Source: a virus
Lineage: Duplodnaviria > Caudoviricetes
DNA: 64,000 nucleotides
Direction: 5' to 3' (one strand)
Virus record (IMG/VR): IMGVR_UViG_3300028832_000130
Location: 10,780 to 74,779 of that record
Part shown: positions 1 through 64,000 of the stretch, piece by piece
Layout of the letters: the number at the start of each line of letters is the position of its first letter
Position numbering within the stretch: position 1 is the first letter of the stretch
Program-made: the position numbers and the translations under genes
Notes under the pieces: generated by a model
The model's input: only the letters and a program-made list of their open reading frames with translations
Database searches by the model: none
Told to the model about the DNA's origin: nothing

Positions 1-197
1 TTAAATGTACCTATCTCCCACACCCGAGCTATTCTCTCTGCCAGCTCGTCCGATGGAACCATCATACCAGTTTTTATTTTTGAGAGCGCACCCTGTGTTA
101 TACCAAGTTTACTAGCAACTTCCTCTTGCCTGGCATTTGGCTCTTTCTCTTTCAACAACTTGTTGAAATACTCAGCGAATTTAGGAAATCTCTTCAT
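1..197 (-). CDS. CI-like XRE HTH repressor, N-terminal part (runs off left edge)
   Basis: Hand translation MKRFPKFAEYFNKLLKEKEPNARQEEVASKLGITQGALSKIKTG...; Q-E-E-VA-x2-LG-I-T-Q-x2-LS HTH pattern; divergent from early operon; no stop before position 1. Confidence 0.8.
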   Translation of the reverse strand, partial: MKRFPKFAEYFNKLLKEKEPNARQEEVASKLGITQGALSKIKTGMMVPSDELAERIARVWEIGTF

Positions 198-247
198 ACG
201 CTTCAAAATTAAATTAATGTTTATAAAACCTTATATTCCTTAATATA

Positions 248-279
248 TTTGGTAATATTACTATTATTCGCTATCTTTG
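248..279 (+). promoter_or_regulatory. Early rightward promoter (Bacteroidetes sigma-A type)
   Basis: TTTG (248-251) - 20 nt - TATCTTTG (272-279), matching the -33/-7 consensus. Confidence 0.75.
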
Positions 280-347
280 TCGTCGGTTAAACAAACAAAG
301 AGTTGCAGGACTTGGTTTTAACACCTTGTCATCATTGATTCACACCG

Positions 348-355
348 CAAATATA
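348..355 (-). promoter_or_regulatory. Leftward promoter -7 element for the repressor
   Basis: CAAATATA = TATATTTG on minus strand, upstream of the repressor ATG. Confidence 0.5.
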
Positions 356-429
356 GGAATAAATTCTGAGTTCTGCACTCTTATTTTGGAATATTTAGGA
401 TTTATTTAGAATTAAACAACAAAAAGAAA

Positions 430-657
430 ATGAACGTTTCGACAGATGATATTAGAAACATACCGCCTGGGGCTCTTAGATTGTTCCCATGCGAGGACGG
501 AAAGAAGATGCGCTCCGCTTGTTCTCTCGTCACCACCGTCAAGCGTACCGAAATGCCCGAAGGTGTTGTTGACTATGAAACGCAGAAGTTCTTCGACCTT
601 AACATTGTGGCCATCCGTGCCATGCGTGAGGGCGATACAAGGGTTCTTAATAAATAA
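430..657 (+). CDS. Hypothetical protein in cro position
   Basis: First ORF after early promoter, A-rich start context. Confidence 0.7.
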   Translation: MNVSTDDIRNIPPGALRLFPCEDGKKMRSACSLVTTVKRTEMPEGVVDYETQKFFDLNIVAIRAMREGDTRVLNK

Positions 658-668
658 TATAATAAGGT

Positions 669-1427
669 ATGAGCAGTATTCGAGTTTTTAATCATCCTCA
701 GTTTGGGGATATTCGCACAACAGGCACTCCCGATAATCCGGAGTTTTGCGCAATGGATTTATGTCGTGCACTAGGTTATGCAAACGGACGCGATGCAGTT
801 GCTAAGCACGTTGAAGAAGATGACGTCGCAAAACGCGACACCACCGATTCAATAGGTAGAACGCAACTTCTTACCTACGTCAACGAGTCTGGAATGTATG
901 CGCTAGTTCTTGGTTCTAAGCTGGAATCGGCCAAGAAATTCAAGCGTTGGATCACCTCTGAGGTTCTTCCGTCTATCCGTAAGACTGGAACTTACTCTGT
1001 TGAGCAGTTAACCCGCAAACAACTTGCCTTGATGGTTGTGCAAGCTGAGGAAGAGAAAGAACGTCTTGCTTTGGAGAACAAACAGCAGGCATACCAACTT
1101 GAAGAACAGCGTCCCAAGGTTGCCTTTGCTGATGCCGTCCTTTCCTCTCCCGACTCAATCCTTGTTGGTGAATTAGCTAAGATTCTTTGTCAGCGTGGCT
1201 ATCAGACTGGCGAAATTCGTCTCTACGAACAACTCCGACACGAAGGTTACCTCTGCTCGTCAGGTTCTGACTATAACATGCCCATGCAGCGTTATCTCGA
1301 AATGGGACTCTTTGAGGTCACCAAGGGTACGCGCTCTGGTAATGGTGGTATCATGCATACTACCCGTACTACCAAAGTCACACCCAAAGGCCAGCAGTAC
1401 TTTATTAATAAGTTTATACATAGCTAA
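669..1427 (+). CDS. Phage antirepressor (BRO-N plus ANT/KilAC C-terminal domain)
   Basis: BRO-N: FNHPQFGDIR...DLCRALGY...YVNESGMYALVLGSKLESAKKFKRWITSEVLPSIRKTG; ANT: PKVAFADAV...ILVGELAKIL...VTPKGQQYFINKF. Confidence 0.92.
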   Translation: MSSIRVFNHPQFGDIRTTGTPDNPEFCAMDLCRALGYANGRDAVAKHVEEDDVAKRDTTDSIGRTQLLTYVNESGMYALVLGSKLESAKKFKRWITSEVLPSIRKTGTYSVEQLTRKQLALMVVQAEEEKERLALENKQQAYQLEEQRPKVAFADAVLSSPDSILVGELAKILCQRGYQTGEIRLYEQLRHEGYLCSSGSDYNMPMQRYLEMGLFEVTKGTRSGNGGIMHTTRTTKVTPKGQQYFINKFIHS

Positions 1428-1439
1428 CAATCTAAAGGT

Positions 1440-1562
1440 ATGAGCATTATGAAAGAGAATATTGACAGAGACGATTGGATTGCCTGCATCCTCGTAGGGA
1501 TTGGTCTATTAGCAACTGCAATCGGAAACTATATCTATCACGGAGGGCATATAGTATGGTAA
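1440..1562 (+). CDS. Small membrane peptide, 40 aa
   Basis: Hand-found ORF MSIMKENIDRDDWIACILVGIGLLATAIGNYIYHGGHIVW; fills gap, stop overlaps next ATG. Confidence 0.6.
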   Translation: MSIMKENIDRDDWIACILVGIGLLATAIGNYIYHGGHIVW

Positions 1563-1747
1563 AGGACGATAAAGGCGATGTGTGGCTTACTCCAAAGGAA
1601 GCTGCCATCAAACTGAACCTATCTGTAGGACGGATATATCAGATAAAAGACAATCTGACACACCGGAAGCAAGGTAACTCAAACCAAGGACGTGTTTTCT
1701 TCCTCGACAGAACTCTTTTCAGTGATTACATGAATAATAACCGATAA
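1556..1747 (+). CDS. Excisionase-like HTH DNA-binding protein
   Basis: MVKDDKGDVWLTPKEAAIKLNLSVGRIYQ (WLTxxEAA-x-LxxS-xx-RIY, HTH_17-like); ATG at 1556 preferred over the track's upstream start. Confidence 0.7.
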   Translation: MVKDDKGDVWLTPKEAAIKLNLSVGRIYQIKDNLTHRKQGNSNQGRVFFLDRTLFSDYMNNNR

Positions 1748-1809
1748 TAGTATTTGTTTAGCATTTTCATTTTATGGTTTTAGTTTTTTAATTTTTATCA
1801 AGGTATTTC

Positions 1810-2290
1810 ACAACACCCAAGCGTGGGTACGTTCGTAAGACTTAGGTAATAATGTTGTAATACCTGCCATCCGTGAGGCTCGCAGGTTTTAAAAAGGGAA
1901 TAGGAGCTGCACAAAGTAAAATTATATATTTCATAAATCCTCTATTTATCTATGCAGTGGCCTCGCCTGTGAAGGTAAAAGAAAGGTTCGATTCCTTTCG
2001 TTCCCACGATATATAATCGTAATTTGTCCTGCAGCGGTAAGCAGTATAAACCGTAGTTGAGGCCGGCTAATTTGTCGTTAGCAGATAACCAAGTATGAAC
2101 AGCGATTCTTCGCTTCAAGCTGGGGTTCGGCACCCAGATTCACCTCGACGACTAGTTCTTTGACAATTTGGTACTGACGAACATGGTAAAGGCCATGTAT
2201 GGGAAACTGCCTAACAAGCAAACTACAATAGTGTATAAGGCTTGGAGCAATTAGTCAGTAGTACCTACATTCGTATGCGGTAATGTAGCC
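1810..2290 (+). ncRNA. Cluster of structured RNA modules incl. two tRNA-like folds
   Basis: Multiple nested stems found by eye (see findings); no credible ORF. Confidence 0.5.
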
Positions 2291-2355
2291 ATAGCGCGTA
2301 GGTCAAGTCGCGTTGAGAAATACAGAGACCAGCATAGTAATTAAACCTTTAAAAT

Positions 2356-2601
2356 ATGATAGTACTCCCAACCAAGAGACGTCTGGAACGTCGTCGTGAT
2401 GCGCTACATGAAAAGCTGGATTCTATTCTCCAGTGTGCCTCCGTTCATCAAGTGGAGGAAATCATGCGCCGTATACACGGTATCAATCTAAGGCTAAGAA
2501 CTTATTTCATCAGAGAAAATGAACGAGAACACAAAGAACTCTTTGAAGACCAAGACACCATTGAAACGGAAAACCCCTTTACGGTCGAAGTCCTCACTTA
2601 A
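2356..2601 (+). CDS. Hypothetical protein
   Basis: 81-aa ORF with AAAATATG start context. Confidence 0.65.
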   Translation: MIVLPTKRRLERRRDALHEKLDSILQCASVHQVEEIMRRIHGINLRLRTYFIRENEREHKELFEDQDTIETENPFTVEVLT

Positions 2602-3067
2602 AGCAAAGGCTAAAGAAAAGAACAAGTTTGAAATATCAGAGATAAAGACTCCTGGCAGAAAAGCCAGTCGTGCTACTCTTATGAGAAAGGCTGACGAGGC
2701 TTTCTCCTTATTTATCCGTACACGCGATAGCCAGAAATACCAGGGGAAAGCTTTTGACTGTATATCATGCGGAAGACCTGGCATGGCTATCGACCAAGCA
2801 GACTGCGGGCATTACGTTAACCGTCAGCACATGTCTCTACGCTTCTCTGAACTGAACTGTCATGCGCAATGCCGCCACTGTAATAGGTTTATGGAGGGCA
2901 ACATCCAAGACTATCGTAAAGGACTGATAAAGAAGATTGGCGAGTCGAAAGTACTGATGCTTGAAGCCGCCAAGAATATCACAAATAAGATTTCAAACTT
3001 TGAGTTGGAACAGATTTCCAAACACTACAAGGCAGAAACCAAGAAGTTTAATTATCAAATAAAATAA
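2519..3067 (+). CDS. ninG: NinG/Rap-family recombination endonuclease
   Basis: FSLFIRTRD, CISCG, DCGHY, LRFSELNCHAQCRHCNRFMEGN motifs typical of lambda NinG; true start uncertain. Confidence 0.85.
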   Translation: MNENTKNSLKTKTPLKRKTPLRSKSSLKAKAKEKNKFEISEIKTPGRKASRATLMRKADEAFSLFIRTRDSQKYQGKAFDCISCGRPGMAIDQADCGHYVNRQHMSLRFSELNCHAQCRHCNRFMEGNIQDYRKGLIKKIGESKVLMLEAAKNITNKISNFELEQISKHYKAETKKFNYQIK

Positions 3068-3070
3068 GGT

Positions 3071-3214
3071 ATGAGTATCAGTGAGAAGGAAGTCTACGAA
3101 GATTTCCAACGATTTATTCGGCATGAGGCTATGCGTGCCAATATCTCCCAGATAGAAGTATTGACGATTATAGACAATATGACAACAAAGGAACTTTTAC
3201 AATTTAAACTTTAA
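3071..3214 (+). CDS. Hypothetical protein, 47 aa
   Basis: Hand-found ORF MSISEKEVYEDFQRFIRHEAMR...; AAGGTATG context, fills gap. Confidence 0.6.
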   Translation: MSISEKEVYEDFQRFIRHEAMRANISQIEVLTIIDNMTTKELLQFKL

Positions 3215-3225
3215 TATCAATTTAT

Positions 3226-3477
3226 ATGTTTGGTATCAAGATTATCACAGCAAAACGATACAGGCATCTTGTCGGTATCGAGCAGAACTTTGAGCAGGAA
3301 AAGCAGAAATTGCTTAACCAGCTGGATCGCATCGAGAAAGACCTCGACTCTCTCCGTAAACAGCTTAGCGAAAAGATGATGGAAAACAACAAACTCTACA
3401 ATCAAGTACGGGAGCTTGTATCTATCAAGCATTCCTTTCGCAAAAGCACAACAAAGTCAAGAAAGAAAGAACCCTAA
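3226..3477 (+). CDS. Coiled-coil hypothetical protein
   Basis: Heptad pattern LLNQLDRIEKDLDSLRKQLSE. Confidence 0.7.
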   Translation: MFGIKIITAKRYRHLVGIEQNFEQEKQKLLNQLDRIEKDLDSLRKQLSEKMMENNKLYNQVRELVSIKHSFRKSTTKSRKKEP

Positions 3478-3490
3478 AACTACAAGAGGT

Positions 3491-4762
3491 ATGACGCCTA
3501 TTGAAATTGCTTATTTCAAACACTTCATGTATGATAAGGGACTGGAGAAAAGCTTCCTGTTCTATTATCGCAGAAACCCCATCAAAGGCTCGCCAAAGGG
3601 CGATAAGTATGCTAATCCCGAATCTATCGAGCAGTTCTTCTTGCGTACTACGGTACAGGACGTTATCATGAAGGCTTTTACCTTCTATCCATCTGGCACC
3701 GCTGTTAAAGAGAACTCCACCTTTGACTATTGGAAGAATATTGATGATCAATGGCAGGACTATATGCACTCTATGGCATCTAATTTCTCAAACGATTCTT
3801 GGCCATTACTCCGCAAAACTTTTGCTATCCTACGCCAGAATTGGGATATTCCTGGTTATTGGCGAAAGGAAAATTTCGAGAGTACCGAGGAAGTTTATAA
3901 GCGTATGCATATTGACCTTCCTTTACCCGAAATACTATGGGAACACGGATATGTTCAACGCCAACGAGCAGATGCAGAATTGGTAAAATTCGACATTTCA
4001 GAGGCAAAGGATGGTGATGTTATCGTTCGCATAAAAAGAGCAGAAAGCGGCTTTATACGTCGTTGGATTATCCTATTTCGTGAGTTAGTCTCTTGTGAGG
4101 TGGAGGGCGCTCAGGTGCAACGGCTTATGGCTTATGCTTATTACAATTGTAGTAGTGGAAAAATGAAAATTGGCGGTGAAACACGTTCAAAGATTGTTGA
4201 TCCGGAAGCCAAAAATGTTGCTTTCCGATTAGCTTTTGAAGGAGAACGCAAAACCCTGATGGATAAACTGGAAGAATCTGGCTTGAAATGGGACGATAGC
4301 GAAAAGGCACTTGTTCCATTAGTTGAAGAAAAAGAGCAACCGACTCTTATTGACTTTGCAGAAAAAGAAGAAGACCCGCTCTCAGACTTTGATTTCTTTG
4401 ATGACATTCTTCCTGGCAACTACAGGCTTAAATCAAATGAAATTTCTATCAATTTCAACAAGGGTTATAAGATTACATTCAATCAGATAGATTCGAAGAT
4501 TATCCGAGACTCTGGATTGAAATTTGTACGCCTTGCAAAAAGTAAGGATGGAGATATATGCCTTATCATCAATCGACAGAAAGGCGCAACCCTCACAAAT
4601 CTATCTGGAAGAGCAGGCAACATGAATGCAACCATTAATTCTGTTGACATATGCGGAAAGCTCCGCACACTCTTTAATTTAAAGTCTGACTATTCGATTC
4701 TCAGAGTCGCAAAGTTACAGACAACAAAAGAATTCATTATTTATAAAGTAACAAAACAATGA
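3491..4762 (+). CDS. Hypothetical protein
   Basis: Long ORF; ATG at 3491 (GGTATG) preferred; stop overlaps next ATG. Confidence 0.75.
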   Translation: MTPIEIAYFKHFMYDKGLEKSFLFYYRRNPIKGSPKGDKYANPESIEQFFLRTTVQDVIMKAFTFYPSGTAVKENSTFDYWKNIDDQWQDYMHSMASNFSNDSWPLLRKTFAILRQNWDIPGYWRKENFESTEEVYKRMHIDLPLPEILWEHGYVQRQRADAELVKFDISEAKDGDVIVRIKRAESGFIRRWIILFRELVSCEVEGAQVQRLMAYAYYNCSSGKMKIGGETRSKIVDPEAKNVAFRLAFEGERKTLMDKLEESGLKWDDSEKALVPLVEEKEQPTLIDFAEKEEDPLSDFDFFDDILPGNYRLKSNEISINFNKGYKITFNQIDSKIIRDSGLKFVRLAKSKDGDICLIINRQKGATLTNLSGRAGNMNATINSVDICGKLRTLFNLKSDYSILRVAKLQTTKEFIIYKVTKQ

Positions 4763-6783
4763 ACATTCGTATTATTCGTCTTGCAATGACGAACTTTAAA
4801 TGCTTCCGCGAGAAAGAACTGAATCTCGACAATGACATTGTGACCATCTGTGGACGCAACGGTGCTGGAAAAACCACCATTGCAGATGCTATCCTATTCT
4901 GCCTCTTTGGTAAAAATACAGAAGGACAATCTGACCTGGAACTCTTCAAGACCCGTGAGAATGGTCAGACCATCCACAATCTAGATTGTTCAGTAGAATT
5001 GTGCCTATCTATTCTTCGTAAGACTGATGGCGGTTCCAATTTAAGTGCCGTAAATCTCAAACGCTCAATCAAAGAGGTATGGGTTAAGAAGCGTGGCTCT
5101 GAGGAATCAGTTTTTAAGAACAATACAGTAGAGTATTTTGTTAATGGTGAGTCTTATACCAAGGCTGACTATGAGAAGTATATCTCAACACTCGTTGATG
5201 AACGTGTGTTTCGTGCAATCACCAACCCTACATACTTCCCATCTTTAAAATGGCAGGACCAGCGTAATTTTCTTACGGCAATGGTAGGCCCTGTCGAACC
5301 GGAATGCTTTGCAGATACAGACGAACTTAAAGAACTTGTAGACTACTTCGACCTACACGACGAAGATACAGAGTCGTACATGAAGCATCTCAAATATCAA
5401 ATCAAGCAGATAAAGGATAAACTTGAAAAGATACCTGTACGTTTGGAAGAACAGAATAAAGCTCTTCCAGAACAGCTTGATTGGGATGCGCTCAATATGG
5501 GACTCAATAAGGCTCAGTCAGAACTCAAAGAGGTAGACGAAAAGATTGCCGCTATCCTGCAGGGTGAAGGCGCAGACATTAAGCGCAATGGGTTGGCAGA
5601 ACAAATCAAGAAACTTGAAGCCAATCGTAGTGTTATCTACGAAGACGCTGTGCTGCAGAATCTCAACGACTACAAGGACAAACAGAAGAAAGTATCTGAT
5701 GCTACCCTGAAGTTCAATGAAGCCCTGAACAATCAGAAACTTATGCAGCAGACAATCGAGGCTGACCAGCGACTGATTGAGCGTTGTAAAGAGACTATTG
5801 CAGAGTGCGACAAGATTAGGGAAGACCTGATTGCCAAGTGGCCACGCGAGAAGTTTACCTACGATCCTGTTTCGACACCGTTCTGTCCTACATGCGGACA
5901 GCATCTTCCGGAAGAACAATTCCAGGCAAAGATTGAGCAGATGCGGACAGACTTTAACATAACCCTTGAAGCTGCCAAGAAATCCATCAATGCGCAAGGT
6001 CAGAAGAACAACGAGACAAAGGCCAAGGCAGAGGAAGAGCTGAAATCATACAAAGAAAAACTGGTGGCTGATACGGAGCAACTTGAAATCATCAAGACAG
6101 GTATCAATACCATCTTCGCTGATAAAGCAGACATCGAGAAGATTGTTGTCAAGACTGTCGACGAGCTTCTTGCAGAAAGTACAGAGTTTAACGAACTGTC
6201 AGCACAGATTGACCAGCTCAAAGAGCAGCAGTCTTCAATCACTTGCTCTGAGGATAATAACAACATGATTATTGACCTTAAAGCTAATCGTGCTATCATC
6301 TACCAAAACTTCTGTACACTCCAACAGCAACTTGCAACTCGTCAGCAGTACGACCGTATTCTTGCTCTCATTGATGGCATCAAGGAGGAAGAGAAAGAAT
6401 TGATTAGGCAGCTTTCAGAACTGGAGCGTAAGGAAGATGTTGCCCGTCAGTATCAGTTCCGCCAGAACCAGTTACTTGAAGAGCGCATCAACCAACACTT
6501 CAAACTCGTTCAATGGAAACTCTTCAGGACCATTAACAATGGTGGCGATTCCTTTGAAGAACCATTCTGTGAGTGCTATGTGGATGGGGTAGGGTATCAC
6601 TCCGGACTTAACCAGGCAGCGCGTCTCAATGCCGGACTCGACATCTGCGAAGCCCTTTGTAAGTTCTACAACGTCTCTGCGCCCATTGTCATTGACAACG
6701 CAGAAAGCAACCTCAACATCTATCAGACCACAGGCCAGCAGATCAGATTACAAGTATTCGATACAGATTTACAAATAGTATGA
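4759..6783 (+). CDS. SMC/Rad50-like AAA ATPase with long coiled coil and zinc-hook-like CPTC
   Basis: Walker A GRNGAGKT; CPTCGQ; C-terminal LNQAARLNAGLD and IVIDNAE (signature/Walker B-like). Confidence 0.85.
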   Translation: MNIRIIRLAMTNFKCFREKELNLDNDIVTICGRNGAGKTTIADAILFCLFGKNTEGQSDLELFKTRENGQTIHNLDCSVELCLSILRKTDGGSNLSAVNLKRSIKEVWVKKRGSEESVFKNNTVEYFVNGESYTKADYEKYISTLVDERVFRAITNPTYFPSLKWQDQRNFLTAMVGPVEPECFADTDELKELVDYFDLHDEDTESYMKHLKYQIKQIKDKLEKIPVRLEEQNKALPEQLDWDALNMGLNKAQSELKEVDEKIAAILQGEGADIKRNGLAEQIKKLEANRSVIYEDAVLQNLNDYKDKQKKVSDATLKFNEALNNQKLMQQTIEADQRLIERCKETIAECDKIREDLIAKWPREKFTYDPVSTPFCPTCGQHLPEEQFQAKIEQMRTDFNITLEAAKKSINAQGQKNNETKAKAEEELKSYKEKLVADTEQLEIIKTGINTIFADKADIEKIVVKTVDELLAESTEFNELSAQIDQLKEQQSSITCSEDNNNMIIDLKANRAIIYQNFCTLQQQLATRQQYDRILALIDGIKEEEKELIRQLSELERKEDVARQYQFRQNQLLEERINQHFKLVQWKLFRTINNGGDSFEEPFCECYVDGVGYHSGLNQAARLNAGLDICEALCKFYNVSAPIVIDNAESNLNIYQTTGQQIRLQVFDTDLQIV

Positions 6784-7061
6784 AAAATCAATTTCTAAAA
6801 GACATTGATAAGTGGGGATATGTTTTAAATCAAGCAGATATTGGTGACAGGATATCAATAAACGGCGTTTGGGTTATTGTTGAAGAAGATAAAGATGGTG
6901 GTTATTGTAATGAGTGCGCATTTAACGACAAAAAAGATGCTTGCCTTTTATCTGATGCAAATTGTGTAACCCCTTGCTCAATATTCAACAACAAACTTGG
7001 TAAAAGTTTAATTTTCAAATGGCTAAGTCCAATAAACAATTTTATAAAAGAAAACAAATAA
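6780..7061 (+). CDS. Cys-rich hypothetical protein
   Basis: CNECAF...C...C..C; ATGA coupling. Confidence 0.65.
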   Translation: MKNQFLKDIDKWGYVLNQADIGDRISINGVWVIVEEDKDGGYCNECAFNDKKDACLLSDANCVTPCSIFNNKLGKSLIFKWLSPINNFIKENK

Positions 7062-7063
7062 TT

Positions 7064-7957
7064 ATGGAACAGAACAAAACAACAGCAGTAACACAAGTTA
7101 CTAAAAAGCAGGAAGTAATCCTCGCTTTCAACAAGGTTGTCAATGGTGGCTACATTCAGAATCAGCTCTCAAATATCATGGGCAAGAACGCAGGTTCTTT
7201 CACATCATCCATGATTGAACTCTTCTCCCAGGACTCTAACCTGCAGGAGTGCGACCCAAAGGCAGTAGTCATGGAGGCTATGAAGGCAGCAGCACTTCAC
7301 CTGCCCCTCTCCAAATCGCTTGGCCGTGCCTACGTCCTCCCGTTCAAGAACAAGGGTGTAGCCACCCCGACATTCGTAATCGGGTGGAAAGGACTGATTG
7401 ACCTTGCAGTACGTACAGGCCAGTATGAGACTATCAATGCTGTCTGCATCTATAAAGGCGAAATGACCGGGCAGGACAAACTCTCTGGCTTCATCAGCCT
7501 TGACGGTATGCGTGAGTCTAACGAGGTGGTAGGCTACCTTGGCTATTTCAAGCTGACTACTGGCTTCAAGAAAATGGTCTTCATGACCGTCGAACAGATG
7601 GCACACTACGGCAAAACCTATGCCCCAACATTGAAGTTCAGCAAGGTAACAGAAGATGAACTTATCAAGAAGGCGCAAGAGCAGTCGGAACATGGCCCGC
7701 AGGCAGGTGCTATAGGTTGGTTCGGTGATTTCAATGCTATGGCGCTGAAGACAGTAGTCCGTAAGGTACTCTCTTGGGGCCCGATGTCTATTGAGTTGCA
7801 AAACGCTATTGCCAACGATGAAGACATTCAAGACGCAGAGGCCATCCGTGACGAAGAGAATTCCGAACCTCGTACAGTTATTAATGCAGAAGCGGTCATT
7901 CATCCGGTAGAAGAACAGGAACAAACACAGGAACCAGAAGATAAGCCCAATTTCTGA
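7064..7957 (+). CDS. recT: RecT-family single-strand annealing protein
   Basis: AAALHLPLSKSLGRAYVLPF, FVIGWKGLIDLAVRTG, AMALKTVVRKVL; acidic tail. Confidence 0.9.
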   Translation: MEQNKTTAVTQVTKKQEVILAFNKVVNGGYIQNQLSNIMGKNAGSFTSSMIELFSQDSNLQECDPKAVVMEAMKAAALHLPLSKSLGRAYVLPFKNKGVATPTFVIGWKGLIDLAVRTGQYETINAVCIYKGEMTGQDKLSGFISLDGMRESNEVVGYLGYFKLTTGFKKMVFMTVEQMAHYGKTYAPTLKFSKVTEDELIKKAQEQSEHGPQAGAIGWFGDFNAMALKTVVRKVLSWGPMSIELQNAIANDEDIQDAEAIRDEENSEPRTVINAEAVIHPVEEQEQTQEPEDKPNF

Positions 7958-7968
7958 TGTAATGTAAT

Positions 7969-8039
7969 CTCACGTGCTGGGGTGGTGTTGGTTTACGTGA
8001 GGCCATCGCTGACGAGCGATAAAGGCACCATCCTTTTTT
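7969..8039 (+). ncRNA. Pseudoknot-capable structured RNA/terminator after recT
   Basis: CTCACGT/ACGTGAG, GGGTGGTG/CACCATCC and ATCGCT/AGCGAT stems followed by T6. Confidence 0.45.
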
Positions 8040-8040
8040 A

Positions 8041-8400
8041 ATGACATGGGACACGAAGATGAAACAGAACAAGGAAATCAAGGTAGGTGATAGGATATGG
8101 CTTAACTGCCCATGTCTTAACCAAGACTCTTACTATACTGTTAAGAGTGTTAAGAAAGAAAAGACGTGTGTGTCGGTTGTAGTTACTTATAAAGATTATA
8201 AAGGTAAGGAACGCGAGATAAATATGTATGGACATTCGTCTAGCTGCATCTTATCTGGATATGACAGAGGGTATAGAAACTATGAAATATCTTATACCTG
8301 TGAGTATGAAATTATAAAAAGTCAAACCGTTAAATACGACAGCAATCAGAAGTACATTGATGCAGGGCGTGCTCTGTTGAATGTAGCGAAATATTTTTAA
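8041..8400 (+). CDS. Hypothetical protein
   Basis: 119-aa ORF in operon direction. Confidence 0.65.
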   Translation: MTWDTKMKQNKEIKVGDRIWLNCPCLNQDSYYTVKSVKKEKTCVSVVVTYKDYKGKEREINMYGHSSSCILSGYDRGYRNYEISYTCEYEIIKSQTVKYDSNQKYIDAGRALLNVAKYF

Positions 8401-8407
8401 TAGAATC

Positions 8408-8569
8408 ATGGCAAGCAAATACGTAGAGCTGAAATGCGGACGATGCCTAAACCGTCGTGCATTTCTTTCAAGCAAACAGGGCAAGTTCTGTACTGAAATG
8501 CAAAAGTCAGACGAAGAAACCTGCCCTAAGTTCAAACTAGATAAAAATAGCACTGGTTATGAAGCTTAA
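8408..8569 (+). CDS. Small Cys-rich (zinc-binding?) protein, 53 aa
   Basis: Hand-found ORF MASKYVELKCGRCLNRR...FCTEM...TCPKF; overlaps next start. Confidence 0.6.
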   Translation: MASKYVELKCGRCLNRRAFLSSKQGKFCTEMQKSDEETCPKFKLDKNSTGYEA

Positions 8570-9287
8570 TGTTGTTAATTCCAATTCCTCCGGCAACTCA
8601 TACGCTCTTGATACTGGCGAAGAGATATTGCTGATAGAAGCAGGGTGCAAGATGGCAGATGTAAAGAAAGCCATTGATTACCGTCTAGCAGATGTTGTTG
8701 GCTGTATAGTCACCCATTGTCACGGAGACCATGCCAAGTATGCCACCGAATACGCTAAGTTTGGTGTGCAGGTATACGGCCCAGAAGATATAGCAAAAAA
8801 GAAGGACTTTCCATTTGGCAAGTTCACGTCACTTACTGAGTCCATCACTAAGAAGATAGGCACATTTTCTGTTACTCCATTTGTCAATCATCATGACGTA
8901 CCCATCTTTGGCTACCTCATTTATCACAAAGACCTAGGAGTAATGTTGTTCTCCACTGATAGCTATAAGATTGACATGGCTCTGACTGGTATCAACCACT
9001 TCCTTATCGAAGCCAACTACTCCGACGATATCATCAAGGAGAATTTCAAAAACGGAAAACTTGACAAACATCAGATTGACCGTATCATGCTTTCGCATAT
9101 GTCACTTGACTACTGCATCAAGTATCTCCGTGATTGCAGTGCCGACAGAACAGCAAAGACTATCACGCTTTGCCACTTGTCAGAACGTAACTCAGACCCG
9201 AAAATCTTTCATGATGCAGTTGCTGGTGCCTTTGCAGTACCTACATTCATAGCACAAAAAGGATTAGTTGTTGAACTAAACAAATAG
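8559..9287 (+). CDS. MBL-fold metallohydrolase (probable nuclease partner of RecT)
   Basis: THCHGDH metal motif, HDV, TDS, IEANY, CHLS. Confidence 0.88.
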   Translation: MKLNVVNSNSSGNSYALDTGEEILLIEAGCKMADVKKAIDYRLADVVGCIVTHCHGDHAKYATEYAKFGVQVYGPEDIAKKKDFPFGKFTSLTESITKKIGTFSVTPFVNHHDVPIFGYLIYHKDLGVMLFSTDSYKIDMALTGINHFLIEANYSDDIIKENFKNGKLDKHQIDRIMLSHMSLDYCIKYLRDCSADRTAKTITLCHLSERNSDPKIFHDAVAGAFAVPTFIAQKGLVVELNK

Positions 9288-9290
9288 CTT

Positions 9291-9728
9291 ATGGCACGTT
9301 TCAGACCAAATGACCCTCGCGAATACCTTGTTTGTTTGGAGCTTATTAACAGAGCAAGAGAGTACAATAAGGAGGTGGAACTAAAATACTATCATCCAAA
9401 ACGTTCCAACAAACAGAACGCTTACTTATATTTCTGCTTGCAATGGTTCGCTCACGAATACAACTGCACAGTAGTTGAGGCAAAAGAGGTGTTCTTAAAA
9501 CGTATTGCGGCACCACACATCTTTGAACGTGAGTTGCAGGTTGGAAACGATACGATAAAATACTATCGCTCTACTTCTGACCTCGATACCGTAGAAATGA
9601 TGTCTGCCATTGAAAACTTCCGCTCATACGCAGACATGAATGGTCACCCAATACCAGATGCTAACGATGATGAGTCAATAAGATATTGTGAACGTGAAAT
9701 AGAAAAAACGCAAAGCTATGGAACGTGA
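9291..9728 (+). CDS. NinB-like protein
   Basis: KRSNKQNAYLY...YRSTSDLDTVEMMSAIE pattern. Confidence 0.7.
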   Translation: MARFRPNDPREYLVCLELINRAREYNKEVELKYYHPKRSNKQNAYLYFCLQWFAHEYNCTVVEAKEVFLKRIAAPHIFERELQVGNDTIKYYRSTSDLDTVEMMSAIENFRSYADMNGHPIPDANDDESIRYCEREIEKTQSYGT

Positions 9729-9885
9729 GGATATTGAACGTCTTAAATCACAGATGGCTCCAGTACTTGAAGCAGGTCGTAGAAGTTTTGGCAAAGAAGC
9801 GTATGATAATCATATCAAAGACATATTACGATACTTTGATTATGATGTAAACGACCCAATCGTTAAAGAAATATTTGACATATAA
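9718..9885 (+). CDS. Hypothetical protein, 55 aa
   Basis: Hand-found ORF MEREDIERLKSQMAPVLEAG...; fills gap. Confidence 0.6.
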   Translation: MEREDIERLKSQMAPVLEAGRRSFGKEAYDNHIKDILRYFDYDVNDPIVKEIFDI

Positions 9886-9898
9886 ATAAGTTATAACA

Positions 9899-10279
9899 AT
9901 GGAACTAACAGGAAAATGTATAGCAGTACTCCCAATGCGTTCTGGAGTATCGCAGAAAAACGGCAACCCTTGGGCTTCACAAGAATACGTTATCGAAGTG
10001 CCAGGACAGTACCCAAAGCGAATGGTCTTTAACGTCTTTGGTGAAGACCGCATCAAACAGTTTAATATTCAGTTGGGCTACACCTACAAGGTGGAGTTTG
10101 ATATTGATGCCAACGAGTATCAGGGCAAGTGGTATAACAAAATCAATGCCTGGAACGTCACCTGTGCCGACATCGTTCAGCCCGCACCCGCTCAGCCAGT
10201 TGCTGCACCACAGCAATCTGTCTCACCCTTCCCACCAGAGCAACCAGCACCAAGCGATAACGACGATCTTCCATTCTAA
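9899..10279 (+). CDS. DUF3127-type SSB-like protein
   Basis: MELTGKCIAVLP...WASQEYVIE...FDIDANEYQGKWYN; P/Q-rich linker ending DDLPF (SSB C-terminal motif). Confidence 0.85.
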   Translation: MELTGKCIAVLPMRSGVSQKNGNPWASQEYVIEVPGQYPKRMVFNVFGEDRIKQFNIQLGYTYKVEFDIDANEYQGKWYNKINAWNVTCADIVQPAPAQPVAAPQQSVSPFPPEQPAPSDNDDLPF

Positions 10280-10291
10280 ATATAAAAGACT

Positions 10292-10546
10292 ATGGATAAA
10301 GAAGATTTTAAAATAGTAAATAATGCGGCCGGTAACCTAGACATTATAAGTAGGGCTATTTCTACACTACAAAATTCTAATGAGCTATACTTTATCACAG
10401 ATTACAGCATCATGAATCGCTTCGACACTAGAGACGCAATAAAAATTCCACAATGCTTAATCGACGAATTTAAGGATAGGCTCATTGCTTACTATGCGGA
10501 AAGATATAATGTTATTGTTGAGGACTTAAAGAAAGTGACGTTATGA
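10292..10546 (+). CDS. Hypothetical protein
   Basis: ORF coupled by ATGA to next gene. Confidence 0.65.
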   Translation: MDKEDFKIVNNAAGNLDIISRAISTLQNSNELYFITDYSIMNRFDTRDAIKIPQCLIDEFKDRLIAYYAERYNVIVEDLKKVTL

Positions 10547-11163
10547 ATCAAGAGCAAATAAACCAAGCCTTTGAAGGCAGATGGCGAATCAAGGGCAAGT
10601 ATATTGAGGATGGTATAATCCTCTTCAATAGTAAGGAAGGTGTTGCAGAAGCCATCAAAGGCCTCTGCCGTGACTTTTTCACTGCCGGTATTATGATTGG
10701 CGACAAAAGCTGCATTTCCAATCCGCTAGACACCATCGTAATTGTAGACACCGACAAGTTAGTAAATGTCTTATCAGATGCAGAAGCCCTAAAGATGCAG
10801 CATGACATACTGAACAACCACGATACCCACAACAATCAGAAGACTTCCTTTGATATGTGGTGGGATATGTACGACCTCAAATGTAATCGAGGCGGATGCG
10901 AAAAGAAGTGGAACAAAATGACTGCAGCAGAGAAGTATGCTTGTGTAGCCGCCACTCCTGCATATGTAGCATCCACTCCAGAGAAACAATATCGTAAGCG
11001 TCCTCTTACTTTCTTAAATCAAAAAGCTTGGCAAGATGAAATCATTATCCGAAACAATCCCGACAGTCAACGGCAGCAACGCCTTACAGCCTCAGCAGAA
11101 CTTGTCGCCCGATATGCAGCAGAAGGCAATAGTCCTCAAAGCGAAGTACCCGAAGCTGACTGA
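10543..11163 (+). CDS. Putative replication initiator-like protein
   Basis: C-terminal FDMWWDMYDLK...KKWNKM...PLTFLNQKAWQDE resembles phage replication-protein C-termini; position after SSB. Confidence 0.55.
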   Translation: MNQEQINQAFEGRWRIKGKYIEDGIILFNSKEGVAEAIKGLCRDFFTAGIMIGDKSCISNPLDTIVIVDTDKLVNVLSDAEALKMQHDILNNHDTHNNQKTSFDMWWDMYDLKCNRGGCEKKWNKMTAAEKYACVAATPAYVASTPEKQYRKRPLTFLNQKAWQDEIIIRNNPDSQRQQRLTASAELVARYAAEGNSPQSEVPEAD

Positions 11164-11704
11164 CCTCTGTGTGGCTTACCATCCAGATAAGGCTACACAG
11201 TTCTCGCACTATCCTACCCGCTGCATCACTGGCGAGTCACCTACGCTGATAGATGTCAATCTGACATACTACAATACGTCTTCTATCGTATGGCTCATAG
11301 CCCAGCTTACCAGCCTACAGGAACAGCTCAACGTTCCAAACAAAATGACCGTCTATCAGATTGATGCCTGCGCACAAATCATTACTGAACGGTACGGCTA
11401 TCTCAAACTCTCTGAAATCATGCTGTTCTTTGCTCGTCTCAAAGGTGGACTATATAACGTTGACTGGCATGGGTATATCACACCGGACAAGTTGGTTACT
11501 GCGCTCCGCGAACACTTCATACCCTATCGTAACGACCTACTCCACAAGATAGAGAAAGACCGCAAGGAAAGAGAGCAAAAGAAGCAAAGAAACGCTCACG
11601 ATGTTATGACCCATCAAGAATGGATAGAAATAAAGATTATCACTGCCATGTACAACTCTGACTACATGGTAACACAAAACGACTTTGAATTGCTAGCATT
11701 ATGA
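11036..11704 (+). CDS. Putative helicase-loader-like replication protein
   Basis: YGYLKLSEIMLFFARLKGGLY; follows and overlaps the initiator-like gene (O/P-like arrangement). Confidence 0.5.
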   Translation: MKSLSETIPTVNGSNALQPQQNLSPDMQQKAIVLKAKYPKLTDLCVAYHPDKATQFSHYPTRCITGESPTLIDVNLTYYNTSSIVWLIAQLTSLQEQLNVPNKMTVYQIDACAQIITERYGYLKLSEIMLFFARLKGGLYNVDWHGYITPDKLVTALREHFIPYRNDLLHKIEKDRKEREQKKQRNAHDVMTHQEWIEIKIITAMYNSDYMVTQNDFELLAL

Positions 11705-11892
11705 CCGAAGAACAGTTTACCACACAAAGCGCCAAGCTCGTCAACGAGTTCTGGTTTTTAAAATCAAAACGCCTATTCCTTTCTGCCAAGGCTCGCATCC
11801 GCAAGATCGCTGACCTCGACTATCAGCACAAAGGCATAGACCGCGAAGTTACAAAACAGAAGTTCAACTACGACAAAATTAAGACAGAGTAG
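11701..11892 (+). CDS. Hypothetical protein
   Basis: ATGA-coupled 63-aa ORF. Confidence 0.65.
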   Translation: MTEEQFTTQSAKLVNEFWFLKSKRLFLSAKARIRKIADLDYQHKGIDREVTKQKFNYDKIKTE

Positions 11893-11894
11893 CT

Positions 11895-12108
11895 ATGCAA
11901 AAACCATTATTACTAGACATTATTCTTCCTAACGACAAGTTTCTTTGTCAGTTGGCTTATCGAGGTAGGCCAAAGATGATGATAAAAAAGTGATAGAGGC
12001 AAGATGCCTGTCTATGATGCAGAGGACTTGAAAGATTTTGTTCTAAAGAAGCGTCCTACGCTAAAACATGTTGATTTCAGAATCGAACTAACAGACAGAA
12101 GACTATGA
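11895..12108 (+). pseudogene. Small gene interrupted by a +1 frameshift in an A6 run
   Basis: Frame A MQKPLLLDIILPNDKFLCQLAYRGRPKMMIKK*; removing one A gives ...MMIKSDRGKMPVYDAEDLKDFVLKKRPTLKHVDFRIELTDRRL* whose TGA overlaps the ATG at 12105. Confidence 0.6.
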
Positions 12109-12341
12109 AAAAAATTATCCTATTAGCACTTACAGCCTTGATGATGGTGGGGTGCAATTATACACCAACAGACCACACTACAAGCGATGGAAAACAAGTT
12201 GTGCTTATTGATTCATGTGAGTATATAAAATATTCAAATGGAACTGGAGCACACTATTCTCACAAAGGCAACTGTCGTTTCTGCAAAGAACGCAGACAAA
12301 AGGAACAGGAAGAGTTGGTAATTAAGTTAAAGAAGAAATAA
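12105..12341 (+). CDS. Small lipoprotein
   Basis: MKKIILLALTALMMVGC signal peptide II/lipobox. Confidence 0.7.
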   Translation: MKKIILLALTALMMVGCNYTPTDHTTSDGKQVVLIDSCEYIKYSNGTGAHYSHKGNCRFCKERRQKEQEELVIKLKKK

Positions 12342-12343
12342 CT

Positions 12344-12586
12344 ATGGCTACAAAAGAAGAAATATTAAGTACATTTGATAGCGAAGAAGGTGCTTGGTGG
12401 GCTTACAAAGATGGCATACAAACAGGTTATAACGAAGCATTTAATTCTTTAAGGAATCAGGCAGCAATAGCAGCTATGCAAGGAGTAATGAACTTTTTCG
12501 GCTCTATTGACTACAACAAGGAGACTATTGCTAAGTTGGCTGTTGAGCAGGCGGATGCGTTAATTGAAGCACTTAAAAAGAAATAA
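12344..12586 (+). CDS. Hypothetical early protein
   Basis: LRNQAAIAAMQG...AVEQADALIEALK, a recurrent small-phage-protein pattern. Confidence 0.7.
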   Translation: MATKEEILSTFDSEEGAWWAYKDGIQTGYNEAFNSLRNQAAIAAMQGVMNFFGSIDYNKETIAKLAVEQADALIEALKKK

Positions 12587-12588
12587 CT

Positions 12589-12975
12589 ATGGCAATAATA
12601 AGTGAAGACTATTGTGATTTTGAAACAGCAAAATTATTGAAGGAAAAAGGTTTTAACCAAAACTGTGCTACTTATTATCTTGATGGGCAGGTTTGGCGTC
12701 ATTATCATGGTGAAGTAATCCCTAAAGGTAAGCAAATATATGCTGCCCCTACTCAATCTACGGCAATGAAGTGGTTGAGAGAAGTGCATGGATTACATAT
12801 ATCACTTGAACCATGTTATGACTATGACTCAATGCATGTTATTTTTCTTGCTTTTATACAGAATGTAGCAGATGTGCATGAGTTTATGGATGGTAGAAAG
12901 AATGTAGCCTCTCATCCTAATACTGAAAAATGTTGTGAGTTAGCAATAAAGTATTGTCTTGAAAATTTAATTTGA
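12589..12975 (+). CDS. Hypothetical early protein
   Basis: FETAKLLKEKGF...APTQSTAMKWLREVHGLHI. Confidence 0.7.
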   Translation: MAIISEDYCDFETAKLLKEKGFNQNCATYYLDGQVWRHYHGEVIPKGKQIYAAPTQSTAMKWLREVHGLHISLEPCYDYDSMHVIFLAFIQNVADVHEFMDGRKNVASHPNTEKCCELAIKYCLENLI

Positions 12976-12981
12976 ATAACT

Positions 12982-13383
12982 ATGGCAACAATTAAATCAT
13001 ACACAGACATCTCTCAGAGCAAGACTTTGAGTAAGATACTGCCACTTGAAAGTGCGGATATGTACTATGACATTACCGCATCAGATATTGACGGAGAAAA
13101 AGCCGTCGCAGAAGTATTGCATAGAAAACTTACAAAAAATGACTGTGAGGTGGTCGACCCATGCTGGTCGCTTGCAAGTTTGCTTGAACAGCTACCCTAT
13201 GAGTTGTGTGATGATGACGGTAATTCTGTCTACTTAGAAATTAATAAAGAAGACGATTTATACCAACTTGTATATACAGACCCTTACGGTGATTTTAAAA
13301 GTATAGAAACCGATAGGTATGAGCATTTTGTTGATGCTTGCTACGAACTTATACTAAAGTTACATGAACTTAAACTTTTGTGA
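12982..13383 (+). CDS. Hypothetical early protein
   Basis: YTDISQSK...PCWSLASLLEQLP. Confidence 0.7.
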   Translation: MATIKSYTDISQSKTLSKILPLESADMYYDITASDIDGEKAVAEVLHRKLTKNDCEVVDPCWSLASLLEQLPYELCDDDGNSVYLEINKEDDLYQLVYTDPYGDFKSIETDRYEHFVDACYELILKLHELKLL

Positions 13384-13395
13384 TTATAGACTACG

Positions 13396-13497
13396 ATGAA
13401 AGATATTATTCGTAAACTTGGTGAGTACATAAATAACCACACCTGTAAACCTTTAGAGAATATATACTATTTCTTATGTTGGATTTATTATAGATAA
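13396..13497 (+). CDS. Small hypothetical protein, 33 aa
   Basis: Hand-found ORF MKDIIRKLGEYINNHTCKPLENIYYFLCWIYYR filling the gap exactly. Confidence 0.4.
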   Translation: MKDIIRKLGEYINNHTCKPLENIYYFLCWIYYR

Positions 13498-13500
13498 TTT

Positions 13501-14505
13501 ATGGACTACGAAAAAGAATACAAGGATGCTCTTAAAAGAGCAAAAGAATTTATGAGTGTAAGAGGTGTATCGCCTTATGAAGATGCCCTTGAATGTGCTA
13601 AAGAGCTATCTGAAACTATCTTCCCTCAGCTTGCTGAAAGCGAGGACGAGAAAGTAAGGAAAGCTCTCATTGAAATGGTGCATGACACTACTGGTGATAG
13701 TCTTTGGATAGATTATAATGTTCACAAAGAAGATGCTCTTGCTTGGCTTGAAAAGCAAGGTGAGCAGAATAATGACAAAATAGTAGAAAAAGCAAAAACT
13801 GAGAAACAAAGAGTTTTGCTTACAGAAACAGACGGTAGTGCTAATATAGATTGGGATTGTCGTAGTCTTGATGATGTAAAAACTTTGCTGAAATGTGGAT
13901 TAGAGTTCATTCGCACTATCGAAATCAACAAACAGATACTAGCCGACAACAGATTTGGTGGGTGCTCTATTCGTGTCCCCACAAGGTATGACAAAGGCAT
14001 AAAGCAAGTTAAGCAGATACCTGCTGATAAGGTTGAACCAAAGTTTAAGGAAGGAAATTGGTATCAATGTACTAAAGACTTCTTTGGTAAAGGTGTTACT
14101 TTTGACAAGAATACTGCATATTATTGCGCAAAAGAAGGGTGTTTACAAAATGAATATGGATGTCACATAGCAATCGTTAAAGATTTGTATGATAATTTCA
14201 AATTGTGGACTATCCAAGATGCAAAGGATGGCGATGTGCTTGCTACGGAAGGGTTTGTGTTTATATTTAAAGAAATCAGAGAGGACAAAGGTGTTGGTTA
14301 TTTCTGTGCAAATGAAAACGCGCTGCATGAAGGTGATGATAACACATTTCATATTGCTAACCCAAACTCTCTTATGGGTAGTATTAATAATGATTTCACA
14401 CATTATACACCAGCAACCAAAGAACAGCGTGATACTCTTGAAAAGGCTATAACTAATGCTGGTTACAGATGGGATAAAGAAAAACTTAAATTGGAAAAAG
14501 TATGA
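13501..14505 (+). CDS. Modular hypothetical early protein (5' part of a module chain)
   Basis: ESEDEKVRKALI..., EPKFKEGNW, WTIQDAKDGDVL, PATKEQRD modules. Confidence 0.75.
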   Translation: MDYEKEYKDALKRAKEFMSVRGVSPYEDALECAKELSETIFPQLAESEDEKVRKALIEMVHDTTGDSLWIDYNVHKEDALAWLEKQGEQNNDKIVEKAKTEKQRVLLTETDGSANIDWDCRSLDDVKTLLKCGLEFIRTIEINKQILADNRFGGCSIRVPTRYDKGIKQVKQIPADKVEPKFKEGNWYQCTKDFFGKGVTFDKNTAYYCAKEGCLQNEYGCHIAIVKDLYDNFKLWTIQDAKDGDVLATEGFVFIFKEIREDKGVGYFCANENALHEGDDNTFHIANPNSLMGSINNDFTHYTPATKEQRDTLEKAITNAGYRWDKEKLKLEKV

Positions 14506-15305
14506 AAGAAGTATTTTTGCCACAAACAGATATAGGCAGGTGGATGGATATAGCCGACTTTCCGAATGAAATATGGAAAGATGTTATTGGTTTTGAAGAT
14601 GCTTTTCAAGTAAGTAATCTTGGCAGAATCAAGCGTAAGGCTTTTAACTTCAATATTTTCAATGGCGTAAACTCGTTTAGAAAGGCTCACATAGTAAAAC
14701 CGCAATTAAGGGTTGGTGGTTATTATCATGTATCATTATCATATAAAGGTAAAGTATATACGAAACTTGTTCACAGGCTTGTAGCAATAGCATTTATACC
14801 TAATCCTTACAACCTGCCACAAGTTAATCATAAAGATGAAAATCCGTCAAATAATTGTATAGATAATTTGGAGTGGTGCAACCAAAAGTATAATAGTAAC
14901 TATGGCACAAATGGGCAACGCATTTCTTCCAAACTAACAAATGGCATAAGAAGTAAGGTCGTAGAGCAGTATGGTAGAAAAGGAAATTTTATAAAAGAGT
15001 TTCCGTCTGTTGCAGAAGTGTCAAGGCTCTTAGGATTTCTAACAAGCAGTATTGCACGGTGCTGCAACGGTAGCAAAAAGTATTCTATAATTGGTGGGTA
15101 TCAGTGGAAATATAAAGATAGTAACAAGCAAATATTAAATTTGCCAACAATAAACAAATATTCACAAGACGGTACTTTAATATGTTCATACAATAGTGTA
15201 ACTGAAGCATCAGAAGATACAGGTGTACATCATTCAAGTATTTGTCAATGTTTTACAGGAAAGAAAAAATCAGCAGGAGGATTTATATGGAAGAAAGAAT
15301 TATAA
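14502..15305 (+). mobile_element. Free-standing NUMOD4-HNH-NUMOD1 homing endonuclease gene
   Basis: EIWKDVIGF...QVSNLGRIK (NUMOD4); VHRLVAIAF...VNHKDENPSNNCIDNLEW (HNH); two NUMOD1-like repeats. Confidence 0.9.
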
Positions 15306-15970
15306 AAGAAATTAACGTTTTACTTACTCAGCTATTCTCAAAGATGAAAGAATCGGGATATGAGTGGGATGCAGAAAAGAAAGAGTTGAAGAAGATTGAG
15401 CAGAAGCCTGTACCTAAGTTTAAGGTTGGTGACACTATCCGTTTGAAAAAATCCAATGCCGAATACATTATAGAAAGTATTTCTGACAGTCGTTATTATG
15501 GTAAAGGTTTTTCTATTCCTATCGTCGGCGGTAACAGAGATTACGAACTTGTAGAGCAGAAGCCTGCTTGGAGTGAAGAGGATAGAGAAATGAGAATGAA
15601 AGTTCTCAAATATCTATCTACCCGTTGCAGTGTTAATGAATATGAGGAAGCCGAAAACTGGCTCAAATCTCTCAAAGAAAGAGTGCAGCCACTACCAAAG
15701 CAAGAGTGGAGTGAAGAGGATGAAAGAAAAATGAATTGGATTATAGCCATATTACAAAACAGCACAATGCGTGATGCAAACATGAGAGACGCAAACGAAG
15801 GTGCTGAGAACTGGCTCAAATCCCTCAGACCTCAGAACACTTGGAAGCCGAGTGACCGAGAACTTGGTGCAATACTTACGGCGATAGGTGATGAAAGACA
15901 AAAAAGCAGTGATGTGGCAAAAGACCTGCTAAATATTTATCAACAATTAAAGAAACTAAGTGAGGAATAG
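15287..15970 (+). CDS. Modular hypothetical protein with WSEEDE repeats
   Basis: GYEWDAEKKELKKIEQKP, PKFKVGD, two W-SEED...ENWLKSL repeats, WKPS; ATG 15287 preferred. Confidence 0.75.
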   Translation: MEERIIKEINVLLTQLFSKMKESGYEWDAEKKELKKIEQKPVPKFKVGDTIRLKKSNAEYIIESISDSRYYGKGFSIPIVGGNRDYELVEQKPAWSEEDREMRMKVLKYLSTRCSVNEYEEAENWLKSLKERVQPLPKQEWSEEDERKMNWIIAILQNSTMRDANMRDANEGAENWLKSLRPQNTWKPSDRELGAILTAIGDERQKSSDVAKDLLNIYQQLKKLSEE

Positions 15971-15973
15971 GTT

Positions 15974-16222
15974 ATGAACATTTTTAGAATATCAAGTCAA
16001 CATCGTATAAACATGAAATATTGGACTTTTTGCGGTGACGATTATGGTTATGGTCTTTTAAAGGAAAGAAAGCCAAGGGAAGTAGCGATAAGTATTATTG
16101 CTCAAGTCTTTAATGGACAAGATATAGATAATTTTCAATTTGCCTACAAACCACATTATTATAGAGGACAAAACAACTTGCAAGACAGAATTGAAGTGTA
16201 TTGTAGAAAAATAAAGTTATGA
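15974..16222 (+). CDS. Hypothetical protein
   Basis: Coupled ORF. Confidence 0.6.
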   Translation: MNIFRISSQHRINMKYWTFCGDDYGYGLLKERKPREVAISIIAQVFNGQDIDNFQFAYKPHYYRGQNNLQDRIEVYCRKIKL

Positions 16223-16671
16223 AAGCAAACGAAGCGCCAGAGAAGATTTATCTCTTTGAAAATTCTATAAATAATATACTTAGCTATAGGGGAGTATCAT
16301 TATCTAAAAGGAGTGACGAGAATGATATTGAATATATCCGCACTAATGCCTTTATCGAAAAGGCACTGAAATGGTACTGTCTTGACTGCGAGTGCAACGA
16401 TAATTGCAACGCTCTACATAATTGCTTTTTCAAGAGTGAGTTTAAGCGTTATTTAGAGGGCGCAGAAAATGCGCTCCCACCAAAATTCAAGAATGCATTA
16501 AATCCTGATGGCAGCACCTCAGATAACTACAGATACAGACACTTTATTGGTGTAATGAAAGACAAGTTTATCGAGAAGGCTTGTGCTTGGATAAAGTATA
16601 ACAATAATAATGGTGGTTGCCTTTTTGACGGTTGGGAAGATGATTTCAAAAACTATATGAAAGGAGAGTAA
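16219..16671 (+). CDS. Hypothetical protein
   Basis: APEKIYL...DIEYIR...FIEKA repeated twice. Confidence 0.7.
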   Translation: MKANEAPEKIYLFENSINNILSYRGVSLSKRSDENDIEYIRTNAFIEKALKWYCLDCECNDNCNALHNCFFKSEFKRYLEGAENALPPKFKNALNPDGSTSDNYRYRHFIGVMKDKFIEKACAWIKYNNNNGGCLFDGWEDDFKNYMKGE

Positions 16672-16674
16672 GGT

Positions 16675-16917
16675 ATGAAAGTAGGACGTGATTATGCGTG
16701 GTGGGTAAATTACTCGTTTACTTACGAATGGCTTGAAGAAGAGAGTGGCGAATGGGTTTCAGACAGAGATTTTGAAGCAGAGCGTTTTTACTGCAACAAA
16801 AGGAATATAAAGAAAGAAGCAGAGAAAAAAGCGGTTCAATCAATGAATGGCTTAAAATATCGCAATCTCGAAGTGACTATCAACGATTGTTATAAAACTA
16901 CAACAGAAGAAATTTAA
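16675..16917 (+). CDS. Hypothetical protein
   Basis: AAGGTATG context, 80 aa. Confidence 0.65.
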   Translation: MKVGRDYAWWVNYSFTYEWLEEESGEWVSDRDFEAERFYCNKRNIKKEAEKKAVQSMNGLKYRNLEVTINDCYKTTTEEI

Positions 16918-16920
16918 GTT

Positions 16921-17253
16921 ATGGTACAGTTAATAGACAAAGACGCTTTAGTAGCGGAGATAGAGAGGCTGAAAGCGGATGCCTTACAAAAGAAAAGTCA
17001 ATGCAAAAGAAGCGGTTTAGAAAGGATGGTGCACAAAATAAGTGCTTACAATAAAATGCTTGCATTCATTTCCACCCTTGAAGTGAAAGAGGTGGACTTA
17101 GACTTCCAAAGGTTTGCAAAAGAAATGGATGCAATTTTCGCATTGCCATCTTCGGAAACAAAGAATACAGAAGAAGAACCGCTAAATTGGGAATATTCTA
17201 TTGCTAAACATTTTTATTCACTTGGATTAGCACAGAAAGGAGAAAAGGTATGA
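16921..17253 (+). CDS. Hypothetical protein
   Basis: LIDKDALVAEIER...IAKHFYSLGL. Confidence 0.7.
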   Translation: MVQLIDKDALVAEIERLKADALQKKSQCKRSGLERMVHKISAYNKMLAFISTLEVKEVDLDFQRFAKEMDAIFALPSSETKNTEEEPLNWEYSIAKHFYSLGLAQKGEKV

Positions 17254-17948
17254 CAGACAAAGAACACAGAACTTACTATGTCTATAAGCACACGTTGCCT
17301 GATGGAAGATGCTATATTGGTGCTACTTATCGTGGTATTGATAGGTGGGGCAAAAACGGTAATGGCTATAGATTAGACAAAGTGTTTTATCCATTAATTA
17401 AACAATTTGGATGGAATAACATAATACATGAAATTCTATATTCAAATCTTACCCAAAAAGAAGCAAGAGAAAAAGAAAAAGCTCTTATAATAGAGGCACA
17501 AGAAAAAGGGATAGCTATAAATAAACAAAGAGGTGGTTATGATATTCTTAATAAAGAACTTCTTGTACAGATTGCTGGATTACGTAAATTTGGCTTGTCT
17601 TTTAGAGAGATTGGAGAACTTTATCAAATAGAAACATCCACCGCCTCTTTTGCTCTGTATAATAAAACTTATTTAAAGTATTATAGTGAAGAAGAGTTCT
17701 TTGATAAAGTAACATCGTTTGTTGAACAAAACCGAGGTAAGTATCATCGAGAAGATGGGAAGACTTTTAATACCAACGGAGTGCCGTCAAGAATAATTAT
17801 TCAGAAAAACAAATCAGGTATTATTGTTGGAGAGTATGAGTCTATTACTGCGGCTGCACAAGCAAATGGAGTCTTACATACATCTATAGTAAATAATTTA
17901 AAAGGTCGTTCTAAATATTGTGGAGGGTATAAGTATGAGTACAAGTAA
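17250..17948 (+). mobile_element. Free-standing GIY-YIG homing endonuclease gene with NUMOD1-like C-terminus
   Basis: YYVYKHTLPDGRCYIGAT...RW...AREKEKALI (GIY-YIG core); IVGEYESITAAA...CGGYKYEY. Confidence 0.85.
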
Positions 17949-18573
17949 AGTTGAAAAAATCAGAGCCGAGATTAAAAGGAGATACAAGGAATGTAAAGGT
18001 GCGACTCCAGCAACGGAGTATCAAGAGCTACTAGCCTTCATCGACTCTATGCAAGAAGAGCCTATAAGCGAAAAGAAGTGCATATTCACCAAGGATAGCT
18101 ATACTGATGAAGATAGGAAGGTTATTTGCAAGGACTGTAAAGAGAAGTGTGAGTACAGCAAGAAAGAAGAGCCTGTAAGCGAGGATTTGCCACACATACG
18201 CCATAGAGATACACTTGATGAGTTCGCTTATCAGTGTGCCTATGATTTGTCTAATGATTGGGCGAAAGAAACCCCTACATGGAATGATGTAGAAATGGCA
18301 TGTAAGTTGGGTGCTAACTGGCAGAAAGAACATCTTTGGAAACCTGCCGATGGTGATGACCTGCCAGAGTATGACAGAGAGGTTATAGCACTACTTGACA
18401 ATGGTAAGGTGGTGTTTGCGCATAGACCAGACCCTAAAGGATGGGATGCAAAGAGTATCATCACCGAGAAAGTTGAACACTATACACCAGAGACCTATGA
18501 TAAAGGCGGTTGGAATATTCCAGATGTTAAATATTGGCTCGATGTTGAGCTTCCAAAAGAAATAGAACTATGA
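17935..18573 (+). CDS. Modular hypothetical protein (DUF551-like C-terminus)
   Basis: WKPADGDDLPEYDREVIAL...VKYWLD; ATG 17935 preferred. Confidence 0.7.
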   Translation: MSTSKVEKIRAEIKRRYKECKGATPATEYQELLAFIDSMQEEPISEKKCIFTKDSYTDEDRKVICKDCKEKCEYSKKEEPVSEDLPHIRHRDTLDEFAYQCAYDLSNDWAKETPTWNDVEMACKLGANWQKEHLWKPADGDDLPEYDREVIALLDNGKVVFAHRPDPKGWDAKSIITEKVEHYTPETYDKGGWNIPDVKYWLDVELPKEIEL

Positions 18574-18854
18574 AAGCAAATGAACTGACTGGAAAGATTC
18601 TGTTGTCTAACGGCTTTAATGTTACTGAGAATGATGTATATGAGTGTTTCTTACAAGCGGTAGAACCTCTTGATACTGGTGATACGGAAGTCTATTACAG
18701 ACGACTATACATGTACTACAACTATCTGGAATGGCGATGGTCTGTGTGGTATCTTGGTGGGGAGGGTAAGCGTCATTTAGGCTACTGTCAGACTGTGGAA
18801 CAACTGAATAAACTTCTTGAGAAGAACAATATTGATAAACAAATAGAACTATGA
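18570..18854 (+). CDS. Hypothetical protein
   Basis: ATGA-coupled. Confidence 0.65.
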   Translation: MKANELTGKILLSNGFNVTENDVYECFLQAVEPLDTGDTEVYYRRLYMYYNYLEWRWSVWYLGGEGKRHLGYCQTVEQLNKLLEKNNIDKQIEL

Positions 18855-19132
18855 GTAAGGCGGAAGAATTTATAAAAGCAAAAACAAGGATTGGTAGCAA
18901 TACAACTAAAGGGTGGCGTAGAAATGGTGTATCTATCCCTTTGTATAGTTTACCTTGGCTCACTCCCGACGAAGCAAGAAAGGCTGTGGAGATTGCGAGG
19001 GAAGATGTTATCGAAAAAGTCTGTGAGTTTCTTGAAAATGACCTTTGTTGCTACATAAAGGCACAGGATTTCGCTATAGAACATCAGAGATTAGAAAACG
19101 ACTTAAAGCAAGCAATGAAAGATGAAACGTAG
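18851..19132 (+). CDS. Hypothetical protein
   Basis: ATGA-coupled; WLTPDEARKAVEIAREDVIEK. Confidence 0.65.
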   Translation: MSKAEEFIKAKTRIGSNTTKGWRRNGVSIPLYSLPWLTPDEARKAVEIAREDVIEKVCEFLENDLCCYIKAQDFAIEHQRLENDLKQAMKDET

Positions 19133-19454
19133 AATCTATAAAAAATGGCTTAAAAATCCTCTCAACAAAAGGTTGATATGGAAGTTTTGCAAGCCGTTCC
19201 CAAAGATACCGCCTGTCGCTTTCGTCGAAAAGCACGACCCTGCATGGGTCTTTGAGCAGCTTTCAAAACATACTGATATGCTGATGCAGCGGGAAATGGA
19301 TAGGCTATGTATTCCTAAAGAACTACTACGACCTATCAATATAGGTGCAAGCGGCAATATAATAGCATTTTATGGAGCACCGCTGATAGAGAATCCAAAT
19401 AGAGTATATATGATAAACATTACTGATGATAAAGAACCAAATAAAGATGAGTAA
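19122..19454 (+). CDS. Hypothetical protein
   Basis: Overlapping coupling at both ends. Confidence 0.6.
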   Translation: MKRRIYKKWLKNPLNKRLIWKFCKPFPKIPPVAFVEKHDPAWVFEQLSKHTDMLMQREMDRLCIPKELLRPINIGASGNIIAFYGAPLIENPNRVYMINITDDKEPNKDE

Positions 19455-19734
19455 GGCAGAAGATAGAGCATTAGAAAAATATCCCAAAGAAACAAGGGAT
19501 ATTGGCGGAATTGTCATTGATATTGGGCATCCGCAATATATGCGTGACTTATATATCGAAGGCTACCACCAAGCAGAGAAAGACCTTGAACTAACTTGGA
19601 ATGATATTGCCGACATATTAGATGTCACAGATGTTATTGCTAATGACGATTCTATGGAGGAACGCTTAAAAACTATGTCGGAAGAAGAGTTTTACAAGGA
19701 AGTGTTGAATAGGTTTAAAAAGGGGAAGGGTTAA
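19447..19734 (+). CDS. Hypothetical protein
   Basis: MSKAEDRALEKYP...GYHQAEKDLELTWNDI; last gene of early operon. Confidence 0.7.
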   Translation: MSKAEDRALEKYPKETRDIGGIVIDIGHPQYMRDLYIEGYHQAEKDLELTWNDIADILDVTDVIANDDSMEERLKTMSEEEFYKEVLNRFKKGKG

Positions 19735-19749
19735 CGCTCTTCCCCTTTT
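19718..19749. terminator. Bidirectional intrinsic terminator
   Basis: AAAAGGGGAAGGG-TTAACG-CTCTTCCCCTTTT between convergent operons. Confidence 0.85.
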
Positions 19750-20150
19750 TTGTTATGGCACCTTGGACAAACAACTAATGCTACAGCAGGAAACATACAT
19801 CTTGATATCTCTCCTTGAAGATAAGCTGCTTCCTCGCTTTTTGGAGATACGCCATAGTAACTACTAATATGCTCAACAGCGTGTTTGATCTCGTGCATGA
19901 TGGTATCAAACATTTCGTCTGCAGATGTAGTCTCGCTGGCGAATAATAAGGTGAATTGCCCTTCTGGAGAGGTAAACGCATAGCCGTTATTCTTCCTCGA
20001 AAGCACCATGCAGGCATGCCGTGCTTCATCATCAGGACAACCGCTTGCCATCAGCGCATGATACACGTCACCAAGATTCTTCTCCTTGATGTCGAAGTTG
20101 GCCATTATCCACCAATCCCTATCACCTATCCAAAATCCCGTCTGTATCAT
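19731..20150 (-). CDS. Cassette gene 6: HExxH protein (possible zincin)
   Basis: IMHEIKHAVEHI...SEEAAYLQG; ATG at 20150 overlaps previous TGA. Confidence 0.65.
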   Translation of the reverse strand: MIQTGFWIGDRDWWIMANFDIKEKNLGDVYHALMASGCPDDEARHACMVLSRKNNGYAFTSPEGQFTLLFASETTSADEMFDTIMHEIKHAVEHISSYYGVSPKSEEAAYLQGEISRCMFPAVALVVCPRCHNKKGEER

Positions 20151-20554
20151 AGCATTCTCTCCCACATGATAGGTATTTCCTTCACGTCGCACTTTGCCCT
20201 AAAGCAAGCAAACACCATTTCTGGCTCTCCGTCAGGATCGCATAGTGTGTCTTTTACGTACAATGCTACATGAGCCTTGTCTGCCAACGAACTACCCAAG
20301 TAATCGGCCTTAGCCATGTTTGCCAAGTACCAGGCATCGTAGATACACTTTTCGCCTATCTTATTGCGGAAAGGCGCAATCATAGCCTCTACCTCTTCTA
20401 TGGTGTATGGCGTGATACCTTTTGGCTTGCCTGTTTCTTCATCCTTGCGCTCCATCATGGATATAGCCCACTCTGCCATCTTCTTTGAGAAATGGCCTTT
20501 GTAGTGCTCCATATACTGAGCCTCTTCCTCTGTAATGATATATCTTACTTCCAT
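20147..20554 (-). CDS. Cassette gene 5: helical hypothetical protein
   Basis: YKGHFSKKMAEWAISMM...YLANMAKADYLGSS. Confidence 0.75.
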   Translation of the reverse strand: MEVRYIITEEEAQYMEHYKGHFSKKMAEWAISMMERKDEETGKPKGITPYTIEEVEAMIAPFRNKIGEKCIYDAWYLANMAKADYLGSSLADKAHVALYVKDTLCDPDGEPEMVFACFRAKCDVKEIPIMWERML

Positions 20555-20579
20555 ACTACTGTTCCCTTTAATTTTTTAA

Positions 20580-20605
20580 AGGGCAGATATGTTACTACCT
20601 GCCCT
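20580..20605 (-). terminator. Internal terminator-like hairpin
   Basis: AGGGCAG/CTGCCCT stem followed by T run on minus strand. Confidence 0.55.
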
Positions 20606-20613
20606 CTCTTTGA

Positions 20614-20874
20614 TTATCGTCCATAGCGGGAATGAGAAGAACCCATCCGCATACCGAACTCACTACCTTGCGACTGTTCCTGAGCATCTTCAAAGCCGTG
20701 CTTGTAACCCTCGCAGTAACCTTCCTCGTACTCGTCTTTCTTATAGTTACCACGATACTCACCTGCACCGGGACTGCCACCCATTCTGCGGAAACCGTGC
20801 TGCATCATCTTCTCGCGCATCTTGTCACGCATTTCGTCGCTACCGCTTTTGCTGTCTACAATAATATAACTCAT
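20614..20874 (-). CDS. Cassette gene 4: Gly/Arg/Met-rich low-complexity protein
   Basis: MRDKMREKMM...EEGYCEGYKHGFEDA...YGR. Confidence 0.7.
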   Translation of the reverse strand: MSYIIVDSKSGSDEMRDKMREKMMQHGFRRMGGSPGAGEYRGNYKKDEYEEGYCEGYKHGFEDAQEQSQGSEFGMRMGSSHSRYGR

Positions 20875-20905
20875 AGCTTTGTTCCTTTCTTTTCTTTAAA
20901 TGGAT

Positions 20906-21418
20906 TTATGGAGTCTTGGGGGCAATCTTCTGCACCAATGCGTAGATGTCGGATAGCATCTTCTCCTGCTTGTCGGCACGCTCCTGCAAGTCCAGGATAG
21001 TCCTTGCCTGCTGCTTATTCTCAGCGTATTGAGGATTCAGGGCTTCCATCATCTTCTCACTCTCGCTGATCACCGACTTGTGGTACGGTATCTGCTCCAG
21101 AGCCTTTTTCGAGGTCTGCAGCATGGCATCTACGGCCTGCAGCATAGCCTCTCGGCTTCCGCTGAATGTAACGTTACCTCTTTGCGCTATCTCTACGTTG
21201 ATTGGAATCTCGCTAAAGGTTTCATCCTTGCCGTTGATGGTAGCTATCACGTCGATAACTTGCTGTACCTGCATACCTTGCATGATGTTCGGAGTCTGCG
21301 TAGGGAACTTGGCCCTCGCCTGACTCTTCTGTTTCACTACACCGACTTCTAGTATCGGCTTCTCTCCTTGCCGGAGAATATAGAACGGACTGCCGTTCCC
21401 AAGACTATTAAAATCCAT
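20906..21418 (-). CDS. Cassette gene 3: beta domain plus coiled coil
   Basis: MDFNSLGNGSPFYIL...CC tail QERADKQEKMLSDI. Confidence 0.75.
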   Translation of the reverse strand: MDFNSLGNGSPFYILRQGEKPILEVGVVKQKSQARAKFPTQTPNIMQGMQVQQVIDVIATINGKDETFSEIPINVEIAQRGNVTFSGSREAMLQAVDAMLQTSKKALEQIPYHKSVISESEKMMEALNPQYAENKQQARTILDLQERADKQEKMLSDIYALVQKIAPKTP

Positions 21419-21442
21419 AATTGTTTACTTTTAATTGATTAT

Positions 21443-21790
21443 TTACGCTGTTGCTTCCACTGCCTTTGATGTCAACTGCAAAATACCGTTGAATCTATCG
21501 TTGAATACCGTGATAACACCTGTACCGCCAATCAGATTGGCTACTGTTACGGGTGTTCCGTCAAGCAGAGTGAGGTTCCTTGTTGTGCCGTTCAGCGTCA
21601 GCGTCACGGGCAGTGTGCCAGTGGTTCCTGCGGGGATGGCAGTCGCAAGGCGAATCGTCAGATAGCCTACGGGCTGAATCCTGCGGAAACCAAGGGCAAG
21701 GTCTACACTCTCTGTTCCAACGGTAACATTTGTGACACTCAGGTACGGAATACCGCCTGCGTTGGTCGTAATATTCATGTTGTTTACCAT
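21443..21790 (-). CDS. Cassette gene 2: small beta-rich protein
   Basis: T/V/G-rich strands GIPYLSVTNVTVGTESVDL... Confidence 0.75.
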   Translation of the reverse strand: MVNNMNITTNAGGIPYLSVTNVTVGTESVDLALGFRRIQPVGYLTIRLATAIPAGTTGTLPVTLTLNGTTRNLTLLDGTPVTVANLIGGTGVITVFNDRFNGILQLTSKAVEATA

Positions 21791-21810
21791 ATCCTTATCC
21801 TCCTACAACA

Positions 21811-22710
21811 TTAAAATACGATACCATTGCCAAAGCCGTTACCATAGTAGCTGCCTGCATACGGAGTGTTGTTTACTGCCGTAAGATTAGGCCACTGCAC
21901 GGGTACGGTGTTAGGCTGCTTGTCAGCAATCTCGGTCACCTTAGCTGCAAGTGGAGCAATTAGTGAGTTCACGTAGCCAGTGATCTGTGCTGTCTGCTGT
22001 GCGTTGTCAATCTGTCCGCGAAGCTGAGTGATGGTGTCGGCCTGTGAGTCAATCTTTGCCTGCATCTCACGCTCCTTCAAGGCACAGAACTGGTCGTTCA
22101 TGGCTACGGTCTGAGCATTGATAGCATTCAGCAAGTTGTTGGCGTTGCGGTCTGCCTGACTGCCAAGCTGGTTGGTCTGGTTCAGAGTAGCAATCTGAGC
22201 CTGATAACCCTGCTCTGTTACGAGCAACTTGTTTTCGCAGCAACACTGCTGGAATCTAGCTGCAAGGTCACAGTTGCCTGCCTGGATAGAGTTGATAACC
22301 TGGAGTGTGCTCATGCCCTGCTGTGCAGCAAGTGTAGCAAGCGAGCTCTGAACATTCTGAACTGCTGAATTTACAGTAGCATAGTCCTGACCAAGCATGG
22401 TTGCAAGGTTCTGGATAGCACTGCGGCTTGCCTCGCCGTTAGCGTTGATAGCGTTCATTATCAACTCACGGCCTGAATCGTTGTTCAACTGGTTGCTGAT
22501 AAAGCCTGCACCTGCGCCATTACCGAAACCGCCGCCAAAGCCGCCGTTGTTCCATCCGAAGATGGAAGCGATGATAGCCAGTCCGAACAGGTCAACGATA
22601 CCGTTCATGCCGTTGCCGAAGCCGAAGCCTCCGTTACCCATGCCGCCAATGGGGATGGTGAATTGTGGCGTATTGCCCGAATTTTCGGGAATCTGATAAA
22701 TATCTGCCAT
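21811..22710 (-). CDS. Cassette gene 1: Gly-rich hydrophobic N-terminus, long N/Q coiled coil, CCC motif
   Basis: GGMGNGGFGFGNG-IVDLFGLAIIASIFGW-GGFGGGFG; QQCCCENK; heptad N/Q repeats. Confidence 0.8.
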   Translation of the reverse strand: MADIYQIPENSGNTPQFTIPIGGMGNGGFGFGNGMNGIVDLFGLAIIASIFGWNNGGFGGGFGNGAGAGFISNQLNNDSGRELIMNAINANGEASRSAIQNLATMLGQDYATVNSAVQNVQSSLATLAAQQGMSTLQVINSIQAGNCDLAARFQQCCCENKLLVTEQGYQAQIATLNQTNQLGSQADRNANNLLNAINAQTVAMNDQFCALKEREMQAKIDSQADTITQLRGQIDNAQQTAQITGYVNSLIAPLAAKVTEIADKQPNTVPVQWPNLTAVNNTPYAGSYYGNGFGNGIVF

Positions 22711-22780
22711 AGTTTTGTTTCTTTTTTTGATTTTGTAAAATTGTTAAAAGCTCTCGTTGTGTCGTTGCGCATTGACATCA

Positions 22781-22788
22781 CAAAAATA
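22781..22788 (-). promoter_or_regulatory. -7 element upstream of the cassette
   Basis: CAAAAATA = TATTTTTG on minus strand, about 70 nt before cassette gene 1. Confidence 0.5.
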
Positions 22789-22851
22789 ATCATTGTTCTG
22801 CATGTCGCTATGCTATAGCGGCCACATACAGCATTCACTTTTAGAAGCCAT

Positions 22852-23079
22852 TTAACAATCTTTGCCAAGCCTTCTTATTGCTCTTTCAATAGAGGCTTTG
22901 CTTGTGTGATATTCTTCGGCCAACATCTGTATCACTGCCCTGTATTTGATACCGCTTTTTCGCATATTCAAATACTCGTGATACATCTTCACAAACTTGT
23001 AATCATCCCGCTTGACGTCGTTTTCTGACATCAGTTTTAACAATTCACCACCGATTTTCAGCAATTCTACGACTTTCAT
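22852..23079 (-). CDS. Small HTH (Mor-like) transcription regulator
   Basis: C-terminal VIQMLAEEYHTSKASIERAIRRL HTH pattern. Confidence 0.65.
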   Translation of the reverse strand: MKVVELLKIGGELLKLMSENDVKRDDYKFVKMYHEYLNMRKSGIKYRAVIQMLAEEYHTSKASIERAIRRLGKDC

Positions 23080-23127
23080 ACGTGCAAAAATTTTGTTACA
23101 TCAAATATTTTTATTAACTTTGCACCC

Positions 23128-23250
23128 AGAACCACCGACATAAACATATAAGTCTACTCGTAGCAGTAAGGGTATCATCCCCCGACGTGCCGCGAGTAGG
23201 CTTAGTTTGTAGAAAGTTGGTGGTTCTTCTTTTTATGAAAGTCGGGGGAT
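23128..23250 (+). ncRNA. Promoter-driven structured ncRNA
   Basis: TAACTTTG (23115-23122) then AGAACCA-CCGAC/GTTGG-TGGTTCT outer stem, CTACTCG/CGAGTAG inner stem, loop CCCCGAC complementary to GTCGGGG (23241-23247). Confidence 0.55.
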
Positions 23251-23265
23251 TTTTTATTTCCCCCG
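23243..23265. terminator. Terminator hairpin ending the capsid operon
   Basis: CGGGGGA/TCCCCCG stem. Confidence 0.6.
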
Positions 23266-23270
23266 TCTCT

Positions 23271-23588
23271 TTATGTTTGCCCTACGGCATAACCTTTCGT
23301 ATTAGCAAACTGTATCATTGTTGGCTCTTCTGTCAGGTATATCCTTACGTACCTGTACTTTGTCGAGCCATATATCCTTATTCTGAATTCTGGGCCTGCC
23401 CAAGGGGTAACACGAGCCTTTGGCCAAGGGCCTTCTGCGCTTTCCGCTTTTCTGATAACCATCCTGCCTTTGTCAGGAAGGGTAACTTCGAGATATGTAT
23501 CACCTGTTAGGCACCATATTTCAGATACCCAAGCGTTTTCTTCCTCGCTCCAAGCTCCGTTGATGGTTGTTATCTCTCCGTTTCTCAT
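23271..23588 (-). CDS. Hypothetical virion-operon protein
   Basis: Last gene of capsid operon, ATGA-type coupling. Confidence 0.7.
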   Translation of the reverse strand: MRNGEITTINGAWSEEENAWVSEIWCLTGDTYLEVTLPDKGRMVIRKAESAEGPWPKARVTPWAGPEFRIRIYGSTKYRYVRIYLTEEPTMIQFANTKGYAVGQT

Positions 23589-24334
23589 TGCTTAACTGTT
23601 ACTTTAAGGTTCTGCATGGCTATCTCTAGCATCTTTTCGCTTCTTGCATCGCCGTATGCTGATAGCAGAAGAAAAGCGAGATAATAGATAAACGATGTCT
23701 TGACTCTTGGGGGCAGGGGATAGTGCCTTTCCGTTACTGCAGGTTCGCCACTTGTAACGTCAAAGGCATGCTCTTCTGGGTCAACGTTGGCAACGTAAGT
23801 ATATTCTGCTGACGTGCCGGTGGGCCACACTTCTATTTCACGTGTAGCCTTTTCAATCAGAACAGCCTGCGGACGGTCTGCTGTAGCGGTAGCACCATTT
23901 ACATCATAAAGCTGCAAGTACTCGTCAGAGTCCTCTGCCAACAACACCTTAACGGCTCTGTGCCAACCAGTTACCCTTACTCTTGCTAATTTTACGAAAT
24001 CAGCAGGCATAGTTAGCTTTCCGGCATTTGTTCCTGTTATCTCGGTAGGAACAAGTGTACCAGATTGTGGCATATCGACGAGTATTCCTGTGTTAACGAG
24101 TACTGTATGCCCTTCTTCTTCCGTTGTCTCATCAGAACCTCCCAAAAGGTCTGTTGGGGCATACAGACTAATCCATCTTATGGCATCGCCTATCTTGGAC
24201 TTGATGATGTTGTTCATCAAACCTTCGTCGTCTGCCCCAAAGTCATACGCAGATACATCGGCGATACCAGCTACATTCAAAGCTTCTTCGTCGATGCACC
24301 AGCGTACAGCCTTTATGATGTCGTTAATTGTCAT
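23585..24334 (-). CDS. Putative head-associated/adaptor protein
   Basis: MTINDIIKAVRWCIDEE...FIYYLAFLLLSAYGD; position in capsid operon. Confidence 0.55.
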   Translation of the reverse strand: MTINDIIKAVRWCIDEEALNVAGIADVSAYDFGADDEGLMNNIIKSKIGDAIRWISLYAPTDLLGGSDETTEEEGHTVLVNTGILVDMPQSGTLVPTEITGTNAGKLTMPADFVKLARVRVTGWHRAVKVLLAEDSDEYLQLYDVNGATATADRPQAVLIEKATREIEVWPTGTSAEYTYVANVDPEEHAFDVTSGEPAVTERHYPLPPRVKTSFIYYLAFLLLSAYGDARSEKMLEIAMQNLKVTVKQ

Positions 24335-24621
24335 TACTCAGTCTTTTTCGTGTAACGGCTATCACCCCACTGCTCAATATCACCACCTTCACCAATACCG
24401 GCAGTGATAGCGGCACTAATTGCACTTGTGATAGCACCCTCTGTACCAAGGGCGGCAGTAATACGTGCATCAATAACTGAGGCAAGCTTTGTATTACCAT
24501 CGTCTACCTGACTCAAAAGGTTCAATACTTCCTTTACTGACTCAATCTTGTCGTTTTCTACGACTGTATTCAGCAGGGCGTCATTGGCCTGCTCGTGTTT
24601 CTTGTCTGAAAACTTTCCCAT
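24334..24621 (-). CDS. Hypothetical protein
   Basis: 95-aa Ala/Ile-rich ORF in capsid operon. Confidence 0.65.
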   Translation of the reverse strand: MGKFSDKKHEQANDALLNTVVENDKIESVKEVLNLLSQVDDGNTKLASVIDARITAALGTEGAITSAISAAITAGIGEGGDIEQWGDSRYTKKTE

Positions 24622-24629
24622 AATCGTAA

Positions 24630-25049
24630 TTATTTGTCGTTGTTCTTCTCTTTCAGATTGGGGAACTCAACACCCTTCTGAATAGCAATCTTAACAGCCT
24701 GCTTGCCACTCTTTACCACGATTCCCCAAGTGTTGAAAACATACTCGATGGCCTGTTCTGGAGAAGTAACCTCTTCAACCTGTTTATTCCGAGGTGCCTT
24801 GTTTGCTTTTTCCGTGGGATTATCCTCAATAGTACGCTCCAATACGATAACGCCCCTCTTGAAAAGGTCGCTATCTTCCAGCAAGTCCTGATAGAACTCG
24901 TTGCGAAGCATGCAGCGGGCTGGCATATTTGGCATAAACTGATTACCATCCTTAAAGGTGTACGTCACCTGCATCTTACCGTCATTTGCGGAAAGATTGA
25001 AGATGGCGCTGTTCTTCTTCTGATTAAGTTTGTATATCTTTGTTGCCAT
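24630..25049 (-). CDS. Hypothetical protein downstream of MCP
   Basis: 139-aa ORF, ATTATG context. Confidence 0.7.
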   Translation of the reverse strand: MATKIYKLNQKKNSAIFNLSANDGKMQVTYTFKDGNQFMPNMPARCMLRNEFYQDLLEDSDLFKRGVIVLERTIEDNPTEKANKAPRNKQVEEVTSPEQAIEYVFNTWGIVVKSGKQAVKIAIQKGVEFPNLKEKNNDK

Positions 25050-25072
25050 AATAATAATGGATTAAAAAAGAA

Positions 25073-25102
25073 GATAGACCGTACCCTGTTGCACGGTCTA
25101 TC
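25073..25102. terminator. Hairpin after MCP gene
   Basis: GATAGACCGT/ACGGTCTATC 10-bp stem flanked by A and T runs. Confidence 0.75.
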
Positions 25103-25115
25103 GCGTTTTTTTTGT

Positions 25116-26843
25116 TTAGACTGCACTGGTGTAGCCGGTGTACTCAACCCAAGCATTGGTAGAGTACTGCCATACTGTACCTGCCTTGTAGGTTACGTCG
25201 GGATCGTCGCCAGAGCCTTCGATGGTGTAGTCCTGTGTCAGAGCAACAATTGTTCCGTCAGCAGGATTGCTTGGAAGCTTGGCAGCAGAAACAACTGCGG
25301 TACGTGAAGCGGTGTCAGGCAGAGAGAAGATGATGTCGCTAGGACCTACGATGATGGAGTTGTAGCCGCGCAATGCGATACAGTCTGCCTCGTAGTGAAT
25401 CTCGCGTTTTGCATCACGGATCTCGCCAGCGCCCTTAGACATGTCGTTGGTGAACTCCTTCTCGCCAATCTTCACATAGCGGGTAGCACCCTCCAGGTCA
25501 AGAACTACGCAAACCTCGTCCATACCGATAGCGTCGAGACCCTGGTCCCAAGTGAAGTCGGTTGTGCCGAAGGTAGTCTTGAGGCGCTTGAAGTCGATAT
25601 CCAGCTCCTTAACGTCCTCCATCTTGATAATGCGCTTGTTGTCGCCCATGTCGAGGTTCAACAACCACTGCATGAAGGTAGAACCGCAGAAAGCGTAAGA
25701 GTGAGAACTCTGTGAGAAGGTGGTGTGCTGCAGCTTAGAGATGGCAATCAAATCGCCAACGGTGATATGGCCACGGTCAATGCTGAACGAGTTGGTTACC
25801 TGCCACAGAATACCCTTAGAACCGTAGGCATCCTCAACAGACTGGTCGCCGTTGATTACCTGAATACGGGTCTTGGCACCCATCCAATAGGTACGTTCTG
25901 CACGGAGGTTGTAGTTGCGGATGGCATTAGCCTTAACGTCGGCAACATGCCAAGGCATCTTCTTCTTAACCTTCTCGAAGTCGTTAGTCCAAACGATGTT
26001 CAACAGCTTCTTCTGAACGCTGAACTCTTCGTAACGAGGCTGATAGTTCTCAGGAGTAATCAGCAACTGGCTCTCGCCTGCGATAGAAGAACCTGCGCAG
26101 AGATAAGCGTTTGCAGGAAGACCCTTGTTTGAGCTTACTCCGTTACCGGCAAACTCACGAACCTCGTAGGTGTCACCAGCAGTAGCACCGTTCTTCAATT
26201 TACCGTTGATAGGAACAACGAGCACATAGCTAGAAGTCACGTCAACGACAAACAGCTCCAGGCAACCCTCTACGGTAGTACCATCCTCTGCGTAACCGTC
26301 AATGAACGGACAGAAAACAGTAGTGCCCTTGTAGAAAGCTTTCAGCGAACCGTTGAAGTTTGATGTGGTCAGCTTCAAGCTACCATCTTCCTCCTGTGTG
26401 ATTGCAGAAGTGGTACGGCCATCCAAGGTGTCACCACCGATACGGGCGTGCTTTACCGTCCAGTTCTGAAGGTTGACTTTGCGTGCGACACGACGCGCAA
26501 TGGAGAGAAGCGGAGTACGCCACGGCTGAAACTGGGTAATCCCCTGATCCCACTCGTCGTCGATGTTGTCTTCTTTACGCTGCTGGGTAGAACTCAGCTG
26601 AGAACCGTTCAAGGTCTCACCGGCAGCACCATCGCCAGGAATGTGCAGGTCGTTATTGGCTGGGTTGGCAGGCTCGTTGGCAGCAGCTTCGGCGGCTGTT
26701 GCGGGCAGAGCGCCCTCGTCACCAATTGGGGCATCATTAACTACGGTAGCGTCTGCCATAGCACCGCCACCACTAACTACGGCAAGGACAAACAGCACAA
26801 AGCTGAGGACTCGCCAAATGTTCACGTTCTTAATTTTCTTCAT
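25116..26843 (-). CDS. Major capsid protein with N-terminal signal-peptide/TM-like segment
   Basis: Follows scaffold-like gene, is followed by a strong hairpin, strongly biased codons; TPLLSIAR, YNLRAERTYWMG; N-term MKKIKNVNIWRVLSFVLFVLAVVSGGGAMA. Confidence 0.75.
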   Translation of the reverse strand: MKKIKNVNIWRVLSFVLFVLAVVSGGGAMADATVVNDAPIGDEGALPATAAEAAANEPANPANNDLHIPGDGAAGETLNGSQLSSTQQRKEDNIDDEWDQGITQFQPWRTPLLSIARRVARKVNLQNWTVKHARIGGDTLDGRTTSAITQEEDGSLKLTTSNFNGSLKAFYKGTTVFCPFIDGYAEDGTTVEGCLELFVVDVTSSYVLVVPINGKLKNGATAGDTYEVREFAGNGVSSNKGLPANAYLCAGSSIAGESQLLITPENYQPRYEEFSVQKKLLNIVWTNDFEKVKKKMPWHVADVKANAIRNYNLRAERTYWMGAKTRIQVINGDQSVEDAYGSKGILWQVTNSFSIDRGHITVGDLIAISKLQHTTFSQSSHSYAFCGSTFMQWLLNLDMGDNKRIIKMEDVKELDIDFKRLKTTFGTTDFTWDQGLDAIGMDEVCVVLDLEGATRYVKIGEKEFTNDMSKGAGEIRDAKREIHYEADCIALRGYNSIIVGPSDIIFSLPDTASRTAVVSAAKLPSNPADGTIVALTQDYTIEGSGDDPDVTYKAGTVWQYSTNAWVEYTGYTSAV

Positions 26844-26871
26844 CTTGTTAGGATTTTTATATGGTTTCGAA

Positions 26872-27690
26872 TCAATATCCGTATTTCTTCATTTCGTCGA
26901 AGTCCATAGACATGCTCTTTTTCTTGGGCTTCGGTGTAACGGCCTGGCCTTGTCCCTGACTGAATGAGGGCGGAACCTGTCTCTCGTCAAAGGTCTTTAC
27001 CTTGTTGGCATGTTTCTCGTTACGGGCTCGCATAGCTGCTTCCTCACGGGCATTGGCAATGTCCTGCTCATAGTTCATGGCATGCATGATAGCAGTCCAT
27101 ACGTCCTTGCTGACTTCACCACGCCAAGCGGGCAACCACACCTCATCCCAGAAGTATTCAAACATGCGGTTCTTCTGCTCATCACTAAGACCAAACTCTT
27201 TCTGAACGGCATCCAACTGCTCTACACTACGGGCAATGGCTTCATCCTTGGCGGCTTCGGCAGCTTCGCCGGCAGCCTGCCCCTTTTCCCACTCTGAGAA
27301 AGCGTCGGTGACCTTCTGCAATACATCTGGGTCATCAAGTGCGGCTTTGATATCAATGCCGTTCTTGGCCATCCATACCAACGGGTTCTCTTCCTCATCC
27401 TGCAACATGGCACCAATCCAACGGTGCTTGTTAAGGATGTTTGTCAACTGCTTACCGCTGTTTCTGAGATTTCTCAGCTCCTCACGGTCTCTGCCCATAC
27501 GCTCATAGCGGGCTTCCTTGTCCTCAAAATCTACGTCAGGGTTATCTTCCTTCCACATCGAGGCGTACTTGTCTCGGTTGGGACGTACAGGAACCTCTTG
27601 TACCTGCTCGGCCTCCACTGCTGGCTGGCCGTTCACGTCTACTTCCGTTTTCTTCTTGATTTCTGCCATAAAATTTCGAAATTTTTTCAC
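26872..27690 (-). CDS. Scaffolding-like protein
   Basis: Highly charged, helical, immediately upstream of MCP. Confidence 0.55.
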   Translation of the reverse strand: MKKFRNFMAEIKKKTEVDVNGQPAVEAEQVQEVPVRPNRDKYASMWKEDNPDVDFEDKEARYERMGRDREELRNLRNSGKQLTNILNKHRWIGAMLQDEEENPLVWMAKNGIDIKAALDDPDVLQKVTDAFSEWEKGQAAGEAAEAAKDEAIARSVEQLDAVQKEFGLSDEQKNRMFEYFWDEVWLPAWRGEVSKDVWTAIMHAMNYEQDIANAREEAAMRARNEKHANKVKTFDERQVPPSFSQGQGQAVTPKPKKKSMSMDFDEMKKYGY

Positions 27691-27691
27691 G

Positions 27692-27734
27692 GCAAATATA
27701 TAAGATGTATCAAAAGTCTTTTCCGATTCCGAAA
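27692..27734 (-). promoter_or_regulatory. Late promoter 1 (capsid operon)
   Basis: TTTCGGAATCGGAA-N20-TATATTTGC on minus strand. Confidence 0.7.
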
Positions 27735-27750
27735 TTGCGCCCCTAGCTTA

Positions 27751-27793
27751 TATCGGACACGGAATAAAAAGAGTGGTTTTCGCATATTTTTGC
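27751..27793 (+). promoter_or_regulatory. Late promoter 2 (portal/terminase operon)
   Basis: TATCGGACACGGAA-N20-TATTTTTGC. Confidence 0.7.
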
Positions 27794-27814
27794 GGCATAA
27801 AATACAGAAAACGA

Positions 27815-29800
27815 ATGGCTAAGATAAGAGCTTTATCATCAGTAATGCCTGTAGGGTCTGTGAACGACTCTGTACGCAACCGCAAGCGTAACAGTAGCGT
27901 AAGCAACATCCCTTTTCATCGTCGCCGTAGACAAGACTTAGACCTTATAGCAAGATGCAATCAGGCTTGGAACAACCTAGAAGACGTCCGACTGGTGCGT
28001 GATCGTATTCGTCGCTACACCTACGAAGACCAGTGGGGTGATGTTATTGAGTATCGTCACGGAACGATTACTGAACGCAAATACATTCAGTCGAAGGGTA
28101 ACGTTCCTTTGCAGAACAACATCATGATTTCCATTCTCAACTCTGTAGTGGGCTTGTATGCTAAGCAGAGTGGGGAGCCTAACTGCTTTGCCGTCAAGCA
28201 TGATGGGCAATGGTTATCCGATATGATGACTGCCACCATGCAAACGTCGTGGCAGAAAACATACATGCACGACGCTCTCAAAACGGCTTTTGAGGACTTT
28301 ATCATTGGCGGTGTAGCTGTCTCACGCGAGACTTACGAAGAGCGAAACGGACGCTACGACACTTGGACGGACTTCATCAATCCGAACTATGCTTTCTGGA
28401 TAGGTGGCACAGATGTCCGCATGACTGACTTGCAGATGGTCGGTGTGCTGCATGATGTTGCTCCTGGTCAGTTATACCGTAAGTTCTGCAATAGCCAGTA
28501 TGGTTGGACGGTAGACGAAATCAACAAGATATTCGAAATTGACAGCACAGACAACCATCGCTACTTCCGTTCTACAGGGTTACAACAGAACGAGCGCGAC
28601 CGTCTAGAACAAATCAGCTTTGATACACCATCGGACAACTCAAAGTGCCGACTTATCGAGGTTTGGACGAAAGAGACCAAGACTCGTTACCAGTGTTACG
28701 ACCCGCTGGCAGAGAATGGTGACGAGGTGGAATACCGTATTGAGCTGAATGACAAATGGCGCATTGACCGGGAGAACCAGCTTCGCATACAGCAGTATTT
28801 GCAGGTTGGTATTCCAGAAGATGAATGGGCACTGATAGAAACTGAGAAGATAGAGGATGAATACTGGTACTACACCTTTATGGCTCCTGATGGTACGGTT
28901 ATCGCCGAGGGCGAAAATCCCTACGAGACGAAAGACCATCCGTTTACCATCCGTCTCTATCCTTACGTCAACTCCGAGGTGCACCCGTTCATGGGCAACA
29001 TCATCGACCAGCAGCGCTACATCAACCGTCTTATCATCATGCACGACATGGCGGCACGCTCAGCAGCTAAGGGTCTGACTATTTTCCCAATAGAGAACAT
29101 CCCCGATGGCTATACCAAGCAGGATATAGCAGACGAAATGACTGAGTACGACGGTATTCTGTTCTTTGAGACCAACCGCATGAATCCGAACCTACGCCCG
29201 GAGATTATTTCTTCTGGTGCCGTACAGCTTGGTACACAGGATCTCTTGCAAATGCAGCTTAACCTTTCCCGTGAGATTACCAATGTATCGGGAGCACTAC
29301 AAGGCAAGACGCCTTCTGCTGGTACTTCGGCTGCTCGTTACGCACAAGAGACACAGAACGCTACCACATCGCTTGAATCACTCATGCAGGGCTTCACTTC
29401 GTTTACCGAGCAGATTGCCCGCAAGAAGTGTATGTTCATCAAGCAGTTCTATCGCAATGGTCGTATGGTCTACAACTCCATGCGTCAGCTTATCGACTAC
29501 GACAACCTCTCTTGTCGTGATGTGGACTTTGAAATCAGCATCAAGGAAGCAGCAGCAACAGCAGCCTATCAGACCTATGTCAACGATCAGGCCATGCAAC
29601 TTCTCCAGCTTGGTATCATCGACGGAGAAACATACCTCAACATCTGTAACCTGCCATTCAAGGACGATGCTCTTGCAGCAATTGAACAGCGCAAGGCTCA
29701 ACAGCTTGCCATGCAGCAACAGATGGAACAGCAGCTTGCCGCCAATCCTGCTAACCAGCAACAGGTCGCTAACGCACAACAAATGCTGCAGGCAGCATAA
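27815..29800 (+). CDS. Portal protein (P22-like)
   Basis: YTYEDQW, NNIMISILNSVVG, NIIDQQRYINR, REITNVSGALQG...TSAARYAQE, Q-rich C-terminal barrel; ATG 27815 preferred. Confidence 0.85.
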   Translation: MAKIRALSSVMPVGSVNDSVRNRKRNSSVSNIPFHRRRRQDLDLIARCNQAWNNLEDVRLVRDRIRRYTYEDQWGDVIEYRHGTITERKYIQSKGNVPLQNNIMISILNSVVGLYAKQSGEPNCFAVKHDGQWLSDMMTATMQTSWQKTYMHDALKTAFEDFIIGGVAVSRETYEERNGRYDTWTDFINPNYAFWIGGTDVRMTDLQMVGVLHDVAPGQLYRKFCNSQYGWTVDEINKIFEIDSTDNHRYFRSTGLQQNERDRLEQISFDTPSDNSKCRLIEVWTKETKTRYQCYDPLAENGDEVEYRIELNDKWRIDRENQLRIQQYLQVGIPEDEWALIETEKIEDEYWYYTFMAPDGTVIAEGENPYETKDHPFTIRLYPYVNSEVHPFMGNIIDQQRYINRLIIMHDMAARSAAKGLTIFPIENIPDGYTKQDIADEMTEYDGILFFETNRMNPNLRPEIISSGAVQLGTQDLLQMQLNLSREITNVSGALQGKTPSAGTSAARYAQETQNATTSLESLMQGFTSFTEQIARKKCMFIKQFYRNGRMVYNSMRQLIDYDNLSCRDVDFEISIKEAAATAAYQTYVNDQAMQLLQLGIIDGETYLNICNLPFKDDALAAIEQRKAQQLAMQQQMEQQLAANPANQQQVANAQQMLQAA

Positions 29801-29817
29801 CCGTAAATTCCAACAGC

Positions 29818-30522
29818 ATGACTATCACAATAGCAACAGTTATATCGGCAATTAAGCGCCATCTCTCCATAATCGGAAAGCGGCTCTACACCAAAGACGG
29901 AAAGAATATGTTTTCGGACATCACCCTTTCCTCAGCAGAAGATACGCCCATCCTTACGCAGTACATCAACGCTTCGGTGCAGAATGTTGAGGCGATGTTG
30001 AAGCAGTTTATCACAGCTTCTTCCTATTCTGCATCGGCCATTAACGTAACGATTACTAATACTCGTGGCGACAGCGATTTCCAAAACCGCGTGGCCGACT
30101 TGATAGACTCTTATGTCAGGCTTAACTCCATTGGGGAATATCTCTCTATGGTACACCCTGACCTTGCCAAGAAGTATCAGGACGATGCTTTGCAGCGTAT
30201 GGAGGCACTTGTGGAGTATGTGGTCTACAAGAAACCACCCACAGCACCTACTTATCAATATCCTTCCGAACTGACAGTTTCGGAAAATGCCGTAGATATA
30301 GGGGTCGGGGAGGAATATGACGTGAAGTATAGCATTTCCGAGGGTGCTATTGATGATATTGAAATAGCTGTTGAAGATGCTACGCTCATTGATGCTATGC
30401 GTACTGTGGCTGGGTTTGTCATTAAAGGCAAGCTGTTAGGGCACACTCCTGTTAAGTTGTTCTCTCGCCACAACAAAGAGGTTTCAGCAACCATTCAAGT
30501 TTACGTTACAGACCAATCTTAG
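29818..30522 (+). CDS. Head-tail adaptor-like protein with C-terminal Ig-like domain (paralogue A)
   Basis: Follows portal; C-term IGVGEEYDVKYSISEGAIDDI...LFSRHN. Confidence 0.55.
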   Translation: MTITIATVISAIKRHLSIIGKRLYTKDGKNMFSDITLSSAEDTPILTQYINASVQNVEAMLKQFITASSYSASAINVTITNTRGDSDFQNRVADLIDSYVRLNSIGEYLSMVHPDLAKKYQDDALQRMEALVEYVVYKKPPTAPTYQYPSELTVSENAVDIGVGEEYDVKYSISEGAIDDIEIAVEDATLIDAMRTVAGFVIKGKLLGHTPVKLFSRHNKEVSATIQVYVTDQS

Positions 30523-30527
30523 AAACT

Positions 30528-31280
30528 ATGGATAATACAATACTATTAACGCTCTACAAGCCACAGATTCTTGAATCGGTCAAGAACGAGACATATAAGA
30601 GTGGCCGCTTTGAAAAGGCAGCAGACGCCAAGGCTATATCTACAGCTTATGAGATACAGGCAGGAAATGAAGAATACCAAGAGCGTCTTTTAGAGCGCTC
30701 TTTCAGTACAAGTCTGGAAGAGTTGAAAACGAACCTTTCCGATTACCTGCAGGATAGCGGAGGCTCTACTGGTGACAACATCTATTCCTCGAAGAGTGAA
30801 AGCAATGTCATAATCTCTCTCGTTGTCGGCAACAGATTTAACAAAAGCTATACGGATTCTCTGGCAAAGCTTTGTGCCAAATATGTTGAGGAAGTAATGC
30901 TTGTGGATTGGTGGCGACCCATCAACGAGAAGAAATCATCCCTTTACGCTCAATTCGTAGAACGTGACCTTACCGCTATAAAACGATGCTTCAACAAAAC
31001 TGCTCCCGTAGCACCTTCCTACAAATATCCCACTACGCTCAATGTCGTTGGCTCCGTAATAGCTATAGGTGTTGGCGAAGAGCGTACCGTCACTTACTCA
31101 ATATCGGATGGCGCTATCGACGATATTAACATTCGTGTTCAAGATCCTAATGTGTGTGGTGTCGGTTCTTCAAATGAGGGCGCTACAGTCATTGGAAAGA
31201 ACTTCGGAGAAACTTACATTCAGCTCTATTCTCGTCACAACGAGGAACTGTCTAAGACCATTCAGGTTCGCGTAGTTTAG
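30528..31280 (+). CDS. Head-tail adaptor-like protein with C-terminal Ig-like domain (paralogue B)
   Basis: C-term IGVGEERTVTYSISDGAIDDI...LYSRHN. Confidence 0.55.
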   Translation: MDNTILLTLYKPQILESVKNETYKSGRFEKAADAKAISTAYEIQAGNEEYQERLLERSFSTSLEELKTNLSDYLQDSGGSTGDNIYSSKSESNVIISLVVGNRFNKSYTDSLAKLCAKYVEEVMLVDWWRPINEKKSSLYAQFVERDLTAIKRCFNKTAPVAPSYKYPTTLNVVGSVIAIGVGEERTVTYSISDGAIDDINIRVQDPNVCGVGSSNEGATVIGKNFGETYIQLYSRHNEELSKTIQVRVV

Positions 31281-31303
31281 TTCCTATAATATAAATAAGG
31301 TGT

Positions 31304-31948
31304 ATGGATATACTTCACAACAAAGAACAAGGAGGCTACAGACCCGTTCCGTTGAAAGGGATGCGCCCACCTCTTCCAGATGATAACTGGCCTTATCACA
31401 ATCACCCGTCAACACCACACGACCCTCAGTATGGCATCAAAGACCCCAAGTCAGAACGCCATATCTTCATCAGTCGTGATGCCGTCATGTTTGCGGTAGA
31501 CACGCAGATACAGATGATAGCAGAGTCACGTCGAAAAGACGATGGCCGTGATGATGACCGTCTTACCAATGCCACTACCAAGTATCAGCAGATGTTCTAT
31601 AGTTGGTTCGATACGCATGTGGGAAAGGCAAAGAATAAGATGCAGGCATTTGTGTTGGAAAAGTCAAAGGCTACCAACATGAACACCATAAAAGATAAGG
31701 AAGAGATAGACATCGAACTGTTAATGCCAGAATGGTGGGACGATACCATCTTTGACCAGCTTACCTCAGCGGTTAACGATTATGTCGTTAATGCCATCCT
31801 GCAGGAGTACTTCACCGTCACGCTGACATCTAAAGACCCCGTGACAGTCGATAAGGCAACGCTCGCCATCGATGCTCTTAACGACATTTGCAAGCTGGCA
31901 AATGCCAACAAGCCTGGAACAATCCGTAAACACCTTAGCCCATTTTGA
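31304..31948 (+). CDS. Adaptor-like hypothetical protein
   Basis: Helical; AVNDYVVNAILQEYF resembles the core of the two preceding genes. Confidence 0.5.
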   Translation: MDILHNKEQGGYRPVPLKGMRPPLPDDNWPYHNHPSTPHDPQYGIKDPKSERHIFISRDAVMFAVDTQIQMIAESRRKDDGRDDDRLTNATTKYQQMFYSWFDTHVGKAKNKMQAFVLEKSKATNMNTIKDKEEIDIELLMPEWWDDTIFDQLTSAVNDYVVNAILQEYFTVTLTSKDPVTVDKATLAIDALNDICKLANANKPGTIRKHLSPF

Positions 31949-31969
31949 TTGCATGGTCTGTGATAAGAT

Positions 31970-32485
31970 ATGAATATTAGGTACGTTAAGATATTAGTGT
32001 TTTTTATGTTGGTGGGGTCGTATTTCTTTTTACCGAAGTACGGCTTCACTTCTTTTGACGGTTCTTTTTCTGGATACGACATAGCAAACCACTTCCTATA
32101 TCCATTCTCGCATGCCAACATCTGGCACCTCTTGGCAAACATGCTGTGTCTTTTCATGATTCGTTGCAAGATGCACCTCATAGCAACCTATCTGATTGCC
32201 GTGCTGTGCTCATTCCTGCCATCATTCTCTATATACGACTGCGTTATGCAATGTGGTTTTGCTGCTTTGTCTGAACCTACATATGGCTTTAGTGGCATCC
32301 TCTTCGCTATGGTCGGTATCTCTTGGGGTAAGATACATCGTCTTAGGGACATGGTTGCCCGAAACAAGTGGTTCCTTATCATTCCCGCTTTCCTACCTCA
32401 CGTCAACTTCCTCATTCATATATACTGCCTCTTTGCAGGCTACCTATACGGAACATTATGCGCCAAGAAATCCGAGAACTCGTAA
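31970..32485 (+). CDS. Rhomboid-family intramembrane serine protease
   Basis: YPFSHANIWHLLANM (H-x4-H-x3-N), GFSG (catalytic Ser), HIYCLFAG (catalytic His in H-x3-x-x-G); multiple TMs. Confidence 0.88.
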   Translation: MNIRYVKILVFFMLVGSYFFLPKYGFTSFDGSFSGYDIANHFLYPFSHANIWHLLANMLCLFMIRCKMHLIATYLIAVLCSFLPSFSIYDCVMQCGFAALSEPTYGFSGILFAMVGISWGKIHRLRDMVARNKWFLIIPAFLPHVNFLIHIYCLFAGYLYGTLCAKKSENS

Positions 32486-34611
32486 ACGAGAACCACAACC
32501 GCCGCCAGCTTATCTACGGCCCATATGACCAACTCACGGGTATAGGCTGCTACGGTTTTGCAGAAGGTCTTCGCAAGCGCGTAGTCATTCCAGACTGCAT
32601 GATACCAGAAATGTTTGTCATGAAGGAAACCTTAGAGACTGGTATCTTCCATGAGGTGTTGCGCTTCGGCACTATTCGCAGGTTTATTGAAGAGGGCTGT
32701 CACAGAGACTATGATGCTGACTACCATCAGGACGTAGAAGAGGCATTGTTCCAAGCTCGTTGTGCTGACGATCCGGAGTTTGCATTTATCATTACTGACA
32801 AGATTGTGGATAAGGTGTCTGGCAAGATGATACCTTTCACCCTTCGCTATGCCCAGCGAGTACTCTTGAAGGTGTTTGAAGAGCGCAGACGTGCTGGTAA
32901 GGCTATCCTTGTTGTATTGTTGAAGGCTCGTCAGTGGGGTGGTTCTACGCTTACACAGATGTATATGAAGTGGATGCAGGGCTATCGCCACCCGAATGGA
33001 TGGAACGCCGCTATCGTCACGCAGGCAGACTCTACCTCTAAGAAGATTAAGGCTATGTACCGCAAATCTTTGGAGGTTCAGCCCGGATGGACGATTGGTA
33101 TGCCTGGTGCCAAACTGGAAATGACACGCTACGAGAACTCTGACTCTGACTTTCAGATATCCGATGGAAAATTCCTTGTCCGTTCTTCCATTCTCTCTAT
33201 TGCATCGTTCAACTCCTTTGAGAAGTGTCGTGGTGACAACTACAAGCTGGCACACTTCTCTGAGGTGGCATCGTGGAAGAAGACTCCCGAACACGACCCT
33301 GACGAGGTGCGCGCCAATATCCAAGGTGGTTTCTTAAATCTGCCCGACGAGATGGCGGTCTATGAGTCTACGGGTAAGGGTAACTCTGGCTTCTTCTACG
33401 ACTTGTGTCAGGACGCTATGGCCGAAAACTCCACCTCTGCCTACTCCTTTGTGTTCATTCCTTTCTTCCTCATTGAGCAGGACATGAAACCCATGTGGCA
33501 CAATGGCTTTACAGAGAAGGAGGAAGAAGAGTTTGCAGAATGGCTGTGGGCTAACCGCAACAAGGACAGTGAGGTGCCTGGATTCCGTGAGTCGGGCAAG
33601 TTTTTCTGGAAGATATGGAAGATGGGCGCTTGCTTTGAGGCTATCAACTGGTATCGCTATAAGCGTAACGAGCACAAGACGCATGGTTATATGGCTTCTG
33701 AGGCTCCCATCGACCCCGTTGAGGCTTTCCGTAATTCTGGTAACGCAGTCTTTGACCCATACTCCATCGACGACCTCAAAGACGACTGTCAGGCACCAAA
33801 GAAGCCGATGTACTATGCCGATGTGGTACTTAAACCCTTCGAGAAACGTTCTCGTGCTGTCTATCTGGATGCAAAGGTTGTTGTTCGCGAGGACAACCAA
33901 GGCGAGTTAAAGGTTTGGTCTGCCCCCAACAACCACATCTTCAAGGTCAAGAACCGCTACCTTGTCTCAGTCGATATTGGTGGTGCTTCCGACAAGGCTG
34001 ACTATACGGTAATGACTGTCATTGACCAGATGGGATTGTGTAAGGAGGTCAAAGGCCGTCCCCGTGTGGTAGCCCGTTGGCGAGGCCATGTCCGTCACGA
34101 TATTCTTGCATGGAAAGCTGCTGCCTTGGCTCACTACTACGACGATGCTCTGCTGATTATCGAGAGTAACACGGCAGACCGAGAGAAAGATACCAATACC
34201 GAGGGCGACCACTTCGGAACCATCATCAACGAGATTTCTAAGTTCTACCCCAATCTCTATCAGCGCAACAAGACTCCCGAAAGCGTGCAAGAGGGTATCG
34301 AACCCATCTACGGTTTCCAGACCAACGTCAAGACCAAGCAGTGGATAATAGACAACCTTATTGCTTGCGTTGACGATAAGCTGTGGGAAGAACCAGACGA
34401 GCAGATGTATATGGAGTTGGGATGGTATGAGCGCGACCCCGATACAGGCAAGATGGGCAACCAGCCAGGCTCTAACCGTCACGACGACGTGCTCATGTCT
34501 ACTGCCATTGGTCTCTATGTAGCCTACAACAACGACATCTACCGTCCTTCATGGCGCACAGAAGCACCCAAGGAGAAGAAACAACGCATTCACACAGAAG
34601 CAGAAATATAA
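32458..34611 (+). CDS. terL: Terminase large subunit
   Basis: LKARQWGGST Walker A; AHFSEVA Walker B; YESTGKG; VSVDIGG and HDDVLMS nuclease motifs; ATG 32458 preferred. Confidence 0.92.
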   Translation: MRQEIRELVNENHNRRQLIYGPYDQLTGIGCYGFAEGLRKRVVIPDCMIPEMFVMKETLETGIFHEVLRFGTIRRFIEEGCHRDYDADYHQDVEEALFQARCADDPEFAFIITDKIVDKVSGKMIPFTLRYAQRVLLKVFEERRRAGKAILVVLLKARQWGGSTLTQMYMKWMQGYRHPNGWNAAIVTQADSTSKKIKAMYRKSLEVQPGWTIGMPGAKLEMTRYENSDSDFQISDGKFLVRSSILSIASFNSFEKCRGDNYKLAHFSEVASWKKTPEHDPDEVRANIQGGFLNLPDEMAVYESTGKGNSGFFYDLCQDAMAENSTSAYSFVFIPFFLIEQDMKPMWHNGFTEKEEEEFAEWLWANRNKDSEVPGFRESGKFFWKIWKMGACFEAINWYRYKRNEHKTHGYMASEAPIDPVEAFRNSGNAVFDPYSIDDLKDDCQAPKKPMYYADVVLKPFEKRSRAVYLDAKVVVREDNQGELKVWSAPNNHIFKVKNRYLVSVDIGGASDKADYTVMTVIDQMGLCKEVKGRPRVVARWRGHVRHDILAWKAAALAHYYDDALLIIESNTADREKDTNTEGDHFGTIINEISKFYPNLYQRNKTPESVQEGIEPIYGFQTNVKTKQWIIDNLIACVDDKLWEEPDEQMYMELGWYERDPDTGKMGNQPGSNRHDDVLMSTAIGLYVAYNNDIYRPSWRTEAPKEKKQRIHTEAEI

Positions 34612-34625
34612 AAAAGACAATAGCT

Positions 34626-37286
34626 ATGAACGAAAAGCAGCAACAACTAACATTCGACAAAGGAATAACCAATGTTCCCTCCGATGCTCTGTGCTCTGAC
34701 AACACTTTGCAGGAATGTGTCGGCATGGTGTATGACAATGGAGAGCACAGGCCGATACAGAAGCCGTCAGTAAAGGCGACGGATTGCGAAGGTGTTGTCA
34801 TGTTCATTCACAACCCCAACAGCAGCACAGAGAACTATATCTATGTTGAGGCCGACAACGATCTGGCATGGGGACAGAGGAACACAGATGGGAAAATCGA
34901 ATTAATGGGGACCCTGGAGTCTGGCATCAACAAGGACGAGACACAGATAACTGCTATCGGCAAGACGCTCATCGTCAACAAACCGTCAGGACTGACCTAT
35001 TACAGCTGGAAGGGAGAAGGCTACAGCCAGCTTGCTTCTGCCATTCCTGACATTGATATTGACTTTCGACTGATTATACCCGACGGGGGAGGACTCCATA
35101 CCGAAGAAACGGGGGATGTATCCGAATTCTTTAACGGGCCATATAGAGATGTTGTCGTCCAGCAAGAAGCCTGGAATGATACTGTTATAGGAACGTACCA
35201 TGAATGCAAGAATTACATTGCCAAGGAGAAGAAAGGTTTTGTAGGCCCGTTTTTTATAAGAGCTGCCGTTAAGATGTACGATGGTTCCTATGTGAAACTG
35301 ACGCCACCTATCCTTATTGTTCCGTCAGTGCAGGATAATCACTCTGGGTATTTCTATAATGGTGATGGACATTTTAAGATGACAATGTTCTATAGGGCAT
35401 TGCAGTATAAGATAAACACGGACTATTCAGACTATAGAGACTTGGTGACAAGTGTCGTAGTGTTTGTCAGTGACCAGGTAGAGACACACAACACGACTCA
35501 GTCTGAATACGGGTCACCGTATTCTATGACGCGAGTCACTGAAGCCAACAACGTAGAACATGTATGTATCAGAAAAGCCGATAACGGAGGATATAGCGCT
35601 CGTTACAGTGATATTGTACAATGTGGTGATAATTCTCAAGAAAGCAGTCAAGATTGGATATATAGAGCATGGGGATTCCGCGTCTTGAACAGAAGATCGG
35701 AAAACGACATCAACAAGGACCTGCAAGAGATAAGCATCTTCTATAAGCTTTTCGAAACTGAAGATATTTTCACTAATCTTACAATTTGGAATGATGCCAG
35801 CTCTGATATCAGAGACGGTGTCATGGGGAATATCAGGACACAAGAGCAACTACCAGACGAGTACTATGGTCACACAGAACGCTCTGGCTCTTATGCCTAT
35901 GTGTATAACTCACGCCTCAATCTGGCAAACGTTCAGCGTACCTTCTTTAAAGGGTTTAGAAAGTTGATGCCTTACGATTGGTATCTTAACAATACAGATA
36001 CAAATGCTATTACAAAATACTACGAAATATATGTTGACATAGAAACAGATGGAGGCGACATAACAGTAAAAGACTCATTTACCAGTTCAGAACGCTTCGG
36101 TTTATGGTTCTACTATCCAGACCCAAGAGCAAAGCGAGTAAGGATATTCCAAAGAGCAATAGATGGTGGCCCTCTTATGCTTTTCCTGGACGAAAACCTA
36201 AAGGAGCATACTGGTCTAAATGGCGCATACTACTTTGATGGTTTGCCGTTTGAGAGCGAATTTAATAAACTTCTTGAATTAGCAGATATTCCAACAGAAA
36301 GCACAGAACTTACGGAGACGCTGAACAATACCATTATCACTTCAGAGGTTAACAACCCGTATATCTTCAATGCCAGCGGCTATAACCAGGCAGGTGACGG
36401 AACGATATTCGCTGTAATAGCCAATACGAAAGCACTCTCACAGGGACAGTTCGGCCAGTACCCGCTGATGATATTCACAGATAAGGGTATATGGGCTATG
36501 GAGCTGAACAATACAGGACTCTTCGTATCTTCGACACCAGCATCCAGGGAGGTGTGCAACAATGCTGCTTCCATCGTGCAGACGGACGGTGCCATCTTCT
36601 TCTCGTCAGAGAAAGGACTGATGGTTATGGTCGGCTCTGATGTGAAGTGTGTCTCTGAGCAGATGGGTGGCGACTTCAAAGACTTCCTCAAGCATGCAAA
36701 GATAGCCTACGACTACCGAGACAGCTTGTTATGGATCATGGGTCCTGCTGACAGCTATGCATATATCTATGCCATCAAGAACGGCACCTTCCACAAGACT
36801 GACCTGCTGACAGTGGCAGGCCCGTTAGAGGATGATGTCCCTGTAAATGTTGTCAACAAATATCCCGACATGCTGATACAGGTAGACGATACGATATACT
36901 CTCTTCTGGAAAAGCCCTTGGAACATGACGATGACAACACATACCACGGCACGATTGTTACCCGCCCCATCAAGCTGGAGAATGGTCTTGCATTAAAGAG
37001 CATTATGCAGATAAGACACGTTTTGCAGTTCTCTCCATACACGGTGACAGAGACCCACGAAGAGGAAGAGGTGGAGGTAACACAACGTGGAACTATGACA
37101 CTCCGCATATTTGCCTCAAACAACCTCGACCCAGACCCAGACACATGGGTAGAACTTCACTCTCTGCGTGGCACCCCGTGGAAGTATTATAAGTTCCGCT
37201 ACGACTTCGCAGACATGAAGGCTACGGATAGGTTTGCTGGCACAATGCTTATCACACAGGAAAGAAGAAGTAATAAGTTGCGATAA
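34626..37286 (+). CDS. Tail stabilisation/hub protein (P22 gp10-like)
   Basis: 911-aa-scale beta-rich protein after terL; LSQGQFGQYPLMIFT, AIFFSSEKGL; ATG 34626 preferred. Confidence 0.65.
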   Translation: MNEKQQQLTFDKGITNVPSDALCSDNTLQECVGMVYDNGEHRPIQKPSVKATDCEGVVMFIHNPNSSTENYIYVEADNDLAWGQRNTDGKIELMGTLESGINKDETQITAIGKTLIVNKPSGLTYYSWKGEGYSQLASAIPDIDIDFRLIIPDGGGLHTEETGDVSEFFNGPYRDVVVQQEAWNDTVIGTYHECKNYIAKEKKGFVGPFFIRAAVKMYDGSYVKLTPPILIVPSVQDNHSGYFYNGDGHFKMTMFYRALQYKINTDYSDYRDLVTSVVVFVSDQVETHNTTQSEYGSPYSMTRVTEANNVEHVCIRKADNGGYSARYSDIVQCGDNSQESSQDWIYRAWGFRVLNRRSENDINKDLQEISIFYKLFETEDIFTNLTIWNDASSDIRDGVMGNIRTQEQLPDEYYGHTERSGSYAYVYNSRLNLANVQRTFFKGFRKLMPYDWYLNNTDTNAITKYYEIYVDIETDGGDITVKDSFTSSERFGLWFYYPDPRAKRVRIFQRAIDGGPLMLFLDENLKEHTGLNGAYYFDGLPFESEFNKLLELADIPTESTELTETLNNTIITSEVNNPYIFNASGYNQAGDGTIFAVIANTKALSQGQFGQYPLMIFTDKGIWAMELNNTGLFVSSTPASREVCNNAASIVQTDGAIFFSSEKGLMVMVGSDVKCVSEQMGGDFKDFLKHAKIAYDYRDSLLWIMGPADSYAYIYAIKNGTFHKTDLLTVAGPLEDDVPVNVVNKYPDMLIQVDDTIYSLLEKPLEHDDDNTYHGTIVTRPIKLENGLALKSIMQIRHVLQFSPYTVTETHEEEEVEVTQRGTMTLRIFASNNLDPDPDTWVELHSLRGTPWKYYKFRYDFADMKATDRFAGTMLITQERRSNKLR

Positions 37287-37354
37287 ATGTTAATTGTTAT
37301 TAGTGTATTCATAGTTTGATAGTTTTAGGTTAGTAGTATTCTTTTTTGAAAATG

Positions 37355-37387
37355 GAAACGACCCGTCCGTGATGGATAGGTCGTTTC
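37355..37387. terminator. GNRA-capped hairpin between convergent genes
   Basis: GAAACGACC-CGTCC-GTGA-TGGATA-GGTCGTTTC. Confidence 0.65.
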
Positions 37388-37392
37388 ACTCT

Positions 37393-37746
37393 TTAGTCAT
37401 CTTCTGACCGCTTTAATGGTAAAGGTTCCTGTACTATTTCTTCGTAGGGCACATAAGTGCCGTTATCGGGTAGCGAGACCCTGGAGCGCACCAACGCCTG
37501 CAGATCGTCGCGGTCTTTCTGTCTGTTGATGTTGATATTGATGTTCGTGTTCTTCTCAATACCCAACTTCACGGCCTCCATATACAGCTTCACCCACTGA
37601 ACGGGAGCACCTTCTTTTATCAGCTTCATCGTCTCTTCAAACTGCTGGAAGTTGTTCTCCGTCCAGTTGGCCATCATGCCCTGCACAGTATCGGCAAGCT
37701 TGACTACTGCACCCCTGTTCCTTCTGACATCTTTTCCAACATCCAT
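37393..37746 (-). CDS. Hypothetical protein (terminase small subunit candidate)
   Basis: Small helical protein, NININI C-terminal strand; only positional support. Confidence 0.4.
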   Translation of the reverse strand: MDVGKDVRRNRGAVVKLADTVQGMMANWTENNFQQFEETMKLIKEGAPVQWVKLYMEAVKLGIEKNTNINININRQKDRDDLQALVRSRVSLPDNGTYVPYEEIVQEPLPLKRSEDD

Positions 37747-38252
37747 TTCATTTTCTCCTTTCTCTCTTTTCTTTCTTTAGTCCGCTTGCGGTTATTCTCA
37801 CGGGTGTTAACGTATGAGGGTAGTTTTTCGTCTCTTACCTTGCCGTCTTCATCAAATACACCGTTACGGATAAAACCTCTTATAATACTTGCTCTTACGG
37901 GGCTGATAAAGAACTTTGGAGCTGGTTGCATAACGGCAAACTTCATGATGTAACTAAGGCTCTTGCCTATAAATTCCCGCTTTTCAGATAACTCTTGCAC
38001 CACCTTGAATAGCGAGTAGTACATTTCGCGACGTAGTGGCATCATCAAATCTATCCTTCTAAAGTTCCCCCTTATCATCGCAGCAATATTCTGGCTGGCT
38101 TGCCTTGGTGTGACATAGTAACGTGGCGCAGGTTCGTTGACCATGCGCTCGTAAGCCTGATGCTGCGACCAGCACTCGCCACATACGCGCTTATAAGCAG
38201 CGATGAGGTCTTGATGCATCTGTTTCGATATGTCATAGTTTACTTTGCTCAT
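37704..38252 (-). CDS. Hypothetical basic protein with two PAP(R/K)(Y/F)(Y/F) repeats
   Basis: EPAPRYYVTP and QPAPKFFISP; start MSKVNY (38252) follows TAAATTTG -7 element at 38257-38265. Confidence 0.7.
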   Translation of the reverse strand: MSKVNYDISKQMHQDLIAAYKRVCGECWSQHQAYERMVNEPAPRYYVTPRQASQNIAAMIRGNFRRIDLMMPLRREMYYSLFKVVQELSEKREFIGKSLSYIMKFAVMQPAPKFFISPVRASIIRGFIRNGVFDEDGKVRDEKLPSYVNTRENNRKRTKERKERKEKMKWMLEKMSEGTGVQ

Positions 38253-38369
38253 GCCTGCAAATTTACGGAAAATCTTCCGTTTATGAAGATTTTTCGCTTC
38301 CATGCTATTAATGATTGCCAATGATTATCAAAGATTATAATCCGTTTCCGACTTTCTTTCATTGTGTAG

Positions 38370-38412
38370 TTTCGGAATCGGAATAAACAATGTGGCGAAA
38401 TCATATATTTGC
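38370..38412 (+). promoter_or_regulatory. Late promoter 3 (tail fibre operon)
   Basis: TTTCGGAATCGGAA-N20-TATATTTGC, identical motif to late promoter 1. Confidence 0.75.
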
Positions 38413-38433
38413 GTGCAATAAAACGTTTTATTT

Positions 38434-39132
38434 ATGCCTACATTTAAAGAAGATTTACACTTGGGCCATAAGGTTCCTTTGGTTGAAACCGACGATATTA
38501 GCGATAAGGCGATAACGTCAAAAAAGATGGCCGACAATAGCGTGATATGGGACAAGCTAGGTAATGACGTAAAGACTCGCATTAACGCTATGTCTTCTGT
38601 CAACTTAAGCATTTCTCCTAATGTCATTATGAAAGATTTGCAGAGCGAGGTGTATGTTGAGGCCCTAGCATACTATGACAATGACGAAATCCGCATCAAA
38701 CGCAACGGTATAGACATTGCCGTGGGTAGCGAAAAGACCCTTGCTATTACAGATACTATCACGCCAACAGGAACGGAAGACATAGTATATACTGCAGAGT
38801 TTATTAAGGGCGACGATGTAAAGGCCGTTGACAAGACATTGCCAGTGGCACAGCCTATATACTACGGTGCGGGCCAAACCATCGAAGATGCCACAAACGT
38901 AGCTCCTCCCAGAACGTCAGTAAATGGCGAATACCACATAGCCGTTACTGCAGACGGAAGCTATCTATTCTTTATCGTGCCTAACAGCATGACTATTAAT
39001 CGCGTTACAATGAACTCTTTTGAAGTTGGCTTTGATGAACCTACAACGGAAATCATTCACGGGTATCCATATAAGGTCTACAAGAGCAGTGACGCATACA
39101 ATCAATTTGACGAAATCCTAATAGTATCATAA
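38434..39132 (+). CDS. Virion appendage protein, Ig-like (paralogue 1)
   Basis: Beta-rich; C-term YLFFIVPNSMTI...YKVYKSS shared with next gene. Confidence 0.6.
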   Translation: MPTFKEDLHLGHKVPLVETDDISDKAITSKKMADNSVIWDKLGNDVKTRINAMSSVNLSISPNVIMKDLQSEVYVEALAYYDNDEIRIKRNGIDIAVGSEKTLAITDTITPTGTEDIVYTAEFIKGDDVKAVDKTLPVAQPIYYGAGQTIEDATNVAPPRTSVNGEYHIAVTADGSYLFFIVPNSMTINRVTMNSFEVGFDEPTTEIIHGYPYKVYKSSDAYNQFDEILIVS

Positions 39133-39135
39133 GAT

Positions 39136-39837
39136 ATGACAGAAAAAGTATCGCATATCCCCACAAGAATAAAGAACGCTAAGGTTGGCGGTCATGTATG
39201 TGGAGCCACCGATATAGATGCTGGAGGTGGGAAAAACCAGTCAGAGGTTAACGGCGACCTTCAAGACCAGATCAACGAGATTGTAGGTAGTAGTGCCACT
39301 GTCAATCTTGCAGCATCTCCCTCGTTGATACTTGTAGGCAATGAGCCTGTTGAAATATCACTGTCTGCTACAGCCAGCAAGAGTGCTTTAAGTATTGTCA
39401 TCGGGAAGGGAACGCAAATCATTGCCAGTGGCAGTGGTACCAGCCTAAGTGGTACAGATACCATCACTCCTACTGAAGCAGGTGATATTCAGTATGGTTC
39501 CCAGTTTATCATAGCTGGGGTTACTAAAACAAAAAGTTGTATTGTGACAGCAGTATATCCTATCAGAACTGGCTCAGGTGCAGCGTATGTAGATGGTACT
39601 CCGCTGACTACTCCAAAGACCAGTCCTGCTGGCACCTACAATATCACCGTTGCCAATGATGGCGACTATGTGTACTTCAACGTGCCAGCAACCATGACCA
39701 TTCACGGTGCTACCATGAGTGGCTTCACATTCCCTCTTGAAGAGCCTCAGAGTGTTACTATAGGTGGTGTTGCTTATAAGTCTTATAGATCAAGCAACAC
39801 TTATGATGCAGGAACATTAACAATAGTAATTTCTTAA
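39136..39837 (+). CDS. Virion appendage protein, Ig-like (paralogue 2)
   Basis: C-term YVYFNVPATMTI...YKSYRSS. Confidence 0.6.
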   Translation: MTEKVSHIPTRIKNAKVGGHVCGATDIDAGGGKNQSEVNGDLQDQINEIVGSSATVNLAASPSLILVGNEPVEISLSATASKSALSIVIGKGTQIIASGSGTSLSGTDTITPTEAGDIQYGSQFIIAGVTKTKSCIVTAVYPIRTGSGAAYVDGTPLTTPKTSPAGTYNITVANDGDYVYFNVPATMTIHGATMSGFTFPLEEPQSVTIGGVAYKSYRSSNTYDAGTLTIVIS

Positions 39838-39849
39838 ATTAACAGAGAT

Positions 39850-42648
39850 ATGGAAAAAACAATTAAAATTGGTGGAGAGCTTGAATCAGTTGCTACTGGT
39901 GGTATTGTAGCAGCAGCATCCGCTATCAAGGATAAGGCAAAAGGCAAGTTCCAGGGTGAGATTAATGCTGAAGTAGATGCTTCTTTGGAAGATAGATACA
40001 CTAAAGAGGAAACCTACAGCAAGCAAGAGCTTAACAGTCTGATCACGACTCCAAGTACCAACTATGAAGCCGTTGAGGCTACAGAGGAAACAACTGATGT
40101 TACTGACGTGCTTCCTGCCACTGGTGAGGCTGACACTATCTACCGCGTGGGCTCTTGGGATGGTAGTCAGTACGACGCCACCAGCTACAGCGAATATGCC
40201 TGGAAAGGTAATGCTTACGTTCATCTGTCTACTAAGCCGCAGATAGGCGAGGTATTTGATATTTCTGCCTATCGTGCTACTGGTGGTACACTGGCAAAGT
40301 ATGCTGACCTTGCAGCAGCTCTTGACGGTGGCAACAATGTTCCTTCTGGTCTTCGTAAGGGTGGTATGTCAGTCAAGTTTGTACAGAGTTCTGACAATAA
40401 GTATGTGCAGTATATGCTGGTCGCTAATCAGTGGAGTAACAATATCAGTGATTGGCAAAAAATTAATGATGTTGTGTCCTGCTACAAAGAAGTAAATTTC
40501 CACAGCAACCAATCAATGTATAATTGGTTCAAAACTAATATTATTGGCATATACTTTAGCCCAGACAGGTCAAAGACGTTAGTTGATGGCGTAGAATATA
40601 TATGCTCATACATCGGTATCAATAATAGTTATGGGAATAATGCTTTGGGAATTAATTTGAAGTGTGTAGATACCGAAAATACAGAAGTGTTCCATGTAGC
40701 ATTCTATTTACCAAATAGTAACAACCTACAGCCACATTCTACATATCAATTGCTTCCGTATGGTGCTGGGCATCCAGAACAGTATGGCGATGTTTATATT
40801 AGAACGGCAGATAATTTTACATGGACAACTGATTCTGCTTTAATCTCACATCCGTTTGATTTCGTCAACTTTGGTATAGGGAAAGATGTCATTCCTTTCA
40901 TCAATTCAGCGATAACTCCAATCTATACCCAAATAGAAGAAAATAGTCAAGCTATTAGCCAAGTGATAGAGAATAATCCTAAAACGTATGTGATAGTTAA
41001 TATTCCATCAGGTTTTACAAGAGAGATAATTAAACTTATACAAGAGATATATGTAGAAACAGACCTTGACTTGGAGGGCTATAAGCTAATAGTGAAATAT
41101 ATAGCTTTGAACAGCAGCAGTTTAGGAGGTAATAATTTCTATGCAATACAACTTGCTGCTCTTAACCCAACAACAGGAACGACTATGTATGAGAGTAGTT
41201 TTATAGGGCGTGGTAGCAGTTGGAAAGCAGGCGTGTTATATCAGCTGTACAATTATGGTGCATCTGGTGTGCTAAACAATAGGGCACGTGTGTATATAAG
41301 AACTTCTTTAAATTTTTCTTGGCCTTCAGAAACTTATTTTGGTGGTGGCACTAATTATCCGCTTGAATTGACAGCAAACGGTTATGGGAAAAATGTTATT
41401 CCATATATTATGCTATCTCAGCAGCAGACATATAGAATAATAGATGCAACTGATATAGACTTGAATATTCTGAATTTAATAAAAGACTTTTTCATCGTTG
41501 GAGATCTAAGTATTCCAGATGATAAAAAAGTTGTCATAACTTACATTGGATTTAATTCTAATAATTTAGGTGGAGAGGGAAAATTCGGAGTTCAAGTAGC
41601 ATTGCTTGATATGTACGCCCAATATTCTGAACAGACAAATATTGAGTGGGATGCTTCTACGTACAATTCAGATACACTATACAAAGGAACTATTACATCT
41701 GGTGGTAATAGTATCTTTGGCAATTGTTCTTTCTTTATTAGGACTGCTTCGAACTTCTCTTGGACTTCAAGTGTCGTTTTGAAAAATAATAATCCGACAT
41801 TAGAGTTACTACCTGCATGTTATGGTGAAAATATAATGCCATTCATTATTTCTTCGGAAAATAGAACTCCTGTATTAACTGTTGGAAAGAGTTCTGATTT
41901 CGATTTCCAATCTGTTACCGAAGCAGTTGCTGCTGCAAATGACGGTGATACCATAATTGTATATCCAGGTATTTATAGTAATGAAGTAATAGTTGCAAAG
42001 AATAAGACTGTGTATATTATTGGTATCGACAGAGACTCTTGTATTATAAAGAATAATTACGGTGAGTATTATAGACCTCCTATGGAAATGGCAAGTGGCT
42101 TACTTCGAAACTTGACTATAATTCAAGAGAAAGATACATTAGACCAATATGGACTCGGTGCTTACGCTGTTCATCTTGATTTCAATTATATGAAAGATAA
42201 GACTATTAGAATAGAAAATTGCACACTTCAATCTAATTCTCCTTTGGCAGGAGCAATAGGAGTCGGATTGAGAGGTGGCTGCACACTTACCTTAAAGGGA
42301 TGTCATTTAATTTCTGGCACAAGTAATAGGGCAATTGTAGTGCATGACAATAATAATAGTGAAGAGTATGATGGTTTACAGTGTTTCCATGCAGAAGATA
42401 CTATATTTGAAACTGTATCAAGTGAACAAGTTGCAGTTCACATTCAAGGACAGGGTAATCCAAATAGAACATTTGAGGATAGCCAGTTCTATATAAGGTT
42501 TAATACATGCACTATTTATGGTACATTACTGTTCAACAACTACTATAATGATGCTGTTGTGACAGCAGATGATTTTGAGGGTGTACAGAACCTGCGCTTA
42601 GATAAACTGTCATATGGAAATAACAAGTCAGAACTTAATGCTTTGTAA
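39850..42648 (+). CDS. Tail fibre/tailspike with three internal repeats and a pectin-lyase-like beta-helix
   Basis: RKGGMSVKFVQSSDNKYVQY module; VTEAVAAANDGDTIIVYPGIY...VYIIG beta-helix start. Confidence 0.75.
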   Translation: MEKTIKIGGELESVATGGIVAAASAIKDKAKGKFQGEINAEVDASLEDRYTKEETYSKQELNSLITTPSTNYEAVEATEETTDVTDVLPATGEADTIYRVGSWDGSQYDATSYSEYAWKGNAYVHLSTKPQIGEVFDISAYRATGGTLAKYADLAAALDGGNNVPSGLRKGGMSVKFVQSSDNKYVQYMLVANQWSNNISDWQKINDVVSCYKEVNFHSNQSMYNWFKTNIIGIYFSPDRSKTLVDGVEYICSYIGINNSYGNNALGINLKCVDTENTEVFHVAFYLPNSNNLQPHSTYQLLPYGAGHPEQYGDVYIRTADNFTWTTDSALISHPFDFVNFGIGKDVIPFINSAITPIYTQIEENSQAISQVIENNPKTYVIVNIPSGFTREIIKLIQEIYVETDLDLEGYKLIVKYIALNSSSLGGNNFYAIQLAALNPTTGTTMYESSFIGRGSSWKAGVLYQLYNYGASGVLNNRARVYIRTSLNFSWPSETYFGGGTNYPLELTANGYGKNVIPYIMLSQQQTYRIIDATDIDLNILNLIKDFFIVGDLSIPDDKKVVITYIGFNSNNLGGEGKFGVQVALLDMYAQYSEQTNIEWDASTYNSDTLYKGTITSGGNSIFGNCSFFIRTASNFSWTSSVVLKNNNPTLELLPACYGENIMPFIISSENRTPVLTVGKSSDFDFQSVTEAVAAANDGDTIIVYPGIYSNEVIVAKNKTVYIIGIDRDSCIIKNNYGEYYRPPMEMASGLLRNLTIIQEKDTLDQYGLGAYAVHLDFNYMKDKTIRIENCTLQSNSPLAGAIGVGLRGGCTLTLKGCHLISGTSNRAIVVHDNNNSEEYDGLQCFHAEDTIFETVSSEQVAVHIQGQGNPNRTFEDSQFYIRFNTCTIYGTLLFNNYYNDAVVTADDFEGVQNLRLDKLSYGNNKSELNAL

Positions 42649-42693
42649 CTAACATAGTTATTGTAATAAGTAGGTACAAAAAAAGAAACAGGT

Positions 42694-42798
42694 ATGAACA
42701 AAGTAATAATATTCTTTCTCCTTGCTGTTGGCATAGCCATAGCAGGATGGATGGCATACCCGAAGTTCAAGGAACTATTTGAGATTCTGATAGGTTAA
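42694..42798 (+). CDS. Small hydrophobic peptide, 34 aa
   Basis: Hand-found MNKVIIFFLLAVGIAIAGWMAYPKFKELFEILIG; AGGTATG context. Confidence 0.55.
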   Translation: MNKVIIFFLLAVGIAIAGWMAYPKFKELFEILIG

Positions 42799-42833
42799 AT
42801 CATATATATAGTTTTAGGTTTTTAGTTATCGGT

Positions 42834-42870
42834 AGAGCCGGCTTGCAGAGATTGCAAACTGGCTCTTTTT
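42834..42870 (+). terminator. GAGA-capped terminator
   Basis: AGAGCCGG-CTTGCA-GAGA-TTGCAA-ACTGGCTCT-TTTT. Confidence 0.75.
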
Positions 42871-42934
42871 ATAGCAATTATCCCGCCAAGTAGCAACACC
42901 TGACGGGACAATTTCAAGAGATTCGTAAAATGGA

Positions 42935-45900
42935 TTATTCGATGTCTTGCGTCTTGTCAAGCTCTTCTACGACCATCTGTAGTGTACTGTTGTAGAGTGC
43001 TCTTGCGTTCTTTCGCTTTCTGCCTTCTGCTTGGTTGGCTGCGGTATTCAGTTGCTTCAACGTCTTTTCTGCCTCTCTTACCATTTCCATGCGTACAAAG
43101 TCCTTGCCCTTTGCTTCTTCCATGTACTTCATGAGGTGTTCAGGATTGCTGCCCATATCGGCTTCGTACCCCTTTATATTGTGATACTTCTCGTTTGCCT
43201 CTTCGCGATACTTACGATACTTAGCCTTGATACGGTACAGGTCTGTGCGCTCGTCGCCCTGCTGCCAGAAGGCGCGGAAGAACTCTATCTTTCGCATGTT
43301 AAAGTCAGCCTCATCATCGGTGAACGCCCATTTATAGGCATCTCCTACGGCAGAGCCAGTGTTCATAAAGAACTTGCCTGGGCCACCAGTATATTGCTCT
43401 AACAGATATTGCATGCTGCTTGGGTTTATCTGTGCCCATCCGCGCTTCACATCGTCACCTCCACTTATATCGTTAAGCCACTTTGACAATGAAATATAAG
43501 CGGAGTTGGTGTTGCCAAGAGTCATCTGGTATTCTGGTGTCCATTCGTCACCTGGGTAGCGGTCTTCCCTAAAGATAGGTTTGCCCGTCCAGCCCAAGTT
43601 CTCGCCTACAGCCACCAATGGAGCTACTGGTGAGCAAATTCTTCCTGCGAATTCTGCTACAGGATTGAACTCGTTGGTAATCTTCGTCTCAAAGTCAACG
43701 GGTGAGAATACGTTTAGGAATCCTATAACTTCGTCATACAACGTCTTGTCAATGGGTTTTAGCTTCGGGAATAATGTGATACCTGCTATCATGTCACCCA
43801 TAGAGTAGAACGCTGCCAGCTCCTGACCCATTGGGATAACAAGGAAGTCGTTCTTTCCACAACCAGGAATCCATCCAGTATAGATACACAAGTTCTTTCT
43901 GCGCACCCACTCTGGCAGGTTTGCATACGGATCGTCGTCGCCATCGCCTCCAGCAAGAGCATAGAGTGCTGCATTGAGTACAGGCATCAGCATGCCCATA
44001 GCGAAAGGTGGTGCTGCATATCGCGTGAGAAGTCTCCCTGCGTACTTATAGTTGATAGAGCCATCTGGATTCTTCAAGCCTCGGAAGATGTTACAGATAG
44101 CCTGCACGGTGGCATTAAAGAACATCTTATTTGCCATCAGTATCTGCGAAGCCTCTCCAGCAATCTTGGCTGCTCTAGTAACACTCTTTTTGTCGCTCTT
44201 GAAGCTTGCCGTCTTTCTGCCTGCCCCCTTCTTGTTAAAGTTTACAGTTACTTCCTTAGCGTCGTAAGCAGAGCGGGCCTTGGTGCGGCCTGCATAGTGA
44301 CGGGATGCGCGGTAGGTAGCAAAGCGAGCATTGTTCTCAATGGCCTCATTCATTGCCTCTACAGCACCAAGTGTCTTATCGAAGAAACTATTTGTCAACT
44401 TCTTTACCTTGCCAGGAGTGCTTAGCATGCCTTCCATCTCCTTCTGCAGTTCTGCCACCTTCTTCATGTGAACAAACCCTGTTATACCACCATTGTCCAT
44501 GAAGTCTTTGAAGTCGCGCTCCATTTCTTTGCTCTCGTCAAGGGTGCCAGCACGATACTTCTTGAACAATGAAATCATGTGTGGCAACTGCTGTCTGTAG
44601 TATTTCTGGGCTTCTGACTCATAGTCCATGCCTTCACGTGCCGCGAGAATGGCACCGAAGTGAGTCCAGTCACGGAGCATATTTCTTCCGAGGAACGTAA
44701 TGTTGTATGATGTGCTAACGGTCTGCTGGAACTGTTTGAGGCTGGCAACCATCTTGTTTACTGTTCCCTTTCCTGACTCATAGCGTAGCTCTCCATTGAT
44801 AGCTTGCGCCATGCGTGGGTTGCCCATTACTATCATGGTCTTGCGCTGTCCGTTAATTATCACTTCGACGATGTGCTCTCTCATGCGCTTCTTATCAACC
44901 TTGTAGTCGAATTTAGCCTTGCTATTCAGTCGCTTTGCCTCGCCTCTGGCTTCCAGTTCTGCCATGCGGGTATTAAAGTCGCTGACAGCCTGCTCAACCT
45001 CCTGCGGGGTCATGTCTGAATCAATGCGTGGGAAATCAACTATAAAGTCTCCCGTTGTCGGGTCAAGCACAGCCCATGTGTCTTGTATCTTTACAAGGTC
45101 GTTTTCGTGTGCCTGACACAGGCGGTAGAAGTGTTGCTTCACCACATTCTGATTACCGTCAGAGATAGCTTTATAGGTCATGGCGAACAAGGTTGAAAGC
45201 GGATAGTTGGCTTTGCTCTTACGACCCTTGGCATTTCTCAACAGACCTCCCACACTGTTTTTATTGTTGGATTCTGTCATATACTGCCAGTGGTCTTGTG
45301 CTGCCTCTCCCTCATTGAATCCTCGCATAGGAACGTAGAAGTGGAACATGTTCTTTATGCGGTCGTGAACCGACTCAGACAACATGCCGCAGTCTCTGTA
45401 CTTATCCAATCCAAGGTTTGAACACAAGTTTATCTGCTCCCAGAGCCTGTTACGCAACTCATCGCCCATCTTCTCTTCCTGTTTTTGCAGTTTGCTGAGA
45501 ATGTCGGCCTCGCTATAGTTACCTTTCTCGTCACCATACATATCTGTAAAGCCTGAGTAGTCATGCTTCTCTGCATTATAGCGCTTGTTGATGTTGGACT
45601 TGATGAAGTCATCCATTTCCTCTATATACTGAGCAAATGAAATCTCTCCATCCTTCAACTTCTGATAGTTCTCGTTATTCATTGCAGCAAAGTCCTTCTC
45701 CATCTCGTCGAGAAGTTCTTTTTCATCATCTTCCAATTCTTTGCTGCGCTGAGCCTTTAGCCAATCTCTTACATAGAGCACTCGGTTGCGCTCAAAGCCA
45801 TGCTTGGTGAAAAGATAGCGGTCAACATCACCCGTCTGCCATCCCATCTTTTCGCATAGCTGTAATACGGTTCCTTCAAGTGGTCTACGGTAGATATTGG

Positions 45901-48900
45901 TAAACTGCTCCTGCTCTGTGAATGTCTTGCCATAAGAAAGGTTCATGGCCTGATAAGCGTTCTGAGAGTCGGGTATTTCCTCATCGTGGGCAATAGCCTC
46001 CTGACCCTTCTTGAATGTTATCATGTCGTCCTGACCAGCTTCCGTAACTACGGTTTCTGCACGGTCAATACGCTCATGATATACTTCCTTTGCAGAGTAT
46101 TCGCCCATTTCACGAACACCCTCTACCTTTTCTTTGCGCTCTTTCTTCCAGCGTTTTGCTGAAAGCTCAATGGCTTTGAGTGGGTCTACTACTTCTTGTA
46201 GTTCGGGTTCCTCTTCAGAGCGTACGACGTTATCTCCCCGTTCTCGTCCCTGTTGATTACTTCTACGAACCTGGGTTGCTGGTGCCTGTCGATTTTCGCC
46301 AAGTCGTCCAAGCTGATTGTTCCTTTCTTCTTTTCTTCCATTTTGTATATAATTGGTTAGTTCTCCTGCAAAGTTACGGATTTCTTGTCTATTATCCAAG
46401 AACTCGTTCATAAATTTTTCAGTACCGATATTTGCTACCACCACATTACCGATAAGGAAAGAGCAAGCTTCTTCCAGTCTTTCTTCCTTTTCGTATGCAT
46501 TTCTGATGTGCATATAGATGTCTGGGCGATTGGCTTTCAGCCAGTCATAGCAGGCTTGCCCGTATCTGTTACGAGCATCTGCCGGCATGCGCTGCCAATA
46601 GCCATGTACTTGTTCGTGCCACCACGCTTCTTCTGCTTCTCTGATGTCACGAAGTTTCTCCCCAAACACTACAACAACATCACCCTTGGGGAAATATCCG
46701 GATGCGGTATCAGGCTCGTTGTAAAGTTCCTCAATCTCGTTATAGACATCATCACCTACCTGTCCCTTCAAAGCCTCCAAGTCAGCGCGGCTGTTAACGA
46801 CATAAGTAGGCACGCCACCATTAACTCCAAAACGACTTGAAATACTGTCTACGAAGTCTTTTATATCGTCTAATAGAGAAATCTGACGCTCCTGTCTCCA
46901 ACTATCTGCTGCCTGTTCAATGGCTTCCAACGGATTGTTGGTAGTAATCATGCGCTTGGGAGATTCCTCTTCCTTATGCTCTTCGGCAACTGTTACGCCT
47001 AGCTCGTCGAGACGTTTCATGACGGCATCGAGATTGCTGCGCTTGAACTCGGCCTTCATCTTACTGCTGCCTTCAAACTGACCGTCCATCAGAGAAAGGA
47101 GGGTTTCGTCGTTGTAGTACTTAGCTCCCTTCTTAGCAGACTTAGGCACAGTCAACTCCAAGGTGTCATAGCTGTGGGTGTTCCAGTTCCAATCATTGGT
47201 AACACGGATTGACACGTCACCATCTGCACTCTCTACCTTGTCGCGGTTGTACTTCAATTCGTCCTTCTTGGCAGAGATTGGCGTCTTACTGGTAAGTCCC
47301 TTCGGTTCGAAGTTGTCTGGCATCAAGATACCCTGACGCACTTCGCCTGTATCGGTAGTAAACGAAATCAGCTTACCGCCTACACCCTGCTCACGGGTAG
47401 ATACAAGAGCTTTCAGCAGATTACCGGTAATGATATAACCATCCTTGCGGGCTGCAGTAGATGTCAGCTTATCCCAATTATCCGTGTTCTGTTCCAACAC
47501 TTTCAGCGTATTGGCAATATTCTGTCCGAACCAACCGCCTCTCGCCTGTGCGGTAAGAGAATTGATGGTGGGGAATATCTGTTCCTTCTCGCCCTTCTGC
47601 TGCTTTACCTTGCCATTGATAGGGATAGTAATCTTACGACGGCCATCAAGCGTAGCAAACGATATGGTGCTGGCATTGGGTGACATGTTATCACTAATCT
47701 TAATGTCAATCAGCTTACCAAATCCAGGCTCAAAGGTCATACTTCCGAGGTCGTAGATGTTGCTAGGCAAAGCATAGACACCATCCGTAGTGAAGGTTTC
47801 AAGAGCATCGACAAACACCTGTTTCTGTGCTTCGATAGCGGCAAGTGCATCGTCAAGCTTCTTAATCTCTTCCTTGTACATGTTCTCATACTGTATCTGA
47901 CCGTTGCGTTCTATCTCTTCGTCGGTCATTTCGTTCTTCTCCTGAGCTTTCTTGGCACCCTTAACATAACGTTCCTGTTCGGCTGCTGCCTTCTTCTTTG
48001 CTCTCTCGGTAATGGTCTCTGTGGTTTCGGCTTTCTTCTTCTCCGCCCACTCGTCAACCTTAGCAAGCGTTTCTTGCTTGTATTCATCCCATGTCTTACC
48101 ACCAAGAAGACGCTCCTGCGAAGCTTTCACCTCACTGGCTTTCATCGGCTTGCGTAGAACATCCATGTTGACTTTCTCTACGTAGGTATTGTCAGCAAAT
48201 GGGTTGTTACTATCCGGATCAATACCTTGCTCCCAAACTTGCTTGCTCAAAGTCTTGGCTTTCAACGGCATTTCGGTAATCTCCAAGTCGTTTTCGCCCA
48301 TTTCGTTCAGTCGGTCTATCTCAGTCTGATAGAGGTCGCTGATTTCTTTAAGCATCTTCTCCTGGTCTGCAACCTTCAAGAGCGCCATGCGACCAAGTAC
48401 TTTGCTTGCGGTTTTTCCTGCTTCACCTTCCTTTGATGCAGAAGCAACCAACTCTTCTGACGGCTTTATCTGCCAGTCATCTCCCCATTTCAAAGGATTT
48501 AGCAGCTTTTCTGCAAGGTCTACGTGTTCTGCGAGATACTGAGTAACGATGTCGTCACCATACTTATTAATGATGTCTTGTACCTGCATTTCGTTGAACT
48601 TCGACTTCTGAGAAGATGTAGTGTTGGCATCCAAAGAGCGAAGCTTTGCTTTCAACATCATCAATAGGCGTTGCTCTGATGGGATAGTAGAAACAATATA
48701 GGTATATCTACTATGTTGCTTCTGTCCTGTTCGATCTGTGCGGCCACGCATCTGCACTTCGTCGTTAATGTCACTCTGTGGCTGAACGACAATCATGTGA
48801 CGCTGGTCTGTGTTTAGGAACTTAATGCCTGCATGAAGGTCAATGCCCGTGCCTGCGCTCTTGTTCATGATAACAGCGTCTACAATGCCACTGTTGAAGT

Positions 48901-51900
48901 CGGAAGCGTTCTTCTTGTTGTCGGTGTCAGTGCGGTTGACGCGCTTAACAGTACCGTCTTCGTTATATATAAACTCCTTTTTTCGTCCTGTGAGTTCGGC
49001 TATGCTGTAGCCTGCCTTGCGTATATAATTCTTAATCACATCAATCGGCGACAGACTCAGACCTGTAGACGAGTTAGCTATAGCTTCCTCGATTTCATGA
49101 TATCTACGCTGACCTTCTTCAGAAAGCCTACTTACAGGTATAGAGGTATAAGTGTCATTGTTGTTGGCATCTGTTTTCTTGATTTTCAGAGTGCTTTCCA
49201 AACCCTCGTGCAAACTCGTGGAAAGGTCAGGCATTGTCATGTCTTCGTCGGAATTCGCCGTTGCTCTGTCTGCTGCACCTTCGTTTGTGTTTTCTACACA
49301 GATAACGGGCTTCTCTCCGTTCTTTAGACACTCTACTGCGAACTTAGCACCTTCTTCTGCCTTTAAAGAGAGCAACACTTTTTTGACAATCTGATGGGTC
49401 TGGCTGGCAAATGGAGTGTTGTTAATACCCATATCTCGTGTACCAGGAGTGTGGTTTACTTCTCCCTGATCTTCTGCAGCATCATCGTTCATCTTGTCAA
49501 TGATGGGGTCAACATAGGTACGCTGAAACTGAATGATGTCATTAAAGAGGCCAATAATCTTGTCGTATTGTTCGTAATGCTTCTTTATGACATCTTCATC
49601 CTCAATGCCCTTCCAGTCTACCGTTACACCAGTCATGTTGCGCTCACGACGTATCATCTGACCTGCTTCTGTCAGAGCCTTAGACATTATCTCTTGGAAC
49701 GTAGCACCACCACGTTTAACGGCATCTATCAACTCGCTAACGGCAACACCTGCCTTACTGATTGCTGTGCGCAGCGAATAAAGAGGCATGTTGTCAGGAC
49801 GCTTAGCAAATGTAGCACTTATATATGTGATGCCTCCTGCTTTAGTAGAAACATATTGCAAGTAGTTTCCTCTTGCACTTTCTCCACCAGCCAAATGGCT
49901 TTCGTCCATTAAGACAATACTATTTCCTGCAAGATTCTCAATTGCATCACGCTTTGCTTGTCCGTTGACATCTGCTTTTGTGGCGGTCTTGTTCTTTCCG
50001 TAACTTCGAGCTTTCTTATTGCCGTTCTCATACTCCATAGTACCGTTTCCTACTTGACTATAGGTGGTAATCATGAAGTCGTACTCAGGCGGCAATTTGC
50101 CATTCTTGTTTATATATTCAAGAACTCGCTTCTGCTCTTTGTCGCTTGGCAGGTCAAAAAGTACTTCGTCTTTGCCGTCTTTTCTTTCTGTAATACGGGC
50201 CTTTATCTTGTCAGAGGCAAGGATAAACGGACGCAAACCATCGCTGTGGATATCCTTTATATCACGGTAAACGCTGGAGAAAAGCTCTGGCTTTGCTGTG
50301 AAATATACAGGGGCCTTGCCATTCTTGACAGCCCAACGGATTAATGCTGCACCCTGTCTGCCTTTACCTATACCGGTTTGGTCGCCGATGATAAAGGCAT
50401 CCCCCTTCTTCATTTGGTGGATAGCAAGTGCTACAGAATCAATCTGCTCTGCTGCTAGTGCTTGATACAGCTCTTCCTTGCTACTATAACCTAGTTCTTC
50501 AACAAGGAACTTATCTACGTCCCCTATAGCTTCAAGCGCTTTCTTTACAACGTCAGCCTGCTCTGCTGGCATCTGAGATTGTAAGTCAAACGGATTTGTA
50601 CTTTGTTTGCGATAAGGAACTTTTTCTGCTCCCAATTCGCGCTTTTGCTCGGGTTGTTTTACTGATAGTCCGGCTCCGCTATCCACAGCGTCTCCAGGAA
50701 GTCGCTGAGAGTTGCTTCCTCCGACAGCCACTTCTCCTGTTCCGTTTTCGCTGGATACAGTTTGGCTCCCTCTTGATTGCTCAGATTGATTCCCGCGTCC
50801 GTGAAGAAGTACAGGTCGTGTGCCCATTCCTCCATTTGTTTCTGGCTGGGCATTTCCTCCCCCTCCTTCGGCTTTGGCGCTTGCATCGCTCCGCTGTACA
50901 TCGACGACAGGCTCAGTTGATAGTTGATGTTCTCCTGAGCTTCTTCCGTCCCGCACATTTCGTACTCCCTTTTCATTAGAAGAACTAACATGTCCATTAT
51001 CAGATAGTCCTCCATTCTGTCCGCTTTCTGCGGTGTGAACACTAGAGGATGTATCTCCGTCGTGTTCCTTGTTACGTAATATGTCATCGTTTACTCGTTT
51101 AAATAATTCATCGTATGTCTTAACCTGCTCGGCACGTGCCTTGTCACGTACAGGAGCATATACTGTCGGGTCGTACTTAGGCTTGCGTCCGTTAATGAGA
51201 ATCATTCTGACGGGATAGCCAGTGCCCTGCTTAGTGTAAAGCGCCTTACCGTCCATGTTGATAACGTCGACTACGTTGTAGGCTTGGTACAGATAATTTA
51301 GGAATTGTCTGTCTTTTCCCTGTACGGCACCATTGCGCTTATACTCTGTGTTACCGCCAATGATGATAGCTGCACGGCCATCGTCCTTCATTGCATCGAG
51401 GGCATTGAGTGCCATTTGCTGTTCAAGTGACGAAATCTCATATACTCCCCATTCCTTTGGTAATACGCTGCCGAATGGTGGATTAGTGACGATAACATCG
51501 TACTTCTTCTTGCCAAACGACTTTGTACCGTCTTGACTGGTAACCTCACCAAATCCCTGCTTCTGTAAGTTGGAGAGTCGCATTTCATCAATGTCGTTGA
51601 CGTGCATTATCTCCTTTGGCAGATTGATAGTCAGCATACCGTTGCCGGCTGATGGTTCCAAACCACTCTTAGCCTTTTTCTGCGGGTCTACGAACTTGCC
51701 CATCAAGAACGCCATCGGTGCAGGAGTAGAGTACTGCTGCTTGTTGATGCGGTCATTGTCTCTTGCGCTTAACGTAGGCTGCCATTCATAGAGGTGCTTG
51801 ATATGTTCAAACTTCTGTTCATCATTCAAAGCTTCTGTATTGGCAATGTCTCTTGCGACGTTGACAATCTCTGCCTCTACCAACTCCTGCAGGTCAGTCA

Positions 51901-54900
51901 TGCTCATATCATCAAGACCGTATTCCTTGGCTCTCGCCTTTACTCCCTGCATAGTCTTTAAGGAAATGTTACCGTGCATCACTGCATCAAACAATGCCTC
52001 GTTGACAAACTTGCTAAAAGCAGCAATCTTATCCTGTCTGTCTGCAAACTCCGCTGAGTCGCCTTCCAGTTCTTCGGCTGGTTTTGCAGCTTCTTGCTGC
52101 AAAGATACATCATTTTCTGCTTCGTTGTTCTCCGTTTTGTTAACGTTAACAGCTTGGTCTTCTGCCTTACCATTCTTTAACTTTTCAGCATGTTCACGGA
52201 GGCGCATACGCTCACCATCAACGGTGTATTTCTGCTCCCATACTTCACTGATAAAGTCGTTGATAAGGCTATCATCCCAACCAAGAACATCTTTCAGCTT
52301 ACGGCCAATGGCATCTGCCATCTGCTTACTCCATGCTTGGAAGTCATGAATACCACTCTTGATATAGGCATAACCCACCTTTGATGATACTCTCAACAAG
52401 TCGCCAAGGAAAGCACGCTGGGCTTCGTTGGTACCAGTCATCATATCAAATAGGTTCGTCTGTGCCTTGTCGTTGCCTTCAAGACCCTTGCGCATGAACT
52501 TACCAAGTACGCTATTGCCCTTGGCATTATTCAAGAAGTCGTCGAACTCCTTCAAGGCTGCATCAATATCTGCCTGGTCTTGGGCTTTGCGTTCCTGCTC
52601 GGCTTTAAACTCAGTGGCAGCTTGATTGATAGCTTCCATCGGGTCGGAAGTCTCTTTGCGCAGCTGTTCTCCTACTTCGGCATTATGAAGCTGTGCCTCT
52701 ACTTGCTCCATGATTGGGCCAAGATTGTTGGCAGGATTCTCCAAAATACCTCTTAACTCAGCAAGGTTCTTTCCTTCGATACGGAAGCGCCCGTCACCAA
52801 TAGGAATACGACCAGAGACATCATCACGGGTTATCCATGCTCTGCCGGAATCCTTGTCGTAGTGGAATTCATATTGCCACTGGGGACCAGTTGACTTCTG
52901 CTCTTCCTTTGGCTGTTGCGCTCTATTATATATACTATTGTAATAGAACTGCGAGATAGCGCTGTTATCTTCGCCCTTCAAGAAGTCTATAGCGTTCAAC
53001 TTCTCGTCCTCGGTAGCCTCGGTATCAGCCATGATCTGCTCTTCGGTAAGAGGATGAAGTGTTAAATATTCCTCTCGGCTCAAAGATTTTGGCTGATTTT
53101 CTTGACTCGTATCAGAATTTTCTGTATCTTTGCCCTCAGAAACATTGTCACCTTGCGTAGGAAGGAGGTCCGGCACAGCTTCTTGCTGTTCAGCTAAGCG
53201 CCATTCAGAGCTGTTGGGTGACAATGATTCGTTTTTATACAGCATCTTGTCATTCATCAGCTTGTCTTTCAGCTTGCTCTCTTTTATGATATGCGAGCTA
53301 ATAGACACCTCCATGCCATCCTGAGAGACAGTAACACTTTCGAAGTGAACGTACTTGGTTCCGTCTGGCTTAACGAATGTTTTAACAAAGATGTATGATG
53401 ATGGACGCTCATGGAATACGCTATCTTCGCTATCCATTTCTTCAAGCACAATGTCTGGATTGGTAATAGTTTCAAGCAACATACCATACTGCTGCTCTCT
53501 TCCTTTTACAAACATCTTCTCTTTCTGGTGCTCACCCATCTTTACGCTTCCGACAGGTGTGCTAACGTTGTTCTGCCAGTTTTCATCGTTAATCTCTATG
53601 ACGGGTGCGACAGTTGCATGCTCCTTCATTGCTTCTATTGTCGCTACAGCATCCTCTTCTGACATTCCCAACGGCCGTTGTGTAACTGGGGGCGCAAACG
53701 GTAATCCACCCGTAGGAATGTCGGCGTTCTGCTCTAAGGTTTCTCCTTCTTCCGGCTCGTAGTTCTCTTGGTTGACAAGAGCGTTCTCTGCTTCAGCTAC
53801 ACGGTTCTGTAACTGGTACTCTGTGAGGTCGTACTTGTCAAGAGCACTACGGAACATCTCTTCCAGCTCACGGCTGATATCCTCGGTGTCGAAACGGTCA
53901 CCGCTAGACTCCCATACTTGATGTACGAAAGCATCCCATGTCATACCGTCACCGCCATTCTCACGACGGGCTGTAAACATGCTCTGCACCTTGGCGGCAT
54001 CTTTGCCAATACCCATATCCCAACCAAGAGCCTGACCGAAGGAGTCGGGGTCGAACATGCGACCCTTGCCAAGCCATGAAGAGATAAGTTCGCGGAGGTC
54101 ACGCCAAGCAGAGAATTCATCGTCGAACAAGTCGCCATAGATAAGCTTAGCCATCTTGATACGCTTGGCATAGCTGGGTACACGTCTGCGGTCAAGCAAC
54201 CATCTACGACCATCGGCTGTTCCCTTTTTTGCGGCAATATCCTGCAAGTCTTTCTCCGTAATCTCTTCTGCCTTGCGGCGTTCCTCTTCTTCCTTGGCGA
54301 TAAGGCCTGACACCTTCTGAGTGTGTGCAGGTTGTATCTCTTCTGCTTTCACACCTGCCTGTAATGCGGCATTGAGTATTTCGTCAGCCTTCTTCTTGCT
54401 CGTAGCCTGGCTCATCTGCTGAATGAAAGGCTGCGGGTCAACGTAAGGAGGATTGAGTTCAAGATAACGTGCCTTTACCTTATTATAATAGTCAACGATA
54501 GCCTGCAGACGCTTCTGCTCCATAAGGTCTTCCGGCTCAAAGTCGCCATTCTGTATCTTCTTGTTAACCTTGTCAAGCTGCTTCTGTGCCTTGTTGATGT
54601 TGGCCTGCGACATCATGTTAACGTCCCAACCATCTTCCTGCATGTCGTTGATGGTCTCGTCGATGCTCTGCTGTCCTTCGTGATACAGCTTGGCACCCGT
54701 CTTTTCGTCTACAGGAATCTGTGCGGGTTGCTGTTGGAGCTGTTGTGTAGTATCAGCGGCAGGAGCGGGTGCCGAAGGTTCGTTTGCTCCAGTAGCATTC
54801 GCGCCACCTGCCTCACCTCCGACATTCTCGCTCTGTACCTGCTGTTGTGGTGCCTGTTGGTTCAATGTGCCATTGGGGTCGATAACCGTTGTTACGTTTT

Positions 54901-57900
54901 GACCAAGACGTTCACGCTCCATTTCCTCGAACTGGTCAAGGTTATAAGCGTTTCGTCCTATCGTATAGCCATCTGTATCACTTAACTGCACAAATTCACC
55001 CGTTGCATCATCAAATCCTATAATCAATCCAGAGGCGGAGTTGGTTATCTGTCCTTGCGAATTTGTAGTGATATCACCTGATACTAGGGTGTAGGTATTT
55101 GTACCATTGGTAATAGTCAGCACATTCTCGGTATCTGGTTGACCGTTGATTTTTCCTTTGAAAGTATGACGTTCACGTGACTTTTGTGCCTCTTTATCAA
55201 TTGCCTTTGCAGCTTCATTAAGCATACTTTCATAACGTGCCTTGGCATTATAGTAGTCAACCATAGACTGACGCTGTTCTGGTCTGAACGTGGTAAGCGA
55301 AGCGATAATTTCCTGCGGGGTGAGTTCCGCCTTCTCTCTACTTTCCACTTCTTGTTTCAGGTCCTCGTCCTTGTCAAAAGCTGCCTGACGTGCTGCTTGT
55401 GCCGCATTCCATTGGTCTTGAATAACCTTGCCTACATTATTCTGTGGGTCGATTGGCTCTTCTGTGCTGACAACTTTTTCTACGACCTCCTGTCCTGCAT
55501 TAGCACCCTTTTGCTGCTCATGCTCTACATGAACTTCATTGGAAGGGTAGGCTAGCTGCTCCAAGAAGTCGCGTGCCTGGTCTTGCATCTGCAAACCTTC
55601 CTCGTCAAGCTGCATGGGGTCTTGCTCTGCCAGCCACTTGACTGTGCCAGGGGTCCAGCCATTTTGTGCTTCAAACTCTGCAATCGCGGCCTGCGTTGCC
55701 TTCGCTTTCTCGACAACTTTGTTGAGTTTGAACTCTTGGAACTGCTTGCCAAGGGTTGTGTTTGGGTCATTCATCTGGGCTATAGCCTCTGCTTTGGCTT
55801 CTTCGCTAGTCCATGTGCCACTGTTCAGGCCCAAGAACTCGTCGATGATGTCATTAGCTTCTGAGAAACTAAGCTTAGTGCTCATGCTCAGATAGTCCTT
55901 ATAGTCTTGATGCTGCTGTTGCATCTTCAACTCGCCTTCATAAGCTTTGGCTTCTTCCTCGGTGTCGAATGACTGCTGGCTGATAGTGTTGCCGTACTTG
56001 TCGGTTGATGTTACCTGCCATTGCTTCTTTCCATCTTCTCCAGTAACTTCTTTAAGAGAGGAAAACTCCATGCGAGGCTGATAATCCACCATTTCGGCAC
56101 CTTCTTTCTCCAAAACGGCCTGCGTATATTTCAGAATGGCCTTTTTTCCCTCTGGAGAATAGACTGACGCATTTGTTTTATTACCGTATTTGTCTCTCTG
56201 CTTACTACTTCCCAGAATATAAGTGAGTGAATTCTTTAGTTCGCGAGGATCGGTGTAGGAATTGTCTATCATTGATTTAATATCTCCCCACAATTCGTCA
56301 CCGAATAGCTTTGCGTTTGCTTCGCTGACCTTATCAGGGTTGTAGTTAATCTTATGACCTACAAATCCTCCTGTATGAAGGGCTGACATAAAACCACCCA
56401 TCAGGGCAACGCCACAGAAAGTATCAATATTCTGCTGTAGATTGAACACACCAGTATCTTCTTTTGTATCAAAGGTCATGTCACCAACAGTAGCTGCGTT
56501 GGCGATATTTCCAATAACCTCTTCAAGATACTCATTACCTACACCATGCCACTGTGTTTTCTTGGCAAAATCTGCTAGACCTTGCGAGAAAGCACCGATT
56601 CCTTTTCCTGCAACCAGCTCATAGATAAACTTCTGTGCTTTGTTAAGGCTTACACCCTCAACGCTTCCAGTTGCTTTAAGCATTTTGCGCCCAGCCTTAC
56701 CAATAACAGCCTTTCCAATGACCTTTCCAAAGTAATCACTCAGGAAACCGAAGTAATTTCCGGCCATTTCTGACCAGTTCTCAATACCGGTATTGGTGAA
56801 TGCCTTAACAAAAGCCATCAATGGCTCTTCCTTGGTGTTTGGCTTAATGCCATTAAAAGTAATATCTCCGTTTGCATCTACGCCGATATTGACTTCTCCC
56901 GTCATTCTGCGTACTGCATCGGCTGCGGTTCTTGCAATTCCTGTTGTTGAAGCCATTCCATAGGCTCCTGCTATGTCTGCTACGGCTCTTGTGGCTATCT
57001 TGCTGGCAACAACACTCTTGATGTGGTCTCTTACCCACTTGCTACCATAACGCTTAACGGCATATTTTGTAAGCGTCTTCGTTGCTGCCTCTCCCAATCC
57101 GCTTAGTGGATTCAGAGCCATTTCAAGCATGAACGGGAGAGATTCGCCAGTTACCATACCAGCCTTTGCCCATCCGCTTAACTGCTCGTTATATTGCCCA
57201 CTGACAGCATTATTATATGCCCAATCATTCAACAAGGCTTTCTCGTTTTCAGAAAGTGGTTGCCCATTATCCTGTTTCATGATGGCCTGCATGATGGTAT
57301 AGCTTCTGTCAAACTCATTTATACCAAAATCCCATGTATCTTTCTTCGCTGCAGTATTCCAAACGTTGCGGGCTGCTGTAACGAGGCCAAGATTGCCAAT
57401 TCCGCCTTGCTGTTCGTAGCGATATTCATTGAGCAAGTCCATACTCTCCTGAACAAGGTCGCGACGGTGCCCAAGCACGTTTTCTTCTTTTGCGATGTCT
57501 TGCAACTCCTTACCATAAGCGCCAATACTCTCTTTTATCTGCTGCGATGAGGGTACAATGCCTATAACAGAAAGTGGATGGGTGACGTTATCAACGAAGT
57601 CAAAGAACTTGTCGAGGAAGGACTTGTCGCCTTCTGCTTTTTCTCTTCTGGCCTTCAGCTCTTCATATTGCCTATAGATGTCGTTCAACGACTTTTTTCC
57701 TTGTTCTTCTATCGAGCCAATAAATCTCTCATTGTTTGTAAGCTTTCTAAGCTCCTGCTCGGTGTCGTTGTACTCCTTTGCAAGTTGTGAATACTTCTGT
57801 CTGTCTGCTTCGCTGACCTTGTGCAAGCGTCCTTCCAGGTCTACCCAATCATGCGGAATCTTGTCCATTTCCTTTTTCAGGTCGTCTCGACGTTCAAAAG

Positions 57901-58471
57901 CATCTCTGATACGACGGTCTATATCTGCAAAATACAAAGCGTCCATGTCTTGCTGTCTCTTGTTGGCGTCAACCATAACGTTGTACCTCTCGGCATTGGA
58001 GGTAATATAGCCTCCATTATCCTCAACAACGCGTCCTTTTCTTCCTAACTCTGGCGCTTGTCCCAGCGATTTCTCTTGATAAGTTAGCGCATCGGCCTCC
58101 CTTTGGTTAATCGGAAGTGCAGCATTAAAGGCAGCATTCTCCCCTTGGTTTGCAGTAATGTCAAAGGCCCACTGTTCTTGCCATGTTGGTTTGTATGGCT
58201 GATTGGCTTGCGCTTGTTCTGGCTGTGGGGCAATCTGTGGCTGCTGTGCAACCGTTTGCGCAGGTGCTTGCTGAGGCTGTTTTTTCTGCTGTCCTTCCAA
58301 AACTGCATCAGGGAACTGGCTCAGAAAGCCTTTACGCTCACTGACTGGAATGTCATACGTGTTACCGTTTGCTTGGTATGCTACAGTAGCATTTGGGTTG
58401 TCCTTCTCGAAGTTGGCTACTACGTTCTCTGGAATGTCGTAGGTCTGACCGTTAAGTTTATATACTGGCAT
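42935..58471 (-). CDS. Giant polyvalent DarB-like injected protein (PBECR-like nuclease, N6-adenine MTase, strawberry-notch SF2 helicase, zincin, LPD38-like tail), 5178 aa
   Basis: MTase GLEPSAGNG and VTNPPF; helicase GDQTGIGKG, MDESH, VQMRGRTDRTGQ; WWHEQVH...EE zincin; VSTPVGSVKMG...YIFVKTF nuclease-like; located in the ejection/lysis operon. Confidence 0.88.
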   Translation of the reverse strand: MPVYKLNGQTYDIPENVVANFEKDNPNATVAYQANGNTYDIPVSERKGFLSQFPDAVLEGQQKKQPQQAPAQTVAQQPQIAPQPEQAQANQPYKPTWQEQWAFDITANQGENAAFNAALPINQREADALTYQEKSLGQAPELGRKGRVVEDNGGYITSNAERYNVMVDANKRQQDMDALYFADIDRRIRDAFERRDDLKKEMDKIPHDWVDLEGRLHKVSEADRQKYSQLAKEYNDTEQELRKLTNNERFIGSIEEQGKKSLNDIYRQYEELKARREKAEGDKSFLDKFFDFVDNVTHPLSVIGIVPSSQQIKESIGAYGKELQDIAKEENVLGHRRDLVQESMDLLNEYRYEQQGGIGNLGLVTAARNVWNTAAKKDTWDFGINEFDRSYTIMQAIMKQDNGQPLSENEKALLNDWAYNNAVSGQYNEQLSGWAKAGMVTGESLPFMLEMALNPLSGLGEAATKTLTKYAVKRYGSKWVRDHIKSVVASKIATRAVADIAGAYGMASTTGIARTAADAVRRMTGEVNIGVDANGDITFNGIKPNTKEEPLMAFVKAFTNTGIENWSEMAGNYFGFLSDYFGKVIGKAVIGKAGRKMLKATGSVEGVSLNKAQKFIYELVAGKGIGAFSQGLADFAKKTQWHGVGNEYLEEVIGNIANAATVGDMTFDTKEDTGVFNLQQNIDTFCGVALMGGFMSALHTGGFVGHKINYNPDKVSEANAKLFGDELWGDIKSMIDNSYTDPRELKNSLTYILGSSKQRDKYGNKTNASVYSPEGKKAILKYTQAVLEKEGAEMVDYQPRMEFSSLKEVTGEDGKKQWQVTSTDKYGNTISQQSFDTEEEAKAYEGELKMQQQHQDYKDYLSMSTKLSFSEANDIIDEFLGLNSGTWTSEEAKAEAIAQMNDPNTTLGKQFQEFKLNKVVEKAKATQAAIAEFEAQNGWTPGTVKWLAEQDPMQLDEEGLQMQDQARDFLEQLAYPSNEVHVEHEQQKGANAGQEVVEKVVSTEEPIDPQNNVGKVIQDQWNAAQAARQAAFDKDEDLKQEVESREKAELTPQEIIASLTTFRPEQRQSMVDYYNAKARYESMLNEAAKAIDKEAQKSRERHTFKGKINGQPDTENVLTITNGTNTYTLVSGDITTNSQGQITNSASGLIIGFDDATGEFVQLSDTDGYTIGRNAYNLDQFEEMERERLGQNVTTVIDPNGTLNQQAPQQQVQSENVGGEAGGANATGANEPSAPAPAADTTQQLQQQPAQIPVDEKTGAKLYHEGQQSIDETINDMQEDGWDVNMMSQANINKAQKQLDKVNKKIQNGDFEPEDLMEQKRLQAIVDYYNKVKARYLELNPPYVDPQPFIQQMSQATSKKKADEILNAALQAGVKAEEIQPAHTQKVSGLIAKEEEERRKAEEITEKDLQDIAAKKGTADGRRWLLDRRRVPSYAKRIKMAKLIYGDLFDDEFSAWRDLRELISSWLGKGRMFDPDSFGQALGWDMGIGKDAAKVQSMFTARRENGGDGMTWDAFVHQVWESSGDRFDTEDISRELEEMFRSALDKYDLTEYQLQNRVAEAENALVNQENYEPEEGETLEQNADIPTGGLPFAPPVTQRPLGMSEEDAVATIEAMKEHATVAPVIEINDENWQNNVSTPVGSVKMGEHQKEKMFVKGREQQYGMLLETITNPDIVLEEMDSEDSVFHERPSSYIFVKTFVKPDGTKYVHFESVTVSQDGMEVSISSHIIKESKLKDKLMNDKMLYKNESLSPNSSEWRLAEQQEAVPDLLPTQGDNVSEGKDTENSDTSQENQPKSLSREEYLTLHPLTEEQIMADTEATEDEKLNAIDFLKGEDNSAISQFYYNSIYNRAQQPKEEQKSTGPQWQYEFHYDKDSGRAWITRDDVSGRIPIGDGRFRIEGKNLAELRGILENPANNLGPIMEQVEAQLHNAEVGEQLRKETSDPMEAINQAATEFKAEQERKAQDQADIDAALKEFDDFLNNAKGNSVLGKFMRKGLEGNDKAQTNLFDMMTGTNEAQRAFLGDLLRVSSKVGYAYIKSGIHDFQAWSKQMADAIGRKLKDVLGWDDSLINDFISEVWEQKYTVDGERMRLREHAEKLKNGKAEDQAVNVNKTENNEAENDVSLQQEAAKPAEELEGDSAEFADRQDKIAAFSKFVNEALFDAVMHGNISLKTMQGVKARAKEYGLDDMSMTDLQELVEAEIVNVARDIANTEALNDEQKFEHIKHLYEWQPTLSARDNDRINKQQYSTPAPMAFLMGKFVDPQKKAKSGLEPSAGNGMLTINLPKEIMHVNDIDEMRLSNLQKQGFGEVTSQDGTKSFGKKKYDVIVTNPPFGSVLPKEWGVYEISSLEQQMALNALDAMKDDGRAAIIIGGNTEYKRNGAVQGKDRQFLNYLYQAYNVVDVINMDGKALYTKQGTGYPVRMILINGRKPKYDPTVYAPVRDKARAEQVKTYDELFKRVNDDILRNKEHDGDTSSSVHTAESGQNGGLSDNGHVSSSNEKGVRNVRDGRSSGEHQLSTEPVVDVQRSDASAKAEGGGGNAQPETNGGMGTRPVLLHGRGNQSEQSRGSQTVSSENGTGEVAVGGSNSQRLPGDAVDSGAGLSVKQPEQKRELGAEKVPYRKQSTNPFDLQSQMPAEQADVVKKALEAIGDVDKFLVEELGYSSKEELYQALAAEQIDSVALAIHQMKKGDAFIIGDQTGIGKGRQGAALIRWAVKNGKAPVYFTAKPELFSSVYRDIKDIHSDGLRPFILASDKIKARITERKDGKDEVLFDLPSDKEQKRVLEYINKNGKLPPEYDFMITTYSQVGNGTMEYENGNKKARSYGKNKTATKADVNGQAKRDAIENLAGNSIVLMDESHLAGGESARGNYLQYVSTKAGGITYISATFAKRPDNMPLYSLRTAISKAGVAVSELIDAVKRGGATFQEIMSKALTEAGQMIRRERNMTGVTVDWKGIEDEDVIKKHYEQYDKIIGLFNDIIQFQRTYVDPIIDKMNDDAAEDQGEVNHTPGTRDMGINNTPFASQTHQIVKKVLLSLKAEEGAKFAVECLKNGEKPVICVENTNEGAADRATANSDEDMTMPDLSTSLHEGLESTLKIKKTDANNNDTYTSIPVSRLSEEGQRRYHEIEEAIANSSTGLSLSPIDVIKNYIRKAGYSIAELTGRKKEFIYNEDGTVKRVNRTDTDNKKNASDFNSGIVDAVIMNKSAGTGIDLHAGIKFLNTDQRHMIVVQPQSDINDEVQMRGRTDRTGQKQHSRYTYIVSTIPSEQRLLMMLKAKLRSLDANTTSSQKSKFNEMQVQDIINKYGDDIVTQYLAEHVDLAEKLLNPLKWGDDWQIKPSEELVASASKEGEAGKTASKVLGRMALLKVADQEKMLKEISDLYQTEIDRLNEMGENDLEITEMPLKAKTLSKQVWEQGIDPDSNNPFADNTYVEKVNMDVLRKPMKASEVKASQERLLGGKTWDEYKQETLAKVDEWAEKKKAETTETITERAKKKAAAEQERYVKGAKKAQEKNEMTDEEIERNGQIQYENMYKEEIKKLDDALAAIEAQKQVFVDALETFTTDGVYALPSNIYDLGSMTFEPGFGKLIDIKISDNMSPNASTISFATLDGRRKITIPINGKVKQQKGEKEQIFPTINSLTAQARGGWFGQNIANTLKVLEQNTDNWDKLTSTAARKDGYIITGNLLKALVSTREQGVGGKLISFTTDTGEVRQGILMPDNFEPKGLTSKTPISAKKDELKYNRDKVESADGDVSIRVTNDWNWNTHSYDTLELTVPKSAKKGAKYYNDETLLSLMDGQFEGSSKMKAEFKRSNLDAVMKRLDELGVTVAEEHKEEESPKRMITTNNPLEAIEQAADSWRQERQISLLDDIKDFVDSISSRFGVNGGVPTYVVNSRADLEALKGQVGDDVYNEIEELYNEPDTASGYFPKGDVVVVFGEKLRDIREAEEAWWHEQVHGYWQRMPADARNRYGQACYDWLKANRPDIYMHIRNAYEKEERLEEACSFLIGNVVVANIGTEKFMNEFLDNRQEIRNFAGELTNYIQNGRKEERNNQLGRLGENRQAPATQVRRSNQQGRERGDNVVRSEEEPELQEVVDPLKAIELSAKRWKKERKEKVEGVREMGEYSAKEVYHERIDRAETVVTEAGQDDMITFKKGQEAIAHDEEIPDSQNAYQAMNLSYGKTFTEQEQFTNIYRRPLEGTVLQLCEKMGWQTGDVDRYLFTKHGFERNRVLYVRDWLKAQRSKELEDDEKELLDEMEKDFAAMNNENYQKLKDGEISFAQYIEEMDDFIKSNINKRYNAEKHDYSGFTDMYGDEKGNYSEADILSKLQKQEEKMGDELRNRLWEQINLCSNLGLDKYRDCGMLSESVHDRIKNMFHFYVPMRGFNEGEAAQDHWQYMTESNNKNSVGGLLRNAKGRKSKANYPLSTLFAMTYKAISDGNQNVVKQHFYRLCQAHENDLVKIQDTWAVLDPTTGDFIVDFPRIDSDMTPQEVEQAVSDFNTRMAELEARGEAKRLNSKAKFDYKVDKKRMREHIVEVIINGQRKTMIVMGNPRMAQAINGELRYESGKGTVNKMVASLKQFQQTVSTSYNITFLGRNMLRDWTHFGAILAAREGMDYESEAQKYYRQQLPHMISLFKKYRAGTLDESKEMERDFKDFMDNGGITGFVHMKKVAELQKEMEGMLSTPGKVKKLTNSFFDKTLGAVEAMNEAIENNARFATYRASRHYAGRTKARSAYDAKEVTVNFNKKGAGRKTASFKSDKKSVTRAAKIAGEASQILMANKMFFNATVQAICNIFRGLKNPDGSINYKYAGRLLTRYAAPPFAMGMLMPVLNAALYALAGGDGDDDPYANLPEWVRRKNLCIYTGWIPGCGKNDFLVIPMGQELAAFYSMGDMIAGITLFPKLKPIDKTLYDEVIGFLNVFSPVDFETKITNEFNPVAEFAGRICSPVAPLVAVGENLGWTGKPIFREDRYPGDEWTPEYQMTLGNTNSAYISLSKWLNDISGGDDVKRGWAQINPSSMQYLLEQYTGGPGKFFMNTGSAVGDAYKWAFTDDEADFNMRKIEFFRAFWQQGDERTDLYRIKAKYRKYREEANEKYHNIKGYEADMGSNPEHLMKYMEEAKGKDFVRMEMVREAEKTLKQLNTAANQAEGRKRKNARALYNSTLQMVVEELDKTQDIE
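46189..46341 (-). CDS. Putative overprinted 50-aa protein (+1 frame inside giant gene)
   Basis: MEEKKKGTISLDDLAKIDRHQQPRFVEVINRDENGEITSYALKRNPNYKK; A-rich start context; host frame reads as low-complexity linker. Confidence 0.45.
   Translation of the reverse strand: MEEKKKGTISLDDLAKIDRHQQPRFVEVINRDENGEITSYALKRNPNYKK
50659..51087 (-). CDS. Putative overprinted acidic 142-aa protein (+1 frame inside giant gene)
   Basis: Protein-like composition while the giant frame is a G/S/N/R linker between MTase and helicase. Confidence 0.6.
   Translation of the reverse strand: MTYYVTRNTTEIHPLVFTPQKADRMEDYLIMDMLVLLMKREYEMCGTEEAQENINYQLSLSSMYSGAMQAPKPKEGEEMPSQKQMEEWAHDLYFFTDAGINLSNQEGAKLYPAKTEQEKWLSEEATLSDFLETLWIAEPDYQ
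53102..53226 (+). ncRNA. Antisense promoter plus structured RNA inside giant gene
   Basis: TTG-N20-TATCTTTG (53125-53132) followed by CATTGTCACC...GGTGACAATG 10-bp closing stem. Confidence 0.45.
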
Positions 58472-58478
58472 AATGTTA

Positions 58479-59840
58479 TTATTTTCTTATGTATTGACTA
58501 TAATCGGTAACGTTACTTGAACTACTATTTGCCCTCATGTATTGGCTATACGGATTTTCTCCTGCAAACTGACCACCTCCCCATGCCGTCTGAAACATTG
58601 GCTGTGGCTTATTCTCTTCCCGCATTAGCATAGCGCCCGTTCCTCGTGTATCGTTCTCATACTGCCAGTTGAAGTTGTCGCGCATATAGTCGGATGCTTC
58701 TCCGTTCTCTGCAATGACTTCTTCCACGATTCTATTGCGCACGTAATCTGGATCAGCTTTAGCGCCGACACCTAATTCGGCCATGCGCTTTTTGAATTCA
58801 TCTTGCTTAATCCATCCTGCGGTTTCAAAATCCTTGTATGCCTGATTCATTTGTGCCTGTGGAATGGAACGCCCAGGTACATGCATCTTTCCATAAGGAG
58901 ATTTAACTGGGAAATTTCCTTTTGAAGTACCGCCATTGGCTTCTATTTCTTTGTGGTGACGGATGGTTTCGGCAAGTCCAGCTCTAGTATTTGCCTCTAC
59001 TGCTCCATGATGGCGACGTGTTTCTTTGTCCTGACGCTCCCAACGTTTCTCGTTTGCCTTCTGTTTCTCGCGGTTGAACTTAGCAGTCTCGTCATATTGT
59101 CTCTGTCTTTCTGCGAGGTCTGCAGCAGCTTTTGCGGCATTAAACTTATAGTTTCGCTCGTCTTTAGATTGATTATAGTTGAACTGCTGTTCCCATCGTC
59201 TCTGCTCTGCATCCTGCTTGGCTTTAGCCTGCTGATAGGCAAGATACTGCTGGTTGGCTCTGTCGCGCAAAGCCTTGCCTTTCTCGTATCTAGCCTGCTC
59301 TTCCAATACGGGGTTGTTGAACTGCTGTACAGGAGCATAGCCTACGGTATTAGCTATGTTTCCGATATGTCGGAGAGCGTCAGCAACGGCAAGAATGCGG
59401 CGATTGGTCATGCTGGCCTTGCGAAGATTGTCTTCATCCTCTTGTGAGGTATAACCCATAGCCCTTGCAAGCTCTTCCATAGAGGTAATGGGCTTGTTGT
59501 TCTGCTGCTGTTCCTGCTGTCGTTCTTGTACAAAGTTCTGTTTATGTTCCTGCGGAGTAGTATTGTTCCGCTGTATAACAGTAGGCTTGTTTATTGCAGC
59601 ACGGATATAAGGCTCTGTGACTGGTGTACGGAAAAGGTTCGGAGTCGTGTTCGCAGCAGCCTTCCCTTGTGCGAATGCTTGCACGTCAGGATTTGCAGTT
59701 GTATATGCTACTGGCTGTTGCTGTTGAACCGCCTCCTGTGCTGCTGCCCTGCCTGCATAAGGATTGGGCGTAGGCTGTGGCATAAGCGGATATTGCTTAC
59801 CGTCTGGCATGGTAATCATGCGTTGGTTATTGTTTGCCAT
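58479..59840 (-). CDS. Internal virion/ejection protein (P22 gp20-like position)
   Basis: Q/A/N-rich, coiled coil, RRILAVADALRHIGN; directly upstream of giant gene. Confidence 0.6.
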   Translation of the reverse strand: MANNNQRMITMPDGKQYPLMPQPTPNPYAGRAAAQEAVQQQQPVAYTTANPDVQAFAQGKAAANTTPNLFRTPVTEPYIRAAINKPTVIQRNNTTPQEHKQNFVQERQQEQQQNNKPITSMEELARAMGYTSQEDEDNLRKASMTNRRILAVADALRHIGNIANTVGYAPVQQFNNPVLEEQARYEKGKALRDRANQQYLAYQQAKAKQDAEQRRWEQQFNYNQSKDERNYKFNAAKAAADLAERQRQYDETAKFNREKQKANEKRWERQDKETRRHHGAVEANTRAGLAETIRHHKEIEANGGTSKGNFPVKSPYGKMHVPGRSIPQAQMNQAYKDFETAGWIKQDEFKKRMAELGVGAKADPDYVRNRIVEEVIAENGEASDYMRDNFNWQYENDTRGTGAMLMREENKPQPMFQTAWGGGQFAGENPYSQYMRANSSSSNVTDYSQYIRK

Positions 59841-59843
59841 ATC

Positions 59844-60323
59844 TTATTTCTTCTTTATATTATTATCCTTGTCAAGGTAGTATTTGTCATAGCCAAGAAA
59901 CATATTTGCCTCGGCAATACGACGTCTCTTCAAGCCTACTAGCGGTTTACCTCCTGCATTGACCCATTTCACTATCTGGTCGGTGATTTCTTCGTCAGGA
60001 TCATCTGCAACAATCTTCTTCAATAAGGTAGAATTCCTAAAAGCACCCTCGCCAAGATTGAAATTCCACGAAACCAAGGCATCAAAGCACTCTTGTCTGA
60101 AATTGATACCCAGCTTGTTCAGCGTGCGCTCAATAGGCGCAATATCCTCTATCAGCAAGTCCTCTGCACGCATCTTGTCTATCACCTCGTTAGGCTTTAC
60201 ACATTTCGTATGCCCGTAACCTATAGTAAGAACTCCTGCAGGGCACTTGTAAGACTCTAGGCGAAGACCTTCAAAGTCCTTGATAAGCTGTAAGCCATTG
60301 CGGCTCGTCGTCATCTTCTTCAT
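59844..60323 (-). CDS. Endolysin, GH24 lysozyme
   Basis: IKDFEGLRLESYKCPAGVLTIGYGHT; FDALVSWNFNLG; GLKRRRIAE. Confidence 0.93.
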   Translation of the reverse strand: MKKMTTSRNGLQLIKDFEGLRLESYKCPAGVLTIGYGHTKCVKPNEVIDKMRAEDLLIEDIAPIERTLNKLGINFRQECFDALVSWNFNLGEGAFRNSTLLKKIVADDPDEEITDQIVKWVNAGGKPLVGLKRRRIAEANMFLGYDKYYLDKDNNIKKK

Positions 60324-60329
60324 AACTCC

Positions 60330-60818
60330 TTAGTTATCGTCCTTGTCCAGAATGGTGTTGTGATTTACTTCTTCGCTCTCTTCGCGCCACTTCTTCACGA
60401 AGTCGAACTTCTCGATATATTTCACGCTCAAAGTGTAATAGCAGATGTCGAAAAACCTATGCCAGGCAGTACCCTTCGGAGCAATATGCCGCAGATTACG
60501 GAAGATATTCGTTCCAAAGATATACACCGCGATATAACACAGTATCTTCACCACCGCCACGGCCTGTTCATGCTCACCCATCAGGTGACCGATGATAAAT
60601 GCCATGCAGGCAATCAACAAGAAGATGGCAACGTACACAAAGAACATCAAAGCCTTCTTGGTACTCCACTTCTCTTCTTTCATCCTATCTGCCAAAAGAC
60701 CAATAAGAAAATTCACACCAAACAGAATCAACATCGCATACATGAAATTCTGTATCGGAGCAAGCAGAGTGGCTATAGCACCTACCGCATAAACTATTAC
60801 TGTCTTAATATCGTCCAT
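60330..60818 (-). CDS. Holin
   Basis: 3-4 TM segments, adjacent to endolysin, SIxEN-like TNIFRNL. Confidence 0.75.
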   Translation of the reverse strand: MDDIKTVIVYAVGAIATLLAPIQNFMYAMLILFGVNFLIGLLADRMKEEKWSTKKALMFFVYVAIFLLIACMAFIIGHLMGEHEQAVAVVKILCYIAVYIFGTNIFRNLRHIAPKGTAWHRFFDICYYTLSVKYIEKFDFVKKWREESEEVNHNTILDKDDN

Positions 60819-60822
60819 AACA

Positions 60823-61239
60823 CTATCTGAATTTATATTTCAACACAACATAAATGAGCAAGCAAACCAAAAGAGACATAGCAAGCTCGCCAAACGCTAT
60901 CTTCTTCTCTTCCCACCACGTCAAAGGCTTCTCTACCTCAATAACCTGGGGAATAGTATCACACCTCATAAAGGTGTCACGCTCTACAACCATACGAATA
61001 CGGTCTTTATAAATGGTCTTGAACTTCTCTACCCATACAGTATCACCCTTCTCGTGAACAAACACAGAGTCCAAACACCAAATACTATCACGCTGAACAA
61101 AGGAATCGGTCTTGTAAACGTACTCGGTATGCACCTCCGGGACTGTAACAACCTTAGTAGCACAAGAACTAAGCAATAATACCATTATAAGGCTTATCAC
61201 CACTACCAAATACGTTAAAAGAAACCTATATCCCTTCAT
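60823..61239 (-). CDS. Spanin-like lipoprotein (unimolecular type)
   Basis: Lipobox LLSSC plus C-terminal TM IAFGELAMSLLVCLLIYVVLKYKFR; next to holin. Confidence 0.7.
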   Translation of the reverse strand: MKGYRFLLTYLVVVISLIMVLLLSSCATKVVTVPEVHTEYVYKTDSFVQRDSIWCLDSVFVHEKGDTVWVEKFKTIYKDRIRMVVERDTFMRCDTIPQVIEVEKPLTWWEEKKIAFGELAMSLLVCLLIYVVLKYKFR

Positions 61240-61266
61240 AATAATCTGATAAATTGAAAGTCCATG

Positions 61267-61473
61267 TTACTTTTTCGGGTGGTAAGTACCCCCACCATCA
61301 CCAGAATTAGGATGCTCAGCAAACCAAGCATCTATCTTCTCACGCAAAGAGAGTAAAATGTCCCTGTGAATACGGTCTACCTCGCCTAAAGCAGTCCTAT
61401 AGGCATCTAACATCAAACCATCAGTAATGTCACTGACCTTACGCTGATATGATATGTTCTCCTTCTTCGTCAT
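61267..61473 (-). CDS. Hypothetical protein
   Basis: 68-aa ORF upstream of lysis genes. Confidence 0.6.
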   Translation of the reverse strand: MTKKENISYQRKVSDITDGLMLDAYRTALGEVDRIHRDILLSLREKIDAWFAEHPNSGDGGGTYHPKK

Positions 61474-61612
61474 AATGTTAGTCTTATGTTACTTAATGGG
61501 TAACTAGTACCCCAGGGGTCAAAAGAGAATTTCTGTCTGTGCTTTATTCTACTGTACCTTGTTCGGGTGGTCATGCCCCCGCCCCCCTTTGGGTCGCCAT
61601 CGTCCCACCTCA

Positions 61613-62320
61613 TCACATCTGCATCGCCTTCCGCCAGTCGTCAACAGTTCCCGTCATGCCACTAGCGGTCGTTATCACTTCCTTGCTAGAGTCAGGTGTA
61701 CCATTTATTATCTCTCCCCCGTTACTGCCTCCGTTTAGATTGGGTTTTGCAGTGGATGATGCTTGGCTTGCAGCCCCTGCCATGCTTATAAGGGCATTGG
61801 ATGCTCCTTGTGCGGCTTGGGTGATGTTTTGCGCACGCTGTTGCTCTCTCGCCATGTCCATCTGAGCGTAGCGTTCTTGTGCTTGGCGGTGCATATTGTC
61901 TACATTGTCCTTTCTAGCGGTGTCTGTGGCTGCGATATTAGCAATAGTGTCGCCTACCATCTTGTTACCTGCCTCCTTTGCCATTGCCGTAGCTGCATCC
62001 GTGCCACCTGCAACGGCTTGCGCCCCTGCCGCCTTCTTCCAGTTCTCCTTGGCATACTCTTTGGCTCTTCTGGCAAGGTTCTGCCCTGCTGCGGTATCAA
62101 CGTAATTCTCGTTGTATCTACGCTTGTACCACGCTTCCTCTTTTGCCTCCTGCTGTCTTTGTCTGCGCTCGGCTTCCTTGGCAGCCTCTGAGGACTTTAT
62201 TCCACCGTAGAGGGACGAAGCAAGACCAGCTGCCGCCAGTGCGCCAACGATGAATTCTTTGCGGTTTGGAGCAAAGATATTGCCCATTCCTAAAGGCTGA
62301 TTGACATACTTTGTTACCAT
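61613..62320 (-). CDS. DNA ejection protein (P22 gp7-like)
   Basis: IVGALAAAGLASSLYGG hydrophobic N-term, Ala/Gln-rich coiled coil. Confidence 0.65.
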   Translation of the reverse strand: MVTKYVNQPLGMGNIFAPNRKEFIVGALAAAGLASSLYGGIKSSEAAKEAERRQRQQEAKEEAWYKRRYNENYVDTAAGQNLARRAKEYAKENWKKAAGAQAVAGGTDAATAMAKEAGNKMVGDTIANIAATDTARKDNVDNMHRQAQERYAQMDMAREQQRAQNITQAAQGASNALISMAGAASQASSTAKPNLNGGSNGGEIINGTPDSSKEVITTASGMTGTVDDWRKAMQM

Positions 62321-62438
62321 ATTGTTACATTTTTATGTTCTTCTTTGGATGAAATGCCAAATTTAAAGCCATTTCGACGGGTTTTGTGTGAACCTTGCAG
62401 GACTCAGACCCGACTATTTTCACTGGCTCTTCATGGGC

Positions 62439-62481
62439 GCAAATATAGCAGAAACAGTGAATGTGTTTTCCGTTTCTGAAA
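62439..62481 (-). promoter_or_regulatory. Late promoter 4 (ejection/lysis operon)
   Basis: TTTCAGAAACGGAA-N20-TATATTTGC on minus strand. Confidence 0.65.
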
Positions 62482-62801
62482 GTGTTTTATAATTTTAACA
62501 ATTGTGAATGTGTGCGGAAATGGGCGCAAATTCTCCCCTCATCTCTCCCCTTTCTCTTTCGTCAACATTCTTTACTTTTCTTGTATTTTTGTAACTGCTT
62601 GGTACTTTGGATTTTAGTTTCTTTTATGCTATAAGGGCAAACACAACTATTTTGTCATGTTTTATTACCACTCATACTTATCTGTTAACGAATTCAAATA
62701 AAAGGCTTGTCTTTCTAAACAAACCTTAATATAATTGCATATATGTAACTAAAATGGTGTTGAGTTGTTGAAATGTTAAAATATAGGGTTGATTGGTTTG
62801 G

Positions 62802-62880
62802 TTATACAGCTGATACAGTTGTGTACTAGCTTATCTCGTGAGTGTATTAGCTGTATAATGGAGTGTTATTAGCTGTATAA
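62802..62880. repeat. Three copies of AGCTGTATAA (one inverted, two direct)
   Basis: TTATACAGCT 62802-62811; TATTAGCTGTATAA 62845-62858 and 62867-62880. Confidence 0.6.
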
Positions 62881-62889
62881 ATGAAGAAA

Positions 62890-62915
62890 AGGAGAGCGTT
62901 TTTGTTTGCTCTCCT
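62890..62915 (-). terminator. Terminator of the membrane-protein gene
   Basis: AGGAGAG/CTCTCCT stem followed by TTTT on minus strand. Confidence 0.7.
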
Positions 62916-62941
62916 GGTATTTGTTGGTATAGTTTAGTCTT

Positions 62942-63322
62942 TTATTCTATTCCCTTGTCATCGTGTACTTGTACTGAACCTATTATGCTTCCTGCCGCCG
63001 CTCCTATGCATGCAAGTATTATCTTCCAATCTGCTATACCGATATAAAACAGCTGAATGCACAATGATGCAATGCATATAACTGTACATATAGTCGCAAG
63101 TACTACTGATGTTGTTTTGTGGTATTCAGGTGCAACGAACGAACCTGCAAGGACAAATACTGCTCCCATTACTACATTATATATTAATTCATCAATAAGG
63201 CTGAACATTTTGTAACCCAGTACTGGATTAAACATCTTGTCCACAAACCGCACAATTATAGAAGCGAGACCACCTCCAACTACTGCTGCAGGAAGAACAG
63301 CAATCCATCTTAGTATTTTCAT
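62942..63322 (-). CDS. 4-TM membrane protein (moron)
   Basis: Four hydrophobic segments; own -7 element TATCTTTG (63353-63360) and terminator. Confidence 0.75.
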   Translation of the reverse strand: MKILRWIAVLPAAVVGGGLASIIVRFVDKMFNPVLGYKMFSLIDELIYNVVMGAVFVLAGSFVAPEYHKTTSVVLATICTVICIASLCIQLFYIGIADWKIILACIGAAAGSIIGSVQVHDDKGIE

Positions 63323-63428
63323 AATAGTTTTGTTTTAGGTTCTACGATACTGCAAAGATAAGGAGATTATTTGAGAAAAACAAATGGATCCAAACGTTTT
63401 TTCGAAAAAAATAAAAAAGGGCGATTTC

Positions 63429-63695
63429 TCACCCTTCTTCGCTTACGATTGGAGTTACACGTATTGGTATCTCCTTGCCGCAATGGGGACAAATTATCGT
63501 CCCATCACCAAATAATTCGGGTACACTCACGTTTAATGCTTCTGCAATTCTCTTTAGATAGTTCATATCAAAGTTGTTTCTTGCGATTGCTTGGCTAAAA
63601 GACACTGGTTGTATTCCAATCTTCTTTGCCAGTTGTGCTTGTGTCATCCCACGTTCTTTACAGAGGTCTTTTATCCTCAAATCTGATTTCGCCAT
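63429..63695 (-). CDS. XRE-family HTH regulator with C-terminal CxxC
   Basis: LRIKDLCKERGMTQAQLAKKIGI...LKRIAEALNVSVPELF; ICPHCG. Confidence 0.88.
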   Translation of the reverse strand: MAKSDLRIKDLCKERGMTQAQLAKKIGIQPVSFSQAIARNNFDMNYLKRIAEALNVSVPELFGDGTIICPHCGKEIPIRVTPIVSEEG

Positions 63696-63825
63696 AACGC
63701 TTTATTTTGAAACTCGGTACAAAGATAATAAAATATAGTTTAACTACGAAATTATTTAAGAAATGTTATGCATTAAGGCTAAAGTTTTAATATTTCTTAA
63801 ATATAGCACAAAAACATAATTTTTA

Positions 63826-63857
63826 TTTGGAAGTTTAGCATTGATGCTATATCTTTG
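63826..63857 (+). promoter_or_regulatory. Rightward promoter with palindromic operator
   Basis: TTTG-N20-TATCTTTG; TAGCAT-TG-ATGCTA palindrome (63836-63849) in the spacer. Confidence 0.7.
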
Positions 63858-63959
63858 CAGCAGAAAGGTAACGAGTTGTGAGTATCCTAGAAAGCAACGA
63901 CCCACATTAGAGGTAGGTTCTTTGACAGACTGGCACAAAAATAGGAGAGGACAGAAAGA

Positions 63960-64000
63960 ATGGCGAGCCAAACTGCCGAGACCCATTCTGAGGCTGTTGA
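63960..64000 (+). CDS. Start of an ORF running off the right edge
   Basis: ATG GCG AGC CAA ACT... after the promoter; only 13 codons visible. Confidence 0.3.
   Translation, partial: MASQTAETHSEAV

Follow-up and report, generated by a model that had tools for sequence, protein, structure and literature searches.

The window analyzed here is a 64,000-nucleotide stretch corresponding to bases 10780-74779 of a 74,779-bp IMG/VR viral record with a CheckV completeness of 100%. At positions 31970-32485 on its plus strand it encodes a rhomboid intramembrane serine protease (Pfam PF01694) of 171 residues with six predicted transmembrane (TM) helices. The stop codon of this gene ends at 32485 and the ATG of the large terminase subunit gene (terL, 32458-34611, +) lies at 32458, so that the start and stop codons themselves confirmed the 28-bp overlap claimed in a sequence-only reading of this DNA. 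The terL assignment was based on tblastn matches of 35-39% identity to Bacteroides phage genes noted as Terminase_6C and to annotated terL genes of other phages. Directly upstream of the rhomboid gene, after a gap of 21 nt, is a gene for a 214-residue protein (31304-31948, +; phrog_19255), an order that is conserved in close relatives. This gene and the two preceding it are paralogues, and phrog_19255 also matches 30528-31280. The same region contains the gene for a P22-like portal protein (27773-29800, +; PF16510, E 2e-20; phrog_156, E 9e-50) and, on the minus strand, the genes for a 272-residue scaffold-like protein (26872-27690, -) and, directly downstream of it, a 575-residue major capsid protein identified by Foldseek as having the HK97 fold (25116-26843, -).

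Elsewhere, the genome encodes a 911-residue protein akin to internal virion proteins, a giant ORF of 5178 residues, and an endolysin with holin-like multi-TM neighbor genes at 59844-61239 (-). The nearest isolated relatives are the temperate Bacteroides phages BF1-TP2, BKO1-TP3, and BS-TP4, and the phage is podovirus-like and, judging from its relatives, most likely has a host in the Bacteroidales. Comparison of six genomes of the clade identified a core that comprises the giant protein, TerL, portal, capsid protein, scaffold, adaptor, and the 911-residue protein, as well as the rhomboid, a protein of ~140 residues, and the family of the protein encoded at 61613-62320 (-) in the window.

Identification of the Phage Rhomboid

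The match of the protein to PF01694 scored 38.1 bits (E 2.2e-9) against a gathering score of 22.6, and a six-frame Pfam search of the whole genome returned the same single rhomboid match at 38.3 bits. Its homologue family comprises at least 156 clusters (145-195 residues, 50-83% identity), all of them metagenomic and several located on 70-75-kb contigs. Conservation was scored in 120 of these homologues and in 19 phage rhomboids sharing 21-64% identity. The catalytic serine, Ser108 (codon 32291-32293, +), is situated at the start of TM4 within the GFSG version of the GxSG motif (G106-F-S108-G109); it was invariant in both sets (120/120 and 19/19) and aligns to S201 of GlpG, and G109 was kept in 119 of the 120 homologues. 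The catalytic histidine, His150 in TM6 (codon 32417-32419, +), was present in 118 of 120, the other two having gaps at this position, and in 19 of 19. The helix bearing it resembles the AHxxGxxxG pattern, with Cys153 in place of the first glycine and with G157 invariant in the close family. The TM2 motif H53-L-L-A-N57 (32126-32140, +) corresponds to the rhomboid HxxxN; both H53 and N57 were invariant in the 120 homologues and align to H150 and N154 of GlpG in the family profile alignment, and N57 is replaced by cysteine in two of the 19 distant phage lineages. H48 was also invariant or nearly so in the 120 close homologues and, together with H53, G106, S108, and H150, was invariant across the 19 phage rhomboids.

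The AlphaFold2 model of the protein (pLDDT 74.6) aligned to GlpG by VIA-align with Z 9.8 and an rmsd of 3.8 Å over 134 residues, covering model residues 3-168. In that search, 27 GlpG entries scored Z 8.0 or higher and the best unrelated chain Z 5.1. Foldseek alone matched the model weakly (E 0.35, non-significant), phmmer of the protein against PDB sequences returned no match, and the family profile against the same sequences reached GlpG at E 0.16 and ~16% identity. The lysine and arginine residues cluster in the N-terminal tail, the TM2-3 loop, the TM4-5 loop, and the C-terminal tail, a distribution that under the positive-inside rule predicts the N-in/C-in orientation of GlpG and places the Ser108/His150 site in the periplasmic leaflet of the inner membrane. 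The WR motif is absent from the L1 loop, which is short: the positions of GlpG W136/R137 are A39/N40, in columns that are variable within the family. The absence of this motif concerns the GlpG/AarA subgroup and not the rhomboid superfamily.

Together, these data identify the protein as a genuine minimal six-helix rhomboid of its own phage-specific type. The intact rhomboid with a GFSG serine and a TM histidine that had been read from the sequence was thus upheld by a Pfam score above cut-off, by the invariance of Ser108 and His150, and by the GlpG-like model, and the conservation of its catalytic residues suggests that it is probably active. It has the six-TM core of the GlpG proteins of Escherichia coli and Haemophilus influenzae (MEROPS S54), including the TM4 GxSG, the TM6 histidine, the TM2 HxxxN, and the predicted N-in/C-in orientation. 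Unlike GlpG, to which it is only ~16% identical, it has no cytoplasmic N-domain, has a short L1 loop lacking WR, and is phage-encoded in an operon with terL. The sole NCBIfam match was to rhombosortase (TIGR03902), at 18.8 bits against a cut-off of 84. The rhombosortase/GlyGly-CTERM system (PMC3237569) resembles the phage situation in pairing a short rhomboid with a Gly-rich signal next to a TM segment; it differs in that the score of the phage protein is far below the cut-off and in that its signal is C-terminal on exported proteins, whereas the candidate signals in the phage are N-terminal.

Conservation of the Rhomboid-terL Junction

The position of the rhomboid gene directly upstream of terL was found in all close relatives (L006-L011), and also in a 38%-identical relative with another gene order (L012). 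The same adjacency occurs in the three Bacteroides phages and their metagenomic kin; the rhomboids of these phages (BF1-TP2 gp59, BKO1-TP3 gp50, and BS-TP4 gp8) are true homologues (24-29% identity) that likewise sit just ahead of terL. In about 16 further lineages the usual layout has terL preceded by the rhomboid gene and that in turn by a gene for a protein of ~130-145 residues, all in one direction, next to the scaffold and capsid genes, which run in the other. In the window genome the homologue of the ~130-145-residue gene, identified by family clustering and alignment, encodes 205 residues and has been relocated to 37704-38321 (-). The portal gene and the three paralogous genes now precede the rhomboid gene here, and the rhomboid-terL junction is intact. 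The adjacency was kept in every rhomboid-positive locus examined, despite the movement of portal and other genes. Its persistence where terL identity has fallen to 30-39% suggests that the rhomboid serves the head/packaging module, as opposed to being a passing accessory gene.

The sequence-only reading had placed the rhomboid gene under a "late promoter 2". This we could not confirm, as neither a Bacteroides-type TTTG..TAnnTTTG promoter nor a sigma-70-type or other recognizable promoter was assignable just upstream of the gene, which consequently appears to be co-transcribed with the genes preceding it. Co-transcription with head genes and translational coupling to terL would have the rhomboid made late and in enzyme-like amounts. 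Based on these observations, the rhomboid is a long-conserved phage protein that belongs to the head/packaging module.

The Capsid Protein and Its N-Terminal Leader

The model of the capsid protein (pLDDT 79.9) was matched by Foldseek to a VP1 capsid (E 2.4e-19), to crAss001 (1.9e-13), and to HK97 (7.9e-7). Neither tblastn against 50,697 phage records nor the Pfam and NCBIfam searches returned a match for this protein, whose identity came from the fold alone. Its N-terminus reads MKKIKNVNIWRVLSFVLFVLAVVSGGGAMA followed by DA, and residues 1-30 (26754-26843, -) form a conserved leader composed of a basic n-region (MKKIKNVNIWR), a hydrophobic h-region (VLSFVLFVLAVV), and a small-residue c-region (SGGGAMA) that ends before D. 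Read directly, this has the n-h-c layout of Sec/signal peptidase I (SPI) signals, with an h-region of ~10-15 residues and small residues at -1 and -3, and the leaders of relatives are similar. After the leader there are ~60 acidic, disordered residues free of lysine and arginine, in a linker that extends to about residue 95. Capsid proteins at 22-25% identity carry a leader of the same character, and a profile search with the capsid body only, against 1.84 billion representatives, identified 748 relatives, of which most of the best 150 begin with such a leader. The HK97-fold capsid protein with a TM segment rich in small and helix-breaking residues, one of the premises of the sequence-only reading, is therefore real and conserved.

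In the alignment, the initiator Met of leaderless homologues falls on the Met at the junction of the leader. The context of the upstream ATG is A/T-rich (A 0.45, AT 0.75) and comparable to that of the starts of leaderless capsid genes (A 0.39, AT 0.78), whereas the values for the internal Met are 0.15 and 0.44. As the A/T-rich context of the Bacteroidetes type is found at the upstream ATG only, we conclude that the long form is the main product and that its leader must be dealt with. We accordingly rejected an internal start at the junction Met, yielding a short cytoplasmic capsid protein, as the main route; a minor short isoform from this Met could still arise.

Most leaders obey the -3/-1 rule of SPI. 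The charge distribution of the capsid protein predicts an N-in/C-out topology of its leader, that is, the signal-peptide or type II orientation. Most SPI substrates of Bacteroidetes expose a Gln at +1 (PMC5837995, PMC10653852). This Q-rule is not followed by the capsid leaders: in the ~20 leader types listed, the residue after the leader is D, A, V, E, or T, and A-Q occurs in one type.

Search for a Prohead Protease and the Putative Scaffold

The sequence-only reading had recognized no classical prohead protease in the window, and this absence extends to the complete 74,779-bp genome, in which a six-frame search identified no match to Peptidase_S78, Peptidase_S77, CLP_protease, or Peptidase_S49 at E values up to 1. 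The protein encoded at 26872-27690, directly upstream of the capsid gene, matches phrog_22323 (E 1.5e-16) and is charged and helical, and from this position and composition we infer it to be the scaffold. Its gene adjoins the capsid gene in all six genomes compared. Phages of the P22 and T7 types, which have a separate scaffold, assemble without a maturation protease. With a separate scaffold gene a prohead protease is thus not required; that its absence is normal in such phages weakens the argument for the rhomboid and the capsid protein as a maturation pair.

The rhomboid would resemble HK97 gp4 (S78), T4 gp21 (S77), and the ClpP-like proteases (S14/S49) in its proposed role, the N-terminal trimming of an HK97-fold capsid protein. 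The classical enzymes differ from it in being soluble, packaged inside the prohead, and of unrelated fold. In T4, too, proheads are built on the inner membrane, from which they detach once cleavage has taken place.

Distribution of the Rhomboid and the Leader

The joint occurrence of rhomboid and leader was examined in three groups of capsid homologues. Group 1 comprised 40 viral records with capsid proteins 26-53% identical to the query set. All 40 have the hydrophobic leader, and a rhomboid was identified in 27 by Pfam and in one more by the family profile. These rhomboid genes adjoin terL wherever the position could be read, and in most lineages lie directly upstream of it. No rhomboid was present in L023-25, L028, L046/47/61, and L056, in spite of a complete terL-capsid interval, or in the 93%-complete record of L043.

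Group 2 was made up of 80 prophage loci from genomes of Bacteroidales. Leader-bearing and leaderless capsid proteins were about equally frequent among them, and in none of the 80 was there a rhomboid within 10 kb of the locus. Whole-genome searches of the 40 genomes bearing leader-positive prophages identified two tandem host rhomboids in every one and showed the phage-type rhomboid to be absent from 38; the two genomes that have it carry it next to terL in a different prophage, on a contig of its own. In Group 3, the distant leaderless capsid homologues, a rhomboid was found in 0 of 39 records.

A capsid tree was based on 153 unique capsid bodies, of which 33 lineages have both rhomboid and leader, 52 the leader only, and 68 neither. 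Every rhomboid-positive lineage thus has the leader (33/33), and 52 of the 85 leader-bearing lineages are without a phage rhomboid. This tree calls for ~3 changes of state of the rhomboid and ~12 of the leader, and phylogenetically independent contrasts detected no joint change of the two. One gain of the rhomboid, inside a clade that already bore the leader, could account for the association. The Gly/Asp-rich break followed by Met-Ala is also found in the leaders of rhomboid-less phages, so these features are not specific to phages with a rhomboid. A systematic difference between leaders according to rhomboid presence was considered for Met-Ala, hydrophobic length, and the -3 residue, and was dropped as the differences were not clean.

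The earlier proposal had named, as a finding that would refute it, a common lack of the rhomboid in phages with a TM-bearing capsid protein, and leader-bearing phages are indeed commonly without the rhomboid. As to the maturation pair itself, its premises were right and the leader accompanies every phage rhomboid, but the reverse implication fails and gains and losses of the two are not correlated. A maturation pair of rhomboid and capsid leader is possible, with one old co-inheritance event as its footing; comparative genomics does not establish it.

Candidate Substrates of the Rhomboid

To our knowledge, physiological substrates have been identified for very few bacterial rhomboids. Since the rhomboid of these phages is locked into the head/packaging operon of many gut Bacteroidales phages, the search for its substrate is narrowed to a handful of phage proteins. 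We propose that it may clip a phage-made, membrane-inserted virion protein, and that the leading single candidate, with a probability of about 0.35, is the capsid leader with its MKK start, its hydrophobic stretch of ~15 residues, and the GGGAMA that follows. The end of the leader would sit at the leaflet of the rhomboid active site, and a capsid protein cut near the Met-Ala junction would begin where the leaderless homologues do. The rhomboid would then be a membrane-based analogue of the prohead protease, taken up by phages that already bore leaders and would otherwise rely on host enzymes. In favor of the leader, the capsid protein and the rhomboid are the only proteins with hydrophobic segments that recur consistently in the head-module neighborhoods listed, and the leader ends in helix-breaking small residues and lacks the Gln typical of Bacteroidetes SPI substrates.

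Against the leader is its topology. Rhomboids prefer type I and type III substrates (PMC7232013), and the N-in/C-out orientation predicted for the leader is the opposite, so that the caveat entered in the sequence-only reading, that the charges of the capsid protein predict N-in, stands. With an N-in/C-out leader, the capsid region downstream of it would also have to be moved across the membrane, a requirement that sits poorly with assembly in the cytoplasm. A scenario that we advance tentatively is that capsid subunits are first brought to the inner membrane by the cleavable leader and are then released by the phage rhomboid, made together with the terminase. We know of no tailed phage in which capsid maturation is coupled to the membrane by an intramembrane protease, and our literature search turned up no account of a phage rhomboid acting in capsid assembly or of HK97-fold capsid proteins with signal peptides.

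The capsid leader has a rival in the 235-residue protein encoded at 61613-62320 (-), which a TM scan and family alignment showed to have a Gly/Ala/Ser-rich TM segment (residues ~24-41), a basic flank, and a coiled coil. These features, with the anchor N-terminal and the coiled coil in the cytoplasm, make it a probable internal or ejection protein. It would be the best candidate if the rhomboid processed another membrane protein of the phage, trimming or releasing it as AarA does TatA, a reading that we consider unlikely. The TM segment, a glycine-zipper anchor, is built of helix-destabilizing small residues, and in relatives of the protein the flank on the N-side is acidic or absent and that on the C-side K/R-rich, which predicts the N-out/C-in, type III topology that rhomboids prefer (PMC7232013), although the flanking charges are ambiguous in the protein of the window itself. 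This protein and some of its relatives also have a pre-TM extension of 15-23 residues, resembling the TatA pre-sequence (PMC3712462), before an internal Met-Gly at the point where other homologues begin. The family is found in five of the six clade genomes compared, the sixth being covered in part; among 36 related records, however, it is present in 21, which include the rhomboid-less G007, G026, and G035, its N-termini are alike in rhomboid-positive and rhomboid-negative phages, and in the window its gene is ~29 kb from that of the rhomboid. The family is thus a credible rival to the capsid leader that is no better supported. The rhomboid might instead act on inner-membrane proteins of the host, in takeover, counter-defense, or superinfection exclusion, and be riding in the late operon, which appears unlikely to us. 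Bacterial rhomboids are known to process or degrade host membrane proteins (PMC7232013, PMC7231995). The rhomboid genes of the unrelated Stenotrophomonas phages DLP3 and DLP5 are apparent morons that, in a difference from the gene studied here, sit among accessory genes. Moreover, on the phage profile the phage-type rhomboids score 104-117 bits and host rhomboids no more than 43, a distinctness from the two host rhomboids that suggests a different specificity, and no phage substrate co-varies with the rhomboid. These points have to be set against the fixed and translationally terL-coupled position of the gene through rearrangement and divergence, which is unusual for accessory or moron genes, as these tend toward module borders and turn over quickly. 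Late expression would also be ill-timed for takeover.

The leader could also be removed in every one of these phages by host enzymes, either SPI or the host rhomboids, leaving the phage rhomboid to clear the freed leader peptides out of the membrane, in the manner of a signal-peptide peptidase, or to perform general quality control of the membrane while capsid protein is made in its late burst. The classical n-h-c layout with a small -1 and a mostly acceptable -3 residue suits such processing, and leader-bearing phages without a rhomboid exist that must depend on the host. Each of the 40 Bacteroidales genomes searched has two rhomboids of its own, and, with hundreds of capsid subunits per virion, leader peptides would be expected to accumulate in the membrane. 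Still, cleavage by SPI needs translocation of the part after the leader, which would be senseless in a capsid protein that is cytoplasmic, the Gln exposed by most Bacteroidetes SPI substrates (PMC5837995) is missing from the leaders, and a released signal peptide would have the type II orientation that rhomboids do not prefer; we therefore regard this as quite unlikely. Very improbable is a role in the timing of lysis through the cutting of a holin, antiholin, or membrane-tethered lysis factor. Late expression and the multi-TM holin-like genes beside the endolysin (59844-61239, -) would fit such a role, but the lysis cassette lies 28 kb from the rhomboid gene on the opposite strand, and in all relatives the rhomboid is linked to terL rather than to lysis genes.

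For both phage candidates, the capsid leader and the product of 61613-62320, the AarA/TatA pair of Providencia stuartii serves as the working model. AarA removes a short N-terminal piece from TatA, an abundant anchor rich in small residues, and thereby activates it (PMC3712462, PMC2941825). The phage system is unlike this pair in that AarA has seven TM helices, TatA is N-out/C-in whereas the capsid leader is predicted to be N-in, and neither the AarA nor the TatA gene is associated with a virion module.

If the capsid leader is the substrate, which we continue to favor among the single candidates, the assembly of tailed phages would include a novel type of membrane step. Even if the substrate is another protein, secretion-type leaders are common on HK97-fold capsid proteins (85 of the 153 unique lineages sampled), and both this and the long conservation of the phage rhomboid beside terL need explanation. 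The question is directly testable in BF1-TP2, BKO1-TP3, and BS-TP4, whose hosts are culturable. The paper that describes these three phages does not mention a rhomboid. Their rhomboids exist as annotation only, with BKO1-TP3 gp50 labeled "glycoside hydrolase" and the terL genes labeled "tail spike".

Distribution and Start Context of the Capsid Leader

Across the phages and prophages of Bacteroidales, HK97-fold capsid proteins commonly begin with a secretion-type leader. The leader of the phage studied here, residues 1-30 of its major capsid protein (window 26754-26843, minus strand), was compared with the capsid proteins of related phage and prophage loci (L022-L181), and the gain or loss of leaders on capsid proteins amounted to approximately twelve events. 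The Met at the leader junction was aligned to the start Met of the leaderless homologues, and in leader-bearing capsid genes the initiation context was found at the upstream ATG, having shifted from the junction Met. In 85 of the 153 unique lineages sampled from these phages and prophages, the HK97-fold capsid protein had a secretion-type leader at its N-terminus.

Host and Phage Rhomboids

All 40 Bacteroidales genomes searched (G080-G119, the hosts of prophages L112-L181) had exactly two host rhomboid genes, arranged as a tandem pair. Their products, of about 250-320 residues each, were different from the phage type. In two distant phage rhomboid lineages, L041 and L050, the TM2 Asn of the HxxxN motif was replaced by Cys (HLFLCC and HLLLCC; alignment A6); Ser and His were retained in both.

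Genes Surrounding the Rhomboid and Core Genes of the Clade

Between the portal and rhomboid genes lie three successive paralogous genes encoding 234, 250 and 214 residues (window 29818-31948, plus strand; phrog_35482/19255), the first two having Ig-like C-terminal parts; paralogue number differs between relatives. Immediately 5' of the rhomboid gene, most relatives encode a protein of about 130-145 residues, homologous to a 205-residue protein in which the motif PAPR(Y/F)Y-x-T/S-P is duplicated and whose gene has moved in the window genome (37704-38321, minus strand). These homologues may be a small terminase or a regulator.

The 5178-residue ORF (window 42935-58471, minus strand) belongs to the core genes of the clade rather than to the accessory ones, with homologues of about 2000-5500 residues in all six clade genomes compared; that of Bacteroides phage BKO1-TP3 is annotated as "DarB-like". 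Also core is the family of a conserved 235-residue protein (window 61613-62320, minus strand) whose N-terminal TM resembles a glycine zipper and is accompanied by a basic flank and a coiled coil; its probable role is that of an internal or ejection protein. In-frame stops (TAA, TGA, TAG) were observed inside the family matches of some relatives (G027, G014, G008 and G009).

The terL genes of Bacteroides phages BF1-TP2, BKO1-TP3 and BS-TP4 (PQ571263, PQ571269, PQ571277) are labeled "tail spike protein" in GenBank and the BKO1-TP3 rhomboid (gp50) "glycoside hydrolase"; these labels look wrong.

Follow-up and report, generated by a model that had tools for sequence, protein, structure and literature searches.

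Comparative evidence for an overprinted gene in the interdomain spacer of a giant effector gene of Bacteroidales phages

Can an open reading frame that lies out of frame inside a giant phage gene be a gene in its own right? The question is raised by a 64,000-nt stretch of DNA from a virus of the Caudoviricetes (hereafter, the window), in which a reading made from the letters alone had pointed to a 142-aa acidic product hidden within a 5178-aa gene, between its methyltransferase and its helicase. The positions of the open reading frames (ORFs) and of the Pfam matches confirm this arrangement, with the nested ORF at 50659-51087 on the minus strand. To our knowledge, claims of long genes that overlap another gene out of frame, in tailed phages as in bacteria, have rarely been backed by more than the open frame itself, and annotation pipelines discard such genes. 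Among the full-length giant-gene records that we examined, none annotates the nested gene, which is called solely on short contig fragments. We conclude that 50659-51087 is very probably a real, selected and overprinted coding gene in the +1 frame of the interdomain spacer of the giant gene.

The giant gene and the frame nested in it

The host gene (42935-58471, minus strand) encodes a 5178-aa large polyvalent protein with LPD14, PBECR2 nuclease, N6-methyltransferase (MTase), Sno-type helicase and LPD38 domains. In the complete virus record, the Pfam matches of this ORF are LPD14, PBECR2, MTS, AAA_34, Helicase_C_4 and LPD38, and the union of several unrelated effector domains with LPD domains in one polypeptide fits a large polyvalent protein. 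The MTase domain (51077-51769, minus strand; giant aa 2235-2465) carries an NPPFG motif, is matched by Pfam at giant aa about 2266-2379 and ends in the conserved block YDELFKRVNDDIL. The Strawberry-notch-type helicase (48275-50638, minus strand; giant aa 2612-3399) begins with the conserved block LGAEKVPYRKQS and is matched by AAA_34/Helicase_C_4 at giant aa about 2671-3399. Between these two domains lies the spacer (50639-51076, minus strand; giant aa 2466-2611), which is G/S/N/R-rich, poorly conserved and always open, and which carries the nested gene. The domains beside the MTase-helicase core vary: PBECR2 in the window, InPase and DdrB-ParB in the cultured gut Bacteroides phage BS-TP4. With its many effector domains, its core of a methyltransferase and a SNF2/Sno helicase and its LPD domains, the host gene resembles the large polyvalent proteins, P1 DarB among them, described by Iyer et al. 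(2017; PMC5512222). That paper makes no mention of overlapping, nested or frameshifted genes in polyvalent proteins, and the nested gene differs from the known architecture in being an addition to it.

The nested gene comprises 142 codons and a TAA stop (50659-50661), starts with an ATG at nt 7384 of the giant gene and lies over giant residues 2462-2604. The sequence-only reading had counted 26 D/E and 11 K/R by hand; both counts are exact for the translated product, P0001 (pI 4.35), which also contains the two peptides that it quoted, MEEWAHDLYFF and WLSEEATLSDFLETLW. Its description of the giant frame over the same bases as a G/S/N/R linker agrees with the composition, which includes 25 G, 22 S, 10 N and 9 R among 143 residues.

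At the nested start (51085-51093, minus strand), the frame reads TAA (51093-51091), ACG and ATG (51087-51085), and the ATG spans two giant-frame codons, GAT and GAC, within the invariant RVNDDIL block. The sequence at this start, TAAACGATG, is identical in all nine giant-gene relatives of the window clade, even at the synonymous site of the Asp codon from which the nested ATG is built. The BS-TP4 clade has a second conserved context, GACAAATG, with the ATG in all clade sequences, and the product begins with M-x-Y-Y/V in nearly all clusters. At the other end, the nested stop falls just ahead of the next conserved giant-frame block.

The sequence upstream of the nested ATG is A-rich, and A-rich leaders are usual in Bacteroidota. 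We found no Shine-Dalgarno sequence there, a scan for sigma-70-type promoters upstream of the nested gene gave nothing meaningful and no Bacteroidetes TAnnTTTG box was found there by visual search. With no promoter-like site upstream, the nested gene can be expressed only if ribosomes initiate internally, within an ORF that is itself being translated. Translation would start at the conserved ATG, behind its A-rich leader, on the giant gene's own—late—mRNA. Alternatively, ribosomes could enter the nested frame by programmed +1 frameshifting, producing a truncated giant protein of about 2460 aa that ends after the MTase and bears an acidic alternative C-terminus. Alternative C-termini of this origin are common in phage structural genes, as in lambda G/GT and T7 10A/10B, and conservation is high in the nucleotides that immediately precede the nested ATG. 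However, a nested-frame stop precedes the ATG by two codons in the window clade and by 6-10 codons in the BS-TP4 clade, so that the shift would be confined to a few bases, with no slippery sequence or known +1 motif. The ATG itself is conserved there in both clades and is absent only from the copy L006, where the domain continues the reading frame of another protein. We therefore regard frameshifting as very unlikely, and internal initiation at the nested ATG is our preferred reading.

Conservation and selection in related phages

The length of the nested ORF is not convincing by itself: when the giant gene was shuffled by synonymous codons, the longest +1 run was 112 ± 22 codons, runs of at least 143 codons appeared in 8.6% of the shuffles and the nested region itself was open in 1.6%. 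In a hydrophilic spacer with little L/I/V/M, +1 stops are few, and a long frame could occur there without any gene. Indeed, the giant gene holds a second long +1 run of 135 codons (53944-54348, minus strand), encoding an R/C/L-rich peptide, which served as an internal negative control. In the comparison with the relative L004, the giant frame of this run retains 71% identity and its nested frame 46%. This run does not have the selection properties of the nested gene and was rejected as a chance ORF.

We compared 79 loci, which are the IMG/VR relatives of the MTase-spacer-helicase segment that we examined (34-65% identity in the giant frame); 83 further IMG/VR matches lie outside this count. 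The +1 frame of the spacer is open over 110-164 codons in all 79 viral contigs; in the same loci, the +2 frame stays open for no more than 17-76 codons, and the giant frame is stop-free. Given the giant-frame protein and the codon usage of each relative, the probability of an open +1 frame is 0.008-0.13 per sequence. The sequence-only reading had named as counter-evidence, besides a lack of homologues, an interruption of the nested frame in relatives and conservation solely in the giant frame. No interruption was found among the 79 loci checked, and the conservation is the opposite, with amino-acid identities among close relatives of 0.69-0.88 in the nested frame versus 0.51-0.71 in the giant frame. 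Frame-specific dN/dS, which the same reading had proposed as a check, was 0.12-0.21 for the nested frame of these close relatives versus an apparent 1.4-2.9 for the giant frame. Across all comparisons, the values were 0.09-0.4 for the nested frame versus an apparent 0.7-3 for the giant frame, and the stronger constraint on the nested frame was repeated in the BS-TP4 clade and in 123 ungapped pairs across all clusters.

Each of two overlapping frames constrains the other, which biases dN/dS, and the phase pattern of the substitutions is the more robust measure. Substitutions at giant-frame positions 1/2/3 number 18/14/52 in the MTase flank, 46/29/155 in the helicase flank and 52/22/18 in the spacer. 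Both flanks thus peak at giant position 3, whereas the spacer peaks at giant position 1, which is position 3 of the nested frame (chi-square p = 9e-15). This switch of phase coincides exactly with giant aa 2465-2605. Identity, dN/dS and the phase switch all agree with the earlier claim that selection acts on the alternative frame and not on the giant frame. As judged from these comparisons, the nested frame is under purifying selection and both frames have been kept open in all relatives examined. Over this segment, the giant frame need just stay open and hydrophilic, and so acts as a spacer.

The possibility of a chance ORF, which the shuffling results and the 135-codon run had left in place, is already refuted by the comparative data. 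A chance ORF would not account for a nested frame open in all 79 relatives, for a three-base periodicity of substitutions in phase with that frame, for the conserved start codon or for the copy L006, which has kept the nested frame intact but not the giant one; the confidently predicted fold of the product also argues against it. The comparative sequence evidence puts the nested ORF far beyond chance. Finally, a nucleic-acid element in the spacer (RNA structure, or a packaging or regulatory DNA site) is disfavoured to the point of near-zero probability as the source of the conservation: although the close pair L002-L003 diverges less in the spacer than in the flanks, such an element would produce neither codon-periodic substitutions nor a conserved amino-acid pattern at 25-40% identity, and would not keep a frame open across sequences whose DNA no longer aligns.

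Homologues of the nested protein, the search for which had been proposed as another check, do exist, including copies outside the giant gene. An exhaustive HMM search yielded 13 family clusters, all of 69-153 aa and none in frame within a long protein, and the distant members of the family occupy the same spacer of the giant gene. The window clade was linked by hhalign to the clade of BS-TP4, which has the nested gene (75% probability, E 2.5e-5). In BS-TP4, which is carried as a lysogen by Bacteroides salyersiae BG8, the nested ORF lies at L017:8454-8798 (about 10044-10391 of PQ571277.1), and its product begins with MEQKYY. In searches of the phage collection, tblastn with P0001 gave no match and blastn gave BS-TP4 as its sole match, over the helicase. 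The one match from a scan of GTDB genome contigs, L018, was spurious and consists of 33 residues in an alternative frame of gyrB. This restricted distribution suggests that the nested gene most likely originated de novo, and birth within the spacer is the most likely course, since a stretch with little L/I/V/M contains few +1 stops. More generally, new genes might arise in low-complexity linkers such as those that join the domains of giant proteins.

A classical counterpart is Rz1 of phage lambda, a lipoprotein of about 60 codons that binds Rz and is encoded with its own start in the +1 frame inside Rz. As in that case, a complete gene lies wholly inside another on the same strand, in the +1 frame, in a dsDNA phage. 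The present gene differs in its length (103-153 codons), in its soluble acidic product and in its location in the spacer of a 5000-aa effector gene. Overprinted genes are also known from small viruses (phiX174 E in D, K, B in A; accessory genes of RNA viruses; reviewed in PMC8227390). There too, the out-of-frame gene overlies an older one and encodes a new protein of limited taxonomic range and orphan fold, and one frame is more constrained than the other. However, those genes belong to genomes under extreme size limits and the nested gene to a 75-kb tailed phage, its older frame is now a mere linker, and it has moved twice to other elements.

Copies of the nested gene outside the giant gene

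Two contigs assembled from several samples (L006 and L007) share with the window just the segment 51085-50629, at 81% nucleotide identity. The nested frame there forms the C-terminal 140 aa of a 229-309-aa ORF, its ATG is gone and the giant frame contains seven stops. An unfused 91-aa parent of the N-terminal part, P0021, ends exactly at the fusion junction of L006, and homologue searches with the N-terminal half of the fusion returned just itself and P0021. This half presents the pattern GAGRKR...ISICVSDDVIKWIE...FVQSHLQRL and two predicted helices, which fit an RHH protein; it has no Pfam match, and a fold search with the fusion model gave only generic three-helix matches at this part.

A second capture is found in L035-L038, where an intact nested ORF of the P0016 type lies directly behind an RHH-like gene. 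Both captures thus sit directly behind a gene for an RHH-like regulator, and about 0.4 kb from a candidate defence pair. Neither L006 nor L035-L038 has an MTase or a helicase, and just about 10 and 45 flanking residues, respectively, accompany the nested module. Its retention in these elements suggests that it can function without the giant protein in cis. The element carrying the L006 copy is unrelated to the giant-gene phages, and the nested DNA has moved out twice. These copies complete an unusually full comparative proof by adding a natural control, in which DNA outside the giant gene keeps the nested frame alone.

The arrangement recalls the Acr-Aca systems, in which an anti-defence gene is paired or fused with an autoregulator; AcrIIA1, for instance, joins a DNA-binding repressor domain to an anti-CRISPR domain. 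In L006 the module likewise forms the C-terminal part of a fusion with a small RHH-like protein; in L035 the gene for that protein immediately precedes it. The two differ in that the RHH assignment comes here from the sequence pattern and the two predicted helices, with no Pfam match.

The nested product and its possible function

The nested products of the 79 loci present a pI of 4.05-5.26 and a net charge of -4 to -25; part of this acidity could follow from the purine-rich codons of the spacer. AlphaFold2 modelled P0001 with a pLDDT of 75.7 and a pTM of 0.73 (10 sequences), with a core above 90, and the nested domain scored 86-97 in the model of the fusion. The product is thus a protein of about 105-155 aa, acidic and mostly helical, with a confidently predicted fold. 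Its most conserved segment, the N-terminal YY...PLVFTTQKAEK, is of low confidence in the monomer model.

Searches of Pfam, PHROGs and PADLOC with P0001 and 22 family members found nothing consistent, with E-values up to 10 allowed for Pfam and PHROG; a Tad8 match at E 0.028, given by one family member alone, was considered noise. A sequence profile search of the PDB returned zero matches. Structural comparisons (Foldseek against PDB and BFVD, an ESM Atlas shape search and VIA-align wide) gave nothing above background: Foldseek had no match at E ≤ 0.001, and the best Z of 3.7 came from unrelated helical proteins. An ESM Atlas feature search yielded no usable match. A HicB-like reading of the N-terminal hairpin-helix was set aside, as Pfam did not support it. 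The nested product thus represents a new protein family, and its predicted fold is an orphan.

What could such a protein do? Its composition and context suggest, tentatively, a free-standing protein of phage-host or inter-element conflict, namely an anti-defence factor and possibly a DNA mimic; a DNA mimic or anti-restriction factor was one of the two roles that the sequence-only reading had considered. This suggestion draws on the conserved acidity, on the location in an effector gene of anti-restriction type and on the two captures behind an RHH-like regulator near a candidate defence pair. Ocr (T7 gp0.3) and ArdA are small, strongly acidic (pI about 4) and largely helical proteins, encoded by mobile elements, that evade restriction. 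The nested product is likewise small, acidic, predicted to be helical and encoded by mobile elements, and its negative charge is kept across the family. In contrast, it shows no detected sequence or fold similarity to them—nor did the Pfam, PHROG, PADLOC, PDB and fold searches match it to any known anti-restriction protein—and its expression is probably late rather than immediate-early.

A dedicated partner of the giant protein—a chaperone, a packaging aid or an inhibitor—is a rather unlikely alternative, with Rz1 and Rz as the precedent. An inhibitor of the neighbouring domains was the other role considered in the sequence-only reading. It would silence the MTase-helicase, or another effector domain, within the cell that makes it, and rival elements would have captured its gene to disarm incoming phages. 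In favour of a partner, the nested gene accompanies the MTase-helicase core in each of the 79 loci, whatever the remaining domains, and a shared mRNA would tie the production of one protein to that of the other. The low confidence of the most conserved segment in the predicted monomer is, moreover, often seen for binding motifs. Against a partner stands the retention of the module in L006 and L035-L038, which have no MTase or helicase. The PBECR2 nuclease cannot be a universal target given that it is not detectable in BS-TP4, which keeps the nested gene, and an immunity protein for this nuclease was downgraded on the same ground. A complex prediction of the nested protein with the MTase domain and the helicase N-lobe scored 0.00; run without controls, it carries no weight either way. 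A stand-alone conflict protein is favoured over a partner of the giant protein.

A broader scenario, more doubtful than the conflict function itself, is that a gene born de novo in the spacer of a giant injected effector gene became a universal, independent conflict protein of a widespread group of gut and rumen Bacteroidales phages and was twice excised by unrelated mobile elements, each time coming under the same arrangement with an RHH regulator gene that neighbours a candidate defence system. If true, an overprinted gene would be documented through its entire history, from birth through fixation to escape, and a new family of anti-defence or anti-phage proteins would be added. The nested gene is cleanly testable, since one synonymous change in the giant frame (Asp GAT to GAC in the window clade, Asn AAT to AAC in BS-TP4) turns its ATG into ACG and so removes its start. 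It adds a hidden component to polyvalent DarB-like effector genes, which are common in gut Bacteroidales phages; BS-TP4 was detected in 31% of 930 gut viromes (PMC12694917).

The giant polyvalent gene and its nested frame

The virus record containing the window is complete (74.8 kb) and carries portal, endolysin and neck genes. Its giant gene is a single ORF of 5178 codons (42935..58471, minus strand) with Pfam matches to LPD14, a PBECR2 nuclease, an N6-adenine methyltransferase (NPPFG), a Strawberry-notch-type helicase (AAA_34 and Helicase_C_4) and LPD38. These matches identify the product as a large polyvalent protein as defined by Iyer et al. (2017; PMC5512222), a paper which makes no mention of overlapping genes. 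A 453-aa gene without PHROG match (58479-59840) and an endolysin gene (59844-60323; phrog_7, E = 2e-50) lie directly upstream on the same strand, so that the giant gene and lysis or late genes may share a transcript. On the plus strand, the giant gene also contains four antisense ORFs of 151-183 codons each, all longer than the nested ORF (46385-46840, 48833-49327, 49394-49912 and 51798-52349).

The sequence-only reading had proposed a 142-aa ORF in the +1 frame of the giant gene. Such an ORF is present at 50659..51087 (minus strand, 142 codons, over giant residues 2462-2604) and starts with ATG; the counts of 26 D/E against 11 K/R and the quoted peptides proved exact, and the giant frame over the same bases is G/S/N/R-rich, as had been described. 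The nested ATG is built from the giant-frame codons GAT GAC within the invariant block RVNDDIL, and the start-context string TAAACGATG is identical in 9/9 relatives, even at the T of the Asp codon, a synonymous site on which the ATG depends. A stop in the nested frame lies two codons 5' of this ATG, and the nested stop immediately precedes the next conserved block of the giant frame. No promoter-like site was found upstream of the nested ORF, from which we infer translation by internal initiation on the mRNA of the giant gene. The leader is A-rich and free of Shine-Dalgarno sequences, which would fit initiation in Bacteroidota.

The length of the nested ORF alone is insufficient to exclude chance. 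When the giant gene was shuffled synonymously, its longest +1 run measured 112 +/- 22 codons and reached at least 143 codons in 8.6% of shuffles, and the nested region itself was open in 1.6% of trials. A hydrophilic spacer poor in L/I/V/M, such as that between the methyltransferase and helicase domains, contains few +1 stops. Another long +1 run, of 135 codons, in the giant gene (53944-54348, minus strand) was rejected as a gene: it encodes an R/C/L-rich peptide with 46% identity to the giant-gene relative L004, versus 71% in the giant frame. This run is a chance ORF and constitutes an internal negative control for the nested ORF.

Conservation and selection of the nested frame

Sequence comparisons indicate that the nested ORF is genuinely a gene, overprinted on the spacer of giant polyvalent genes in phages, and that it is both ancient and universally conserved. 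This core interpretation had been reached from the sequence alone and is supported by the openness of the frame in relatives, the phase of selection and the captured copies. In four IMG/VR relatives (giant frame about 60% identical), the +1 frame starts at the same ATG and reads on for 141-150 codons without a stop (4/4), and the nested peptides are 33-42% identical to the window's product, P0001. Homologues, for which the sequence-only reading had suggested a search, do exist: a word-index search recovered closer copies (71-88% identical), annotated as genes solely owing to their location on short contig fragments, and an exhaustive search by profile, covering 1.8 billion representatives, delineated a family of 13 clusters of 69-153 aa each. 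None of these clusters contained an in-frame member inside a long protein. The distant members examined (P0016, P0017 and P0018) occupy the same spacer, bordered by YDELYKR(V/I)xDDI and (G/S/T)xEKVxY, and their giant frame is open. When the methyltransferase-spacer-helicase segment was used for a profile scan, 163 viral contigs matched, of which 79 full-length loci were fetched (34-65% identity). The nested frame was uninterrupted in all of them: the +1 frame of the spacer was open for 110-164 codons in 79/79 loci and the +2 frame for only 17-76 codons, with no stop in the giant frame. The probability of an open nested frame, conditioned on the giant-frame protein and codon usage of the relative itself, is 0.008-0.13 per sequence. 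The nested peptides of these loci form 15 clusters at 60% identity; nearly all start with M-x-Y-Y/V and all are acidic (pI 4.05-5.26). The nested gene encodes a new family of acidic proteins. The family is apparently absent from 185,579 species genomes scanned with its patterns. The sole bacterial-genome match (33 residues, YPLVFTPQKAS; L018:4001-4105, Epsilonproteobacteria MAG QNFX01000052.1) sits in an alternative frame of gyrB and is spurious.

Among close relatives, the nested frame presents amino acid identities of 0.69-0.88 and dN/dS of 0.12-0.21, whereas the giant frame over the same bases and relatives presents identities of 0.51-0.71 and an apparent dN/dS of 1.4-2.9. Differences at giant-frame positions 1/2/3 number 18/14/52 in the methyltransferase flank and 46/29/155 in the helicase flank, versus 52/22/18 in the spacer, where position 1 is the nested third position. 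This shift at the ORF boundaries is highly significant (chi-square P = 9e-15), and 30-codon windows place it exactly between giant residues 2465 and 2605. The contrast in dN/dS and the phase switch bear out the earlier claim that the overprinted frame, rather than the giant frame, is selected. The same signature recurs when close ungapped pairs are compared in every cluster (123 pairs; nested dN/dS medians of 0.09-0.40). Here the giant frame behaves as a spacer that need only stay open.

A cultured relative, the temperate Bacteroides phage BS-TP4 (PQ571277.1; host B. salyersiae BG8), was found in 31.3% of 930 gut viromes by a study that does not mention the nested gene (PMC12694917). Its polyvalent gene (5391 aa, CDS XPO95421.1) has a domain set unlike that of the window's giant gene: InPase, DdrB-ParB, MTase, Sno helicase and LPD38. 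The MTase-helicase spacer harbors an unannotated +1 ORF of 115 codons, MEQKYYVAKEGD...DWD (L017:8454-8798; PQ571277.1 about 10044-10391), which is conserved within its clade with the same selection signature and with its own conserved start context, GACAAATG. Profile-profile comparison links this clade to that of the window (75% probability, E = 2.5e-5).

Captured copies outside the giant gene

The L006/L007 contigs, independent assemblies from several samples, have only 51085-50629 in common with the whole window, a segment comprising the nested ORF and 30 further nt (81% nucleotide identity). There, a 229-309-aa ORF ends in 140 residues encoded by the nested frame; the giant frame is interrupted by seven stops, and AAG stands in place of the ATG. 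The N-terminal part of this ORF has an unfused parent of 91 aa, P0021, ending exactly at the junction. P0021 matched no Pfam model, and its pattern (GAGRKR...ISICVSDDVIKWIE...FVQSHLQRL) looks like that of a ribbon-helix-helix (RHH) protein.

On contigs L035-L038, the next gene after P0021 overlaps it by 4 nt and encodes 412 aa; its opening, MSYDELYKRVNDDIL, marks it as a fragment captured from another giant gene (giant aa 2452-2654). This gene holds an intact nested ORF (81% identity to P0016); behind the gene, a second nested ORF, of the window type, persists as a 28-codon remnant. A strong match to the candidate defence pair PDC-M12 (PADLOC; E = 6e-127 and 1.5e-57) was found about 0.4 kb upstream of P0021, such that the mosaic element comprises, in order, the PDC-M12 pair (A and B), the 91-aa RHH-like gene, the 412-aa gene and the remnant (L035:3723-7628; also L036-L038). 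In the L006/L007 variant, the RHH-like gene is fused to a complete nested ORF. No other window-like DNA was found in either set of contigs. The fused copy and the intact P0016-type copy show that the nested module has left the giant gene at least twice, each time behind the same regulator-like gene.

Possible function and origin of the nested protein

We tentatively consider the nested product a free-standing conflict protein, putatively anti-defence and possibly a DNA mimic, based on the conserved acidity of the family, its home in an anti-restriction-type effector gene and the position of its captured copies, immediately behind a small regulator-like gene that adjoins a candidate defence system. 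The captured module with this gene recalls the pairing or fusion of anti-defence genes with their own autoregulators. By analogy with Rz/Rz1, the product could instead be a partner or inhibitor of the giant protein, but this is rather doubtful, as the module survives in elements lacking the MTase or helicase. A role as PBECR2-immunity protein is unlikely because BS-TP4 lacks that nuclease, and a +1 frameshift product is very improbable.

The AlphaFold2 model of P0001, built from only 10 sequences (pLDDT 75.7, pTM 0.73; residues 25-110 above 90), predicts a mostly helical protein with a short N-terminal hairpin, and the nested domain scores 86-97 in the fusion model. Searches of Pfam, PHROGs, PADLOC, PDB, BFVD and the ESM Atlas revealed no relative in sequence or fold. 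A de novo origin of the nested gene by overprinting would be in keeping with its orphan fold and with a distribution confined to this group of phages.
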